A stretch of DNA of 59,600 nucleotides, counting the filler, from Stramenopiles sp. TOSAG23-2 (lineage: Eukaryota): NCBI GenBank assembly GCA_900128395.1. It is 3 parts of 3 records of this genome, joined end to end, with 100 filler letters (N's around TTAATTAATTAA, not from the genome) between each part and the next. Parts side by side here need not be neighbours in the genome. Positions count along the whole stretch, not along the records: positions 1 to 19,855 come from LT649572.1; 2 more parts are not named here. One strand, written 5' to 3'. The notes under the pieces are model-generated. The model had not been told where the DNA came from and ran no database searches. It was given only the letters and a program-made list of their open reading frames with translations. Positions within the stretch are counted from its first letter, which is position 1, and every line of letters starts with the position of its first letter. A program made the position numbers and the translations under genes. Of this stretch, positions 1-59,600 are shown one piece after another.

Positions 1-2934
1 AAGTGGTATCCTGTTGCAATGTTCCTTATAACTAAATTAGTGACAGATACAACTCCAGTTGAATTTGTTACTGAATTATTATTACCATTTACAACAGAAG
101 GTTTGCGTGAAAGTTCTAACCCATTAGAAGCTATACGATTAGTAGAACCGGAGAAATATGCTTATCAATCAAAATTTGTAAATCGTTTTACATATTTTTT
201 TGAACGCTGCGGTTGTCAACGATTTGCAGAGAAAATGGGCAAGGAAATCTTCGTTTCATTGGAATCTACCAAAGCAGATGTGTATAATTTTAATCTAAAA
301 GAAGTTATAGAAGCAGCTAGTTTTCACGGTAACATTGGTGAGAAGAAAGAAACATTGGATAAAATGGCGGCAGGGGAGCAAGCTTTGGTATTCCAAGAGA
401 AGGAAAACGTCCGTAAGGAACTGCAAACGCTTGGAGCTCAATACTTGAAGAAATTTGGTGTAAAATTTCTTGTATCTGCAAAAGGAAAAAGTGGCAAAGA
501 TTTATTATCAATTATGCAACAACGTATTAATAATTCATTTGAAACAGAATTACAAAATGCTAGAATAGCACTATTTGATATTACACGCAAGCGTATGACA
601 AGTGAGCCGTTGGATACAGTCTCAACAGACATTGAAAAATTACGACAAAAATACAATGTCCAAGGTGCATCTGTAGCTTTGTCTCGCAGTGGTGGTGATA
701 ACATACAGACATTATCTTTTGGTAAAGCAAATGAGAGGGACAAAGTTGACGCTAAAACTATGTTTGAAATTGCTTCTTTAAGTAAAACATTTGCATCTGC
801 ATTTGCAATTGAATATTTTGCTAATCGTGGAATACCATTAACAACAAGTGCGAATAAATTATTACGCGATTGTGGATCCTCCTTTCGATTGAGCCACCCA
901 AACAATGTTGAATGGGGCGAACAAGTTAATTTACAACATTTGATGAGTCATAGCGCATTAAACATGCATTATGTTAATGGAGTTCCATTGAATGCAGAGG
1001 AGAATATGCTACCAATTAAAGATTTTTTAAATGGAAATGAAAAATATAGCTATCCAGCTATTGAGGTCTTATCAAAACCAGGGACAGTATTTCATTATAG
1101 TGGTGGTGGCTTCTTAGTTCTGCAACATTTGATAGAATCCTTTGAGAAAAATGATTCTATACAAAATATTATGGAACCATTTCTACGAAAGCTTGGAATC
1201 GCAAATGGAACTTTAACTTTTGAGGGAAAACCAGAAAATGAAAATCAAATTGCACGTGGTTACTTAGATAGTGGTGAAATGTATGGAAATGGTGGCCGTA
1301 AAATGTTTCCTGCCTATCCAGCTGGTGCCTGTGGTACGCCAGAGAGCGTTTTAAAATTATTGCAGCATTTAACTACTGCATATAATGATCCAAATGGCTC
1401 AGGACCAATCTCACATGATACTGCCATCACAATGCTGCATGGGACAGATAAGGGATGTAAGCATTTTATGGGATTGCAAATGGGAGTTGGTGTGTTTGTA
1501 GGCGAGGCACAGCGTAATCGTTTTGCTATTCACCAAGGTGCAAATGATGGTTATCGAGGCGTTTTCCTTCATTGTTTTGCTGGACCAGATAAAGGGACTG
1601 GGTTGGTTATGTTTGCTAATGGCGATAATCATGCAATGTTTTTCATTTCAGAATCCTTACAAATTATTCTGAAAACTTTGAATCTGGAAGGTGTAGACAG
1701 TTCGAAATTCAATGGTGTAAATTTTTCAACTGAAAATATCAAGCAAGAAGAAATAGTCAATTTTGGATACAAAGCGATGGTTTTTCGTGCATTTGAGGAA
1801 GATTTGCCGGAAATAACGGTGCCTCCGTTGTTTACATCGGAATCCTTGGCATTGCATGATGACGCTGCAGTTGTGCCACTTCATGAATTAACAGCATATA
1901 ATGGTGTGGTCGGTGCAAAATTACTTTCCACTACAGATCAAGGATTTGCGCAAGCGGCTAATTTAGTACTGCCAGCAGTTCCGCAATTTGATCCAACATT
2001 ATTTTGTCGCCATGGTAAAGTAATGGATAGTTGGGAGACTGTTCGACATAATGAAAATGAATTTCATGAAGCAATTTTTGAATTAAAAAAAGAAATTACT
2101 GTTCAATATGTGTTAATTTCAACGAAATGGCATTATGGAAATCAAGTGAAACATGTGCAAATATATGTACGCGGCAACGGCGATGGAGATTCATGGGAGG
2201 AATTAATACCAAAAATGAATTTAAATGGACATTCGGAGGTCCGTATAAAGACAGAGAAATCTTTAAAATGTAAACAATTCAAAGTGCTTGGATATCCAGA
2301 TGGTGGATTAACACGAGTGGGTTTGTATGAAGATGCTACGTTACCTGCAAGTGACAAAGCTACATTTGATTCCAAATGTACTAAATGTGAAGAAGCTATT
2401 CCAAAGACTGTTAAACCTATGTCGATTGATTTTAAATTCAACAAGGCTGATGTATTGAGTAATATTTCGAAATTGAATGATGGGGAAACGTATAATATGG
2501 CATCAAGTGCATATGGAGCATCGATTATTTCATGTACGAATGAACATTATGGTTCATCATCACAAACATTATCGCCTTACATGCCATTATCAATGTTTGA
2601 TGGGTTTGAATCCAGTCGCTCCCACGATAGAAGCCATAAAGAAGAAATATGTATACAATTATCTGAATCAAGTCAAATTGATGCTATTGAATTTGACTTT
2701 ACATATTTTGTACATAATAATCCAGTTGCTCTGGAAGTGTATGGCAAATTGCAAAATGAAGGTTCCTTTTCATGGGTTAATTTGGTGAACAAAACTAGCG
2801 TAAAGGAATATGCAGGCAATACACGAAGATTTTCACTTGCCGATAGCGATAAATTTGAAACAGATCAAATCAAAGTAATGGTATATCCAGATGGTGGATT
2901 TAATCGTATTCGTGTTTTTGGGAAAAAACAGTAA
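1..2934 (+). CDS. 5'-truncated multidomain purine-catabolism fusion: probable malate synthase C-terminal tail + OHCU decarboxylase + beta-lactamase-family serine hydrolase + allantoicase (two repeats)
   Basis: Frame is open from base 1 (KWYPVA precedes the listed Met). OHCU decarboxylase-like segment ~181-600 (FHGNIG, GEQ, YLKKFGVKFLVSAKG, ELQNARIALFDITRKRM). Serine hydrolase ~616-1680 (FEIASLSKT with SxxK at 775, LMSHSA, YSGGG at 1096, HQGANDGY at 1531). Allantoicase repeats ~1890-2930 (MDSWET at 2023, YPDGGLTRVGLY, MFDGFES, YPDGGFNRIRVFG). Confidence 0.9.
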   Translation, partial: KWYPVAMFLITKLVTDTTPVEFVTELLLPFTTEGLRESSNPLEAIRLVEPEKYAYQSKFVNRFTYFFERCGCQRFAEKMGKEIFVSLESTKADVYNFNLKEVIEAASFHGNIGEKKETLDKMAAGEQALVFQEKENVRKELQTLGAQYLKKFGVKFLVSAKGKSGKDLLSIMQQRINNSFETELQNARIALFDITRKRMTSEPLDTVSTDIEKLRQKYNVQGASVALSRSGGDNIQTLSFGKANERDKVDAKTMFEIASLSKTFASAFAIEYFANRGIPLTTSANKLLRDCGSSFRLSHPNNVEWGEQVNLQHLMSHSALNMHYVNGVPLNAEENMLPIKDFLNGNEKYSYPAIEVLSKPGTVFHYSGGGFLVLQHLIESFEKNDSIQNIMEPFLRKLGIANGTLTFEGKPENENQIARGYLDSGEMYGNGGRKMFPAYPAGACGTPESVLKLLQHLTTAYNDPNGSGPISHDTAITMLHGTDKGCKHFMGLQMGVGVFVGEAQRNRFAIHQGANDGYRGVFLHCFAGPDKGTGLVMFANGDNHAMFFISESLQIILKTLNLEGVDSSKFNGVNFSTENIKQEEIVNFGYKAMVFRAFEEDLPEITVPPLFTSESLALHDDAAVVPLHELTAYNGVVGAKLLSTTDQGFAQAANLVLPAVPQFDPTLFCRHGKVMDSWETVRHNENEFHEAIFELKKEITVQYVLISTKWHYGNQVKHVQIYVRGNGDGDSWEELIPKMNLNGHSEVRIKTEKSLKCKQFKVLGYPDGGLTRVGLYEDATLPASDKATFDSKCTKCEEAIPKTVKPMSIDFKFNKADVLSNISKLNDGETYNMASSAYGASIISCTNEHYGSSSQTLSPYMPLSMFDGFESSRSHDRSHKEEICIQLSESSQIDAIEFDFTYFVHNNPVALEVYGKLQNEGSFSWVNLVNKTSVKEYAGNTRRFSLADSDKFETDQIKVMVYPDGGFNRIRVFGKKQ

Positions 2935-3467
2935 CAGTACCGTGAGATGTGAGAGGTATCCCCAACATGACTGTGGTAGTCCTTTATATCTATGCTTAAG
3001 ATATTAATTAGTAATTTAAGGATAGCTACATACATGGTCCTATCCGTCTTTTCCGTGATGGCCACTTCGTACTTCTTTTAATATACTAAATATGCTATAA
3101 TTTATCTATCAAATATATATCCCTTCTATAGCAGGTGAATACGATGGAAACCACACAGGTTTTTGATTGGAGGTTGGAGGAAGCCGGAAAGTTTACCTTA
3201 ACCTGTGGTGTAAAACATATTTAAGTTGGAATATATGATGTTTAATCTGATGAATGATGAGCATTGCATGAATACCACCACAGGAATATATCTTTTTTTA
3301 TTTTTTGAAATAAATAAAAACTAAGAAAGTGATTGATGAAAGTATTTAGTAGATAGAAGAATCAAAAGTCCAGTTTATTATTATTTATTAAATTAATATT
3401 ATTATTATTCATTCAATCTAATATAGCAGTAGGGAAAACATATATATATATTATTATTATACAAAAG

Positions 3468-5162
3468 ATGGATGCATTAGCGATTGATTTAGTGCAATAC
3501 AATAGTCCTGCATCATTAAAAATGCGACATAGGCGAAAAACGAAAGGTGGAGGATTGAATCATTCACATAATAAAAGTAGTCGTTTAGGGATAATGCATA
3601 ATCATTTAAATAATCCATTAGAGTTAGAACCTCTTGATAGTACTAGTAATAATATTAATAATAGAAATGTTAATGATGGTATATCACCAACATTTATTGA
3701 TTATGCAGAGGAAGAATTAGAAAATATCAATAATGGTTCTTCTTCCTCTATGAATAGTTCTAATTTATCATCTGGTGGTGGTATTTTAAAAACACCACAA
3801 AAAATGATGAACAAAAACAATAATAATGGTATAAAGCAACCTGTACGTTTTAATTTTAAGCAAGACAGCTTATACATAAACAATAGACCAAGTTTACAAG
3901 GATCGAATCCAAAGTTAGAAGCATTATCCGTCGGTTCAAATGGATTAATGAAAAGCGCATCTACTATCAATCTTTTACAATTTCAACTAGATAAACAAAT
4001 GACGAATAGCGTTTTAAAAAACAATAATGAAAGATTAAAACATATGAATAGTCCACCATCACCGATGCGAAAAGGAAAGCGAAATACAAATGCAACATTA
4101 GCTCTTGGCAAAATTGTTGTTCCAATGATGGATGGGATTGAAAGTATTGTTGATGATGGTTTTCAAAAATGTTTTGAACGTCGTAGTGAACCATCATGGA
4201 ATTATGTTTGGTATTTAGCGATTCCATGGTTTTTTGGTGTGTTGTTTCGTTGGTTCATTTTATTTCCAATACGTTTAGTCTATTGGATTTTAGGTCATAT
4301 TTTATTTATCATTATAAATATCGTTGGTGGTGTATATTTCACATATACAAGAAATCATGAAAAACAGAAAAAGTTCGAGTTGTATTTAGTGAAATGGCTT
4401 GCATATGTTTATGTATCTTCATGGTCGGGGGTTGTACGATTTCATGGGGAAAAGCCAAGGTTGCAAAAGCAAGTGTTTGTTGCAAATCATTCAACTATGA
4501 TTGATGTTGCTATTTTATTACAAAATAATATTTATAGTTTAGTTGGGCAAGCACATAAATCATATTATGTCAATTTAGTACAAAATGTTGCTATGAGGAG
4601 TATGGATTGCATATGGTTTAATCGTGATGAAACGAGAGATAGAACTAAAGTCAGCAAGCGTCTGAGAGAACATGCACGAAATGTTAATGGTGATTTACAA
4701 CCATTGTTAATTTTTCCAGAAGGTACGTGTGTTAATAATGAATATGTTGTTTTATTTAAAAAAACAGTATTTGATTTGGATGATGATATTGCCATTTGTC
4801 CAATTGCTATTAAATACAATAAATTGTTTTGCGATGCTTATTGGATATCAAGACAAGAATCGTTTTTATTCTATCTTTTTCGTTTAATGCGTTCGTATTG
4901 TTTAGTATGTGATGTTTGGTACATGAATCCTATGTATAGAAAAAAAGGAGAAACCGCTATTGAATTTTCTTGGCGAGTTCAACAAGCAATTGCAGATAAA
5001 GCTGGTTTAGTAAATACAAATTATGATGGATATATGAAATATTGGAAACCAAGTTTACGATATAAACGAGCAAGGCAATTAGCATTTGCAAATCAAATTT
5101 TACCGTCGGATGTACTTGACAATAAAAGAACAATATCAAAATCCAGTAATGGAAGACACTAA
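3468..5162 (+). CDS. GPAT9: ER-type glycerol-3-phosphate acyltransferase (GPAT9 / GPAT3-4 family) with an Asn-rich disordered N-terminal extension
   Basis: IESIVDDGFQKCF..WN segment, TM helices, HxxxxD motif (VANHSTMID), IWFNR, LLIFPEGTCVNN, PIAIKY, VCDVWY. Confidence 0.92.
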   Translation: MDALAIDLVQYNSPASLKMRHRRKTKGGGLNHSHNKSSRLGIMHNHLNNPLELEPLDSTSNNINNRNVNDGISPTFIDYAEEELENINNGSSSSMNSSNLSSGGGILKTPQKMMNKNNNNGIKQPVRFNFKQDSLYINNRPSLQGSNPKLEALSVGSNGLMKSASTINLLQFQLDKQMTNSVLKNNNERLKHMNSPPSPMRKGKRNTNATLALGKIVVPMMDGIESIVDDGFQKCFERRSEPSWNYVWYLAIPWFFGVLFRWFILFPIRLVYWILGHILFIIINIVGGVYFTYTRNHEKQKKFELYLVKWLAYVYVSSWSGVVRFHGEKPRLQKQVFVANHSTMIDVAILLQNNIYSLVGQAHKSYYVNLVQNVAMRSMDCIWFNRDETRDRTKVSKRLREHARNVNGDLQPLLIFPEGTCVNNEYVVLFKKTVFDLDDDIAICPIAIKYNKLFCDAYWISRQESFLFYLFRLMRSYCLVCDVWYMNPMYRKKGETAIEFSWRVQQAIADKAGLVNTNYDGYMKYWKPSLRYKRARQLAFANQILPSDVLDNKRTISKSSNGRH

Positions 5163-5593
5163 AGAATGGGGTGGTGTGTATGTACGTAATATTGATTTTT
5201 AATCGATTTCGTCGTTAGTAGTGTCATCTTTAGCTCTGCGTGTGTGTGTATAATGTGTTTTGATATATATACCAGGTTTTTATATCATACGTATTTTTTT
5301 CGAGGCGAGAGCATTTGCTTTTTTGTCAACATTTTTGCACATATTTGGTAATATTTAAATCAATTTTTTCGAAACTAAAATCATATGAAATACGAGTAAC
5401 ATTTTTTATAAATGCATAATTTAATCGCTGTAAGAAGAAGCGTAAAAAATTACGAAGCGTGTAAAAAAATACGATTTCGTATCATATGATAGTTCCTTTC
5501 AAATTACACGCGCGCACCCCTCTCACTCTTTCTTTTTCATTTGAAACACACCATAATACGTATACGTACGAGGCGTATATATTATCAACTTTT

Positions 5594-6571
5594 TTACAAT
5601 CTTGCTTTATCTTTATTAATAGATTCAGCGGCCACGTTCCATAATTTTTTTAATTCATATGTAGTGAAATCAATATTTAATTTTAAACCAAAATAAATTT
5701 CAATCATACGTATCCATTCTTCCATTGTTTTTGCTTCTTGAACTACAATCCAATTTAATTGGTTGTCTCCATCTGTATCATTCTTGGTTTCAATTAATTG
5801 ACGTAATTTTGTACCAACTACATGTAATAACACACCACCCTGTGATGTTCGAAAAATAGATGGCTTATAAAAAGGACTTGTTTCTTTTGCATCATGATAC
5901 CAAATATGTTTTTCTAAAAATGCTGTATGATATGCCTCCATCGTATTATCAATTGGGTCAATTTCAAAATCCAGACCTTCGAAAACTGCATTTGGATGAT
6001 TATACCACCTCCACACAACGTTATCAATTTTATTCAATTTATACTTCCTACCGTCTACTAGTCGCCATTCTATACTATCATTGTTTGGTAATTCAAATGG
6101 TAAGTTTGGTCCATCCCCTAAACCAACATCAACAACAAATTTTTTATTATCTATATGTACAACGCAGACAACATGATTAGTTGATTGTTTTACACTTGCA
6201 GATTCTGCTTCTCGCCAAGTTAAGTCCAATCTATCCTTTATAGCACTGCAATATCCTCTATGCAATGTAACTTTATAACCAAGACTAGAGAGCAATGACG
6301 AAAATGCACCAACTAATAGAAAACAATATCCACCACGTGAGCGGTCCAATAATCGATTGACTAAATCTATTTTTAATAAGGATTGTGGATTTTTCCTTGA
6401 GGCTACATCTAATGCTTCATATGGATATGTATTGAGATGGGATTGAAAAATTTTATTTAATGTTTGATAAGATGGTATCAAAACTTCATCTGGTTTGATT
6501 TTTAATTGTTTTAAATATTTCTGTATGGTAACAACTGGTAACTTTACATTTAATAATTGATTTTTAGACAT
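5594..6571 (-). CDS. Arylamine N-acetyltransferase family protein with C-terminal -ARL
   Basis: PYEAL, RGGYCF (catalytic Cys), NHVVCVV (His) and VDVGLGD (Asp) give the NAT catalytic triad in order. Confidence 0.88.
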   Translation of the reverse strand: MSKNQLLNVKLPVVTIQKYLKQLKIKPDEVLIPSYQTLNKIFQSHLNTYPYEALDVASRKNPQSLLKIDLVNRLLDRSRGGYCFLLVGAFSSLLSSLGYKVTLHRGYCSAIKDRLDLTWREAESASVKQSTNHVVCVVHIDNKKFVVDVGLGDGPNLPFELPNNDSIEWRLVDGRKYKLNKIDNVVWRWYNHPNAVFEGLDFEIDPIDNTMEAYHTAFLEKHIWYHDAKETSPFYKPSIFRTSQGGVLLHVVGTKLRQLIETKNDTDGDNQLNWIVVQEAKTMEEWIRMIEIYFGLKLNIDFTTYELKKLWNVAAESINKDKARL

Positions 6572-6769
6572 GGTGAGAATTAGAATAGTAGTGGATTCAT
6601 GTTATGAAAATTATTATTTTTTTCGTATTTTGTATGTGTATTATGTATATTCTTCTGAAGGGATATAATAAATTAAAATGTAATGGTAATGGTGAGATAA
6701 AAGTTACAAAGTATACATTAAAAAAGAAGAAGAATAAAAAATATTTACTATATACGACACGAACCAATT

Positions 6770-7531
6770 TTATCCAGTTGATACTTCCATGCCACTCATT
6801 AAAAAACTAATTTTATTTAATGTATCTATCGCTTCATTTATAGCTTGTTGGCATTCAATAAATTCCACATTGTTTTTATTATTTGTACATTTAACAACTA
6901 ATGTCCCTTGTTCATTTGACATACGTTGTACTAATATTCGTATTTTCGGAGTTGGATCCAACCAAATTTGATTCATGGTATCACCAGCAGCTGCCATCAT
7001 ATCATTCGCAACACTTTTCAATGCTTGTAAATTTGCTTTGAAACCTATTTGATCTATATCTTTTGTTGTATATGTAACTTGTGAATCGCTGGTGACCAAT
7101 ACGGCTAATTGTATGCCCCGACTATCTTGTAATTTTCCCAATGTTGGTGCTATTGCACTACGAATAGTTTCTGGTATTTTAAATTGAAAATCTTCGAAAT
7201 CTTTTAAATTAGTACCAATATTATTTTTTAAGTCTTTGGAATAAGTGGAAAAAAATGTGGACAAAATTTGTGTTGCAATCAATTTACCAAACTCAGGTCC
7301 ATCATCTGCACTGTGAAAAATTGCACATGAAATATCTAATGTTGCTACTATCGTTACTGCTACACCTTTTAATTGTATATAGGATACTGGCATACCAGCA
7401 ACATTTTTACTAAATTCTGCAATAGCAGTTAATAATGAACCAATTAATCTTGGTTGACTAACAGATGTTTCATATTCTTTCGAAAACAAGACCAGACCAG
7501 ACGAGGAGACTACCAGGATATTTTTCAGCAT
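6770..7531 (-). CDS. Longin-like N-terminal domain plus possible roadblock-like C-terminal domain, 253 aa
   Basis: N-terminus MLKNILVVSSSGLVLFSKEY...LIGSLLTAIAEFS has the longin beta-beta-alpha pattern. LGKLQDSRGIQLAVLVTSDSQV resembles a roadblock/LC7 start. Fold calls are by eye. Confidence 0.6.
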   Translation of the reverse strand: MLKNILVVSSSGLVLFSKEYETSVSQPRLIGSLLTAIAEFSKNVAGMPVSYIQLKGVAVTIVATLDISCAIFHSADDGPEFGKLIATQILSTFFSTYSKDLKNNIGTNLKDFEDFQFKIPETIRSAIAPTLGKLQDSRGIQLAVLVTSDSQVTYTTKDIDQIGFKANLQALKSVANDMMAAAGDTMNQIWLDPTPKIRILVQRMSNEQGTLVVKCTNNKNNVEFIECQQAINEAIDTLNKISFLMSGMEVSTG

Positions 7532-8466
7532 ATATGTATATTGTTAGGGATGGATGGGTGGGTGGGGGGTGATCACTTATATAAATATATTATCATGTGA
7601 TATGATATGATATGATTGTTCGGATTGATTGTCGATATGCAACATATATGTTGTATAAATAAACAGATGAAGAAGGATTAATAAAATTCTATGATGAGCA
7701 GCTGTTGTATTAGTATACTATATAATACTGGTAATACAGCTTAAAGCTCTGAGCAACCTTGTCCAGCTGTGCCATTTTCGCCAATTATAATATAAGGTAT
7801 AATTGCTTAAATTTTATTTTCCCATTGTCCTTAGTTTTAAATAATTGGCTAAATTTTAAGTTTTGCGTGGGAGGCACTAAAATTAACACACAGGACTATG
7901 GAATCCTACTCGATCCCCTCATAAAATGGGGCTATTTGTAAGAGTTTTGTCCTATATTTCTTTAGTAACAATTACAGTAGTCTTTAGTATATTTACAAAT
8001 TTTAGATTTAGTTAAAAATACAGTATATTGTATAATATATTGACAAATATAGTGGGGTAGTAGTGAAAATGACTATACACATTAAAATATAAATACATGG
8101 TGAAAACGTGATTTTTAAGAACGAGTAGGTGTCAAAATTTAGAACCCCTCCCAAAAAATCCAATGCCATTCCATGGAAAACAAAATTTTAAATAGCATGA
8201 CCATAGCATGAATCTTTTTACATAGCATAGGAATAGCATAGAAACACTACTACAAACACTAATTCATCCATTTTTCCTCTCTTGGGTCCGCCACTACGCC
8301 ACTACTCGATCCCTCCCATAATCAGGCCGTCATCATTATTACCCGTTAATCCCATCTTTATTGCTTCTTTCGTGACACAGACAAACGTTTCTAATCATCA
8401 CATTCGTAATAAACACCACAACTGCATAACGCTTCTACTAGATTTTAAATCCATCCAGATATAGCC

Positions 8467-8799
8467 ATGTGTAAAAAATATTCCAAATATGTCCTAGAAA
8501 TGGACACTAATCCAATCTTTTTAAACTTGGAAAAAGAGAAAAAAATAAAATTTAAAGAAATAATACGGAGATATAGTCATGTATTTAGGAAAACAGTAAC
8601 ACCATTACCTAGGTCGGTGGCAGAGTTTAGGATTGATACAGGTGATGCAAGACCAAGAGTGTCACACCAATACCCACTGCAGAATAAACAAAAAGAAGCA
8701 GTAAAAATTTTTGTAAAGGAAATGTTACAGCAGGGTTTAATTAGACCTTGTTCGTCACCTTGGTCAAGTCCATTGTTGGTGGTATCAAAACCAGATGGT
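8467..8799 (+). mobile_element. Truncated Ty3/gypsy LTR-retrotransposon pol fragment (region just N-terminal to the RT core)
   Basis: FRIDTGDARPRVSHQYPL...VKEMLQQGLIRPCSSPWSSPLLVVSKPDG is the typical gypsy pre-RT block. Homology stops before the expected R.C.DYR.LN motif. Confidence 0.8.
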
Positions 8800-9621
8800 T
8801 ATATTTGGAATTGGCTATATTTGGGCAGGTATATGGCTATATTTGAAATAATCTCAAAGGCCATAATATAATAACAAAAAGTATACATATATACAAACAT
8901 AATACAAATAAGAAAAAGTAACAAAAAGTATACATATATACAAACATAACACAAATATAAAGCAAAAAAAATCAATTAAACAATTAAAATACTTTAGAAA
9001 CGCAATTGAAACAATTATGTCGAGTATAAGAACAACAACAACCCAAAATGGATCAGGTGATCATAAAGCCTTAGAGTAAGGGGAAAAATCTCATCTCCAG
9101 GCATTGGCCTCTTTTCCCTATTCTTTCATTACTCTTTTTTGCTTTGTCTTTTCTCTTCTCCCTATTTAATCTTAATATTGGAAAATTCACGTTTTGCACC
9201 TACATATATATATATATATATATATATATGTTTCCCAGCGCCCCGCTTTATAATAATTCTGGCCAAATATATGGTCTTACTCTCCTCATCCTCATACTAT
9301 GCATCTCCTGCGCTCGTATACAATGCTATTTAGTACTATATGTATTATAACATTCTAAAATAATAACCTTAAAATATTAATAATAAAAATTTAAGGAGAT
9401 TTACAGAAATAACATTCAATCTGTGTTTGTTGTTGGTTATATATATATATACTGTTTCATATAAAATATATATCAATATATCGATAATATAAGTCATCAA
9501 TCTCTTATTTACATTTTTCAACAATAATACTTCTCTGTATTCTATAAATAGATATATATTGTCCATCTTTAGCAAAGAAATTGAATTTTGTTTGAGTAAA
9601 AAAAAAAGAAATATCATCAAA

Positions 9622-10815
9622 ATGCCGTCCATTATATATTATTACACGCATTTATTATTATTATTATTATTATTGATTTTACTAGTTTTAATATCACATG
9701 TGCAATCACTTGTCGTTAATTTAACTCCAAAAACATTTAATACTGTCATACGTAAAAATCAATATGCGCTTATAACATTTTGTGAACCATCTATTGGTCG
9801 TTGTAAAGCATTTATGCCTGAATTTGCAGAGGCAGCAAAGGAGTTAGAAAAGTATAAACCAAAAATACGTTTTGCAAAAATGAATGTTGAAACATATGCT
9901 GAATTTGTTGAAGATAAGGATATATTGAATTATCCAACAATATGGTGGTTTTATAATGGTAAATTTAGCAAAGTATATACAGGTGGCAGAGTGAAAGATA
10001 GTATCGTTGAATGGCTTGTAAAACAAACAAAACAAAATTATGTAAATATAGAAACAATGGATGACTTATCGACATTTAAGTTATTGCATGACGTTGGAAT
10101 TTTTGGCTACTTTCCAGAACAACGATTATCCAATGGAACTGTTGTAAATAATATGAATTTAACCAGATTTAATACAGTTGCACGCAATTTAGAAGTACCA
10201 TTTGGCCGTTTAATAAGCCCTGATGTAATATTAGATGTATTTCATGATAATAAAAAATTATTATTAAATCAAATGGTAGAACAAATGAACGATATTGCAG
10301 ATGTGGAGGTAAATGACAAAAATGATAACAACGACGAGGACAATAATCATAAATTGAAATCAATGATATTATTATATAGACGAGATTTTAAGAAATACAA
10401 TGCAACGTATTTTATAGATCCAATTGAAACATTACAAGAATGGGTATTGAATAATTATTTACCACTTGTTGTTGAATATTCAATGGATACTTCTATTCAA
10501 TTATATAGGACGCATGTTAAATTTCGATTATTTGTTTTATGTGAAAATAATCCTAGTATTTTAGAAGCAATGAGAAAAGCAGCACCATTACATCGTGGAC
10601 AAGTGACATTTATTGCAGTAAAAAAAGATCAAGATCGTTTATTAACATATTTAAATAGTACTAGTGATGATTTTCCATCAGCACATATGACAACAATGCG
10701 TCATTATATTAATCATTATTGGAAATTTGATCGTGAAGATTTTGAAAATCCTGCTGCATATTCAGATTTTATTCAAAGAGCAATGGCAGGAGAATTGGAA
10801 CCTCATTTGTTTTAA
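9622..10815 (+). CDS. Protein disulfide isomerase-like protein (a-b-b' thioredoxin folds) with a non-canonical active site
   Basis: ATG at 9622 (the listed 9559 start is TTG), hydrophobic signal peptide, VVNLTPKTF, FCEPSIGRCKAFMPEFAEAA, YPTIWWF, YTGGR, YLPLVVEY. Confidence 0.85.
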   Translation: MPSIIYYYTHLLLLLLLLILLVLISHVQSLVVNLTPKTFNTVIRKNQYALITFCEPSIGRCKAFMPEFAEAAKELEKYKPKIRFAKMNVETYAEFVEDKDILNYPTIWWFYNGKFSKVYTGGRVKDSIVEWLVKQTKQNYVNIETMDDLSTFKLLHDVGIFGYFPEQRLSNGTVVNNMNLTRFNTVARNLEVPFGRLISPDVILDVFHDNKKLLLNQMVEQMNDIADVEVNDKNDNNDEDNNHKLKSMILLYRRDFKKYNATYFIDPIETLQEWVLNNYLPLVVEYSMDTSIQLYRTHVKFRLFVLCENNPSILEAMRKAAPLHRGQVTFIAVKKDQDRLLTYLNSTSDDFPSAHMTTMRHYINHYWKFDREDFENPAAYSDFIQRAMAGELEPHLF

Positions 10816-11194
10816 AAAAAAAATAAAAAATAAATTGTTGAGGGATAGGGAGGTAGCCTATATTTTTTAACTTTTTACTTTTGTACGAAGTACACACACA
10901 GGAGAGAGTATTTTACACCCCCACAAAATTTATACGGGGGGGAGTATAAATTTTTATTCGCTTTGGTATATAATACGGTGTGTGTACGAAGTACATATTA
11001 ATAATTAATTAAGAAATATTTGTGTTATTTTGAGATACACTCTGGGAGTACACCAACATACCTCTCTACACTACACGGCCCATCGTCTCTCGTCTCATTC
11101 ATTTTTTAAAAAGGTCTCAAATTCCTTCCTATAAGCATATAAGATATTATACGAAATATAAATCAAATAATAATTATACTGACAGAGTGTACCA

Positions 11195-13638
11195 CTACAT
11201 TGTAACATCCAATGCTCCATCAAAACCAGCAAATCTCATATCTATTGAATCGCCTAAACTGCTACTTGTGCTTCTTAAATGTTTTGGTGTTGGTGCCATT
11301 ATATCACTACTATCAATTTCAACGTTTGTGAAATATGATGTATCTTTTGCATCGGTTACATCAGGTACAAATGGAACGACACCTTTTTGAGCACTAAGTT
11401 CTTTCCAATCAATTTCTTGGAAAAAACTTGAATTTTTTATTTCTGCAAAATCATTTTCACTGCCATAACGCTCATTTGGATTTGGTTCAAGTAATTTACG
11501 TATAAATTTCTTTGAAAGTTTTGACATTGCTTCATCTCCTTTTGGCCATTTTATCTCATGGTTTAAAATCTTTTCAAATACTTGATCCGGAGTTTTTGCA
11601 TTAAATGGTGGTACACCAGTAAGCAATTCATAGGTAATAACACCAACGGACCACCAGTCAACTGTAGCATCATGCGGTGCCCCAAGTAAAATTTCTGGTG
11701 CCATATAATCTGGTGTGCCAACCAATCGTTGTCCTTCGGAAGAGCTTGGTCTGCCATTACTATCGATACTACTGGTGGTAGATCGAGGTGTTGACATTTT
11801 TCCTTCATAATTATTACTCGATGAAGTAGATTTTTCTTTCTCCATACTATCATCCTCATCTTCATTATCATTATCGTCCGCATATTTCGATTCTTTCCTT
11901 TTTAACATTCGTTCAATCCTTGGTACCTTGGTCTCACTATTTACATTTGCTATTTTCACTTGTTTACCACTTTTCCCAAGACCAAACTCACTTAATCCAA
12001 AATCAGTTAATTTTATATGACCAGTTCGATCAATCAAAACATTTTCTGGTTTTAAATCACGATGAATGACTCCATTATCATGTAAAAACCCAACTGCTAA
12101 ACTAATTTCAGCGACGTATGGCATTGCAGCATCTTCATCCAAGTAAGATACATTACGTAACAACGCTTGCAAATCGCCACCATTGCAATATTCCATACAT
12201 AAAAATAAAAATGTTCGACTTTGAAATGCTGTATATAACGACACGACAAATGGATGATTGATGCTAGAATGAATTTTACGTTCTGCCAATACTAAATCGA
12301 TATTATTTTTTTGGGACAATTCTGACTTTTTCATAACTTTAATAGCACATAATTTACCTTCTTTCCCATCTTTTTTCTTCTTTGCTCTAGCTAAAAAGAC
12401 TCTACCATATGCACCTTTTCCGATTGGCTTTAATAAATTAAAGTCTTGAATACGTAAACGTTTTTTTCGCAAAAAATCAGTAGCTACGCTTGGCGAGGCA
12501 TATTTTTTTTTATCATTATCATTCATTTTTCTACTTGCTTGTTCATCTGCCATTATTTTTTTTACATGTTCTGCGCGAAATAATTTACGAAAGTGAGATA
12601 AAATAGTCTCATCCTCTTCTACATCTGCATCATTTGTATTACTAATAGCATCATATGAGCGGGGTAATTGAATATCGTTTAATCTTTGTACAGATGCCCA
12701 TAAACGCAAGACATTTGAAATCGCAAATAAAAAAGTAACTGCAGGATTTTTTCGACGTGGAGCAGCTTTACCTTTACCATCTTTTTTGTTTTTCATTTTT
12801 CCAGCAGTTGCAAAAATTGGACGTAAATTTTGCGATGTAGAGACAAATTTTTGCAAATGTGATGATTTTAATTTCCCTGGTGTTAGATTCAAAAATTCAT
12901 CACACATCCTCCCAATTTCCTCAGTTGCTGGATCCATATCATATAACGTTCCTTTTAAAATTCTTAAATCACGATCAGCTTTTTGTTTTGCTATTTCTTG
13001 TTTCTCAGCTAATTCATTTGCTATTTTCATTGCATATCGAAGTTCCTATGATTAATAAAAAAAAAAAAGTGTTGTTTTTGTTAGATAAGATGTGAATAAT
13101 ATATTATTTGCATTTGTGTTTTATATATATATCGATATATAAATATTTGCATCCCTATTTGTCAATAAACAATTTATAAATATATATATCAGGTGTAACT
13201 AACGACTACTCTACACAAAAAGATGGAAGTCTTTCAGAGGTTTAATTTAAGTCTATAATTTTTCATCATTTAATATATATTGTATTATTATTTGTATTGT
13301 AAATTAATAGAGAGAAGTAGTGTATAAATATGATATATATATATATGTGTGTTTGTGTATGTTGGTAAACTTACATTTGGATTACCAGTTTTAAATAATC
13401 TATCATTAACTATTTGTCTACCAGAAGTATGTGATGGAGTCTTGGAACCAAAACTACGATGCCTTGTTGTGCTTGGACCAATAGTATTACTTAAATTATC
13501 ATGACTGGTTTTAATATTCATACCCGACATTTTCTTATTATTATTATTATTATCATTATTTTTCTTATAACCTGCACTACCGTCATTTGATAGTTTCTTT
13601 AAAAATTTTCTTTGATTTGTTGTTGGTGTGTGTGACAT
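11195..13638 (-). CDS. AGC Ser/Thr kinase of the Greatwall/MAST/IRE/Rim15 type; two exons 13638-13375 and 13045-11195, ~704 aa
   Basis: GKGAYGRV, AIKVMKK, HRDLKPEN, DFGLS followed by a long activation-segment insert then LVGTPDYMAPE, DWWSVG, AGC tail (PFVP..DTSYF, FAGF). Phase-0 intron 13374-13046 has GTAAGT, TCTAAC and CATAG, and joins ORF 13288-13638 in frame. Confidence 0.88.
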
Positions 13639-14499
13639 TCTCGTATTTATTTATTACGCAGTATATTCCAAAAGAGAAAAGATCGCGAGGGGGGGTGGGA
13701 GCCACAACACGGTTTTACACTTTACAAAATACAATGTTATGTGAATAATCTCTTTGTACAAAAATTATATTGTATACTACTATTTTCTATTGTTTCATAC
13801 TATTCTTTCTACCACCACCATCACCAGTATAACAAAGTGTTGTTCATTCAATTTGAAAAAAATATATATATATATTTTGTTTGATTGATTGTATAATGGT
13901 ATGCACCTGCTATTAGCATGGATGCTACACGATTCATGATGAGATGAACAAAATAAAAGAAGAAACTGAAACAATGACATTTAGATATCGTTAGTATACC
14001 AATTTTATACTTTTATTATACCTATCTATCATATACTCAAACCCTCGGAAACTCGAGTACTTTTGTACATCTCTCATATACTCAAACCAACTCGAAACTC
14101 AAAGTACTTGTACATCATCTCATATCATATTATATTTTAGTGTACATACTAATACAGTCGATCAGATCTACTAATAACTATCATAGCCTTTTATTTTCAT
14201 ACTCAGTTAGAAAGATTATACATAATTTTAGAAAAGGTGACAGAGCAACAAGGTGGTGGGAAAACTTGGGGAAAAAAGTACACATATGTTGCACATCAAT
14301 ATAGTCTGGTGTAAATATTACGTATATATAACATATTAATACCGAAGTTTTATGATATATATTGTATACCAAGTCGTAACATATATTTATTTTTTTTTAT
14401 TTTATCATTAATAAATAAGAGTCTCATATTTTTATTATATATCATACGAACGGTTCGTATCATATGATTTTTGATGATACACTTTTTCTCTCTGGATTT

Positions 14500-17400
14500 T
14501 CAACCTTTCGTCTCTTCATCGCTACTGGTTTCGTCTTCGCTACTATCCTCCAAAGTTGCTCTAGCATGTTCACTCCCAAGACGTTTATTTTTTTGTAACT
14601 CCTTCAATTTGCGCATTAATTGTATAGATACTAAACTTAACAGTGTTGCTGCTAGTATCGAATATTCCGCCATTTCATATTCCACTGTAATCATATTGGC
14701 ATTACCAGGTGGAAAACTAAAACCGCACGTGCGGGGATCTTCCACGCATAAACCTTCACAATCATCACATTCTTGAATTAACCAAGTATATCCCTTTACA
14801 GTACGCTTTGTCATTTGCTTTTCATCTTGTTGACCAACAACTTTGCATTTTTGTTCGTTGTTCACCGGATTTCCATCAATATCTTTAAATATACGGCGGC
14901 AACGGCCAAAATGCCATTTGTAATCGCCATCTGGTACCTCATCTTTTACGTAATATTTTAAATGCCTACCTTGATGGTGCAATGGAGTATGTCGAAATGC
15001 CCATGGGTTCCCATCTAAATCAGCACCACCTTTTTCCACCCAATATTTACACCATTTTTCACCATCGGGATGGTTAAAACCGAGTTCATTACCGTTGCCA
15101 TCAGTCAAATTCCAAAACCACATCAATCTACCACCAATTTCGCCGCCAAATTGACGAGTTTTTAATTCCCGATATTCTTCTTCAAAAAATGGATAATTAC
15201 GTGCTAACTGATTCATCCTAACAGCAGCAGGTTTTCGAACTTTCAACCCGGCTGGTAAATACCATTCACACGTTCCACTTGTATTTTCATATACCACGCC
15301 CCACAAACATAATGCGAAGGATAGAGACATCATTGGATCCGCGCGTCCATATGAAACGCCAATAATTACAAACGTAAATACCCACAAAACCAATGTGCTC
15401 CATCCTTGTTCAACCCAATCTCCTATGTATAGATATACATAATCAGAAGCACTTACAATGTAATGACTAGTTGATAAAATTGCCATAAATGATACTAATC
15501 CAATATAAAATGACAATGGTAAATGTAAGAGATAAAATTCTAATGGTGACGTGTATTCATTCTTTCTTGAAAGTTTTCTTAAAATACGACGCCATTTAAC
15601 TTCACGTTTTACTTCATCCCAGTGAACATGTTTTTCTAAAAACTCTTCATGCTCACGATCTATATCATCTTGACTAACCTCTGCTATGTATTGGGGAAAT
15701 GCACCGCTTTTTTTATATAATTTCACTAATGAGTAAAGCAATGCATAACATGATAGTAAGGAACACCAATATACTCGAAATAAAAAGAATAATAAAAAGC
15801 ATATGTTGAAGAAACAAGAGTACATGAAGTAATTTCCAATCCCAGTAATCCAGCGTTGATATGCCAGTACAGTAAGTTGCCACTTGTGTAAACGAGGAAT
15901 TTTGATGAATGTATTACACATGGGCAAACGTATGTATTCCCATTCTGTTTGTGGACCACGTATCATCAAAACTTGCTGTAAATCTTTATCTTTTTTTTGA
16001 TGATAGGCCCTGGAGCGTAACAAAGATTCATGCGGAAGCAATTGTATAAGCACCCAGCATCCTATCCATGCATAAATAATGAAAAACATTTTAAAAGTTG
16101 CATGGTGGGGCATAATTGTAAGAGATGCTTTGTACAAGGCAAGGTTCCCTTCTGGTGCATCGAGATCGCGTGCAACTAATCCGCAAGTTCGATGATTCAA
16201 TGGCGGGGTCCCTTTCATTCCAAGCATACGATATCCCCATGGCGCGGCTAATAAATTGATAACGATCATTGCAAAATACAACGTTGCATTGCCAAATTGT
16301 TTCACTACCGTAAATGTGACAACCAAACGTTGCCTCCATAACGGTTTGTAAAACATTCTAATAACTAAAGCGCTTAAAGATGTAATAGAAAGACATGCTA
16401 AAATTGCAGCGAATAAAAACGTGAAAACCATCAGCCAAAAGCTTCCACCCAGTTTCACCTCCGCTGTCAAAACTCCTAAGGATCTATATTGATTCCATTG
16501 TGCAGCGGAAATAGACAAAAAGCACAACGACATTGTTAATCCGAATACTAAATCAGAGCGATAAAATATAATGTACACAGTCAACCAGCTTAAACCAAGA
16601 ACCATGACTATGGCCCATTCAAATTGCCATCCAAAACCATTCCATTCATATTTTTTCAATGCCGAAGCGATAGTCACGACTAAGTTAAAAGACATCCAAG
16701 ACATCATGAACGACAGAGGGGACCATACGAAAATGCGTTCTTTATACGTCAATCGACCAGTTGAACGTACACCAACTTCTAAACGCTTGTATGTAAATGC
16801 AAGCATCGCAACAGCTAATCCAAGTATCATGCTTGCATAAATTAGATATTCATTTTGCCATAACAATAAAAATGTACCAAGTAACATATTATGCATTGCT
16901 ATCGATGTTTCAACACGTGAAATAATACCTTGTTGCGATTTAAGACCGGAAGGTAAACTTAACGTCATGACTAATACGCCGTTTAGAACTATGTAAGTTC
17001 TCCACATACTCATAAAGCTTGTATGTGGGCTTATGTATGTCGTATATTTTCTAAATACATCCCCACATGTCTGCCCACCCAAATAGCTACCCCTTGCAAA
17101 GGTAACTGAAAGTAACATTGCGATGTATGTCAATATGTTTAACATTTGATAAACTTGTCCCATCCAACGTCGAACCACATGTCGTTTTACATCAACATGT
17201 CGCTCAATCCAAATTGGTTGTCGTATAAAATCTGGTAATACAGCAGTAAGGTGAGTGCCGTTGGTCATATTGCTTAAACGTATTAAATAAGCAGTAGTAG
17301 GACGGAGCTCATCCGACTCAGATTGACCTAAAAAAATCGCACATGTATGTATTGCACATTTCAAACCATCCGTTGGAAAATGGTCTAAATATTTTCGACG

Positions 17401-18699
17401 CTGTACATTTACATCAAACAAATGATTTTCTAAAATATCTGGTGGTTCATTACATACAAAGTAAATATGATCTAATTTCTCGTAATTATCTATATCAAAA
17501 ATGTAATCAAATAGGCCATCTTCTAAAGCTGAATGGCCACGAGTCTTTAAATTTCTTAAAAATTCGCAACATTCATCAACATTTTGATCGTTTACCCGGC
17601 GTAGCCCCCGTTTGCTCCAACTGGAAAATGTTGCACCATATACAATCACATCAAAATAACAATATTCACTTAATTGTTCCTTCAATATTCTACATAAATC
17701 CCGTATCATGAATCTAAATCGATCAATTCGTTCATTTTGTGTAGTAACGAATTGAATATCCATATTTGATATGGTTGGTATAACAAAAATCATACGTTTT
17801 CCTTGAATTTTACCAAATATAGCGGATCGTGGATATGTACACATATTAATCAATTTTTTCTCCATTACCTTATGTGCAAATGATCCTTTTTCAAAAAAAA
17901 ATGCTATCTCCAATGCAATCCATCTATTTTCTGTATCTATTAAAAAATCTAACATTTCCTCAAATATTTCAAAACGAGCAGTAACATCTTTAATTCTTTT
18001 TAATAAAAATCCAGTTTCTTTACATGTAAAACCAGTAACATTGTATCGTAATAAATGTAACATTTGAATAAACTTATCTTTCTTGTATATCCATTTCAAC
18101 AACAATTTTGTAGCTTGCTTATGATTCATTATTTCACAATGTGTAGAAACACTTTGTGATACTACAGTTACCTGGTCTGTACTAAACCTAGAATTTTTCA
18201 ACATGGAATCAATTTCACGTACATGTTCCGTCTTTTTAGCTCTTAAATTTCTAACAATCATTGGAGGTATTTTCATGCTATTTTTATCCGGTTCTTTATC
18301 AAATGACATGTCTAATATATATTCTTTTACATATGACCTAGTAGCAACACTGAATATGTTTAATAAAGTGTATTTTTGCTTTACACCTGTTAAACTTAGT
18401 AAAAAAATTTCTAATATTTCAATGCGTTCACTTTCAGTCTTGCATAATTTAGCAAATGTATTGAATTGCTCTATTGAAAAAATTTTAGTTGTACATAGAC
18501 ATCGAAATATTGAAAACTTTTCTCTCAACGTTTCCGCTTTTAATATAATATTCCATATTGATTTCATCTCATCATGCGTCACCAAAGTTGGATGCTTATC
18601 CTTTTCGTTAGATTTAATGTCTTTCTTACGAGCTTTAACTAATACTTTGAATAAGTCATCTGAGTATTTGCCCATAAGGGCTTCCCGCGTAGTAGCCAT
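14500..18699 (-). CDS. 1399-aa protein: helical N-terminal repeats (DUF4476-like), degenerate vWA domain, duplicated multi-TM module (TspO/tryptophan-rich-sensory-like), Cys/Trp-rich loop and a final TM helix
   Basis: Long intact ORF. vWA-like GKRMIFVIPTISNM...FDVIVYG...HIYFVCNEPP. Two homologous TM blocks (ISPHTSFMSMW / IMPHHATFKMF; PLSFMMSW / PLSFYIGL; RSDLVFGL / RADPMMSL). Confidence 0.75.
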   Translation of the reverse strand: MATTREALMGKYSDDLFKVLVKARKKDIKSNEKDKHPTLVTHDEMKSIWNIILKAETLREKFSIFRCLCTTKIFSIEQFNTFAKLCKTESERIEILEIFLLSLTGVKQKYTLLNIFSVATRSYVKEYILDMSFDKEPDKNSMKIPPMIVRNLRAKKTEHVREIDSMLKNSRFSTDQVTVVSQSVSTHCEIMNHKQATKLLLKWIYKKDKFIQMLHLLRYNVTGFTCKETGFLLKRIKDVTARFEIFEEMLDFLIDTENRWIALEIAFFFEKGSFAHKVMEKKLINMCTYPRSAIFGKIQGKRMIFVIPTISNMDIQFVTTQNERIDRFRFMIRDLCRILKEQLSEYCYFDVIVYGATFSSWSKRGLRRVNDQNVDECCEFLRNLKTRGHSALEDGLFDYIFDIDNYEKLDHIYFVCNEPPDILENHLFDVNVQRRKYLDHFPTDGLKCAIHTCAIFLGQSESDELRPTTAYLIRLSNMTNGTHLTAVLPDFIRQPIWIERHVDVKRHVVRRWMGQVYQMLNILTYIAMLLSVTFARGSYLGGQTCGDVFRKYTTYISPHTSFMSMWRTYIVLNGVLVMTLSLPSGLKSQQGIISRVETSIAMHNMLLGTFLLLWQNEYLIYASMILGLAVAMLAFTYKRLEVGVRSTGRLTYKERIFVWSPLSFMMSWMSFNLVVTIASALKKYEWNGFGWQFEWAIVMVLGLSWLTVYIIFYRSDLVFGLTMSLCFLSISAAQWNQYRSLGVLTAEVKLGGSFWLMVFTFLFAAILACLSITSLSALVIRMFYKPLWRQRLVVTFTVVKQFGNATLYFAMIVINLLAAPWGYRMLGMKGTPPLNHRTCGLVARDLDAPEGNLALYKASLTIMPHHATFKMFFIIYAWIGCWVLIQLLPHESLLRSRAYHQKKDKDLQQVLMIRGPQTEWEYIRLPMCNTFIKIPRLHKWQLTVLAYQRWITGIGNYFMYSCFFNICFLLFFLFRVYWCSLLSCYALLYSLVKLYKKSGAFPQYIAEVSQDDIDREHEEFLEKHVHWDEVKREVKWRRILRKLSRKNEYTSPLEFYLLHLPLSFYIGLVSFMAILSTSHYIVSASDYVYLYIGDWVEQGWSTLVLWVFTFVIIGVSYGRADPMMSLSFALCLWGVVYENTSGTCEWYLPAGLKVRKPAAVRMNQLARNYPFFEEEYRELKTRQFGGEIGGRLMWFWNLTDGNGNELGFNHPDGEKWCKYWVEKGGADLDGNPWAFRHTPLHHQGRHLKYYVKDEVPDGDYKWHFGRCRRIFKDIDGNPVNNEQKCKVVGQQDEKQMTKRTVKGYTWLIQECDDCEGLCVEDPRTCGFSFPPGNANMITVEYEMAEYSILAATLLSLVSIQLMRKLKELQKNKRLGSEHARATLEDSSEDETSSDEETKG

Positions 18700-19803
18700 G
18701 ATGAATTACAGGACGCGCTATATGTGTGTGTGTCTTTGTGTGAATGTGTAAAAATTTGGAAACTGGTAATGAAAGAAAGAAATATTCTTGCGTTAAAAAC
18801 ATATGTATATCATCTGTATTTAGTAGTTAGGTTATGTATTTACACTAACTAAAAATGCTGCTGTCACAACAACAACAATAATCATCAAATGAATTTTTTT
18901 TTTGCATTTGCACGTGCACGTTTTTTTGCTCATCCCTAAATTTTTCATCGCTTTTTCTCATGCTATAGCCTGCTATTAATTTATTTTAAGTATATTTGTT
19001 GATCATGTAATATTGTATACAATTCCAGTATCATTATTTCATGTAAATATATATATATATATTCCTTAAATTGTTGTTTTTCATCGGAAGTGCGTTGTCA
19101 CGCTCTGTTTTTGTAAAGTTTAAAAGCTCAAAATCCTGTTGTGCACCCTTCGCTGCCATACTATATGCGAATAGCATAGCGGGGTTTCCTGAGCCGCCTC
19201 GTAGTGCACCCTCTCGAAAGACGAAAGCTTAGTGTCCGTCCATCAGCAAGAAGTATTTTACATGTCGTCGATAAATGTGTCGTTCTGTCCAGCTGGGCCA
19301 GCCCTAAGGCCAGCTGTGTCGCTGTGTCCACCTGTAAAAAAGCAAAAAACTGATTCTGGTGATGTAGAAGGGCTGAGAACTCAGTTGCCAATGCTATTTC
19401 CATGTACGTAAATACCTTGTAAATTCGACGAAGATTCAATTTTTCTTCAAGTGTTGATTTTCGGTCCAATGTATCGACTAAAAACTAGATAATTCCACTC
19501 AAAATACCGCTTAGTATATGGAAAACCATACTTAATACTTTCTTATAAAGTACAATTGTTTGGTTGGATTTCGATTTTTTGTGGTAAGCGCAGAGTTACA
19601 TTTTTAATAACACTATTCACTATAAGAAAAAATATATATTTTTACCCTTGGTCACACAAATAAATTAGTATATAGAAAGAAAAAGAAGGTAACAAAAGAT
19701 TTATGTTTATTGTATGTTGTTTTTATTTTTTAATTCAATTACAAAATAGACACGATATATTATTTCTTAGACGAATAAAGCTAGCTACATACATCAAGTG
19801 TGT

Positions 19804-19838
<35 letters not shown>

Positions 19839-19855
19839 ATCAATATCTTTTTAAA

Positions 19856-19955
19856 NNNNNNNNNNNNNNNNNNNNNNNNNNNNNNNNNNNNNNNNNNNNT
19901 TAATTAATTAANNNNNNNNNNNNNNNNNNNNNNNNNNNNNNNNNNNNNNNNNNNN
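19856..19955. other. Artificial contig-joining linker (N44-TTAATTAATTAA-N44)
   Basis: Exactly 100 nt with a six-frame stop cassette, identical to the linker at 39752-39851. Confidence 0.97.
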
Positions 19956-22604
19956 TATCATAGCAATTCCAACACAAACCCACGTGATCTCCCATTTGGC
20001 ACGTTTTTGAACGGAGTTGTATACATGCTAACTGAAGGATTATTAGATTTAGTTGTCATAATACCTGTATATTCATACTTATACCAACATGGATATGATA
20101 CGGAATGGATTGAAACAAAACCGTGCCAAATGGGAGATCACGTGGGTTTGTGTTGGAATTGCTATGATATGGAGTTTGATTTATGTCCTGATATATTGTC
20201 CCATCCGTTGCGATCATTACGATATGGAATATTATTAAATTTTATTAAAAATTTAAGATTATTGAAAATATTTTTGATGTTTCATCCAGATCGTTTGATG
20301 GGTGTACTAAACGGTTCAACTAGATTTTTAAAAGCAGAACCGTTTGTTGTATATATTATATCATTTATGGCACAATTTTTATGTATCGTTTTTTTATTTG
20401 CAAGTTTGTTTTACCTAGTAGACATACAATGGTATCCATTTTCTCACAAGGGTGAAATTCGCACGACTCCTAATGATAATCCTATAGCATTTGGAGATTG
20501 TATTTACTTCATTTTGGTCACATTGGGTACCATTGGGTATGGGGATATATCGCCGATGTCAACAGGCGGGTATGCAGTAGTTGTTTGTGTCATAATCTTA
20601 TGCTTATGTTATGTGCCAAATCAAGTTACGAAAACCGTGGATATATATCAAAGAGGTATGGCTGCGCAATTGCATGCATTTAAAACAAAGCAACATTCTT
20701 CTCACACGATTATTATAGGCCCTATATCACCGTTACGCATTGAAACATTTGCACGCGAATTTTTCCATGATGATCGATACGATGACTCAAAAAATGTGAT
20801 TAACAATATAAGTGATTTAATCGTTTTTAGTCCAGACGAAAAAGACGCTAATATGAGTAGAATTTTAATCGATCCATATTATTGGTCTAGATTGCATTAT
20901 GTCCGTGGTAGTATCAATTCCAGACAAGATTTACGTCGTGCAGGCTTCTTTCATAAAAATTGCCATTCTTGTTTGATATTTACAAGCAACTCGGCGGAAG
21001 ACACTGTGACTAAATTTGTTTTATTAAAAGCATTTGCTCGAAAATTTCATACGCCAAATAAAAAATTACATATTAATGCCCAGTGCGCTTATAGGTCAGA
21101 GGCAGAACATTTAGCGCTGTACACTGATTCGCATCGGGATGTATTTGCTTGTATTACTGATATTCACAACACAATATTGGCAAATGCAACACGTACGCCT
21201 GGCTTGATAACATTTTATGAAAATATTATACATACACACTCTACAACATTGTACACTGGGTCGAAAGTTAAAGATTCTTTAAAAGGTAAAATGGCACATT
21301 ATAATGAATATTTAGAAGGTGCAACAATGGAAATTTATTTCGTTGCATTTCCAGGATCAGCTCATGAAATCCCATTTCACAATGTCGTACGATCAGTGTG
21401 TATAAATGTTGATCCAAATCATCGGCCGGTCGTTCTATTAGGGGTACATGTGTTATCGCTAGATAAAATTATATTAAATCCACCAATTGACTTTGTCATA
21501 GATGTTGAAGACATGAATGCAGTTATTATTTCATCTAGCCATGCAGAGGCAGTTGAGACATTTTCGCATTTTAAATATGAATTTTCCCCTAATGCAATTG
21601 AGAGACCAATCTTTTCCACCGATATAAATGAATTAAGCGTACAAATGCCAGGATTTGACACTGGAATCAACAAAGTTGTCATATTATTTAATGGTCACTA
21701 CTTTACTAAAGATGGATTGTGTAAACGCATATTAAATTATATATCACATTTGAAAGCTACGGATAACCATGTAAAAGTAGTGATGATAGGTGAACTTCCG
21801 TCACATTTAGAAAAAGTGTTTACGAATAATTGTTCTGAGGTAGAAATTATTATTGGCGATCCACTTTTAACTCAATGTTTAGAAAGGGGAAAGATTCATG
21901 AGGCAAAAGCAATTATGATTTTCAAGCCCGAAGATAAACATGTTGAAATAAATAATTTGTCGCGTTTTCATGGATTTATGTTGCAGACATATGAAGCAGT
22001 TCGACACCATTTGTCAGTGTATATCCCTACAGCAGATGCAAGGAAAATGCTTGATGGTGAAGATAGGGAATATGCCAGAAGTAAACATCATGAAAAGACG
22101 CCTTTTATTATTTGTGAAGCAGCAAATGAATCAACAATGATTGGTCTTGAGTACTTATCAACGGCTACGGAGACGGTTGATCATAGGAAAAAAATGTATA
22201 ACACTGGTTATGATGCGCACGAAGATGAATCTAAAACAACACATTTCACATTTTTTGCTGCTGGCCACTGTACCTCAGGTACATTTAATGACACCCTTTT
22301 TGCTCAATCATTGCTCGGTATTTCAAAGGATACAACTTATGAATTTGTGTGTGAATTAACTGGTTTCAACAAGACTGACAGTAGGAAAAGGTCATCATCG
22401 ATCGTTTTAATTAACATACCTGATACCGTGTTTGAATCGTGTGAGACGTTTTTAGATATACAACTTTATTTGTTAAATTACTATACATGCATTGGCGTAG
22501 GGTTATATAGATTTGATGATTATAATGGGACACATTACATGTATACTGCTCCAGATATAAATACCGTTTTAAGAAAAAGCGATCGAGTGTTAGTGTTAAT
22601 GTAG
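19956..22604 (+). CDS. 5'-truncated Slo/BK-type potassium channel with two RCK domains
   Basis: Frame is open from the contig start. S4-like LNFIKNLRLLKIF, pore YFILVTLGTIGYGDISP (20529), RCK motifs HTIIIG, YVRGS..DLRRAG, PGLITFYENI, IIIGDPL, FAAG, YMYTAPD. Confidence 0.9.
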   Translation, partial: YHSNSNTNPRDLPFGTFLNGVVYMLTEGLLDLVVIIPVYSYLYQHGYDTEWIETKPCQMGDHVGLCWNCYDMEFDLCPDILSHPLRSLRYGILLNFIKNLRLLKIFLMFHPDRLMGVLNGSTRFLKAEPFVVYIISFMAQFLCIVFLFASLFYLVDIQWYPFSHKGEIRTTPNDNPIAFGDCIYFILVTLGTIGYGDISPMSTGGYAVVVCVIILCLCYVPNQVTKTVDIYQRGMAAQLHAFKTKQHSSHTIIIGPISPLRIETFAREFFHDDRYDDSKNVINNISDLIVFSPDEKDANMSRILIDPYYWSRLHYVRGSINSRQDLRRAGFFHKNCHSCLIFTSNSAEDTVTKFVLLKAFARKFHTPNKKLHINAQCAYRSEAEHLALYTDSHRDVFACITDIHNTILANATRTPGLITFYENIIHTHSTTLYTGSKVKDSLKGKMAHYNEYLEGATMEIYFVAFPGSAHEIPFHNVVRSVCINVDPNHRPVVLLGVHVLSLDKIILNPPIDFVIDVEDMNAVIISSSHAEAVETFSHFKYEFSPNAIERPIFSTDINELSVQMPGFDTGINKVVILFNGHYFTKDGLCKRILNYISHLKATDNHVKVVMIGELPSHLEKVFTNNCSEVEIIIGDPLLTQCLERGKIHEAKAIMIFKPEDKHVEINNLSRFHGFMLQTYEAVRHHLSVYIPTADARKMLDGEDREYARSKHHEKTPFIICEAANESTMIGLEYLSTATETVDHRKKMYNTGYDAHEDESKTTHFTFFAAGHCTSGTFNDTLFAQSLLGISKDTTYEFVCELTGFNKTDSRKRSSSIVLINIPDTVFESCETFLDIQLYLLNYYTCIGVGLYRFDDYNGTHYMYTAPDINTVLRKSDRVLVLM

Positions 22605-22845
22605 TGTTTATAGAGAGCTGGCAAAAGAAAAGAAGGGGGAGAGAGAAAAGAGAGAGAAAATGTAATTTTTGTACAAATACGAGAAGTTCGTACACACAAC
22701 ACCCTTTTTTTAGAAATATCACACACACATCATCACATATTAATGTGTGTGTAAAATAATTTTTAATACTTCGTACACATAAAATTTAATGCATTTAAAT
22801 ACGCGCTCCTATGATACACACTGCAAATTAGGCACAAATATTCTT

Positions 22846-24702
22846 TTAATTCACCCAACTTTTATTTTTATTAAAACCATATTGATCAAAAAGATTGCAT
22901 GCATTTAATTTATACCCTCCTTCAATATTTTCAATTGGGGTATGTAACATATTAAATTGATATGATAATGAATCGACGTCATTTTTAGTCAAAAAAGTAT
23001 TCCATCTATGTATATTTCCAGTATAAAAAAATTCTTGAAATCGTCTTCGTAAAAGAGTTGTAAATGTTAAATCTTTACCACTTGCGTTATAATATGGGTT
23101 GATCCAACCAAATAATGCAAACATATCAATCGCATGAAAACTATATAATGAACAATAACCTTTCACAATTTGAAATTTAGATAATGCACAAAATGGTTTT
23201 GCAGTTTTTTGCGTGACAATATATCCATAAACATTTGATTTTAATGATTGTGACAACTTCAATAGAAGCTGGCGTGTAGAACAAATTTCAGTTGCATCGG
23301 AAATAATTGTTGCGAATAATTTTTGGGGATACCAAGGTAATTTCTTTAATAATGATTGATTAGCGAAGGATGATGAAATAAATAATTGATTATCATCATT
23401 ATTTTCTTCCATCAACCCATATACATCCAATAGTCTCTTCGTAAATATATTTGGAAAACCACCTTGATCAATAGCATTTACCATAAATTGTGAAAATTGT
23501 TGCTTTGTAAAATTTCTAGTATCATTGCCAGGGCTAAAATCTATTTCTTGTGCAGTAGCCCCAACAATTAAAGGCACATCGTTTGGTACTTTAAATTTAC
23601 CAGACCATGTTTCAGAAAAGCTACGTGGTATGGTTTTACCATCAATTAGTAACAATGGAGCATAGCGATATGATTTTAAAAATATGTTTGTCCCCCACCC
23701 GTTTTTTGGATCCCAATCATAAGGTTGTGCTTGCACCAACATCTCTGGTTTTAAATTCATTAAACAATCATATAACGTACCATTATCATACTTGCTAGTT
23801 TGCTGGTCCTTATTACTACATTGTGGTAAATTATTAAGAACTTCTAAATGCCAATAGGTTTCTGCTTCTTTTAATGTGCTATTTAATCGTGGACTCCCAG
23901 ACATACTTACAGCTCCAACGAAAAGACCATTTGCAAATGGAGATGCCATCAATGCTAATACCAACGTTCCACCCGATGATTGCCCGTAAATTGTTACTTT
24001 TGTAGGATCTCCGCCAAATGATTTAATGTTCATCTGAACCCAATGAAGGGCTTCGATTATGTCCAACAATCCATAATTTCCAGAAATGCCGCGTGGATCA
24101 TTTGCACTAAGCGTTTTCAGGGACAAAAAGCCTAAGACACCTAAACGATAATTGCAAGCAACAGAAACTACTTTCATTGAATTAACTATATTGTTTTCTC
24201 TGCCAAATGCAGCTTGTGCTCCTACAGCACTACCTTCTACCAGCGAGCCACCGTGTAAATAAAATGCTACCGGTAAAAGTTGTTGCTGATACGGCTCTTT
24301 CAACGACGACGATTTTGTTGAATTGCCATTACGAGGGGCCCAAACATGAAGATGCAAACAGTTTTCTGAATATTTACCATTGCCTTTATGTTGATAACAT
24401 GCAGGTCCAGGATCATCCGCTTCAAAAGTGCCATTCCAACATGTTTCATTAATTTTAAGTTGCGTCGGTGGTTTCCATCTTTTAGCAGTAGTATATGGAA
24501 TTCCATAAAAAGCTCGAACAACATTTCCATCACTATTATTTTCAAACATGCCTTTTATCAAACCGCATGGAAATGTGGAAATGCTTAATTCATCTGTGCT
24601 ATTATATTTATATATTTCTGGAATAGCTTGCGTTGTTATTAATAATATGACTGATGATGCATATATTGTAACAAATTGCACTATCTTTATATGTAAATTC
24701 AT
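22846..24702 (-). CDS. Secreted type-B carboxylesterase (alpha/beta hydrolase)
   Basis: Signal peptide, FYGIPY, SENCLHLHVWAP, HGGS, NYRLGVLGFL, GNYGLLD, FGGDP, GQSSG nucleophile, FHAID (His). Confidence 0.93.
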   Translation of the reverse strand: MNLHIKIVQFVTIYASSVILLITTQAIPEIYKYNSTDELSISTFPCGLIKGMFENNSDGNVVRAFYGIPYTTAKRWKPPTQLKINETCWNGTFEADDPGPACYQHKGNGKYSENCLHLHVWAPRNGNSTKSSSLKEPYQQQLLPVAFYLHGGSLVEGSAVGAQAAFGRENNIVNSMKVVSVACNYRLGVLGFLSLKTLSANDPRGISGNYGLLDIIEALHWVQMNIKSFGGDPTKVTIYGQSSGGTLVLALMASPFANGLFVGAVSMSGSPRLNSTLKEAETYWHLEVLNNLPQCSNKDQQTSKYDNGTLYDCLMNLKPEMLVQAQPYDWDPKNGWGTNIFLKSYRYAPLLLIDGKTIPRSFSETWSGKFKVPNDVPLIVGATAQEIDFSPGNDTRNFTKQQFSQFMVNAIDQGGFPNIFTKRLLDVYGLMEENNDDNQLFISSSFANQSLLKKLPWYPQKLFATIISDATEICSTRQLLLKLSQSLKSNVYGYIVTQKTAKPFCALSKFQIVKGYCSLYSFHAIDMFALFGWINPYYNASGKDLTFTTLLRRRFQEFFYTGNIHRWNTFLTKNDVDSLSYQFNMLHTPIENIEGGYKLNACNLFDQYGFNKNKSWVN

Positions 24703-25766
24703 TATTATTTTTTCTAAAAAATATATAACATTGTTACTTTTTATTATTTAAAGTATTTATCAATAATTAATTGCGCTAGTATCACCAACTAACATGAAAG
24801 TATATTTTTTTGATATATATATACACGCTTTGTTGAAATAGAAGAAAGCCTGGAAAGCTACCTGGTATGTCTATAACAGTTAAACAGACATAATAAGGAC
24901 ACTGGTACTGGAGAAACCTAAAAAGTCTATAGGACCTAGATTAGGAGAAACCCAACCAAAAAGTATTACTACTACCTGGGTATTAATAGTAATAGTAATA
25001 GGGGGGCATTACCTGGTACTGTACCAGGTATTGTTTTCGGACGGAAGACGGAAGCCAGAAAGCTAAAGCACAGCCCAGCTTTTTTTATAATACCTGTACC
25101 TGGTAGTTATAGTTGAGCTAGCAATAGTATAATAATAATATCAACAACTGTAGTAACAACAACTTATAAACTGTTACAAACTAATATGAACTGAGTATAC
25201 GAGTTACAAGAATACAGAAAGCATCACCTTTCAATAAATGAACAAAAAGGAATAATTATATTATAACATGTATTGAAAAAAGATGCCAACAGAGGAAAAT
25301 AAATCAACAACCAGTAATAGTAACAATAATAACAATACTTCTTCTTCTAGCAATAAATGGTCACATAAAGTGACACCAATAGGAGATGAAAATGGAAAAG
25401 CTAAAAAAATAATATATCTCGCTTGTGTTTTTCAATTTTTTTTTATTAATAATTATACTCGTAGTTTATAATTTACGCACTGATTTTTAATTTTATAAAT
25501 ATTTACTCATGATAATTCTTACTCTTCAAAAGTATATCATAATAATACTCGTAACAAATAAGAGTCCTGATATACACACATATATGGCACTCCCGTATAT
25601 TGTGAGAACGGGTCATAAAAAAGAATACTCGTAGTATCAGCCAAGCCATGTATATATATATGTGTGTTTTTCTCTTACTCATATGTTATGTATATATTAA
25701 TATGTGTCTCAAATCTCTCACTATGTTTCACCACATCTCCACACGCACGCGCACATATTTTTTTAA

Positions 25767-26648
25767 TCAATCCTCATTACCATCTCGATCTGCCTCTTTT
25801 AAAAACTCACACAATGCACGATATGCAGTTGAGATACGAATCCATTTTGCATTTCTTAAACGTATTACAGTTTCATTAACATCTTTAATTTTATATTTAT
25901 CAGGATGTACTGTTAATGCTAATTTACGAAATGCTTTTTTTACTTGTTTCAAACTAGCCATGGTTTTTAAGCCTAATTCTTTATAATGATTTTTAATCAT
26001 TTGTATCATTTTTTTACCACCACCAATACTACTTTGACTTCCAATTCTATCATGATATGGTACCTTCGCACGTGGCATTTGACTGTTTGATTGTGGCAAT
26101 ACACCAGTTTTGATCTCTTCATCCATTTTCTTTTTCGCAGCACCAAATAATTTTTCTTGTTCTGATTCTAAATTACCATATCCTCGATATCCATATTTTT
26201 TCAAAAGTGATGGATCCGTTTGTTTATTATTATATTTTGTACGTTTTGATGGTGCTGGTATATATGGTTTTGGGTTACTTTGTCTATTTTTAATTACATT
26301 ATTATGAAAACGTCGTTTAAATATTGGACGTTTTGGAATTATATTTACATTTTTTCTAGAAGTATTAGTTTTAGTATTAGTGCTACATGAAGAGGACGAA
26401 GACGATGATAAGTCAATTGTTGTTGGTACTAGACTGCTTTTTTTACGTTTTTTACGTTTCACCTTGGATGGTTGTGGACAAATATTATTGTTGTTGTTAT
26501 TATTATTATCTACAAGGTTTCGTTGAAATAAAAATTCGACTTCATCTTCATCATCATCTTCCGTTTCTTCCTCATCACTACTACTTAATAAATATACAAC
26601 AACACGTTTTTTTTTTTTCGAATTTTTGTTTCCTTCTCTATGCTCCAT
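25767..26648 (-). CDS. Class C J-domain protein with a C-terminal J domain and a low-complexity N-terminus containing NLS-like basic tracts
   Basis: NHYKELGL...VKKAFRKLALTVHPDK...ISTAYRAL; KVKRKKRKK. Confidence 0.85.
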   Translation of the reverse strand: MEHREGNKNSKKKKRVVVYLLSSSDEEETEDDDEDEVEFLFQRNLVDNNNNNNNNICPQPSKVKRKKRKKSSLVPTTIDLSSSSSSSCSTNTKTNTSRKNVNIIPKRPIFKRRFHNNVIKNRQSNPKPYIPAPSKRTKYNNKQTDPSLLKKYGYRGYGNLESEQEKLFGAAKKKMDEEIKTGVLPQSNSQMPRAKVPYHDRIGSQSSIGGGKKMIQMIKNHYKELGLKTMASLKQVKKAFRKLALTVHPDKYKIKDVNETVIRLRNAKWIRISTAYRALCEFLKEADRDGNED

Positions 26649-27238
26649 TTCATTCCCATCTATGGTATTGTCAATTGTTTATATGTACATATATATATAT
26701 ATATATCACATCTCTCTAATTTTCGTCTGTAGCTATATCTCTATATATTTTAATTAGTTTTTACATTACAAAAAAAAAAATTTAATTAATAAAAACAACA
26801 ACAACAACTGCACAACTGCACAACTGGTTGTTTTTAGAAGAAGAAGCCCAATATGTCCCCTATAATAATAGCCCAAAGTGGACCGGTGCTTGGGGATGAT
26901 TTTTTTCTACGATAGGCATAGTATTACATGTTTCCAATAAGTATAAATATTAGTATGCTAATAAAGGGTCATTTTACTATCTAATATTTGAGTACAAAGT
27001 ATTCGTATATTATTAAAGGGAAATGTGCCTATCACATGTGCCAAAAAATCATTTTTTATTATTCATTAGACTACCGCGATTTTTTTTTTTTTATAATAAA
27101 ATGAATTAGGTACATTGATTCCATTATCCCTGTTCTGTTTAAAACGGAAAGGCTAAAACAATTAGGTTCCTTTTGGAAAAACTTCACAGAAATTTTCTCT
27201 TCGCTGTCAGGATAACAGTTGTGATTTTTCTTTGTACT

Positions 27239-28348
27239 ATGTTGCTGTATCTTCTTTCTTTGGTGTGCGCACTCCCTATTGCCTTTGGTCACCCAGCCTT
27301 TGATGGTGTCATACGTCCAGAAGGAGACGGATCATTCAGTGCGTACATGATTCCTCCGTATGCATCGAATCATGCATCGACAATTGAAGTTTTGCCAGAC
27401 GGACGACTGGCAGCTGCATGGTTTTCGGGAAAGGCTGAAGAAGCCTCGGGCTGTGCTATCGTGTTTTCTAGGCTGAATGGTACTAGTTGGACCACGGCTG
27501 CAACGCTCTCGAAAAGAGACGGGTATTCGAACCAAAACCCTGTGTTATTTTATGACAAAGTTCAGAAACGACTGCACTTATTTCATTCCCAAGCAGCAGC
27601 ATCCAGCGGAGAATCTATGGCGCAAATATGGCATTTACAAAGTGATGATCTTGGTGACACTTGGACAAAACCTAAAGCTTGGTTAACTGTTCCTGGAGCC
27701 TTCTCGCGTAATCGTATAATTCCTTCGGGCGATGGGGGAGTAATGTTTCCGTTCTACAATGCCAGCAATGCAAATACGAAATTCAACAATCAGAATTACG
27801 CTATCTTTGGCTTTTCAGGACCAGATAGAAATATTGGTTCGACTGAAGGATGGAATTTCATGCCTTTGGCGGGAAGTCAATATTTGGTCCAACCATCGAC
27901 GGTTCACTTGAGTGATTCATGGTTAACCTTGTTTCGAGACAGGCGTTCAAAGAACATTTATGCATCCAGTGCAAAAGTTCTTATGTCAAATGATTGGAGC
28001 GATCCAAGCCCAACGCAGTTACTAAACAATAATGCTGGCATCGAAGCAAACACGTTGATATCTGGTGACATAGTACTGGTTTTCAACCCAACAACACACT
28101 GGCGCGATCCTTTGGCCATTGCTATTTCAAAAGATAATGGAAAATCTTGGACTTGTCAACGCAATCTTCAGCACGGGGTGTCAGAAAAAAATCTCGAGGG
28201 GAAAAATAAGGGACCCTATGAATTTAGTTATCCTACTGTTCTGCAGACTAGCGATGGCAACATCCATGTCATGTATACCTATCTTCGGGAGACCATCAAG
28301 TACAAAAGGGTAACAGAGGAGTGGATTTGTAATGGTCAACGTGTATGA
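27239..28348 (+). CDS. Secreted BNR/Asp-box sialidase-like beta-propeller (exo-alpha-sialidase / BNR_2 family)
   Basis: ATG at 27239 followed by a signal peptide. HASTIEVLPDG.LAAAWFSG..E, QNPVLF, Asp-boxes SDDLGDTW and SKDNGKSW, FSYP, HVMYT. Confidence 0.87.
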   Translation: MLLYLLSLVCALPIAFGHPAFDGVIRPEGDGSFSAYMIPPYASNHASTIEVLPDGRLAAAWFSGKAEEASGCAIVFSRLNGTSWTTAATLSKRDGYSNQNPVLFYDKVQKRLHLFHSQAAASSGESMAQIWHLQSDDLGDTWTKPKAWLTVPGAFSRNRIIPSGDGGVMFPFYNASNANTKFNNQNYAIFGFSGPDRNIGSTEGWNFMPLAGSQYLVQPSTVHLSDSWLTLFRDRRSKNIYASSAKVLMSNDWSDPSPTQLLNNNAGIEANTLISGDIVLVFNPTTHWRDPLAIAISKDNGKSWTCQRNLQHGVSEKNLEGKNKGPYEFSYPTVLQTSDGNIHVMYTYLRETIKYKRVTEEWICNGQRV

Positions 28349-28987
28349 CCTGATTTCTGAATTGAAAGACAATAAAAAATATTAAATCAGAAACGCTTTA
28401 TTACTATTGCAAAAAATTAGGGTAAAATATATAATTATAGAGTCGTCCTAACATGTGGTTTCGAGAAAGAGTCTGACGACGCAGACTAAATAATTAAAAT
28501 AAACGTGGTTTTTGTTTTTTTTGTTTTTTTAGAAAACCTTAAACGTAAAAAACCGCTGTGCAATTCTAATTCGCTGCCAATTATTCTCCTATCAAATGAC
28601 CAATAATTTATAGTACAAGTACAGTACTTGGATTTTATCCAGCCTCATCAAGATGGCTTTTCTGTTGTGCCTCTTTTATATTTTGTGCTATTTTCTTCTG
28701 GCTGCTATAAAAAAAAAATATTTGAATTTTGGCTTCTTCTCTTCTTTGTTAAAAAATATTTACTTGAATTTACGAATGAGAATCAAAAGGTATATATATT
28801 ATATACATATCACGGAAATAGATAAAATTAGATTTATTTTTTAAAAAGAAAGAACAGATATTATATTATATTTGAATTCAGTGTGTTTGTGTGTGTGTGT
28901 GTGTGTGTGGAAACATATATAAATTGATTCTTCTATTTTTTTACGTATATATTATTGAAAACAAACATTAAAAAAAAAACACAAAAA

Positions 28988-29617
28988 ATGTCGTCAGTAG
29001 CAACAGCAACGGCAAATGAGATCACGTTACGCGGTTCTACACAAATAGTAACTGAATTTTTTGGTTACAGCATAAATAGTATATTATATCAACGTGGTAT
29101 TTATCCACCTGAAACATTCTCAAGATCACAAAAATATGGCTTGACTATGATGGTCACATCTTCTCCAGCATTACAAGATTATTTAAACAAAATTTTAGGT
29201 CAATTGTCTGAGTGGTTAATAGGTGGACAAGTGCAAAAAATAGTCCTTGCAATTTCAAGTGTCGAAACAAAAGAAACATTGGAACGTTGGACATTTAATG
29301 TCGAAACTGATCAAGATAGTTTAAGCACTGGTAAAACGCAAGAGAAATCAGAGAAAGTGATCATGGGTGAAATACAAGCTATCATACGCCAAATTACAGC
29401 AAGTGTATCGTTTTTACCATTGCTTCAAGAGAATTGTACTTTTGATATGTTAATATATACAAATAACGATGCACAAATACCAAATACATGGGAAGAAACT
29501 GATGCAAAATTTATTGCTAATCAACAAGACGTACGTCTTCGTTCATTTACTACTAAAGTTCATAAAGTTGATGCTATGGTATCATACAAAGGTGATGATG
29601 GTGATGATGAGATTTAA
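28988..29617 (+). CDS. MAD2: Spindle assembly checkpoint HORMA protein Mad2
   Basis: ITLRGSTQIVTEFFGYSINSILYQRGIYPPETF, LERWTF, IIRQITASVSFLP, VRLRSFTTKVHKVD. First ATG at 28988. Confidence 0.97.
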   Translation: MSSVATATANEITLRGSTQIVTEFFGYSINSILYQRGIYPPETFSRSQKYGLTMMVTSSPALQDYLNKILGQLSEWLIGGQVQKIVLAISSVETKETLERWTFNVETDQDSLSTGKTQEKSEKVIMGEIQAIIRQITASVSFLPLLQENCTFDMLIYTNNDAQIPNTWEETDAKFIANQQDVRLRSFTTKVHKVDAMVSYKGDDGDDEI

Positions 29618-30008
29618 AATGTATGTGTTGTTGTTTCCTTTTTGTGAAAAGTTTTTATCGACACATTATTTATAAGAATCTGCAGAGAGTATAAATAATA
29701 TGATTTTACAATTATACACATTATCAACAAAAATACATATCATATAGAAAAAGAGACAGCTCTGATTTGTCTATCCAAGATTAGTAATGAAAAAAAATTA
29801 AAAAAGGAGGACTTTTGTGGTGCGTGTGTGTGTGTACGTGACATTTTAAAAATCTAGATATCATAGAGAATAACATTTATCCTATGAGATATATTAAAAT
29901 ATCGTATCACACATCAAAATCATCACACACACACACATTGTTTCTTTCTTCTCCTCCTCGGTATTATTGAAATTATATTACAGTATCGTATAGACGTATT
30001 TTCTCTGT

Positions 30009-31070
30009 TCATTTTCTTAATGAAATTTTTCGCTTTTTAATTGGTTGTTCAGAATAAACTTTGCTTTCCATATCTGCCGTAGACTGTTCCGATACTTCTT
30101 CATCATCATCTGCGGAGCTATCTTTTCCATCCTTAGCAGTGGATTCAGGGGACGACGCAACACCGGATATTGCAGCCAATCGTTCTAATTTTTCACGATC
30201 AGCTGTACTTAAACGCGCGCGTGGGTGATTGCCCGTATTGTTTTTCTTCCTAAATTCATGATGAATCTTCGCTGAATTACTAACTTTCATATCGCCATTA
30301 AAAACATCATTTGACACTTTTTGTTTTAAATTTTCCTCTTGACTTCGACCATTTATTTGACCAGAAAGATTAAGTAAGACAGCGAAGGATTTTTCTACAA
30401 TTTTTATCGCGTCCTTTAAACGTGAATACGTTACAAATGAACATGGATTGACATTTTTACGTAAATATTTTTCTTGTGTTGAAAATGGAGAGTTTTTATC
30501 ATGTTTTTTTAAAATTTTAGCAAACCCACCATAATTCATAACAGCATAATTCTCCAACATCATTAAATCAACATATAGAACTTTGAAGGAATCCATCAAA
30601 TGGGACAACGGAATAGGGTCTTTATAATTACTTGAATCTGACATGGATTTCTTTATCGTCTCTGCTAATTTGACAGCGGCGTCCAATTCTTCTTTTAATT
30701 TTTTCGTACGCAATAGTACTAGCCGCTCTTCACTATCGTAGAAATGCACGATAGCATCTAAATTTTTTTTCAATTCTTCAAAAAAAATACGTTCCACTTC
30801 TCTTTCCTTAATGCGCATTGGTGTAATGCTGCGATTTGAATCAAATGATTTGGACGGGGTAACAGGATTTTTTACATTTGCAGAGGCATTGCCATGGGTA
30901 CTATCGTTATCATTATTGGATACCATATTACGCCCACGTGCTTCTGGTCCACCTGTCTCTACTGCTATATCTGCAATTAATTTCTTTAACCTAGTATAAT
31001 CCATCCATTTATCGATCCACGATGACTTTGACAATCTTGCGGCACGTAACAGTAACTTTCCATACTTCAT
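30009..31070 (-). CDS. Stand-alone SPX-domain protein (inositol pyrophosphate / phosphate sensing)
   Basis: MKYGKLL, WMDYTRLKKLI, FFEEL...FY, LENYAVMNYGGFAKILKKHDK. Confidence 0.92.
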   Translation of the reverse strand: MKYGKLLLRAARLSKSSWIDKWMDYTRLKKLIADIAVETGGPEARGRNMVSNNDNDSTHGNASANVKNPVTPSKSFDSNRSITPMRIKEREVERIFFEELKKNLDAIVHFYDSEERLVLLRTKKLKEELDAAVKLAETIKKSMSDSSNYKDPIPLSHLMDSFKVLYVDLMMLENYAVMNYGGFAKILKKHDKNSPFSTQEKYLRKNVNPCSFVTYSRLKDAIKIVEKSFAVLLNLSGQINGRSQEENLKQKVSNDVFNGDMKVSNSAKIHHEFRKKNNTGNHPRARLSTADREKLERLAAISGVASSPESTAKDGKDSSADDDEEVSEQSTADMESKVYSEQPIKKRKISLRK

Positions 31071-31382
31071 CTTATTAATTTTGTCTTTTTCACAGTAGGA
31101 ATTCTACGCTACGGGAGATAATAATTATTATAAACTAAACTTTGTTTGTTTTCTTTTTTCTTATCTTTATGTACATCATTCTTTATTTCATAGATATATG
31201 ATTTTTTTTAGTTTGCTTTGCGTATATATAGCACTATTTATTATTAGAGCGGTGTGTGTGATGTGCGCACACTAACACGGTGGGCAAAGATTCATTTTCT
31301 ATGTACGAATATATGTACTTATAGTGATAGGAAACATTCTTCAAAACTCAGCAGCCAGCAGCATCAGCAGGAGCGCAGGCCC

Positions 31383-31684
31383 GGCAGATTATTAAATCGG
31401 AGCCAATGAGACCGAAATCAATGGGACCCAAATTTTATCAAAAAATGAATTTCAAAAAAGGATTTTGTGATTTCATTTTTTAAAAATAAATTACTAGATA
31501 GATATGCCATTTCACAAAATAATAATCGGATATTTGTATTTTAATAATATCAATAATCGGCATTTTTTGATCCAATTTCGTTCCCATTGATTTCGTTCCC
31601 ATTGAACCCTACTCTCCAACTCTATTCTAATGCTATTCCTATCCTAATATTTTCGGTCCCATTGGCTCCGATTTAGAATCTACC
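31383..31684. mobile_element. MITE-like non-autonomous element (~300 bp) with ~34-bp terminal inverted repeats
   Basis: 31383-31417 (GGCAGATTATTAAATCGGAGCCAATGAGACCGAAA) versus the reverse complement of 31651-31684 (GGTAGATTCTAAATCGGAGCCAATGGGACCGAAA). Internal copies of CAATGGG-based repeats. No ORF. Confidence 0.65.
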
Positions 31685-32353
31685 TAAGGCAGGCCCGGCA
31701 GGGAGACGCAGACTAATTCTCGCCTGTTTTTATTAATACTTAGACGACATTGCAAGCGAAGCGTATGTGACATAGTCTACTGTATGTTATCATATAGACG
31801 ACTACGTATTAGCAAGCTGCTGAAAAGCTGAAAAGGCTGTGGTTTTTTGCTCGATGCTATGTCTATGTAAACAACCGTTTAATATAATATTTATAGTCCT
31901 ATTAAGCATATTAAACTTTTTGACAAATATTATAAGACCCTATACAAAAGTGGTATAAGATATTCCCATTATAATAATTAAATACACATTAGTTTGTATT
32001 AACATATTAAGTGAGGGTATATAAATTAAAACAAAATTTGAACATGTTTGTTTCATCATGAACACTTTGCAAAAATAAATCGAGGATATTATTACCAGAT
32101 TACCAAATTCAAATTTCTAGGGAGGAAAATAATTTCTTAGTCTAGCATCATTCATACTAAGACACCAGACTTTAATTTGAAATTTCAATAATAATAGTAG
32201 TAGTCCAGACTATATTATTTTTATATATACTTATGTAAACTTTTATATCAATATGACAAACATTGCAACTATTGCTTCCTCTGCATCACGATTGCATCAA
32301 GTGAATTTCTTATACAAGCTTAGTAACAAGTATCAAATAAGATATTCAGCAAA

Positions 32354-35300
32354 ATGGAACCTCAAATGTGGCAAAATCCGTTTGTGAATATTTTTAAAAA
32401 TGTTCGCATTGGACACGACAATAACGACAATAAAAAGATTAAAAAGGAAGGTGAAGTGAAATATACATTAGACGAAACTGTACGTTTTTGGGCTTTAAAG
32501 TTGAAAGGGCATGTATCAGCAAAAAATACTGCTACTATTCCACCATCAAGAAAGGAATCTTTGGATTTGCATGGGCGGTTTATGTATGTTCAATTAAGAG
32601 CTGAACCACCAAAAATATTCGTATTACACGTTGCAGTGAATACGACTAAACGTAATGTTGTTCGTTTTAGCATTAGTAATATGCATAAGGAACATAAAAT
32701 CAAAGGCAACGCCGTTGAATTGCCATGCTTATTGACGCAAAAATGGACTGTTTTGGCATTGGATCTACCATTTCTCTTGCAAAAGTACGGCGCAGATGGC
32801 TATGACGAGACATCTTTTTTAAGTACACGAAGTATACAAATGTGTTCTACTTTAAACGTACGTAATATATTTACAAGTGACAATATATATAGACCTGATT
32901 TTATGGAACCGGAAATGGCATTGAAACTACCAAAAGGTGTTGGTTGGCATACTCGTTATCGTTGGAATTGGGTGCCGGGTCCACCATCGCCAGAAGATAT
33001 GAAGCAGAACGATGGTGTCTTGAGAGAGAAAAAGCAAGTGCAACCAAATATCAAAGTATCTGTCACACCAAGTAAGAAAAACAGTTCAAGCAGACGTAGT
33101 CCAAATATTGATGGAGAATATAGCAGACGCCATTTCTCCACAAACAGTATTTTACGCGAGGAACTAGGAGGTAGCAGTACCAACAATGGAACTCCTATAT
33201 CATCTGCAAAAGCGGCATTGGAACGTGCAGCAACCGTGCTTGAGCGTGAGGGCAAAAGCGTTGGCAATGAAAGGCGTAGGCAAAGAGGTTTCTCGCCACC
33301 GTCGCCACCAGCAATGGAAGATATGGCGAATACATTAAGCAAAGAACTTGCAAAAGATCGTGAGCAGACTCTAGATTTTGCAATGTCAACAATGGCAAAA
33401 GCTGGAATCGAGACGTCTGGTATTGATGATAATGGAAACAATTCCGTATCGTTAATTGAGAAAATTTCCTCCAACGTCGACAATGGGAGCACCTTCGAGA
33501 CTAGTAAAATGGAACGTGCTGAATTTTCAACGACGTTAATTCCATCTGAAAAGATGGGTGGTGGATTTTCATTAAGACCTGATCCTATAATGGAATTAGA
33601 AGCAGTTGTTGGATTCCGTGGGACATATGCCAACACGCTTATCTGGTCAACTGGCGGTCAAGTCTGTATATTTCCTAGCAATACCGTTATTGTTATGATG
33701 AGCCACGATGTTTCAAGTAACAATAGCAGTAACCTAGTAAATGCGGACGATAAGACAACGAAAATTTCAAAAAGCCGTGGCAATGGTGATAAGAGACCAA
33801 CACAACATTTGTTGTTTGGACACAACGAAGAAATTTGCGCAATTGCAAATTCAAAAAGTGGACGCTTGCTTGCATCTGCTCAAGAGGGTAAATTTCCAAT
33901 GATACGCTTGTGGCGAGTTAAACTGTCAGATGGAAACCCTGTCGGTGCATCATGCGCAGCTATTTTGACCGCTCATGCTAGTGGACTAGCTTCTTTAAGT
34001 TTTTCACCAGATGACAAGTTATTGTGCGCTGTTGGTAAGGATGTACATCGACGAATACAAATTATAGTATGGGATGTAACAAGAGCATTAGATGACAATC
34101 GTGCAGCAAATTCTCCTGGTGCACCTTATCCAATCGTTGCCCGACAAATAAGCGAGTTTGATGTTCGCAGGATTAAATTTTCCCCATATGAGGAAAACAA
34201 TTTAGTTTCTGTTGGTAGGGAAAACATACGTTTCTGGAGAATACGAAAAGGTCATTTGCGTGGTTGCCCAGTTGTCTTGAATGAATATGCAAGAGGCACA
34301 GTTTTCACTGATGTGGCATATGAAAGTGCATATGGGCCTCGTCCGTTAGAAGGAGTAGAACAAAAGCGTATATTTGCATCAACAATGGATGGAACTGTGG
34401 TACAGGTAAATTATCAAACAAAATTGATGGAGTGCGTATATCGTTTGCACGATGCTGCGATTCATAGTATAGCAGTAAATGAAGGTTTTTGTGTCACAGG
34501 TAGTGAAGATAAATACTTGCGAGTGTGGCCATTGGACTTTTCAGATTACTTTTTAGAAGCGCAACATGAAGGCCCAGTCCAAAGTGTTGATGTTTCACCG
34601 GATGGCTTAAAGCTTGTTGTGGGTACAAGTAGTGGAACTTTGGGTGTACTTGATGTATCCAGCCACAACTATCATACATTGTTGCGAAGCCATACGGACA
34701 AGATTCATGCATGTGCTTTAGATCCATCTGATTTAAGAGAGGAATTCGGTACAGTATCTGCCGATGGGACCATCCGTTTTTGGTCTCTCAATACGCTGGA
34801 ACAATTGTATGAATTTGCTGCTCCACAGGAAGGTTCGAGATGTATCGCCTATCAACCAACGCCTAAAAACTCTGATATAGATGTACATCGTGTTGCATGT
34901 GGTTTTGATAGTGGGTGTGTGCGCATATTTGATGTTCCGACGACAACGATGCCACATGAGTATCAACAACATCGCGGGCCAGTTGTAGAGATCTTGTTTG
35001 ATCCTGTTAACGGTGAACGTTTATATAGTGCAGGTTTAGACGGACATATCTGTGTATACGATGTAACTCGTGGATACCAACCAGTGAAGATGATAGCTAG
35101 TGATTATAGCTCCAATCATGTATGTATGTGCATTAGCCCAGATGGCAATTTATTGGCATCTGTTGGGCCTGATCCGTCATGTGCAATTATTTTTAGTGCA
35201 GAATCGCTACATCCGTTGCGTAAATTGAGAAGAGCAAAAAGGGGCGTTACGACGACATTGGCATACGATAAGGAAAAGGATGGCAAACCTCTTGAAGAAA

Positions 35301-38300
35301 AAAATACGTCTGCTTTCCGTACGATTAGTTTCAATGGTGATGGTACCGAATTAATTGCTGCAACGACGGATCATAGAATTGCGCGTTACGATGTTAGTAC
35401 TGGAAGTTTGCTAAAAGAAACAAACCCTGTACATCGTGGTACTGTAAATGCCATTGATATTTCGCCATCAGGTGCTTATATTATCACAGCAGGTGATGAT
35501 AGAATGTTACGGGTATGGGATAGCAAGATTCGAGGTCCATCACCACCACCATTTCAATCGTTTATTGGCCATGCTTCATCCATATCGTCATTAAAGTTTA
35601 CACGTACGTTGGATGGTAACATTAACGTAGTCAGTGTTGGTGCTGGAAATGGTATTTTCATATGGAAATTTTATGGTGTGGAAGAACTGTTAGCCGACAC
35701 TGAAGATGAAAGTTCTAATGATAATCTTATTAATGAAAGCAGTATTGGATCTTCGTACGCTGCCCATCGAACGAAGCGTTTGCCATCACCGGCAAAGCAA
35801 CAACAGGAAAAATTTGTTAGTGATGATGAAGAAGAAGAGGGTGTTCATGAGATGTCTGATCCTGAAGATAACGCTTACACTGAGCTTGGTCCTGGTCGAA
35901 TCGAACGATTGTTTAAATCTGGACTGGCAACTATGATCAACACTTGCCAACAAAAAGGCCAAATGGTTCACAAATTTATCAGTAGGTTACAAAATATATT
36001 CACCGATATCGATACTCTTAATGATGGAACATTGAGTACAAGTGAGCTTTCCGAGACCCTTTCAATTATGAGAGTTGGTATCAGTCAATTGCAATTAGAC
36101 GCTATGATTGTATGTCTTGATCCGGGCGATAGTGGCCGTGTTGATTATGAAGTCTTTATTGATAATTTGCGCGCCGTTGCAGCATTGCAAGCTCGTTCAC
36201 GTGATGAATTTTCTAAAATATTACAAGAAGCTGGCAACATTGCTGTTGAAAATTTGCAAAGTGGTACGAAAATCAGCCCATTGCGAGCCGGTAGAAAGAC
36301 TGGTGATAACGACAGAGCTGTATCTTCTTCCTTTGCAGGGAAAAAGAAAACATCTTCAATCGCAAGTGTTGCAAATGCACTTGGGGTGGAAGAAAGCAGC
36401 TCTGGGATAGAATTACAATCGATACTTGGCTACACTGGTTGCGGGTTAATATCATCGAACAAGAATGTCTTGTGGCATCCAGATTCTGGACTTTTTGGGT
36501 TTGTTACGGGGCAAGCAATTGTTCTTGAAGATTTGAAAGGTAGCGGTTCTGAAGATGCAAATGGCATGGAAGAAGAAACGACAGGTGCTGAGCAGAAAAT
36601 TTTAAGCGGTTCAAAAGAAGAGATTAGCTTAACAGCGGTATCTTCAGATGGTAGATATGTTGCTGGGGCAGAATATTGCCGCGGGGAAACTGGTAGCGTA
36701 TATGTATGGAGCTCTCATGGGAACTTGTTGCACACATTTAGACATGAGCAAGGTACTATTCAAGTTTTGCAATTTGATCCTTCAAGTAAATGCTTAGTAA
36801 CCATAGGAAGGTACATAACTGATAAAGTGGTGATATGGGATATAGCGAGTGGAACTGAATTATGCGCATACCAGTTAGCACCAGGGGCATCACCGATCCA
36901 AGCTGCGAAAATGCTATCGTCCGGTAGTAGCGTGAATCTCAACGGTGCGGCTTTTAAATTTTTAACCATTGGACAGCGCAGTATAAAAGAATGGACATTT
37001 TATGAATCTCCTGAGTATGGATTAACCGTTTTCAATGCGATGGATTTACCAGCAAGTCACAACGCATATCCAGAATATTTAACTGCAATTGATTGCCGTC
37101 CAAGTGCACATCACGATAAAGATAATTTAGTGGCTGTTGGAGGTAGTGCCGGCACTGTATGGTTGTTTAGGACGAGCATTAATTTACTTGATGATGAAAG
37201 CTCATCGTTGAAATTTAAATTAGAAGGGAAATTCCCAGCACTAGATGGCAGTATTGAACATATACAATGGAGGTCAAATGTAAGTGCAATCGTTGTTGGT
37301 GGTGTCTCCAACAAAGTTAAATTAATTGGTTTAGGTGTAGATGCACAATCGTCGCCTAAAACGTTGCTAACAACAGTTTTGGATGGAAGTGTAAAATCTA
37401 TGACTTGGGAGCCAAATTTAAAAGATGGTATTATTGGAACTGATGCTGGGTCTATTTGGTACATCAGTCATAGCCATGGAAATTCATTATCATCATCGTT
37501 AGTACGTAGTCATACATCCAATGTAATCCAAGTTAAAAGTGGAAGCGGTGCGAATGGCTTACTAGCTTCCGCTGGTGGAAAGGATGGTACTATTCGCGTG
37601 TGGCATGTTGAGTTAATGCAACATTTACTGACGTTGGATGCACCACCATCAGCTGGGGAATGTGACACATTAGCCTTTTCATCGACAGCTGGTGCTGATA
37701 ATAATCTAATTGCTGGTGGATTTGAAGACGGGTCATTATGGAAGTATGATATATCCTCCGTCATTGCTGGTGGTGGTAAAGGTATCAAAGTTTTACATAC
37801 AGACGTTACACCAGCTGTAAAGGTAAACGCGCATCAATCAAGCGTAACAGCTACAACATTCATGATGGTGGAAGATACGTTAATAATTGTTTCTGGAAGT
37901 AGTGCTGGTGAACTTTCAATACATGATGGTAGATTTATTAAAAACAATAAAGATGGTTCATCGACAGCAAGACCATCTGTTAATTTAAATTCTCCGCATA
38001 GTGGTAATAAAATCTTATCAATTGAAACATCACCATTTGATCCTACTATGTTTTTAGTAAGCAGTGATAATAGTTGTTTAAGCGTCTGGAAAGTTTCTGT
38101 CAGTGGTAGTGGAAATAATGCAACTGTGGAAAGCGAACAAGTAGCATGTAGTATGGTAGATGTCAAAAGTGAAGCAGAAGAAGAAGGGATTGTTGAAGAA
38201 ACTGGTCAGATGGCACCAGCATTTGCAACATTCTCACCTGTTGATAGCGATTTAATCATAATGTTAGGTGGTAGAAATCCATGTAAAATAATATTTTGGC

Positions 38301-38578
38301 AATTTGAAAACTCATTAGCCATGAGAACGATAGATTTAGATTTTATGCAATTTCCAACCAGTTTGTGTGCTAGGACCAATACACAAACTGGTTCTCATTT
38401 TATAGCTATTGGTTGTAGAGCTGGAAATTTATTATTTATGGATTATCATAGTGGTGAAATTGCGAAATGTGATGATGGAATACATGGCGATTCCGTTCGT
38501 GGCATATGTTTCTTGGAAGGAGTAAATAGATTAGTAACTGCTAGTCAAAATAATTTACATATGTGGAAATTTATATAA
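32354..38578 (+). CDS. WDR90: WDR90/POC16 centriolar protein: CFA20 (DUF667) domain plus multiple WD40 propellers, with an EF-hand insert
   Basis: MWQNPFVNIFK, LDLHGRFMYVQL, VRNIFTSDNIY, LRPDPIMELEAVVGF, IRFWRIRKGHL, LRVWPLDFSDYFLEAQHEG, LLRSHTD, QSFIGH. Confidence 0.92.
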   Translation: MEPQMWQNPFVNIFKNVRIGHDNNDNKKIKKEGEVKYTLDETVRFWALKLKGHVSAKNTATIPPSRKESLDLHGRFMYVQLRAEPPKIFVLHVAVNTTKRNVVRFSISNMHKEHKIKGNAVELPCLLTQKWTVLALDLPFLLQKYGADGYDETSFLSTRSIQMCSTLNVRNIFTSDNIYRPDFMEPEMALKLPKGVGWHTRYRWNWVPGPPSPEDMKQNDGVLREKKQVQPNIKVSVTPSKKNSSSRRSPNIDGEYSRRHFSTNSILREELGGSSTNNGTPISSAKAALERAATVLEREGKSVGNERRRQRGFSPPSPPAMEDMANTLSKELAKDREQTLDFAMSTMAKAGIETSGIDDNGNNSVSLIEKISSNVDNGSTFETSKMERAEFSTTLIPSEKMGGGFSLRPDPIMELEAVVGFRGTYANTLIWSTGGQVCIFPSNTVIVMMSHDVSSNNSSNLVNADDKTTKISKSRGNGDKRPTQHLLFGHNEEICAIANSKSGRLLASAQEGKFPMIRLWRVKLSDGNPVGASCAAILTAHASGLASLSFSPDDKLLCAVGKDVHRRIQIIVWDVTRALDDNRAANSPGAPYPIVARQISEFDVRRIKFSPYEENNLVSVGRENIRFWRIRKGHLRGCPVVLNEYARGTVFTDVAYESAYGPRPLEGVEQKRIFASTMDGTVVQVNYQTKLMECVYRLHDAAIHSIAVNEGFCVTGSEDKYLRVWPLDFSDYFLEAQHEGPVQSVDVSPDGLKLVVGTSSGTLGVLDVSSHNYHTLLRSHTDKIHACALDPSDLREEFGTVSADGTIRFWSLNTLEQLYEFAAPQEGSRCIAYQPTPKNSDIDVHRVACGFDSGCVRIFDVPTTTMPHEYQQHRGPVVEILFDPVNGERLYSAGLDGHICVYDVTRGYQPVKMIASDYSSNHVCMCISPDGNLLASVGPDPSCAIIFSAESLHPLRKLRRAKRGVTTTLAYDKEKDGKPLEEKNTSAFRTISFNGDGTELIAATTDHRIARYDVSTGSLLKETNPVHRGTVNAIDISPSGAYIITAGDDRMLRVWDSKIRGPSPPPFQSFIGHASSISSLKFTRTLDGNINVVSVGAGNGIFIWKFYGVEELLADTEDESSNDNLINESSIGSSYAAHRTKRLPSPAKQQQEKFVSDDEEEEGVHEMSDPEDNAYTELGPGRIERLFKSGLATMINTCQQKGQMVHKFISRLQNIFTDIDTLNDGTLSTSELSETLSIMRVGISQLQLDAMIVCLDPGDSGRVDYEVFIDNLRAVAALQARSRDEFSKILQEAGNIAVENLQSGTKISPLRAGRKTGDNDRAVSSSFAGKKKTSSIASVANALGVEESSSGIELQSILGYTGCGLISSNKNVLWHPDSGLFGFVTGQAIVLEDLKGSGSEDANGMEEETTGAEQKILSGSKEEISLTAVSSDGRYVAGAEYCRGETGSVYVWSSHGNLLHTFRHEQGTIQVLQFDPSSKCLVTIGRYITDKVVIWDIASGTELCAYQLAPGASPIQAAKMLSSGSSVNLNGAAFKFLTIGQRSIKEWTFYESPEYGLTVFNAMDLPASHNAYPEYLTAIDCRPSAHHDKDNLVAVGGSAGTVWLFRTSINLLDDESSSLKFKLEGKFPALDGSIEHIQWRSNVSAIVVGGVSNKVKLIGLGVDAQSSPKTLLTTVLDGSVKSMTWEPNLKDGIIGTDAGSIWYISHSHGNSLSSSLVRSHTSNVIQVKSGSGANGLLASAGGKDGTIRVWHVELMQHLLTLDAPPSAGECDTLAFSSTAGADNNLIAGGFEDGSLWKYDISSVIAGGGKGIKVLHTDVTPAVKVNAHQSSVTATTFMMVEDTLIIVSGSSAGELSIHDGRFIKNNKDGSSTARPSVNLNSPHSGNKILSIETSPFDPTMFLVSSDNSCLSVWKVSVSGSGNNATVESEQVACSMVDVKSEAEEEGIVEETGQMAPAFATFSPVDSDLIIMLGGRNPCKIIFWQFENSLAMRTIDLDFMQFPTSLCARTNTQTGSHFIAIGCRAGNLLFMDYHSGEIAKCDDGIHGDSVRGICFLEGVNRLVTASQNNLHMWKFI

Positions 38579-39751
38579 AATTGCGACGAGAGTATGTGTT
38601 AGGAAAAATTTTTTACGTATTTGAAAGTATCATACGAAGTATGATATATGGGTGCGTTCGTACATTTATAATATCAATATGATATATTAATATTATACGT
38701 CCAGCCCGTTCAACGAGTGCAGGAAGGATAGAAACCTACTCAATGCTTGTGGAGTATTAGTTTGCAGACGTGCATTAGAGCTTCACTAAAGTAGGATATA
38801 GAATATTTATTCTCGAGATTGAGTATTGAGCATATATGTATATATTATTTATCATGAGACATGAGAAGTAAAACTATTAATAACTTAGATTTTAATCAAT
38901 ATTTAATATTATACTCGGTATATTTTTATGTGATAAATGTGATATGATATGATAATGTGTGCGTTTAAAAACTATCTCACATATACGCGTATATATATAT
39001 ATACGAGTATCATAAAAATGATATGATACGTACGAGTAAATCATATGCATATATATTTAAATTATAAATAAGAGAATTTTTTATATATATATAATATTAA
39101 TATATGATCTTTTAACCTATGATAATATATATTTAAATAAGAGATTTTTTTATATATAATATATGATTAGATAGATTATTTCAGTTATTTTATTCTTTTG
39201 AAGAGTAGGAATTATCATGAGTAAATTAAAAATAAATTATGCGTAAATTAAATTAATATATTTGATAACTTTTAGATTTTAACACTTCCATCATATTATT
39301 AGAATTTTAAATTTTTTAAAAAATAATATGATAATACGACGTATACATATATATCATATTTAATACATATATCATACGTCGTATATGAGATATCATATAT
39401 ATGATATGATTATAATAAAAAATCAAACGCACACATAAATTTTTCGTATCACATTTATATGATTATATATATATATGTATTATAATAATACGAAGTACGT
39501 ATCATATACGAAGTATGTACATAAATATCTCAGTATATTATACGAACGATTCGTATCACATTACGAACGTACATCATCATATATATTCATGAAGAGTAGG
39601 AATTATCATGAGTAAATTAAAAATAAATTATGCGTAAATTAAATTAATATATGATTACCTTTTTAAAAGCAATCGCTAAAACAAAGTTTGCAAAGATCTC
39701 GAACAAAGCCGAAGTAAAGGAGCTCGCAGCTTCCAATTGGATTTCTACTAC

Positions 39752-39851
39752 NNNNNNNNNNNNNNNNNNNNNNNNNNNNNNNNNNNNNNNNNNNNTTAAT
39801 TAATTAANNNNNNNNNNNNNNNNNNNNNNNNNNNNNNNNNNNNNNNNNNNN
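39752..39851. other. Artificial contig-joining linker (N44-TTAATTAATTAA-N44)
   Basis: Same 100-nt cassette as 19856-19955. Confidence 0.97.
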
Positions 39852-41099
39852 CCCCATGTAACGCTTTGCTAAGGTGGGTTGCTACACTATCATGTAAGAG
39901 GTTTTGTAATATAAATATTTACGATTCATTGTCCATCTTTATTGCCAAAGTTCCTAGCTTTCCAGCTTTCCAGCTTTCTATAGAATAATATATTGTACGA
40001 GTACACACTACATCACCAGTACACCATTGCATCCAACGTGGCTACAAAATGTGACGGTAACTTTTACGATAGCTTGGTTATCCGTGTCATTATTCTTGTT
40101 ACTATCGCTTGTATCCTTGTTATTGTTACTTTTCTTGTTATTACCGCTGCCACTTTTGTCGTGTACAACATTGTCATCGTAACTGGTCAGCTGCACCTCT
40201 TTTGCAGTGACCGATTCCTGCATTGTTAAGTAGTAGAAAACTACAAATACTGTTTTGTTCTGGATTTAGTTTACTAGCGTTTTAAATTAAGTCTTTAATA
40301 GATTCGATTATGCCGTTTTCGGTTTTTGTTTTTAGTTCTAGTTCTTGTTCCTGTCTATGAATATGGAATACGTAGCAATTCATATTTAAATTAAATGTTT
40401 TGATACTATAATTAACGCGTTCCATTTAGATTTCAATAATAGTATTTAAGAATTAAGAAGATATTTGATATTTATTATTATTTAAGAAGGAAGTAGGCAA
40501 AACAATTACAAGAGTAATGCTGTTGCGATAACGCCCTAAAACAATGCTATTACGGGCTAGGATTGTTTTTTTTTTGTTTTTTTTGTTTTTTTTGCATCCT
40601 TGGATAGGTTACTTTTGCGCCATAAAGTCTATAAAGATTCTTCGGAAAATGTAAGATCAAACAATAGGGTTTGAGAATAAAAAGTCCAAAACGTAAGATC
40701 ATAATTAGAATAATCTAAGTGCAATTTTAAGTATAATTTTCCCCTCGTTGATAGATCTTACATTTTCGTTTTCTTGAGTTTGATGAAGATATCAATAAGT
40801 AGAATAAGGAAGGTAATAGTATACAAAAAAGCCTAATTTAGTACAAAGTTAGATATACTAAATACTATATTACACCTATTAAAGATAACAATGATACAAT
40901 GATACGATGATACGTCTCTATATCCTCTATCTTCTATGCTATGCTATATCCATCTATATGATATAATAGTAATGTAGTAAATTGATACATTACAATGCTA
41001 TGTAGTGTATTCCGATATTATAGCATGATCATAGCATTATCGCTTTTGAGATGTCTCGATTTTAACTAGGTATATATTAGTATCCTAACAACTACAAAT

Positions 41100-41335
41100 G
41101 TACACGAATACAAAACTTTCTTTTTTTTGAATTTTGACAAATTTTAACTGAATTTACAGTAAATATTGTTAATAATGGTAATAGTATAATTTATATATAT
41201 TTATTTTGTTTTAATAAGTACACGAATACAAAACTTTCTTTTTTTTGAATTTTGACAAATTTTAACTGAATTTACAGTAAATATTGTTAATAATGGTAAT
41301 AGTATAATTTATATATATTTATTTTGTTTTAATAA
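41100..41335. repeat. 118-bp tandem duplication
   Basis: GTACACGAATACAAAAC... starts at 41100 and again at 41218. Confidence 0.9.
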
Positions 41336-41486
41336 AATCGCTTGTATTAAACACTATTCCTATACTAAAGGGGTAAAAAAAACAAATTAAAAATTAAAAA
41401 TAAACATTTTAATATACCATTATTAACACAATTTACTGTAACAATCATGAGATAAACCAGGATATATCGTTTGGATGAACATTTTA

Positions 41487-41583
41487 TTTGTCAGGAGATG
41501 ATTTTATTAAGTACAACTCATATTTACATTTAACATATACACAGAGTCTATTATCTTAGTATACGCAAAAACATACCTACCAA
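41487..41583. repeat. Dispersed ~100-bp repeat, copy 1 (copy 2 at ~59333-59429)
   Basis: TTTGTCAGGAGATGATTTTATTAAGTACAACT.ATATTTACATTTAACATATACACAGA is shared in the same orientation. Confidence 0.85.
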
Positions 41584-41833
41584 TATTGTAGTATTGGAAT
41601 AGCATTGAATAGTGGGGGAATAGCATTAATAATTAAAAATCCAAAAAATAAAAAATAAAAATCATTAAACAAAATATTTACACTCGTTCGAACGTGTGAT
41701 AGAGAGAAGGGAAACCGAAAATATTTCAAAAACATAATTATCATTTTTCTTTTTCTTGTGTGTGGTTTTTCTATATATATACAGTGTCACAATATAATTG
41801 TCTAATCATTATATAAATCGTATATATTAAACA

Positions 41834-44800
41834 ATGCGAACAAAAGTATTATGGTCGGATTCAATGCCAATGAGGCATGAAAAATTACCACCAGTATGGT
41901 CCATAGCATTCAAACCAAACGGTTCACAAATGATTGTTGGTGTTGGGAACCGTGTATTAGTATATGATGCATTGGATGGTGATTTGCAACATTCATTGAA
42001 AGGGCATAAAGATACTGTATATGCCGTAACATATTCTGCTGATGGTAAACGGTTTGCATCTGGTGATGCAGCTGGTACTATTATCATCTGGACATCAAAA
42101 GCAGAAGGTATATTAAAATATACACATAAATGTGGAATACAACATTTAGCATATAATCCAGTAACACATTCATTAGCATCTTGTACTGAAAATAATTTTG
42201 GTATATGGTCACCAGAACAAAAAAACGTGAAGAAATTTGGCGTGAAATCACGTATATGTTGTTGTGCATGGACGAATGATGGTCAATATTTAACATTAGG
42301 TCAATTTAATGGGACTATTACTTTGCATAACAAAGATGGCGAAGAAAAAATTAGTATTGTACGTAATAATAAATATATATATTATTCCCCTCTCCCCCCC
42401 CCATGTTCTTAAAATAAATTTCATTCAAACAATTCTCTAACATATGGATACACCACAACCTCCTCATATACATGCATACCAACACAACCACAGGAACGAC
42501 CATCTGGCTCACCAATTTGGTGTTTACAATGGAAACCACCCAAAGATGATCAACCATACGATGTATTAGCAGTTGGTTGTTGGGATCAAACATTATCCTT
42601 TTATCAAATATCTGGTGCACAAATTAAAAAAGATCGTAAACTTGGTTTTGATCCATGTTGTTTACAATATTGTGGCGATGGTGAATATTTAATCATTGGT
42701 GGTAGTGATCATAAAGCATCATTATGGACAAAAGAAGGTATACGTTTAAAAACGTTAAGTGAGCAAAAAGATTGGGTTTGGTCCATAGCAGCTCGACCAA
42801 AACATGATGATATTGCAATTGGTACAAATGATGGACAAATCGAATTGGTACAAATGTTATTTAACACGGTACATGGTTTGTATAAAGAACGATATGCATA
42901 TCGTGATTACATGACCGATGTCATCATACAACATTTAATAAGTGATAAAAAAGTACGTATTAAATGCCATGATTACGTGAAAAAAATTGCTGTTTACAAA
43001 GATCGTTTAGCAGTACAATTACCAGATCGTATTATCTTATATGAAGTGATGAAAGATGGTAGTGAAGGTAAAAGTGGTAAAGTAAAATCTTCCTCTGCAA
43101 ATATGCATTACAGAGTCAAAGAACGTATTAATAAACGTTTAGATTGCAATTTATTAGTCATGACCAGCCAACATGTGATTTTATGCCATGAGAAAAAATT
43201 ACAATTGTTTACTTTTTCTGGGCAAAAAAAACGTGAATGGGTATTGGAATCGGTTATACGATATATCAAAGTCATTGGTGGTGCACCTGGACGGGAAGGT
43301 GTTTTAATTGGTTTGAAAAATGGTTCCGTATATGAAGTATTTGTTAACAATCCATTTCCAATATTATTAATTAGTAATATACAAGGTAGTGTACGCTGTT
43401 TAGACCTATCGATGACGAAACGTAAATTAGCAGTAGTGGATGATAAAAATACATGCTTAGTGTATGATTTAAAAACAAAAGAATTGTTATTTAAAGAAAA
43501 CAATGCAAATAGTGTAGCATTTAATACGGAAATGGAAGACATGTTGTGTTTTTCCGGACCAAATAATATGCTTAGTATTAAAACCGGGACATATCCAGTA
43601 CATCGACAAAAGATGCAAGGTTTCGTTGTTGGGTTTTCTGGCAGTAAAATATTCTGTTTAAATATTGTTGCAATGCAAAAATGGAAGACATGTTGTGTTT
43701 TTCCGGACCAAATAATATGCTTAGTATTAAAACCGGGACATATCCAGTACATCGACAAAAAATGCAAGGTTTCGTTGTTGGATTTTCTGGCAGTAAAATA
43801 TTTTGTTTAAATATTGTTGCAATGCAAACGATTGATGTACCACAAAGTGCATCATTATATCGTTACTTGGAAGATCGTAAATACGATGATGCATATGGTG
43901 TAGCATGTCTAGGTGTCACGGAAAACGATTGGCGTTTACTTGGTACGGAAGCATTGGAGAAAATGCAATTAAAAATTGCACGTAAAGCATTTGTACGAGT
44001 TAAAGATATGCGTTACATTGAATTATTAAATCACATCGAGCAATCTAGAAAAGGTGCAATACGTGATGGTAATAAAGATGACAATGTATTTTTAGGTCGT
44101 ATTTTAGCCTATCAAGGTCGTTACGCAGAAGCAGCAAAAGTATTTGAACGTGTAAATGTTGATCATGCTATTGAAATGTATACGGATTTACGTGATTGGG
44201 AACAAGCTAAGAAATATGCACAAAAATCACGCTCAGTGGATGTCAATGATTTAGTACGTCAACAGGCGGAATGGAGTCGTGATACGGCAGATTGGAGAAG
44301 TGCAGCTACGATGTTTGCCGATAGTGGTGATTATGAACGTGCCGTACAATTATTGATGGAACATGGTGGTATGGAACAATTGATTATTTTATCAAGAAAA
44401 TTACCAAAAGAAGATGCAAATTTAAAAACAATTGCAAATTATTTCATGACAAATAAACATCATAAATTTGCAAAGGAAGTCTACATTAAAATGGGTGCCG
44501 TGGAGGCATTGATGAAATTGTTAATGGCAAATTCAGATTGGGAAGAAGCAATGGATTTAGCATCCAAATATCCTGGACAGTTTGATGATAGTGTATTTGA
44601 ACCATATGCACAATATTTAGCCGGTGAAGATCGTTTCGAGGAAGCACAAGCGGCATATAGACGTGCTGGGAAACCATTAATGGCTATTAAATTAGTTGCA
44701 TCATTAGCACAAAATGCATGTATTGAAGGGCGCTTTATAGATGCTGCACGTCATTATTTTGAACTTGCAGAGGAACATTTAGATGTTGTTGCAAAGTTAA

Positions 44801-45896
44801 GGCGACGTGGGACGCAAGGAACACCTGGTACAGGAACCGAGCGTGTGCATTTACGTAAAGCTAAAACTGCAGATGAACTTGCATCATTGTACCATGGTTA
44901 TAATTTCATATGGCAATATACGGAAGAACCATTTACAACATTGGATACAGAGACTGTCATTTACGTAAAGCTAAAACTGCAGATGAACTTGCATCATTGT
45001 ACCATGGTTATAATTTCATATGGCAATATACGGAAGAACCATTTACAACATTGGATACAGAGACTGTTTTTAACGTATCGCGATATTTATTAAATATGTT
45101 GGGTGGTTTAGATCATGATCCAGAAGGTATTTCACGTGTACATATATTATATGCATTAGCACAAACGGCACAGCAATTGGAAGCATATAAAACGGCACGA
45201 TGGGCATATGATCGTTTAGGAACATATGCCGTCCCATCTTCATGGAGAGATTCCATCGATTTAGCAATTGTTTCCATACAAGCAAAACCATTTAAAGATA
45301 AGGAAGAATTAACACCTATATGTACCAGATGTTACACATCGAATCCATTAGTAAATACAAATGGTGATTGTTGCGTTCAATGTGGTCAACATTTCCATCG
45401 TTGTTTTTTAACATTTCATTCGTTACCATTAGTTGAATTTACCTTGCCACAAGGAATGTCCCATGAGGAAGGTATGAAATTATTAGAAATGGATGCACCA
45501 ATTGATGGTACTAGCAATACAAATGCAAATAGTATTATGAGGGAAAATGATGACATGGATAATAAAATTGATCAATGGCGTGCTAGTGTAGCAACTGGTA
45601 ACAAAGGTAGTAGCACAGGTAGGAAAGCAGTGGAAGATGAATTCACACAACGTTGTTTACGGTTCGATAGTAAACATTATAGCCCAGTAATAGTAGATGA
45701 AAATATCTTAATGGCATTGTCACGAGAAGATGTTTTTGTAATGGAGGATGATTTAGGCATCCGATATTTTAGAAATATGGTCGGTGATGGTGTAGATATC
45801 GTGTTGCATAAACGACGGTTCTTTGGTGGTAATGATTATGAATTTGCACAATTAAAAGGGGAAAACGGACCATTTGTAGAGAAGGTCGAAGAGTAA
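41834..45896 (+). CDS. IFT122: Intraflagellar transport protein 122 (IFT-A); exon 1 41834-42358, intron 42359-42493, exon 2 from 42494, frame broken by two tandem duplications
   Basis: [77 protein letters not shown]-terminal CTRC..CVQC. The GTACGT...TCTAAC...CAG intron joins GEEKISI to ERPSGSPIW in frame. Removing one copy of the 149-bp and 110-bp duplications restores one ORF. Confidence 0.95.
43530..43828. repeat. 149-bp tandem duplication inside IFT122 (three synonymous differences between copies)
   Basis: ATGGAAGACATG at 43532 and 43681; copies differ at AAG/AAA, GGG/GGA and TTC/TTT. Confidence 0.93.
44848..45067. repeat. 110-bp tandem duplication inside IFT122
   Basis: CATTTACGTAAAGC... 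at 44848 and 44958. Confidence 0.93.
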
Positions 45897-46043
45897 AAAC
45901 AAAATGAAGGTTTTGTAAAATTCGCGTGGACGGTTCTTTGGTGGTAATGATTATGAATTTGCACAATTAAAAGGGGAAAACGGACCATTTGTAGAGAAGG
46001 TCGAAGAGTAAAAACAAAATGAAGGTTTTGTAAAATTCGCGTG
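45814..46043. repeat. 115-bp tandem duplication spanning the IFT122 stop codon
   Basis: GACGGTTCTTTGGTGG... at 45814 and 45929. Confidence 0.92.
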
Positions 46044-46270
46044 ATCTGAGGAGATGAGAGAAGAGAATTGTGGTTAGTTTTTGCCAGTTTTTGCCGGTCT
46101 GACCCTTTTGAGCGGGGAGTGTCGAGAGCAGCGAGAGTAACTTTTTTCTATAAAAAAATTTTACTCTAAAAATTAATTTTATATATGATATCAAATATTT
46201 TAAATAATTTGTATAAAATTAAATATAACTTTAATTTTAAAATTGACTCCAACCACCTTCCTCTTCTCGC

Positions 46271-46274
<4 letters not shown>

Positions 46275-46316
<42 letters not shown>

Positions 46317-46546
46317 CGTTCATGTTTTCAAGTACTTCCTATTCCTTACTCTGATTTCTCACTTAATTTTGCTTTCGTATTTTTCCAATAGAAAATAATT
46401 TGCATCAATATGACTACTCTCTCTCTCTCTCTCTCTCTCTCTCCTCCGTTCATGTTTTCAAGTACTTCCTATTCCTTACTCTGATTTCTCACTTAATTTT
46501 GCTTTCGTATTTTTCCAATAGAAAATAATTTGCATCAATATGACTA
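46275..46546. repeat. (CT)n microsatellite plus ~130-bp tandem duplication covering the MPDU1 3' end
   Basis: CTCCTCCGTTCATG at 46311 and 46441, each preceded by a CT run of different length. Confidence 0.9.
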
Positions 46547-47300
46547 CATTTAATGTAACACCAACCACAGTTGATCCAATGATATATGGTCGAGAGCTTT
46601 CCGATATACCTTTCTCTTGTAAATTTGTAAATAATCGTCCTAAACTTCCAGCAACTTGTAGAAACCATGTTACGACGGATAATCTACCAGTTTGTTTTGC
46701 GTTAAAATTTGCAGCAATTTGTGGAATACGTGATAAGATATTAAAGACACTACTAAAGATTGGTAATATCCACCAATACATTGGGTCTAAACCATAAAAT
46801 AATCCAAATGCACTTCCAAATATTAATGAGATAATGCTAAACATAAATGTTACACTTGGTTTTTCCGTAGATGGTAAATAAAACCAAAATAACATCACTA
46901 TTAATATATTTTGAACTAATACAACTAATTGTTCTCCATAGGTGACGAAATCATTTCCGTTCAGTATATTAAACACTGTGATAGGCAAGAAAGATGCTAC
47001 ATCCATATATAAACTTGCACCACTTAAACCTTTTACGTCTTGAGCTACAATAATATTCAAAACTTGTGGAATTTTGAAAATAAATGCACCAGCTATTATT
47101 CCAAGATTAATGACTTTTGATATTGTTTGTCGAAGGCAATCAATATCAAAGAAATTGAAATTCTGAAAATATTCTTCAAAACATGTTTCAGTAAATATAA
47201 AAAATCTTAAATCCGTTGGTAATTTTTTTGCTGCATATACATTTACAATCGTTGTAAATACAATAGCAAGAATAAGAAATATATATATTTTTTGTAACAT
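46476..47300 (-). CDS. MPDU1: PQ-loop protein, mannose-P-dolichol utilization defect 1 (Lec35) homolog
   Basis: CF...F...DCL..ISKVINLGIIAGAFIFKIPQV, GLS, YGE, SRIPQIAANF..KQTGRLS, GSLGRLFT.LQE. Confidence 0.9.
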   Translation of the reverse strand: MLQKIYIFLILAIVFTTIVNVYAAKKLPTDLRFFIFTETCFEEYFQNFNFFDIDCLRQTISKVINLGIIAGAFIFKIPQVLNIIVAQDVKGLSGASLYMDVASFLPITVFNILNGNDFVTYGEQLVVLVQNILIVMLFWFYLPSTEKPSVTFMFSIISLIFGSAFGLFYGLDPMYWWILPIFSSVFNILSRIPQIAANFNAKQTGRLSVVTWFLQVAGSLGRLFTNLQEKGISESSRPYIIGSTVVGVTLNVVILMQIIFYWKNTKAKLSEKSE

Positions 47301-47322
47301 TTTTGAAATTTGTTTTTTTAAT

Positions 47323-47578
47323 TTTTTGAATATTTTAGGGGGATGTACTAATTTTATAAATTTCTTTAATTTGTTGATATTTTAATTTTTATATTGTGTT
47401 GTATAATTATAATATAATGAATACAAATTCTCCCAATAATTTTTAATATCTTTTTGAATATTTTAGGGGGATGTACTAATTTTATAAATTTCTTTAATTT
47501 GTTGATATTTTAATTTTTATATTGTGTTGTATAATTATAATATAATGAATACAAATTCTCCCAATAATTTTTAATATC
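47323..47578. repeat. 128-bp tandem duplication
   Basis: TATTTTAGGGGGATGTAC at 47331 and 47459. Confidence 0.9.
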
Positions 47579-48605
47579 TATTATATTATTTATTCATACG
47601 ATGATTTGCAATGATTATGGATTGTTATTTTATTTTGTTTTTCTTTTTTTTTGTATATTTTGAATTTTTGTATTATTTGTCTATGTTTGTTGGTGGGGAT
47701 GATTTTTGGATTTTTTGGATTTGTGAAATTGAAGGTTTGCGTAGAGTAAGAAGTACAAAAGAAGGGAAAATCCTGTAGTTGCGTCTTTCTTGCGTTTCTT
47801 TTTCCAGGAGGAGAGAATTCTCTCTGCTTTTTCTTGCCAGCGGGCCAGGGGGTGCCGACGATTTCTCATGCTATCCACTGGCTATCTGGCTATATTAAAA
47901 TATTATACCACTATTTATTCATAATGTAAACAAAATTAAAATACAGTTCCAGCGTTCCAGCTTCCAGCATAATATGGCGTAAATACAAGTTAATAAGATG
48001 AATCCTTAAAACGTAATTGTGTTGAATATTTAAGACTTCATGGCGCAAAATTTACCTATCAAAGGATATTATTATATACATATTAATATAGCAAAGAAAA
48101 AAGCAAAAATTTGATGCCAACTCCCTTCTTTTCTCTTTTAGTTTTTATCTTTTCTTGCTTTCCGGGCTTTCTTGCTTTCTTGGCTTTCTTCTTTCTATTT
48201 TTAAAAAAGGTAATTTCCGAAGTAATATTTAAGGACTTGAATATTATCAATATTAAAATTAAATATAAAAATAAATTTACTCCTACTCCGTTGAAAAATC
48301 TTAAACTTATGCGCAGCAGAGCGCAGATACCATTTTCGCATATAATACCATTATACATTATACACTCTTACACTACTCTGGATCCAGAGATTTTCCTTGA
48401 TGCCACAATGCCACAATAATTATAATACCACCCTGGAAAATATGCCATTACCTAGGTATACTATAGCTCTGTACTGGATTATTACACGATTACACTGGCT
48501 GTAGCAGGCGAAGATGAGGGGATCGAGTAACACAACAGTATAATTATTTAACAACAATAACAACAACAACAACAACAAACAACAACAACAAACAACAACA
48601 AAACT

Positions 48606-48843
48606 ATAAAAAAAAATATTAATAACAATTTATCAATAGCAATACACATACACACACACACATACTACACCATCAAAACACTCCCTCCCATTTCATCTCA
48701 CATACTCTCATCCCAAAAAGAAAAATAAAAAAAAATATTAATAACAATTTATCAATAGCAATACACATACACACACACACATACTACACCATCAAAACAC
48801 TCCCTCCCATTTCATCTCACATACTCTCATCCCAAAAAGAAAA
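48606..48843. repeat. ~119-bp tandem duplication upstream of the PDZ-protein gene
   Basis: AATAACAATTTATCAATAGC at 48621 and 48740. Confidence 0.9.
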
Positions 48844-48864
48844 AACTACAACACCTGTAAAACA

Positions 48865-51633
48865 ATGAATCCTATATTAGATCACCAAGAAACACGTGGT
48901 TCACTAATACGTGTGAAATTTGATGCTGGTCCACTTGGTCTTGCATTAGTAAAAGTAACTATTAATAATACAGATTACTGTGCGGTAAACTCGTTAAAAG
49001 GACAAGCATTAACTGCAAATAAATTAGTTGCTGGGGATATATTAGTAGGTCTAAATGGCGATGCGCTTGTTGGCTTTTTCACGCATTCCAAATCAAATCA
49101 ATTAATTGATTATATGAAAGTATTAGCAGAAGCAACACATCGTTCAATCTGTTTTTTTCGACTAGATAAAGATGGTACCTTTATCCTTCCAACCAAAAAT
49201 ACAAATAAATATGGGGAATTATTGATAGTAGAGAAATATCAACCGATAATAAAATCTACTTCAAGCAATCCTCCATCACCATTACAAATTTTAAATTCGC
49301 CACAATTTGTCAATCTATCTCAATTGTCTAGTCTAAGTGTAGAGGAATTATCAAAATTAGATTCATCTCTTGGCTCGATAATAGAATCACCGTTAAAAGG
49401 TGATGGTGGTCATAATACAAATAAATATGCAACTAGTTCACGTCCAGGGACAACAGGTTCTGCACAATCCTATTTACCACCATTAGAATTTACAAAAGAA
49501 GAGGCATCGCAAGGCCAACGTGGTGGACAGTTTAAATTGCCAGAAGGACAAGGAATAGTTGGTAGATTTATAAAACAAATAAGAGCAACACCTCATTTTG
49601 TACAGGTTAAAAAAGATAAAGGTTTTGATGGTGAAATTCATTTTACTATAACAGATGAAAATGGTAAAGATTTTGATATAAGTGGCACGGAAAATTATTT
49701 ATACGATTATGTATCCAATCAAGTAAAACGTGATATAAAACGTGGTAAATGTACCGTCAGACAGTGTGGAAGTCATTTAGCTAATCTAGCAAATTTAGCA
49801 TCAAAACCATTTGATCGTAGACATCGTATGCCAGTAATACGTTCAATGAGAAAAGTAAAACCAAAACATAAAAAAAAACATTCCTATAATGTAGTATCAA
49901 TTGCACGTGGGCAACATCCAAAAATTATTGCAGATAATAAAGCAATCATACAACAACATGATGATCATAAAGAGGAAATGGAAGCATTAGCGAAACGATT
50001 AGAAGCAGAATATGAAAGTAACAGTGATGTCAGTTGCGAACATGATCATAAAATACATTTACATGAAGAAGATGAAATGGCGTTTGAACATGAAATAGAA
50101 GTACAACGTCAACATGAATTAAAATTACAACAAAACGAAAGTATAAGAAAGGAAGAAGAAGAAGAAAACGTAGAACAAGAACAATATGATGGTGATACGG
50201 AGCATGGTAATGGTCAAATCTATGAAGATGACAATCAATTTAATGCAATTGTTATTAATCAAGATAGTAATAATTATAATAGCATCAACGGTGATGAAAT
50301 GAAATATTCTGATCTTGAAGGAAAACGTGATGGAATTTTAAAAAATCAAAAAAGTCCTATTATAAATAATAATAATAATAATATGGGAGTAAACAATACA
50401 AATAATATGAGGATGCCAAAATCAATTCTAGTTGATTCAGCCGTCAATACATCAAGACCAAATAGTCGTCAAAGCCGGAAAAATAGTCCAATTATGGTTG
50501 ATACGGCAGTTGGCACATCACGCCCGTCTAGTAGAATAAATGCAAGGAAATCGCCAAAAACGATGAACAATTCACCGATGGTAGAAATTAGCACAATGAC
50601 ATCATCATCAAGTCGACCAAATTCTTCCTCTTCTTCCTTACGCCCAGGATCAAGACAATCCGGTAGAAACAACAATAATAGTAGACCAAATACACCTAAC
50701 GTCGTTCGTTTTAAAGAGACGGTTGAAATTAATATTGGGAAACCACCTGTATATGGGAAAAATATGGGAGATGAATATTATAATAAAATAGGCCCATCAC
50801 CACCTAAAGCATCAAAGCGTGCATTGAAAAGAGGTGGTCATCGCAGACCTCGTACATCGGATGATAATTACATGAGATCAGCTAATACTGGTAGTAATAA
50901 TTATGTACAAAATCAAATGAATAATAACAATAATATGTTTCCAGGGATTATGAATAATAATAATAATAATAATACGAATAATAATAGCAATCCTGAACCA
51001 TTTATGTTGCCAGGTCATCAAACTGTTGCCCAGCAACAACAACAAGTAGAAATGCGACAGGAAGAAGAAGATGCACGATATGTAAATGAACAATATGAAA
51101 AATTTCAAGAAGATGCAGATGATGAAACAGATGGAAAATTTGGAGATAGTTTTGATAATCGTTTGTTGACGGCGACTCCAACTATGAGATTATCGGAAAC
51201 AGAATTGGCACGTTTAAAAAAAATTGAAGAGATACGTACCCAACAAAATGTTACCTTGGTGCAAATTATCGAAATTGAACGTCGTTTAGAGGAACAACGG
51301 ATTACGATGCTAACAAATGCTTTACCAAATGATCGAAAACGATTAAAAAATGTATTTGCAAAAGAACGTCGTCAAGCAGGGGAAAATATTAGATTATTAG
51401 TACAAAAACATCAAAAAGAACTAAAACAAGCTATGATTGCAATGGGTGTTGCATTTTTATCAAATTCAATACATGATCCAGATGGTAACATGATGAATAG
51501 GGAAAAACCACCATCACTTGGTAATGGCAGTAATGGTAGTAAGAAAAAGAAAAAACGACGAAAGAAAGATAGACAAAGTAAAAAGTTAAAGAAAGAAATT
51601 GGTGGTGCATTGAAAACGTTGCAACAAGGGTGA
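48865..51633 (+). CDS. Protein with an N-terminal PDZ-like domain, long disordered Asn/Ser-rich middle and C-terminal coiled coil
   Basis: RVKFDAGPLGLAL...GQA...LVAGDILVGLNG (PDZ-like). SRPNS/SRPSS repeats. E/K/R-rich heptads and a basic tail. Confidence 0.75.
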   Translation: MNPILDHQETRGSLIRVKFDAGPLGLALVKVTINNTDYCAVNSLKGQALTANKLVAGDILVGLNGDALVGFFTHSKSNQLIDYMKVLAEATHRSICFFRLDKDGTFILPTKNTNKYGELLIVEKYQPIIKSTSSNPPSPLQILNSPQFVNLSQLSSLSVEELSKLDSSLGSIIESPLKGDGGHNTNKYATSSRPGTTGSAQSYLPPLEFTKEEASQGQRGGQFKLPEGQGIVGRFIKQIRATPHFVQVKKDKGFDGEIHFTITDENGKDFDISGTENYLYDYVSNQVKRDIKRGKCTVRQCGSHLANLANLASKPFDRRHRMPVIRSMRKVKPKHKKKHSYNVVSIARGQHPKIIADNKAIIQQHDDHKEEMEALAKRLEAEYESNSDVSCEHDHKIHLHEEDEMAFEHEIEVQRQHELKLQQNESIRKEEEEENVEQEQYDGDTEHGNGQIYEDDNQFNAIVINQDSNNYNSINGDEMKYSDLEGKRDGILKNQKSPIINNNNNNMGVNNTNNMRMPKSILVDSAVNTSRPNSRQSRKNSPIMVDTAVGTSRPSSRINARKSPKTMNNSPMVEISTMTSSSSRPNSSSSSLRPGSRQSGRNNNNSRPNTPNVVRFKETVEINIGKPPVYGKNMGDEYYNKIGPSPPKASKRALKRGGHRRPRTSDDNYMRSANTGSNNYVQNQMNNNNNMFPGIMNNNNNNNTNNNSNPEPFMLPGHQTVAQQQQQVEMRQEEEDARYVNEQYEKFQEDADDETDGKFGDSFDNRLLTATPTMRLSETELARLKKIEEIRTQQNVTLVQIIEIERRLEEQRITMLTNALPNDRKRLKNVFAKERRQAGENIRLLVQKHQKELKQAMIAMGVAFLSNSIHDPDGNMMNREKPPSLGNGSNGSKKKKKRRKKDRQSKKLKKEIGGALKTLQQG

Positions 51634-51886
51634 GATATGTGAGAAGTATCAGACATGATATTTTAAAAATAAAAAAGAAAAAAAATCTCTCAAAAATAAT
51701 TTTTTTAAAAAATTTTTTTACAAATCCCTCTGTGGTACTTTTTACTAGATCTTTTAAAAATCACTATACACTCTCCATTAGCGTTATCGTGTTGTTTCTT
51801 TTTTCTTGATATTTTTCTTTTTACTAAAATCATCCGTAATATTTACCACACTTCTTTGCACCTTTTCTTTTTTTTTTTTAAATTTA

Positions 51887-52652
51887 TTAAACCGCCACAC
51901 GGACCATTTCACTAATAAATTCTTTTGCTTGAATAATATTATTTGATAATAATAATACAACTTCTTGCAATTCTGGTGGATGATATGGATCTTCTAACAT
52001 TTTTAATGGCTCTAAAGATAAACGTTGTAATTTTCTAGCTTCCATTGTTATATGTTTTAAATATTTCACTTCTCCATGAATTGTTTTTAATCTTACATTA
52101 ATTTGTTGGGACATATTTGGCAAACCATTTGCCTTCATAGGACAAATTATTTCAATAAAAGATTTATATTCGTTTGCAAGCTCGCTAACTACCAATATAT
52201 TACATTCAGCACGTTGTTGCTGTAGTGATGGTGGGAACTTTTCAAACTCTTTTTCTTTTTTTTGTTCGTTTAATAAATAATCTCCATTTAATTGTGAATT
52301 TGGTTTATTGCATTTTCTGTTTAAGAATTGGCTATATTAAAATGAAATGTTAGAGGTGGAGTGAGCAAAAAAATATAGATATAGATATATATATATATAC
52401 ATTTTCGTATTTTTATTATACTTACACTTTTTTATACAATTTAACAATTCTATCATTTGCTGTTTCATCTTTACCAAGTGGTTGCTGAGTTGCTTCTGGT
52501 TTCTTAATTATATTATTATTATCGGTAGGTATCCTTGTTGAATCGCATTGCATTATTAATACAACGAATATTGTTACTATTATTGTCAAAAGTAGGAATT
52601 CTTGCTTCTTTTTTCTCTTATTATTTTTTAGAAGAAAAATCATCAACATCAT
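51887..52652 (-). CDS. Two-exon gene (52652-52426, 52331-51887), ~223-aa secreted or signal-anchored protein of unknown function
   Basis: Phase-2 intron 52425-52332 has GTAAGT, TCTAAC and ATAG, and joins ORFs 52422-52652 and 51887-52195 in frame. N-terminal hydrophobic stretch FLLLTIIVTIFVVLIM. Confidence 0.75.
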
Positions 52653-52810
52653 TATCTTTTAAAAAAAAAAATTTTATGCTATTTTTTTATTATTTTTAAT
52701 ACAACGAATATTGTTACTATTATTGTCAAAAGTAGGAATTCTTGCTTCTTCTTTTTCTTATTATTATTTGGAAAAATCATCAACATCATTATCTTTTTAA
52801 AAAAAAATTT
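52557..52810. repeat. ~140-bp diverged tandem duplication covering the start of the 52652 gene
   Basis: ACAACGAATATTGTTAC at 52561 and 52701; copies differ by substitutions and a small indel. Confidence 0.88.
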
Positions 52811-53438
52811 TATATATTTTATATATTTTATATATTTTTTTATGTCACAAATGTGCAATAAGAATGAATAGGTTTGTTTTATCTATTCACATAAGATATA
52901 TATATATATACATATATAATAAGAAGGAATTTGTTGGAATTTGAGATAATGATGAGTTTGTATTTATTTGTATTTATTAGTATATAATATAATATAGAAA
53001 GAAACTCCTATCAAATAGGGGTGCGTTTGGCTTCTTCGCTTTTTGCTTTTTTTTAGCTTCTGCATTTTTGCTCTTTTTATGCCAGTATGCTGTATTGATT
53101 ACTTGATTACCATTAAATAAATAGCTTAGTGCTATTAGGATGCTATTGAATCATTTGAATCGCCTTGCTGTGTTCATACTAAATTAAAACGAAGACAATC
53201 AAAACTACACAAAAAAAAAAAGGAGGGGGACAATCATTTTCTGTGCCCAAATTGAGTTAATAAAACAACATATTATAATCATACAAAAACAAAACTATAA
53301 TATACATACAAAACACGTTTATATATATATATTATACCTTCAAACATATATACACATAGCCTTATACATCATCTAGTAACATATAAATTGTTAGCGTTTT
53401 TTGAATAAAACAGATATAATATATCAAACAAACAAAAA

Positions 53439-56252
53439 ATGAAGCAATCGTCTATCATCCGACTAGCATTATTCTACTTAGTACTTTTAATATCTCATGA
53501 AGGTATTACAGTAGCTACTAACATACGTCAAACTGTTGGTGTACGAAAAAATATGCAATTATCCACCTCATTAAACGATATGGTCAATATGATGGATTCC
53601 ATTGATATTGATAGTTTTCTAGAAGTTGAAGATATGCATGGTATGTCAGCAGAAGCATATGGTACGTTAGAAATGATTGAAATGCATAAAAGTTTAAAAG
53701 AAGGGTTTTCGTTTGAACATAGTCCTATATTAAAGGATTTAACTAGTTTAAAGGAAATACCAACAAATAAAATATTATCACCAAGTGAACTAAAAGGACA
53801 TCGTGAAGATGTATCGGTATTGCTAGAGAAAGCGATGAGTAGTTTGGGTAATAGTAAGACAGCAGCAAGCGACAGTAAAGCGTCGTCATCAGGTGAATGC
53901 AAGAAAACCACTACCTTCTCTACCTGCGGTAAACACTCCGACTGTCGTCCAGCTAAACATAACCCATGCAAAGGAGAATGTATATGCGATACAGATGGAA
54001 TTAACGAATGTGAATGTGTTGCAAAAGGTACTACGGCAAGGGAAGAGTTAGCAAAAATTGATACTGGTAAAATTTTAGACAATGAAGAGACAATTGAAAA
54101 AGCTCTCACAATCAAAGATGTTGGTTTTTCCGTGTTATTTGGTTTTGTTGATGGGTTTTTCGGTGGTATGGTTACTGATCTAAAAGAGGGATGGAAAGAT
54201 GATAAATGTCAAGATCGTTCTGATATTAATGTCAAATTTAAACGTGTTTTACGTAAGGCAAAACACTTTTGGCATACAATTAAAAAAATTCATAAAAAAG
54301 TATGGACATCTTCTGGTCGCAAATCTTTAAGACATGCATTGAAAGGATTATTGACTGCATTAGTTACAGCCTTAAAAGCAGTTTATAAATTTGCTATGGC
54401 ATGCCCTGCAACAAAAATGGTTGGAATGGTTTTAATGTTTATTGTTGCAATGGTTGTCTTCAACATGGCGTTTGTTGCAGCTGGATTTGTAGTAGTTCCA
54501 ATACTGATTAAACTTGTTGGTGGTCTTGTTGGATTGTATTTTTCATTTGATTATATGAAAGACACTGTAATTGAAATTTACAAGGAAATGAAAAAAATGA
54601 GCGCAGGTACATGTATGCATGCATGTAAGAAAAAAATGATTGAAAAAAGTTCAGGTATGTTGGGTGCAATTACAGAGGTAATTCTTTTAGGTGGTTTAGG
54701 TGATTTTGGAACACTGACTAAAAATCTAAAGGCAACAAGTTTATTGAAAAGATATAAAATCAAAGTTTCCCCAAGTTTAATTGATGATATAAAAACAGTT
54801 CAGAAATCTGCAAAGAATACTAAAGATGGTGTGGCCACAACGATAAAAAGTCTTAATACTAAACTTCGTACTAAAGGGTTGATGGGAACTGTTAATGATG
54901 TTGCAAAAAAAACTGGAGATATTGTAGTGGATGCTACAAAAAAAGCTGGAGATACTATACAGGATGTGAAAAAAACATTTAAGAAGGGAGTGAAAGATGA
55001 CATACCTGATGCAAAGAAAAAGAGAAAAACGGATACGGAAAGGGTGGAAGATTACAAGAAGGACCAGAAAAAGATGGAAAAACAGAAATCCTATGATCCT
55101 GAGAAGCCACGAGTAGAAGATGCAAAGATTGAACAATTTGGTAATGATATGATGAAAGATAAAAGCTTCCTTAAAAGAGCTGGCTTGGAGGGGAAAACAA
55201 AAGGTGTTCAAGATGACGTAAAAGCTGCATTTATTGACGCTATGAAAAAGAGTGAAGATGGAAGGGCTAAATTTGTTCAAAATAATAAGGAAGGGGCAAA
55301 TTTCATGAACGACCCAATTTTAAGAGCAGAGTATTGGGATCAGGATTTAAAAAATTACGAAGACGCATTTAAAGCAAGTTTGAAGAAATCGAAAAACGGA
55401 ATAACGGATGACATGGCTAATGATTTTTTTAAAAATGTATTCACCTTTGAGGGCGATTCCCTTGGAAGAGAATGGGCTGACAAATTTGGTAAGCTTTTGC
55501 TTGGTAGAGTAACATTCATTAGAAGTGACGCAAAAGTAATAAAGAGACTAGAAAAGATGGGGTTAGTTAATCCTTATAGTGCAGGTCCTACAACGGGAGA
55601 TGCTGCAAAAACGGATATAACGGAAGATGATGTGTATAACAATAACTTGAAAAAACTAAAACGCTTCGGGTATAAATTGAAATCACACATGCAGCGTTAT
55701 AAAATAGCTAAGGGTGGTCTTAACACATTAGAAGGTACAAAATATACATTGGATGATAGGTCACCAAAAGAAATAAATGCGGGTCTTCAAATACGCTATT
55801 TTAATTTGTTACGCGGAACAAAAGAAGGAGAAGGTAAACGATTCATTGAAGCGGTTAAAAAAGTTGTGCGAAGCAAAGAAGGTGAAAATCGTAGAAGACG
55901 ATTATTAAATTGGAAAAATCATTGGGAGCAATTCACCACTTATGTTGAAACAGCGAAAGGTTCTTGTCCTAAATCCATATTAACAGGTGTAAATGTTGAG
56001 CCAAATGGTGAATTTTATTTTAGTTGCTCACAATCACCTAAGTTATGTAAATGCATTAAGAATGTTGGTTCAAGTGGTAAAGAGCAACATTTTTTGGCTG
56101 GCAATATCGGTTTAGTTATATTCTTTCAAGATAGTACAGTTAGTTATGAAATATCAGAAGATGGAAATCCATTTGCATATGGTGATGTAAATGAAGGTAT
56201 GAATGAAAGGAGAAGGAGGTTGTTACAAGCTAGAGGGGGTGGAGGAAGTTAA
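53439..56252 (+). CDS. 937-aa secreted protein: signal peptide, Cys-rich module, Gly-rich hydrophobic helices, Lys-rich region and two RRRRLL motifs
   Basis: Long intact ORF. Signal peptide LALFYLVLLIS. Eight Cys in ECKK...CECV. Hydrophobic block MVGMVLMFIVAMVVFNMAFVAAGFVVVPILIKLVGGLVGLYF. RRRRLL at 55890 and 56208. Confidence 0.8.
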   Translation: MKQSSIIRLALFYLVLLISHEGITVATNIRQTVGVRKNMQLSTSLNDMVNMMDSIDIDSFLEVEDMHGMSAEAYGTLEMIEMHKSLKEGFSFEHSPILKDLTSLKEIPTNKILSPSELKGHREDVSVLLEKAMSSLGNSKTAASDSKASSSGECKKTTTFSTCGKHSDCRPAKHNPCKGECICDTDGINECECVAKGTTAREELAKIDTGKILDNEETIEKALTIKDVGFSVLFGFVDGFFGGMVTDLKEGWKDDKCQDRSDINVKFKRVLRKAKHFWHTIKKIHKKVWTSSGRKSLRHALKGLLTALVTALKAVYKFAMACPATKMVGMVLMFIVAMVVFNMAFVAAGFVVVPILIKLVGGLVGLYFSFDYMKDTVIEIYKEMKKMSAGTCMHACKKKMIEKSSGMLGAITEVILLGGLGDFGTLTKNLKATSLLKRYKIKVSPSLIDDIKTVQKSAKNTKDGVATTIKSLNTKLRTKGLMGTVNDVAKKTGDIVVDATKKAGDTIQDVKKTFKKGVKDDIPDAKKKRKTDTERVEDYKKDQKKMEKQKSYDPEKPRVEDAKIEQFGNDMMKDKSFLKRAGLEGKTKGVQDDVKAAFIDAMKKSEDGRAKFVQNNKEGANFMNDPILRAEYWDQDLKNYEDAFKASLKKSKNGITDDMANDFFKNVFTFEGDSLGREWADKFGKLLLGRVTFIRSDAKVIKRLEKMGLVNPYSAGPTTGDAAKTDITEDDVYNNNLKKLKRFGYKLKSHMQRYKIAKGGLNTLEGTKYTLDDRSPKEINAGLQIRYFNLLRGTKEGEGKRFIEAVKKVVRSKEGENRRRRLLNWKNHWEQFTTYVETAKGSCPKSILTGVNVEPNGEFYFSCSQSPKLCKCIKNVGSSGKEQHFLAGNIGLVIFFQDSTVSYEISEDGNPFAYGDVNEGMNERRRRLLQARGGGGS

Positions 56253-56365
56253 AAAAAATATACACAACAAGTATTACACGCGCACGTATTTTTCAATTTT
56301 TTATTTTCACTCATTTTACCGATATAAAATTCCTAACTTCCATCTTGGTAATATCGGTTATCCCG

Positions 56366-58384
56366 TCAACTACACACGCCGTTTTGATAATCGCACACTT
56401 TCGAGTTACAATCCCTGACACATGTTTTTTCCTCTAATAACACATTTAGACAATACTTTGAACATTGTTTTTTGCATCCAGCTTCTGGTGATCTTTCTAC
56501 GACATTTTTTATTTTAGGTTGCCCGTCCAACCATCCATTAGTACATATCGGATTATCATATAGATATGTATATTCTAGTTTTTTTAAATTATCAATTGTA
56601 TTTGGGAGAGATGCTATTGCATTGTTTCTTAAATCTACTTCAAACAATTGTGCAAGGTTTCCAATTTCTTCTGGGACGATTGAAATGTTATTGTTATTAT
56701 TAAATCTTACGTATCTCAAATTTATTGCAGCTCCAATATTACTTGAGATACTAGTTAATTTATTACCATCGGCCATCAATGTGATTAAATTCAAATCGAA
56801 AAGTTCATTTGGCAGCATAATCAAGCTATTATTACTTAAATAAATATGATGCAAATTCTTTGCTTTTTGTACTGATGCCCCGGGAATCATAGAAATATTG
56901 TTATTATCAAGCTCTAACAAATGGATGTGTTCATTTTCCCATACCACATCCGGCAATGATTTCAATTCATTGTTTGCTAATTTCAATCGATTGTACTCCA
57001 GTTTACCTAAACTATCTGGAACTTGAATCAATTTGTTATAACTTAAATCCAATGTACTTAACTTCTCAAACTTTGTATTAACATCGTTGCGAATTGTTTG
57101 TAATGGCCCATGATTAATCTGCATAACTTTCAATGCATTCATCTCAAATAGTTCTTTTGGAAATTCTGTCCAATCATGCTTTCGTACATTTAAAACAACA
57201 CAATTACATTTTGGCGTGAACATGGTTCGACAAAATGGTGTTTGAACTACACAACTTTCCCATAACGTTTCTTCGCATGTTGCAGACGATGTTATACCTA
57301 ATTCTACGATTGCTACTATGAACATAAACACTCCATATAAAATATTATAAACCGCAAACCCTTTTCGTACTTTTGTAGGCATGGAATTTTGCTGTTTTTT
57401 CGCCACTTTGGCTGTTTCTAATACAGCATAGATACTTCTTCGTTTTCGACCAACACTTTCTGCTGTCTGGAATTGTTGCTTTTTTACCGCGTCAAAACTT
57501 CGTAAACGAACAATCTCACGAAATATTGATCGTAACTTTGTAAAAAGACACAGTGCTGGCAATAATGTAACAAGAATCATCTCGTCAATGGAAATCGGAA
57601 CTTTATATCCAAACCATATAATACCCAATGGAACAATCATACAAAATGTGTCAAAGAAAATATCTATTTTTATTTGTCTATCTCGACGTTCCGGGGTATT
57701 ATTTTGTAATACCTCATACCCGCGACCAATGCTATCCACTCCTAAACAAATACAAATTATGGTGCTGGATAGAACTGGCAAAGAGCATAAATAAACATTG
57801 ATTAAATTATTCAATTGATTAAAACTTTCTAATAATTCAATTAAATATAATTTCCACAAATAATATTTTCCATTAATAAATGTTTCTCTATAAAATTGCA
57901 TAATTCCTGCTGCTCCTCGATGTGGATCGCGTCCTGTTAAAGCACGTCTTGTATAATCTTTTGCAACACTTTTCCATGTTTTGAGTAGAAATATTATAGT
58001 TAGTATGTATAAAACACCTAGAACTATATATATCCAAACCCATTTTCGATCAAATGTTCTTAAGTACACTGTATATTCATATACAAGATACCATGAAAAG
58101 CCAGACAAAACAAGCAAAAAAAATAATACGACAGTACCATCCCATCCAACATGTGAACAATATGATATATTGATATCCTTCATTAATATAGCTGTATTTG
58201 CTCGTTTTCGAGTTCTTGTTTTACCCTTTTTTTCGTTCTTTTTCTTTTTTTCTCTTGGTACTTCTTCTTCTATTTCAGGTATTGTAGCATTTGGAAGCTC
58301 TATATCATTTTCTTCATCTTTTACTATTTTCTTTTCGCTTGACGATTGATATAATGGATTTCTTGTTGAGTTACTTGTATCCAT
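56366..58384 (-). CDS. Multi-pass membrane protein with C-terminal leucine-rich repeats and a terminal LNR (Notch)-like Cys repeat
   Basis: Several TM helices in the N-terminal half. LRRs LSTLDLSYNKL, LELDNNNI, IYLSNNSL, VDLRNNAI, YLYDNPIC. Terminal CSKYC...TCVRDCNSKVCDYQNGVC. Confidence 0.85.
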   Translation of the reverse strand: MDTSNSTRNPLYQSSSEKKIVKDEENDIELPNATIPEIEEEVPREKKKKNEKKGKTRTRKRANTAILMKDINISYCSHVGWDGTVVLFFLLVLSGFSWYLVYEYTVYLRTFDRKWVWIYIVLGVLYILTIIFLLKTWKSVAKDYTRRALTGRDPHRGAAGIMQFYRETFINGKYYLWKLYLIELLESFNQLNNLINVYLCSLPVLSSTIICICLGVDSIGRGYEVLQNNTPERRDRQIKIDIFFDTFCMIVPLGIIWFGYKVPISIDEMILVTLLPALCLFTKLRSIFREIVRLRSFDAVKKQQFQTAESVGRKRRSIYAVLETAKVAKKQQNSMPTKVRKGFAVYNILYGVFMFIVAIVELGITSSATCEETLWESCVVQTPFCRTMFTPKCNCVVLNVRKHDWTEFPKELFEMNALKVMQINHGPLQTIRNDVNTKFEKLSTLDLSYNKLIQVPDSLGKLEYNRLKLANNELKSLPDVVWENEHIHLLELDNNNISMIPGASVQKAKNLHHIYLSNNSLIMLPNELFDLNLITLMADGNKLTSISSNIGAAINLRYVRFNNNNNISIVPEEIGNLAQLFEVDLRNNAIASLPNTIDNLKKLEYTYLYDNPICTNGWLDGQPKIKNVVERSPEAGCKKQCSKYCLNVLLEEKTCVRDCNSKVCDYQNGVCS

Positions 58385-59332
58385 CTTTTGATAATTCTAG
58401 CTATGTTTATAAATGAAATTGTTATTTCCTATTTATGTAGGATCGTCAGAAGAAATGTATAACTAAAATGTGGGAATGTTGTTGTATTTTGTATATTGTA
58501 TTATAGAAATTAGAATATTACAAAAAACAACTTTCTTGATGAGTGATGACCACATGATAATGATGCACTTTACTATTACACTACCACAGAACTAATAGAA
58601 ATACACTTTACTAACTTTGGATCTTTGGATCACTTTTGTACGTATTATTAATATGCACTATTTATCAATGCTGTTGGCTGTTATTTCTCATTAAAAACTA
58701 AAAACGATGACTATCGACCATTGGATCTGTTTTTTTCTTCTATAATCCATAATTTCAATTATTATACCATCATCTATACTATTTGTATATTATTATATGT
58801 ATATAATTATGTAATAATATCCGATATTATCTTTCCAAAAAACCATCTAATCTACTAATATATATAGCATATATATCTACCATTAGGCTATTAAAATACG
58901 GTTTATAGTATAAATATAGCTATTGACAATCTATTCTATTTTTTAATGATAAAATTCCAAACGCCACAACCACAAACAAACGATCTTCGAACATTCGCAA
59001 AAACCTTTTTCAGTTCCCAAAGGAGCTACATCGTTCTATTTCCTATATAGTACGAAAATATTAAAATCCGAATTGTATGATTATTAAAACAGATTAAGAA
59101 TGTTATTTACTCCATTATATTTATATACTAATATATTGCATGAAAATAAATCGATTTTATAGTACATATATAAGTATACTAATTATAGTATCAACCTGAT
59201 TAAAGCATTTATTTTTTACTATACACATTTCCATTATTACTAATTTTATTTCTTCCATTTTGTCATTTTGGTCATTTAACATCAATTTTTCTTTTTTAGT
59301 CGTCCAATAATGCATTTTAATGCGGGTTTTAT

Positions 59333-59429
59333 TTTGTCAGGAGATGATTTTATTAAGTACAACTTATATTTACATTTAACATATACACAGACTTTAATAT
59401 TTTAGTATATTAAAAAACACACCTATCAA
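59333..59429. repeat. Dispersed ~100-bp repeat, copy 2
   Basis: Matches 41487-41583 with scattered substitutions toward the 3' end. Confidence 0.85.
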
Positions 59430-59600
59430 CTTTTCCCCCCTAATAAATGAAAAATCATCAAAAAAAATAAAAATTTTAATAAAAACAAATGTAAATAAAA
59501 TGTTAACACATACAACCTTTCGTGATACCATCGTACATCAATACAATCATTGTTATTACAAAATATTCATCATTTTAATTATACAAGTGTAAAAAATTGT

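What the first reader, a model, noticed from the sequence alone, without database searches (positions are those of the whole stretch)
1..2934. Single-polypeptide urate-catabolism assembly line: (malate synthase)-OHCU decarboxylase-serine hydrolase-allantoicase
Seen: one uninterrupted frame carries an OHCU decarboxylase-like domain, an SxxK serine hydrolase and a two-repeat allantoicase. The decarboxylase keeps the His at 325 and the GEQ Glu, in positions equivalent to the catalytic His/Glu of UraD. Established: the pathway runs OHCU -> (S)-allantoin (UraD) -> allantoate (allantoinase) -> ureidoglycolate + urea (allantoicase) -> glyoxylate, which malate synthase can assimilate, as with DAL7 in the yeast DAL cluster. 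Inference: the last three domains follow pathway order, so this may be a channelling polyenzyme recovering nitrogen and carbon from purines. I know of two-domain fusions in this pathway but not this architecture in a eukaryote; novelty is unverified.
Basis: partly seen in the sequence, partly recalled or inferred. Interest (0 to 1): 0.92.

Follow-up and report, generated by a model that had tools for sequence, protein, structure and literature searches.

The report
Five-domain urate-to-glyoxylate fusion enzyme
The window holds the last 977 residues of a 1,940-residue protein of a marine flagellate that joins most of the enzymes for breaking uric acid down to urea and glyoxylate, and its penicillin-binding-type domain probably replaces the one enzyme of the pathway (allantoinase) that genomes with this protein lack.

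Summary
Window 1-2934 (+) is one open frame with an OHCU decarboxylase domain, a beta-lactamase-fold serine hydrolase and a two-repeat allantoicase. It is preceded by the tail of a malate-synthase-like (MS-like) domain.

A 99%-identical metagenome contig shows the whole gene. It is 1,940 aa: uricase, MS-like, OHCU decarboxylase, serine hydrolase, allantoicase.

The four-domain core is not unique. It occurs in 231 bacterial species genomes, mostly Bdellovibrionota, and in stramenopiles such as Hondaea. I found no paper describing it.

In bacteria it lies in an operon: urate oxidase, HIU hydrolase, then the fusion, often beside xdhABC. In a sample of 301 genomes, 61 carry allantoicase:
- 27 have only a stand-alone allantoicase. 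Of these, 26 have AllB allantoinase (one more has a partial copy), and all 27 have either DUF6986 (24) or AllA (3).
- 34 have the fused form. Of these, 33 lack AllB, and none has PuuE, DUF6986 or AllA.

Best reading: the serine hydrolase is a third, non-homologous type of allantoinase (about 0.65). The MS-like domain is more likely a ureidoglycolate lyase than a malate synthase (about 0.55-0.6). Nothing has been tested biochemically, and channelling is untested.

The parts
1..180 (+). C-terminal tail of the malate-synthase-like domain. The gene starts upstream of the window; window aa 1 corresponds to aa 964 of the 1,940-aa protein.
   Evidence: It aligns with 'KWYPVAM...' at about aa 620 of 1,550-aa homologues. 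In the 99%-identical contig L093 the same frame runs on upstream through MS_C, MS_TIM-barrel and Uricase.
196..603 (+). OHCU decarboxylase (UraD) domain. His109 is at nt 325-327, Glu126 at nt 376-378 and Arg198 lies in 'ITRKR'.
   Evidence: PF09349 matches aa 94-199 and NF010372 matches aa 66-201. His109 and Glu126 align with His67 and Glu87 of 5uou/3o7h. H109, E126, Q127 and R198 are invariant in 15 of 15 and 32 of 32 sequences.
631..1800 (+). Beta-lactamase-fold serine hydrolase domain, the candidate allantoinase. Ser259 is at nt 775-777, Lys262 at nt 784-786, Tyr366 at nt 1096-1098 and His511 at nt 1531-1533. It includes the conserved C-terminal helix 'QEEIVNFGYK'.
   Evidence: PF00144 matches aa 211-546. 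The AF2 model has pLDDT 93.7. Fold matches reach Z 32-35 to family VIII esterase, LACTB, D-amino-acid amidase and R61 DD-peptidase. The motif residues are invariant in 32 of 32 sequences and in 18 of 18 sequences that include stand-alone forms.
1822..1869 (+). Flexible linker or lineage-specific insert between the hydrolase and the allantoicase.
   Evidence: This is the only segment with pLDDT below 50 (aa 608-623) in the 977-aa model. The insert is absent from the bacterial homologues.
1912..2328 (+). Allantoicase repeat 1.
   Evidence: PF03561 matches aa 638-776. It aligns to yeast allantoicase 1sg3 residues 29-185.
2473..2925 (+). Allantoicase repeat 2.
   Evidence: NF010371 matches aa 825-975. 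It aligns to 1sg3 residues 198-342.
2932..2934 (+). Stop codon. The protein ends ...FGKKQ, with no SKL-type C-terminus.

Best explanation
The window carries the 3' half of an intron-free nuclear gene of a flagellated eukaryote, probably a marine stramenopile. The gene encodes a 1,940-aa polyenzyme for uric acid breakdown with five domains in this order: uricase, MS-like TIM barrel, OHCU decarboxylase, beta-lactamase-fold serine hydrolase, allantoicase.

Proposed chemistry (only the order of known reactions is established knowledge):
1. Urate to 5-hydroxyisourate by uricase.
2. Hydrolysis to OHCU by an HIU hydrolase encoded elsewhere, or spontaneously.
3. OHCU to (S)-allantoin by the UraD domain.
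4. Opening of the allantoin ring to allantoate by the serine hydrolase domain, with Ser259 as nucleophile and Lys262, Tyr366 and His511 as the usual helpers of this fold. This makes it a third, non-homologous kind of allantoinase.
5. Allantoate to ureidoglycolate plus urea by allantoicase.
6. Ureidoglycolate to glyoxylate plus urea by the MS-like domain acting as a lyase.

Shown here: the domain identities, the conserved catalytic residues, the operon context and the gene distributions. Inferred: the substrates of the serine hydrolase and of the MS-like domain.
For: Whole gene:
- Contig L093 is 99.1% identical in DNA over the 2,934 nt, and its 3' flank is collinear.
- It has one ORF of 1,940 aa with Pfam Uricase, MS_TIM-barrel, MS_C, OHCU_decarbox, Beta-lactamase and Allantoicase.
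- The same 1,940-aa product exists as three distinct full-length cluster members on five contigs.

Pathway context:
- In 80 bacterial loci the fusion is present in 80 of 80. It is preceded by a transthyretin-type HIU hydrolase in 58 and by a PuuD-type urate oxidase (PF06181) in 56. xdhC, xdhB and xdhA lie nearby in 26, 26 and 22. No other neighbour is shared by more than 8 loci.
- In a Planctomycete locus the neighbour is a cofactor-less uricase instead.

The missing step:
- Five fusion genomes, including a complete Peredibacter chromosome and Oligoflexus tunisiensis, have no AllB or PuuE above cut-off. Their three best AllB-like hits (G002-G004) proved to be dihydroorotase or dihydropyrimidinase.
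- In 301 sampled genomes, 61 carry allantoicase. Thirty-four have the fused form and 33 of these lack AllB.
- All 27 genomes with AllB above cut-off have a stand-alone allantoicase, usually adjacent. PuuE is above cut-off in 0 of 301. Fisher p = 1.8e-16, not corrected for phylogeny.
- The stand-alone cluster reads PuuD, AllB, allantoicase, UraD, HIUase, DUF6986. The fused cluster has the same functions, with AllB replaced by the serine hydrolase.
- Three of four further fusion-bearing MAGs labelled Planctomycetota, plus one labelled Polynucleobacter, also lack AllB and PuuE.

The hydrolase looks active and autonomous:
- SxxK, the Tyr and HxG are invariant.
- The fold includes amide-cleaving relatives such as D-amino-acid amidase, D-aminopeptidase and 6-aminohexanoate-dimer hydrolase.
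- It also occurs alone, as hydrolase-allantoicase, and as UraD-hydrolase-allantoicase.
- Stand-alone eukaryotic transcripts often end in SKL, SRL or AKM. I recognise these endings as peroxisomal signals from memory.

The MS-like domain as a lyase:
- Among the 27 stand-alone-only genomes, 24 have DUF6986 and 3 have AllA. None has both and none has neither.
- Among the 34 fused genomes, none has DUF6986 or AllA.
- Four of five fusion genomes also have a separate canonical malate synthase (259-362 bits, against 68-78 bits for the fused domain).
- Arg276 of E. coli MSA is replaced by Trp. That position is one of the two changed in the zebrafish MS-like ureidoglycolate lyase (PMC10120013, sections 9-11 read).
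Against: - There is no biochemical evidence for any domain.
- Two fusion-bearing genomes also have AllB: G275, which has the two-domain hydrolase-allantoicase form, and G309, an 11.3-Mb MAG. Displacement is therefore not absolute.
- Most genomes are MAGs, so absences are uncertain.
- The fused and stand-alone types may each be one clade, so the Fisher values overstate independence.
- Across all 301 genomes, fusion versus AllB is not significantly exclusive (p = 0.34). The signal exists only among allantoicase carriers.
- I know of no beta-lactamase-fold enzyme that opens a hydantoin ring (recalled, not searched beyond).
- The second motif is Y-S-G, not YxN.
- The eukaryote's own genome could not be searched for AllB, PuuE or HIUase.
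- For the MS-like domain, Arg166, Glu250, Asp278, Trp365 and Asp447 of MSA are all kept. The paper's UGL group has Met at 365 and is eukaryote-only.
- Yeast keeps a dedicated malate synthase (DAL7) for this pathway, so a true malate synthase remains plausible.
- DUF6986 is only weakly similar to MS: 22.8 bits, below cut-off, and not significant by BLASTP.
Confidence: 0.6

Rival explanations
1. One reading: the MS-like domain is a genuine malate synthase that condenses the glyoxylate end-product with acetyl-CoA. Ureidoglycolate would then be split by allantoicase itself or spontaneously.
For: PF01274 and PF20659 match above cut-off. The equivalents of MSA Arg166, Glu250, Asp278, Trp365 and Asp447 are conserved. 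There is precedent for MS genes in purine clusters: DAL7 in yeast and glcB of Paraglaciecola (passage in PMC10120013). AllA-type lyase is rare in the phylum anyway, at 4 of 301.
Against: Four of five fusion genomes already have a separate, much better-scoring malate synthase. The AllA / DUF6986 / MS-like slots are mutually exclusive across 61 genomes. Arg276 is lost. In the nearest eukaryotic relatives P0001 and P0002 the domain has large deletions and loses the Arg166 or Asp447 equivalents, yet the rest of the protein is conserved.
Confidence: 0.35
2. The serine hydrolase performs another hydrolytic step, for example a ureidoglycolate or ureide amidohydrolase, or a replacement for HIU hydrolase. 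Allantoin would then be opened by an unrecognised enzyme or by a promiscuous dihydropyrimidinase or dihydroorotase.
For: Function cannot be read from the fold. Some fusion genomes hold dihydropyrimidinase-like genes scoring 250-275 bits on the AllB model. The eukaryotic five-domain protein lacks both HIU hydrolase and allantoinase.
Against: HIU hydrolase is encoded right beside the fusion in 58 of 80 loci. The one-to-one comparison of the two cluster types leaves only AllB unmatched. G001 and G005 have no AllB-like hit above 138 bits. The domain always sits directly N-terminal to allantoicase, including in the two-domain forms.
Confidence: 0.15
3. The serine hydrolase domain is a non-catalytic scaffold, or serves something unrelated to purines such as cell-wall or peptide hydrolysis in predators, and is fused by accident of history.
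For: The family is commonest in predatory bacteria, and many PBP-like proteins act on peptides.
Against: The catalytic motifs are invariant in 32 of 32 and 18 of 18 sequences. The domain is kept between UraD and allantoicase in bacteria and eukaryotes at 43-58% identity. Stand-alone eukaryotic forms carry SKL-type ends.
Confidence: 0.07
4. The multi-domain frame is an assembly chimera or bacterial contamination.
For: None found. The check with sequencing reads could not be run.
Against: An independent metagenome contig has the same junctions and the same 3' flank. Five contigs carry the identical-length 1,940-aa product. The junctions are conserved in 231 bacterial genomes. The neighbours in the window are eukaryotic: protein kinase, BK channel, IFT122, WDR90/CFA20, HORMA.
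Confidence: 0.01

Closest known systems
AllB/DAL1 allantoinase (metal-dependent amidohydrolase, TIGR03178) and PuuE allantoinase (polysaccharide-deacetylase type, TIGR03212)
   Same: The predicted reaction, (S)-allantoin to allantoate, and the position in the pathway between UraD and allantoicase. AllB occupies exactly this slot in the stand-alone clusters of the same phylum.
   Different: There is no homology. The window's domain has the serine beta-lactamase/PBP fold with SxxK, Y-S-G and H-Q-G. If active on allantoin it would use a covalent acyl-enzyme rather than metal-activated water. That mechanism is inferred.
Class C beta-lactamase / R61 DD-peptidase / D-amino-acid amidase / family VIII esterase superfamily (PF00144)
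   Same: The fold (Z 32-35, rmsd 2.4-3.1 A over about 320 residues) and the catalytic Ser-Lys, Tyr and third-motif Gly.
   Different: Only 15-20% identity. It is far below every class C family cut-off (38.9 against 415 bits). There is no signal peptide context. It is fused inside a purine-catabolic protein. The third motif has His as in R61 (recalled), not Lys.
Urah-Urad 'allantoin synthase' and other two-domain fusions of the pathway (allantoicase/OHCU decarboxylase NF010371; the AllB-UraD fusion seen in G275)
   Same: Consecutive or near-consecutive ureide enzymes joined in one chain (review PMC13751858, passages).
   Different: This protein has four or five domains, spans the pathway from urate to glyoxylate, and includes a domain of a fold not known in the pathway. 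HIU hydrolase, the usual fusion partner of UraD, is the one enzyme left out.
Zebrafish malate-synthase-like ureidoglycolate lyase (DrMSL/UGL; PMC10120013)
   Same: An MS-family TIM barrel tied to allantoicase and uricase rather than to the glyoxylate cycle. Arg276 of MSA is substituted.
   Different: Trp365 is kept, whereas UGL has Met. The domain belongs to a separate clade of about 685 aa, largely bacterial, while the paper's UGL group is eukaryote-only. The paper's alignment (SI Fig. S14) could not be seen.
Yeast DAL cluster (DAL1, DAL2, DAL3, DAL7)
   Same: The same set of functions grouped for allantoin use, including an MS-family member.
   Different: It is a gene cluster of separate proteins with a classical allantoinase and a classical DAL3 lyase, not a single polypeptide.

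Membership tests
OHCU decarboxylase (PF09349 / UraD) | Profile match above the curated cut-off | tested here: met
   PF09349 scores 69.6 bits against a cut-off of 24. The NCBIfam equivalog-domain models are below cut-off (TIGR03180 75.3 against 139.4), so this is a divergent member.
OHCU decarboxylase (PF09349 / UraD) | Catalytic His and Glu (His67 and Glu87 in Klebsiella numbering; their catalytic role is recalled from the literature) | tested here: met
   His109 and Glu126 align with His67 and Glu87 of 5uou. They are invariant in 32 of 32 sequences.
Allantoicase (PF03561, EC 3.5.3.4) | Two tandem allantoicase repeats | tested here: met
   There are two stretches with E 1.5e-43, and both repeats align to yeast allantoicase 1sg3. 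TIGR02961 is below its equivalog cut-off (151 against 277.9). Fused repeats score about 50-110 bits against about 120-190 for stand-alone ones.
Serine beta-lactamase / PBP-like superfamily (PF00144) | Profile match, fold, and the SxxK, Tyr and third motifs | tested here: met
   PF00144 scores 65.6 bits against 27. Fold matches reach Z 35. S259-x-x-K262, Y366-S-G and H511-Q-G513 align to the class C motifs.
Class C beta-lactamase (AmpC-type resistance enzyme) | Score above the family cut-off; YxN and KTG motifs | tested here: not met
   NF033085 scores 38.9 bits against 415. The motifs are Y-S-G and H-Q-G. This is not a resistance beta-lactamase.
Allantoinase, AllB type (TIGR03178) or PuuE type (TIGR03212) | Homology to the amidohydrolase or polysaccharide-deacetylase families | tested here: not met
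   No such domain is found in the 977 aa or the 1,940 aa. The claim is 'works like an allantoinase', not membership.
Allantoinase (function, EC 3.5.2.5) | Hydrolysis of (S)-allantoin to allantoate | not testable with these tools
   There is only indirect support, from operon context and complementary distribution.
Malate synthase (PF01274 + PF20659) | Profile match and the MSA residues Arg166, Glu250, Asp278 and Asp447 | tested here: met
   Tested in the conspecific full-length protein: PF01274 scores 47.9 bits against 26.4, and PF20659 scores 22.6, just under its cut-off of 23.1. The residues are conserved but Arg276 is replaced by Trp. Only the last ~60 aa of this domain lie in the window.
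Malate synthase (function) | Acetyl-CoA-dependent condensation with glyoxylate; conserved acetyl-CoA site | not tested
   The acetyl-CoA site residues could not be scored, because the paper's SI alignment is closed. A separate canonical MS is present in 4 of 5 fusion genomes.
MS-like ureidoglycolate lyase (UGL group of PMC10120013) | Arg276 and Trp365 substituted; 2-aa insertion; eukaryote-only clade | tested here: inconclusive
   Arg276 is substituted (Trp) but Trp365 is kept. The insertion was not checked. The clade is largely bacterial. Functional equivalence is suggested by the exclusivity of AllA, DUF6986 and the MS-like domain.
Urate oxidase (PF01014) | Two uricase repeats with full-length alignment to solved uricases | tested here: met
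   This part is outside the window, in L093. PF01014 matches with E 1.8e-39 in 2 stretches. It aligns to 7f2v with E 1.3e-41 over residues 2-310.

The most novel reading that the evidence does not exclude
The beta-lactamase-fold domain is a third, serine-nucleophile class of allantoinase that has displaced AllB in predatory bacteria, some Planctomycetes and several stramenopiles. Together with an MS-like ureidoglycolate lyase, it lets one 1,940-aa eukaryotic polypeptide carry five of the six enzymatic steps from urate to glyoxylate plus two urea. By the same logic, DUF6986 is a further unrecognised ureidoglycolate lyase.
Probability: 0.45. Interest if true: 0.88.

Novelty: new variant of a known kind. 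Interest (0 to 1): 0.8.

Why it matters
- Purine breakdown is a textbook pathway whose gaps have repeatedly been filled by non-homologous enzymes, such as PuuE and the MS-like lyase. A serine-hydrolase allantoinase would be a new entry in that list and a new chemistry for the beta-lactamase fold.
- The family is common in bacterivorous microbes (Bdellovibrionota, heterotrophic marine stramenopiles) that eat nucleic-acid-rich prey. It therefore bears on how such predators recycle nitrogen and release urea.
- Database names for these proteins ('malate synthase, glyoxysomal', 'serine hydrolase', 'allantoicase') each describe only one domain. That can mislead metabolic reconstructions, for example by inferring a glyoxylate cycle or a beta-lactamase.
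- The five-domain chain is a natural example of extreme pathway fusion and a ready test case for whether such fusions channel intermediates.
- The predictions can be tested directly with recombinant domains.

Tried and rejected
Tools that gave no answer:
- No whole genome is held for the window, so the organism's own AllB, PuuE and HIUase could not be checked.
- The look-up of sequencing runs was unreachable six times. Read laying was therefore never run, and read and transcript support for the junctions and for expression is missing.
- Complex prediction on the hydrolase domain against the allantoicase domain gave no verdict.

Searches that found nothing useful:
- Rfam found nothing in the window.
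- The ESM Atlas gave only generic beta-lactamase clusters.
- BLASTP of DUF6986 against the MS-like domain and against P0001 was not significant.
- The uricase domain is only 29% identical to the Planctomycete neighbour uricase, so nothing can be said about its origin.
- Literature searches for the fusion, for an allantoinase of this fold and for DUF6986 found nothing relevant. The library lacks most subscription journals.

Ideas I rejected:
- Tyr324 ('HYV') as the catalytic Tyr. Profile alignment puts the class C Tyr at Tyr366.
- The hydrolase as an HIU hydrolase analogue. HIUase lies next door in 58 of 80 loci.
- An eroded MS-like domain in the window's protein, which I expected from its nearest relatives P0001 and P0002. 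L093 shows an intact one.
- AllA-type lyase as a general partner. It is found in only 4 of 301 genomes.

Tree: a FastTree of 191 rows (rows under 850 aligned residues left out) puts the window with P0001 and P0002 (support 100) inside a 10-row clade that holds all six known eukaryotic rows (support 100). The tree is unrooted, so the direction of transfer between bacteria and eukaryotes is not settled.


Full report
**What is in the window.** Bases 1-2934 (+) form one frame that is open from the first base and ends at a stop codon, giving 977 aa. Pfam finds OHCU_decarbox (aa 94-199), Beta-lactamase (aa 211-546) and two Allantoicase repeats, all above the curated cut-offs. NCBIfam agrees, but every equivalog model is below its cut-off, so all three domains are divergent members.

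His109 (nt 325-327) and Glu126 align with His67 and Glu87 of the solved Klebsiella OHCU decarboxylase. Both allantoicase repeats align with yeast allantoicase. The first ~60 aa align with the C-terminal end of a malate-synthase-like (MS-like) domain in longer homologues.

**The gene is larger than the window.** One scan of metagenome contigs found a single relative, L093, 6,344 nt long. It matches 2,908 of the 2,934 nt, differs in 5 of 977 residues, and has a collinear 3' flank.

In L093 the frame continues upstream to an ATG and gives 1,940 aa. The domains are:
- Uricase, two repeats, aligned at E 1.3e-41 to the solved uricase 7f2v.
- MS_TIM-barrel plus MS_C.
- OHCU_decarbox.
- Beta-lactamase.
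- Allantoicase.

The same 1,940-aa product is on record as three distinct full-length sequences from five contigs. No other protein of 1,067 aa or more with a similar uricase start was found, but that search depends on shared words. The rest of the window encodes ordinary eukaryotic genes and no other purine genes: protein kinase, BK-type channel, PDI-like, carboxylesterase, HORMA, SPX, WDR90/CFA20, IFT122. This is a nuclear gene of a flagellate, not contamination.

**The four-domain core is a large, unnamed family.**
- Of the 120 best hits listed (596 with E <= 0.001 among 7,998 candidates scored), 115 carry PF01274, PF09349, PF00144 and PF03561 together. They are about 1,410-1,630 aa long and 43-50% identical over the whole 977 aa.
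- Named members include Hondaea fermentalgiana GBG28752.1 ('Malate synthase, glyoxysomal'), MMETSP transcripts, and a cluster containing a MAST-4 protein. The last of these is among the window's closest relatives at 55-57% identity.
- In one-genome-per-species bacterial contigs, 231 of 276 candidate stretches encode a relative. They are mostly Bacteriovoracaceae, Bdellovibrio, Oligoflexia and allies, plus several MAGs labelled Planctomycetota, Myxococcales or Pseudomonadota.
- In a FastTree of 191 rows the window groups with P0001 and P0002 (support 100). All six known eukaryotic rows fall in one 10-row clade (support 100). The tree is unrooted.
- Seven literature searches found no description of the fusion.
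- In the passages I saw (12 of 35 places), a 2026 review of the pathway's fusions treats only Urah-Urad. It never uses the word 'lactamase'.

**Bacterial context.** I called ORFs of at least 100 aa in the 80 loci and clustered them by BLASTP.
- The fusion is present in 80 of 80 loci.
- A ~107-aa protein lies directly upstream in 58. Pfam calls it an HIUase/transthyretin-family protein.
- A ~545-aa protein precedes that in 56. It is a PuuD-type urate oxidase (Urate_ox_N).
- XdhC, XdhB and XdhA lie nearby in 26, 26 and 22 loci.
- Nothing else is shared by more than 8 loci.
- In a Planctomycete locus the neighbour is a cofactor-less uricase instead.

The fusion therefore belongs to urate catabolism. 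HIU hydrolysis has its own enzyme in these operons.

**The missing allantoinase.** A protein that makes allantoin (UraD) and consumes allantoate (allantoicase) needs an allantoinase.

Five fusion genomes have no AllB and no PuuE above cut-off. They include a complete Peredibacter chromosome, a Bdellovibrio isolate and Oligoflexus tunisiensis. The best AllB-like hits of three of them (G002-G004) are dihydroorotase (708 bits on NF006559; over the TIGR00857 cut-off in G003) or dihydropyrimidinase (583 bits on TIGR02033).

I then sampled 301 genomes of the phylum of G001. The counts are in the table.

| Feature | Genomes of 301 |
|---|---|
| Hydrolase-allantoicase part of the fusion | 34 |
| AllB above cut-off | 27 |
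| PuuE above cut-off | 0 |
| Allantoicase | 61 |

The 61 allantoicase carriers divide into 34 with the fused form and 27 with only a stand-alone allantoicase.
- Of the 34 fused genomes, 33 lack AllB.
- Of the 27 stand-alone-only genomes, 26 have AllB, mostly adjacent. The 27th (G168) has a partial AllB next to its allantoicase.
- The single overlap, G275, has a two-domain hydrolase-allantoicase protein as well as a stand-alone allantoicase and an AllB-UraD fusion elsewhere.

Fisher's test within allantoicase carriers gives p = 1.8e-16. Across all 301 genomes the exclusivity is not significant (p = 0.34). Neither figure allows for shared ancestry.

The stand-alone cluster in G009 reads PuuD, AllB, allantoicase, UraD, HIUase, DUF6986. 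Function for function, this is the fused operon with AllB in place of the serine hydrolase. Of five further fusion-bearing MAGs, three labelled Planctomycetota and one labelled Polynucleobacter lack AllB and PuuE. One 11.3-Mb MAG has AllB.

**The hydrolase domain itself.**
- AlphaFold gives a confident model: pLDDT 93.7, pTM 0.92.
- It has the class C / DD-peptidase fold. Matches include IS11 esterase (Z 35.3), LACTB, D-amino-acid amidase (Z 33.4), EstB and R61 DD-peptidase (Z 32.0). More distant matches are D-aminopeptidase and 6-aminohexanoate-dimer hydrolase. Sequence identity is 11-20%.
- Sequence search of solved structures reaches only E 2e-6.
- Profile alignment places the class C Tyr motif at invariant Y366-S-G and the KTG motif at invariant H511-Q-G513. 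Together with S259-x-x-K262 these are unchanged in 32 of 32 fused sequences and in 18 of 18 sequences that include stand-alone forms.
- An exhaustive search finds 97 cluster representatives at E <= 1e-30. Four length classes appear: the domain alone (~390-455 aa), hydrolase-allantoicase (~740-770 aa), UraD-hydrolase-allantoicase (~980-1,014 aa) and the four-domain form.
- Several stand-alone forms are complete eukaryotic transcripts ending in SKL, SRL, AKM or ARM. I recognise these endings as peroxisomal signals from memory.

The domain thus looks like an active, autonomous amide hydrolase whose constant partner is allantoicase.

**The MS-like domain.** Zebrafish 'malate synthase-like' protein is a ureidoglycolate lyase, not a malate synthase (PMC10120013, sections 9-11 read).

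Aligned to E. coli MSA, both the bacterial and the conspecific domains keep Arg166, Glu250, Asp278, Trp365 and Asp447. Arg276 is replaced by Trp and Trp277 by His. This matches one of the paper's two diagnostic changes.

Three genomic observations favour a lyase role:
- In the 27 stand-alone-only genomes, 24 have DUF6986 beside the cluster and the other 3 have AllA-type lyase. None has both and none has neither.
- In the 34 fused genomes, none has either.
- Four of five fusion genomes also have a separate canonical malate synthase scoring 259-362 bits, against 68-78 bits for the fused domain.

Against this, the residues used for acetyl-CoA chemistry are kept and yeast keeps DAL7, a dedicated malate synthase for this pathway. 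DUF6986 resembles MS only below threshold. I put the lyase reading at about 0.55-0.6.

The domain belongs to a distinct clade of about 685 aa. That clade also occurs alone in Desulfobulbales, Bradymonadia and Myxococcales-labelled records. In the window's nearest relatives P0001 and P0002 it is eroded, but in the window's own species it is intact.

**Channelling.** The 977-aa model is compact and confident (pLDDT 88.5, pTM 0.87). Only aa 608-623 are disordered. This fits a fixed architecture but shows nothing about transfer of intermediates. The complex test gave no verdict (see Tried and rejected).

**Verdict.** The feature is real and correctly read by the first stage. What is new is the functional inference. 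The beta-lactamase-fold domain is the best candidate for the pathway's missing allantoinase. The MS-like domain, and DUF6986 in the unfused clusters, are the best candidates for the ureidoglycolate step.

The limits are these:
- No biochemistry has been done.
- Many genomes are MAGs.
- The statistics are not corrected for phylogeny.
- The organism's own genome was not available.
- There was no read or transcript check.
- The paper's supplementary alignment was closed.

Noticed in passing
L086 9588-10934 (G009), and the same position in G138, G156 and G082: DUF6986 (PF22484, ~450 aa, weak sub-threshold likeness to the MS and HpcH TIM barrels) is the last gene of the stand-alone urate clusters. 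Across 27 genomes it is mutually exclusive with AllA-type ureidoglycolate lyase (24 against 3, none with both or neither). This suggests it is an unrecognised ureidoglycolate lyase. Eleven further genomes have DUF6986 without allantoicase or AllB.
   Followed up: partly
L090 (G275:C12) 621-10105; L092 7383-9236: This genome has an intermediate architecture: PuuD, a 772-aa hydrolase-allantoicase protein, two class-V aminotransferases, a single-repeat allantoicase of 166 aa and a separate 735-aa MS-like gene. Elsewhere it has an AllB-OHCU decarboxylase fusion of 617 aa.
   Followed up: partly
P0001 and P0002 (nearest eukaryotic relatives, 1,411 and 1,423 aa): Their MS-like domain has large deletions and loses the equivalents of MSA Asp447 (P0001) or Arg166 (P0002). 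The other three domains stay conserved. The domain may be decaying or changing role in that lineage.
   Followed up: partly
P0167, P0172, P0173, P0177, P0188, P0192, P0193 (alignment A3): Stand-alone versions of the hydrolase in eukaryotic transcriptomes end in SKL, SRL, AKM or ARM. The window's fusion ends in KKQ and has no such ending.
   Followed up: no
P0331, P0336, P0347, P0416 and others: A stand-alone MS-like family of about 685 aa, 50-60% identical to the fused domain, occurs in Desulfobulbales, Bradymonadia and Myxococcales-labelled records. It is annotated as 'aldolase/citrate lyase family' or 'hypothetical'. Its gene context was not examined.
   Followed up: no
window 42845-45896 (+): IFT122 is read in three overlapping or adjacent ORFs (second beta-propeller, TPR, zinc ribbon). 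This suggests short introns or frame changes in that gene, in contrast with the intron-free 2.9-kb urate gene.
   Followed up: no
window 14500-18699 (-), 48865-51633 (+), 53439-56252 (+): Three long ORFs (1,399, 922 and 937 aa) have no Pfam match at E <= 1e-5.
   Followed up: no
window 3468-5162 (+): An acyltransferase (PF01553) has a long Asn/Ser-rich low-complexity N-terminal half.
   Followed up: no

Follow-up and report, generated by a model that had tools for sequence, protein, structure and literature searches.

A five-module urate-pathway gene in a marine stramenopile extends off its contig into a malate synthase-fold domain, a possible ureidoglycolate lyase

Introduction

The window analysed here, a stretch of 59,600 nucleotides from Stramenopiles sp. 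TOSAG23-2 (GCA_900128395.1), opens in the middle of a reading frame. Frame +1 contains no stop from base 1 until 2932-2934, its translation begins KWYPVAMF..., and it is clear upstream of the Met called as the ORF start. The original prediction read this start of the frame correctly and took the first residues for the last helix of a malate synthase (MS) whose 5' end lies off the contig, in a fusion protein that would capture glyoxylate. Which part of the gene precedes base 1, and what might the missing domain do?

Results

The gene is distributed over three contigs

Base 1 is a contig edge, as had been supposed, because window positions 1-19855 equal contig C1366 starting at its first base. 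The window segments have the sizes given for them (19855, 19796 and 19749 bp) and are separated by N spacers. Contigs of the assembly were located by family searches and protein searches, and the 5' half of the gene was identified on two of them (Table 1). One, C3796, ends in a malate synthase truncated at its 3' end, as predicted. The gene thus runs off its contig into a malate synthase-fold domain, as C3796, C8650 and homologs all indicate. The expected domain does lie upstream; the uricase module ahead of it was not foreseen.

Table 1. Features of the five-module gene in the window and on two further contigs of the same assembly.
Feature	Position	Strand	Remarks
3' half of five-module gene	1..2934	+	977 aa; 5' half off-window on contigs C8650 and C3796, same assembly
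Last two helices of MSA-fold C-terminal domain	1..96	+	residues 964-995 of the 1940-aa protein P0153; frame enters at contig edge
ATG called as ORF start	19..21	+	encodes an internal Met, number 970 in the full-length protein; translation does not start here
OHCU decarboxylase domain	262..600	+	aa 88-200 TIGR03180; aa 94-199 PF09349, above Pfam cut-off
Beta-lactamase-fold serine hydrolase domain	631..1638	+	aa 211-546, PF00144
Two allantoicase repeats	1912..2925	+	aa 638-776 and about 825-975
N spacer	19856..19955	.	closes contig C1366; later window segments belong to other contigs
Uricase and MS N-terminal part	contig C8650 (L005) 180-1823	+	off-window
MS barrel and most of MS_C	contig C3796 (L002)	minus	off-window

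The pieces assemble into a protein known from another assembly, P0153 (1940 aa), which corresponds to C8650 (aa 1-548, 98.9% identity), C3796 (544-958, 97.8%), five further residues and the window ORF (964-1940, 99.2%). The order of modules is uricase, MS-like, OHCU decarboxylase, beta-lactamase-fold and two allantoicase repeats. Two more 1940-aa proteins occur among the 15 listed of the 51 members of the P0153 cluster. A 16-nt overlap joins C8650 to C3796, and in two runs (X1 and X3) contigs that match C3796 read on into C8650 sequence. The assembly lacks 14 nt between C3796 and base 1, and the gap measures five residues in 113 of the 119 homologs that match both pieces. In a second species (L108; GC 42%; 70-82% identity) all modules are encoded on one contig, with two GT-AG introns. 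We are nearly certain that the gene is one five-module ORF. Its host is a marine, intron-poor stramenopile whose nearest named relative is labelled MAST-4.

The split over three contigs, the lack of overlap between C3796 and the window and the mostly bacterial homologs could suggest a false join of different genes or organisms, or bacterial contamination. We regard this as extremely improbable given the full-length 1940-aa products in other assemblies, the spliceosomal introns of the second species, and a GC3 of the pieces (0.19-0.25) close to that of neighbouring eukaryotic genes (0.20-0.28). The uricase module also groups with stramenopile uricases. The best 150 of 1983 matches in a 50%-identity library included no best stretch covering both the uricase and MS parts; this blank is not evidence of absence, because the 90% library held one fragment, P0327, that covers both. 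As side observations, record 1 of run X1 extends 7843 nt beyond the window-facing end of L002, and polyA contigs of X15 match parts of L002, although contigs are not proof of expression. A search of run X7 with L002 matched nothing.

Bases 1-95 encode the tail of a malate synthase A-fold domain

The likeness of the first residues to the AceB C-terminus could not be recovered by direct comparison and is instead established through relatives, alignment and structure. Pfam and NCBIfam scans gave zero matches in window aa 1-60, and an HMM built from 17 canonical malate synthases A (MSAs) had no match in the same 60 residues. Aligned locally to E. coli AceB, aa 1-31 matched best at AceB 22-41 rather than at its C-terminus. 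However, in all 120 of the homologs listed the alignment starts at window aa 1 or 2 and the protein extends upstream, and Pfam MS_C spans the equivalent stretch in two of the relatives (P0046, 527-644; P0009, 529-651). In the multiple alignment, window aa 1-31 correspond to the last AceB helix. An AlphaFold model (pLDDT 88.8) fits E. coli MSA 3CV2 with Z 33.2 and rmsd 2.9 over 493 aligned residues. AceB ends at residue 533, which pairs with residue 673 of the model, encoded by window codon 32 (bases 94-96). A TIM barrel of MSA type and a C-terminal cap domain are present, and the insertion typical of malate synthase G (MSG) is absent. Modelled from its sequence alone, the C3796 piece gave no usable structure (AlphaFold, pLDDT 36). 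Bases 1-95 are therefore the tail of an MSA-fold domain within a single 1940-aa protein. Upstream we found no in-frame stop, splice acceptor or unrelated domain, and the homologs do not begin at the OHCU decarboxylase.

The uricase module and the bacterial-type core

The uricase module consists of two T-fold repeats (PF01014; 140.8 bits against a cut-off of 25). Its conserved motifs, whose residues we take to be catalytic, align with those of solved uricases. The beta-lactamase-fold domain is a candidate allantoinase from its place in the pathway. The protein ends in GKKQ and has no PTS1, in contrast to free stramenopile uricases.

A four-module core (MS-like, OHCU decarboxylase, serine hydrolase and allantoicase) is common in Bdellovibrionota (e.g., Bdellovibrio sp. 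HCB337, P0046) and occurs in some Planctomycetota, Myxococcota and thraustochytrids (Hondaea, P0009). The gene of the window carries these modules within one ORF in the Bdellovibrionota-type order, and the four-module relatives are 43-57% identical to it across the entire window ORF. Unlike the protist protein, they have no uricase module, and the bacterial forms retain the CoA pocket. Four-module proteins are known from database annotations. Genes adjoining the bacterial fusions encode PuuD-type urate oxidase at 54 of 77 loci, a T-fold urate oxidase at 8 and HIU hydrolase at 73. Arrival of the uricase with a bacterial operon was considered and rejected, as the uricases encoded next to the bacterial fusions show about 30% identity and lie far away in the tree.

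One FastTree tree was built on a subset of 108 rows (P0001-P0060, P0153-P0155 and 52 locus proteins) and a second on a subset of 50 rows. The eukaryote clade has SH support of 1.0 and 0.988 in the two trees, with its position and the root poorly supported (0.37 and 0.34). A plausible history is that one sub-lineage added the host uricase to the N-terminus of a four-module protein shared with Bdellovibrionota.

The glyoxylate site is intact and the acetyl-CoA pocket is partly eroded

The MS-like domain resembles MSA (E. coli AceB, PDB 3CUZ/3CV2; TIGR01344) over its whole fold. As a subfamily it sits on a long branch, at 2.6 substitutions per site from canonical MSAs, and the C3796 piece scores 74.1 bits against a TIGR01344 cut-off of 594.5, with only its 417 aa scanned. 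We take E250, D278 and R166, numbered as in MSA and checked against the AceB sequence, to be Mg, glyoxylate or catalytic sites. The equivalents of E119, R166, E250, D278, W365 and D447 are retained in all bacterial-type (104/104) and eukaryote-clade (7/7) domains. In P0153 the Mg/glyoxylate ligands and the catalytic Arg and Asp are R568, E653, D681 and D901, and W365 corresponds to W771. Three substitutions, R276W, W277H and T95F, are present in all fusions; the first was counted in 7/7 eukaryote and 104/104 bacterial-type copies, with the glyoxylate site retained.

Fifty-five residues of E. coli AceB recur in 15 or more of the 16 canonical MSAs and in no fewer than 95% of bacterial-type fusions. 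Nine are lost in at least four of the seven eukaryote copies: P97, K101, N105, Y154, L156, D190, H368, P369 and M445. A role in CoA binding is our assumption for P97, K101, N105, Y154, H368 and M445, in part from sequence adjacency to residues with a cited role. In MSA, D447 is the catalytic Asp and the acetyl-CoA pocket comprises I94, T95, G96, M102, M330, P369 and C438 (PMC3112382), with M102 and P369 flanking the adenine ring (Bracken 2011, PMC3112382). For MSG, a literature search turned up no description of the residues in contact with CoA. Pocket residues are near-invariant in the 16 canonical MSAs and 104 bacterial-type fusions, and eroded in 7/7 eukaryote-clade copies. P0153 retains I94, G96, M330 and P369, while T95F, M102E and C438N leave the pocket no longer conserved as a whole; also changed are N105 to Asp, P97 to Thr and H368 to Tyr. 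L108 likewise has Glu at M102 and shares Thr, Tyr and Asn with P0153 at P97, H368 and C438. Of the 55 shared invariants P0153 retains 47, with the catalytic Asp, G96, K101, M330 and P369 among them, so that some malate synthase activity is possible.

The MS domain exceeds the remainder of the protein in conservation among bacteria (71% vs 55% identity) but falls below it among eukaryotes (50% vs 54%). The nearest four-module relatives, P0001 and P0002, have lost D278, D447, W365 and whole barrel segments. The MS-like activity is thus dispensable in this lineage, and the erosion may mark the onset of decay.

Other genes of the pathway

A free HIU hydrolase is encoded on contig C698 and a separate malate synthase G, above its family cut-off, on C1305. 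In the assembly we found no AllA lyase, no AllB or PuuE allantoinase (the best allantoinase-like match is a dihydropyrimidinase), no urease and no isocitrate lyase; these absences weigh little, because the assembly is fragmented (9146 contigs). An M20 hydantoinase/carbamoylase-family domain on C1833, below its family cut-off, could in principle hydrolyse ureidoglycolate. AllA was likewise not found in the fusion-bearing bacterial genomes (0/40). A second, canonical MS was identified in 16 of these, in each case with a full-length isocitrate lyase beside it on the same contig, and in the other 24 the fusion is the sole MS-family gene found. The MS-like domain, by contrast, sits within a multi-enzyme chain and does not adjoin isocitrate lyase.

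Discussion

Does the MS-like domain consume glyoxylate or release it? The predicted malate synthase-fold domain exists, but capture of glyoxylate by it is doubtful, because the acetyl-CoA pocket needed for capture is eroded in this lineage. The eroded pocket, the intact glyoxylate/Mg site, the lack of a detected AllA and the separate malate synthase G together make release of glyoxylate from ureidoglycolate likelier than its consumption. Missing AllA alone does not indicate a lyase, because bacterial fusions with a near-intact CoA pocket also have no AllA. The domain may therefore have been repurposed towards release rather than capture. We favour, at a probability of roughly 0.55, a CoA-independent ureidoglycolate lyase that would parallel the MS-like lyase of animals.

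A true malate synthase, capturing the glyoxylate of purine breakdown like yeast DAL7 while ureidoglycolate is lost spontaneously or to another enzyme, seems unlikely. It would account for the fold agreement with MSA over the full length, for the retained catalytic, metal and pocket residues (G96, K101, M330, P369) and for the 24 bacterial genomes in which the fusion stands alone, and genuine MS genes do occur in purine clusters (PMC10120013). Those cases are, however, accompanied by a dedicated lyase (PMC10120013), and none was found here; the genome has its malate synthase G, and the two MSA residues at the adenine (M102) and at the 3'-phosphate (N105, by register) are replaced by acidic ones.

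Slightly less likely again is a bifunctional enzyme that combines ureidoglycolate lyase and malate synthase at a single site. This would suit the bacterial copies best, the eukaryotic one then retaining weak synthase activity. An ancestor of this kind has been proposed (Dembech et al., PMC10120013), and the bacterial fusions combine a retained CoA pocket with R276W and W277H at the glyoxylate site in genomes without AllA. Against this, both enzymes assayed in that study are monofunctional (PMC10120013), and the pocket of this organism is eroded. We think it improbable that the domain is turning into a scaffold without activity that serves folding or oligomer assembly: the losses in P0001 and P0002 and the relaxed constraint throughout the eukaryote clade are in keeping with decay, but seven divergent copies (50% mean identity) retain all catalytic and metal residues, L108 has the same motifs, and such selective sparing is not expected under neutral decay.

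The lyase reading has a precedent in zebrafish DrMSL/UGL (Dembech et al. 2023, PMC10120013), where an MSA fold serves purine catabolism alongside allantoicase and uricase, with the glyoxylate site retained, R276 replaced and the acetyl-CoA site degraded. That family is stand-alone and eukaryote-only, with a PTS1, W365M, a 2-aa insertion and a CoA site without conservation (PMC10120013). In contrast, the protist domain retains W365, is only partly eroded, has no PTS1 and has bacterial close relatives. It probably had a separate origin, although no UGL sequence was included in our trees.

While the order of the modules is read directly from the gene, their functions we infer. As a ureidoglycolate lyase, the MS-like domain would complete a nearly continuous route. 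The uricase domain would convert urate to HIU, the free hydrolase HIU to OHCU and the OHCU decarboxylase domain OHCU to allantoin. The beta-lactamase-fold domain would probably convert allantoin to allantoate, and the allantoicase domain allantoate to ureidoglycolate and urea. The MS-like domain would then split ureidoglycolate into glyoxylate and urea, holding the glycolate half of its substrate at the intact Mg/Arg/Asp site with the acetyl-CoA pocket no longer needed, and malate synthase G would convert glyoxylate to malate.

Consecutive urate-pathway enzymes on one chain are also found in two- and three-domain fusions, including, as reviewed elsewhere (PMC13751858), the Urah-Urad allantoin synthase of plants and diatoms and uricase-OHCU decarboxylase proteins such as PucL. 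Among the proteins compared here, P0197, P0224, P0271 and P0296 are of this type, as are some PDB entries by name. Those fusions cover two or three early steps, whereas the five modules described here, with HIU hydrolase omitted, reach from the first step to the last. This is the longest urate-pathway fusion found in this analysis, and a literature search for the same five-module set found none.

Tentatively, then, a marine bacterivorous stramenopile clade may carry five of six urate-to-glyoxylate steps on one 1940-residue chain, having joined its own uricase to a four-module protein of bacterial type. The MS-fold module would be an independently evolved ureidoglycolate lyase, intermediate between a bacterial form that binds CoA and may be bifunctional and the dead copies of sister lineages, and the beta-lactamase-fold module a third kind of allantoinase. 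One domain is seen in three states, with the CoA pocket intact (bacteria), eroded (the protist clade and thraustochytrids) or catalysis lost (MAST-4-type relatives). This series allows a direct test of what Dembech et al. ask, namely how malate synthase turned into ureidoglycolate lyase and whether there is a bifunctional intermediate. The annotation of these proteins, named 'malate synthase, glyoxysomal' or 'serine hydrolase' in databases, is corrected accordingly. The gene also suggests a route by which abundant marine grazers recycle the purines of their prey.

The fusion gene and its 5′ end

The reading frame that opens the window runs uninterrupted for 977 aa from base 1, with the opening residues originally given. 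The window comprises three segments with N spacers between them, and the first (1-19855) is contig C1366 of the source assembly from its first base, so base 1 is the contig edge it had been supposed to be. The adjoining genes on C1366 encode an acyltransferase, an N-acetyltransferase, a thioredoxin-domain protein and a protein kinase, and look eukaryotic in character and intron-poor.

Coordinates of features in the window and on related contigs
Feature	Location	Strand	Observation
Fusion ORF, 3′ part	window 1-2934	+	977 aa
End of malate synthase fold	window 1-95	+	last AceB residue at codon 32
OHCU decarboxylase	ORF aa 94-199	+	domain match
Beta-lactamase fold	ORF aa 211-546	+	domain match
Two allantoicase repeats	C-terminal to beta-lactamase fold	+	domain match
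ORF C-terminus	window 2920-2934	+	PTS1 absent, as in P0153
Arylamine N-acetyltransferase-family gene	window 5594-6571	-	terminal tripeptide PTS1-like
Multi-pass membrane protein, 1399 aa	window 14500-18699	-	DUF4476 match only, weak
Stand-alone malate synthase G (L001)	C1305, 421-2870		single 3′ intron probable
End of C3796 (L002)	C3796, 1246-1253		conflicts with C8650 and contigs of two runs
Free HIU hydrolase (L007)	C698, 1489-1821	+	tail-to-tail with next gene
Heme peroxidase with ankyrin repeats, by eye	C698, 2112-3236	-
M20 hydantoinase/carbamoylase-family domain (L113)	C1833, 49-2196	+	in-frame fusion with amidase-signature domain; both ends incomplete

The first 95 bases had been read by eye, from likeness to E. 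coli AceB, as the last helix of a malate synthase. Alone, this likeness has no statistical standing, because residues 1-60 by themselves gave no domain-family matches, the best pairwise alignment of residues 1-31 fell on the wrong region of AceB, and an HMM from 17 canonical malate synthases A (MSAs) had no match in the first stretch (about 60 aa). Homologs and a structural model nevertheless place the end of an MSA fold here. For each of the 120 best homologs out of 607, the alignment begins at residue 1 or 2 of the ORF; 116 of them carry a precomputed malate synthase Pfam domain, and in no case is the OHCU decarboxylase the starting point. Residues 323-1018, modelled with AlphaFold from 63 sequences (pLDDT 88.8), have E. 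coli MSA as their best structural match (Foldseek E 1.8e-20; Z 33.2, rmsd 2.9, 493 aligned). The final AceB residue superposes on window codon 32 in this model, and thus bases 1-95 correspond exactly to the end of the malate synthase fold.

A malate synthase barrel search of the same assembly returned two matches, the stand-alone malate synthase G (MSG) and contig C3796 (1253 bp, open at both ends). The latter codes for the barrel of an MSA and the greater part of MS_C, stopping just short of the last helix, and is the 3′-truncated counterpart that had been anticipated. Exactly 5 residues separate its end from base 1 in 113 of the 119 homologs matching both pieces, a 14-nt join that is absent from the assembly and known from protein homologs. 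A third contig, C8650, was recovered with a full-length bacterial homolog as query. Its ORF opens with an ATG downstream of an AT-rich leader and codes for an entire uricase, then the N-terminal part of the malate synthase. C8650 and C3796 share a 16-nt overlap, and in contigs from two of the four sequencing runs compared the sequence of C3796 runs on into that of C8650. The final 8 bases of C3796 look like an assembly artefact.

One of four proteins found by searching for longer proteins, P0153 (1940 aa, from another assembly), matches C8650, C3796 and the window ORF at 98.9%, 97.8% and 99.2% identity, in the expected order. At least two further 1940-aa members occur among the 15 listed of 51 in its cluster, and in a second species this gene lies on a single 6172-bp contig (70-82% identity, two GT-AG introns). 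With these matches beside it, an artefactual fusion is scarcely credible. The predicted continuation off-contig into an MSA-fold domain is borne out by C3796, C8650 and P0153, and one ORF contains five recognisable modules: uricase, MSA-like, OHCU decarboxylase, beta-lactamase fold and duplicated allantoicase. A metagenome contig carries two inverted, degraded fusion copies in several frames.

The malate synthase-like domain

Animal malate synthase-like proteins that keep the glyoxylate site and have lost the acetyl-CoA site were shown to be ureidoglycolate lyases (Dembech et al., 2023; PMC10120013). We compared the fusion domains in an alignment with AceB of E. coli (whose numbering is used) and with 16 canonical MSAs taken from genomes that carry a fusion, the acetyl-CoA-site residues being those listed by Bracken et al. 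(2011; PMC3112382). No metal or catalytic residue varies among the 104 bacterial-type and 7 eukaryote-clade domains, and R276W, W277H and T95F are common to all fusions. Bacterial-type copies keep G96-P97, K101, M/L102, N105, H368-P369 and C438 almost without exception; lost in eukaryote copies are P97, N105 and M102 (7/7), H368 and M445 (5/7), and K101 and P369 (4/7), counts that omit P0154, P0155 and two decayed copies (P0001, P0002). P0153 has Glu for M102 and Asp for N105; K101 and P369 are among the 47 shared invariants, out of 55, that it retains. P0155, outside the eukaryote clade, keeps most of the CoA pocket.

Constraint on the domain is relaxed in eukaryotes. In the nearest four-module relatives, P0001 and P0002 (the latter clustering with a MAST-4 protein), both the catalytic residues and some of the barrel are gone and the downstream modules are still conserved; decay to a scaffold would fit these copies and, given the invariant catalytic residues elsewhere, is improbable as a general account.

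The ureidoglycolate lyase AllA was not found in the source assembly or in any of 40 fusion-bearing bacteria (from 77 loci), all searched as incomplete assemblies, and the 40 commonest neighbour families of these loci include no recurrent lyase-like family. Full-length isocitrate lyase occurs in 16 of the 40, each time adjoined by a second, canonical malate synthase. Since a canonical enzyme lies beside isocitrate lyase elsewhere and AllA was not found, the fused domain would be dedicated to purine breakdown. From residues and genome context, we infer with a probability of about 0.55 that it is a ureidoglycolate lyase. Counting against this are the retained W365, the partly retained CoA pocket and the M20 amidohydrolase domain on C1833. 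A true malate synthase capturing glyoxylate, as originally proposed, is unlikely, and a bifunctional enzyme slightly more so. The original prediction is confirmed as an observation and supported in part as an interpretation.

The C1833 M20-amidase protein probably acts in pyrimidine or ureide catabolism. Two fusion-bearing bacterial genomes have an apparent malate synthase-isocitrate lyase fusion, with canonical matches to both in one open frame (991 aa in G007:C4, L099; 969 aa in G025:C119, L105).

Proposed pathway

The uricase, OHCU decarboxylase and allantoicase modules would catalyze the steps known for their families. The beta-lactamase fold would, by elimination, be the allantoinase, because neither AllB nor PuuE was found in the assembly. 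The malate synthase-fold module would provide the lyase step suggested by its residues and context, and glyoxylate would pass to the separate MSG. Neither isocitrate lyase, as MSG partner, nor urease was found in the assembly. HIU hydrolase is encoded separately on C698, where the peroxidase-like product is a possible sink for uricase H2O2. A uricase-peroxidase fusion (P0192) exists in the database, as do uricase-HIU hydrolase, uricase-OHCU decarboxylase-HIU hydrolase and, in both orders, uricase-OHCU decarboxylase fusions (P0332, P0333, P0271, P0197, P0224, P0296).

Distribution and origin

Without the uricase, the four-module core spans about 1560 aa and is common in Bdellovibrionota and present in some Planctomycetota and Myxococcota, as well as in thraustochytrids, MAST-4, Amoebophrya and other eukaryotes. 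Neighbours in 77 bacterial loci, kept from 147 matches, include HIU hydrolase (73), PuuD-type urate oxidase (54), T-fold uricase (8) and xanthine dehydrogenase genes (about 20). In the downstream-module tree, P0153 and eight other sequences make up a single clade (SH 1.0) whose every named member is eukaryotic, P0003 and P0028 being placed there by the tree alone. By its distribution, the core was likely transferred from a bacterium to a eukaryote, the root of the tree having low support. The fused uricase, the only one found in the assembly, clusters with bootstrap values of 99-100 among the uricases of stramenopiles, where its named relatives are Pinguiococcus, Vaucheria and brown algae, far from those of the bacterial neighbour genes.

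No published account of this fusion was found in the literature searched, which covered few subscription papers. A 2026 pathway review treats Urah-Urad fusions, its available text making no mention of Bdellovibrio, stramenopiles or a lactamase fold (PMC13751858); that of PMC9244630 is not relevant to the fusion. Two findings are new: a eukaryotic fusion of five modules that includes a host uricase and is present in two species, and a loss of the CoA pocket that is graded across the aligned domains. SRL/SKL terminates most of the free uricases of stramenopiles, whereas the fusion has no PTS1; PTS1-like tripeptides end some other eukaryotic four-module copies (P0004, P0155). For the fused enzyme, urate oxidation may have moved out of the peroxisome.
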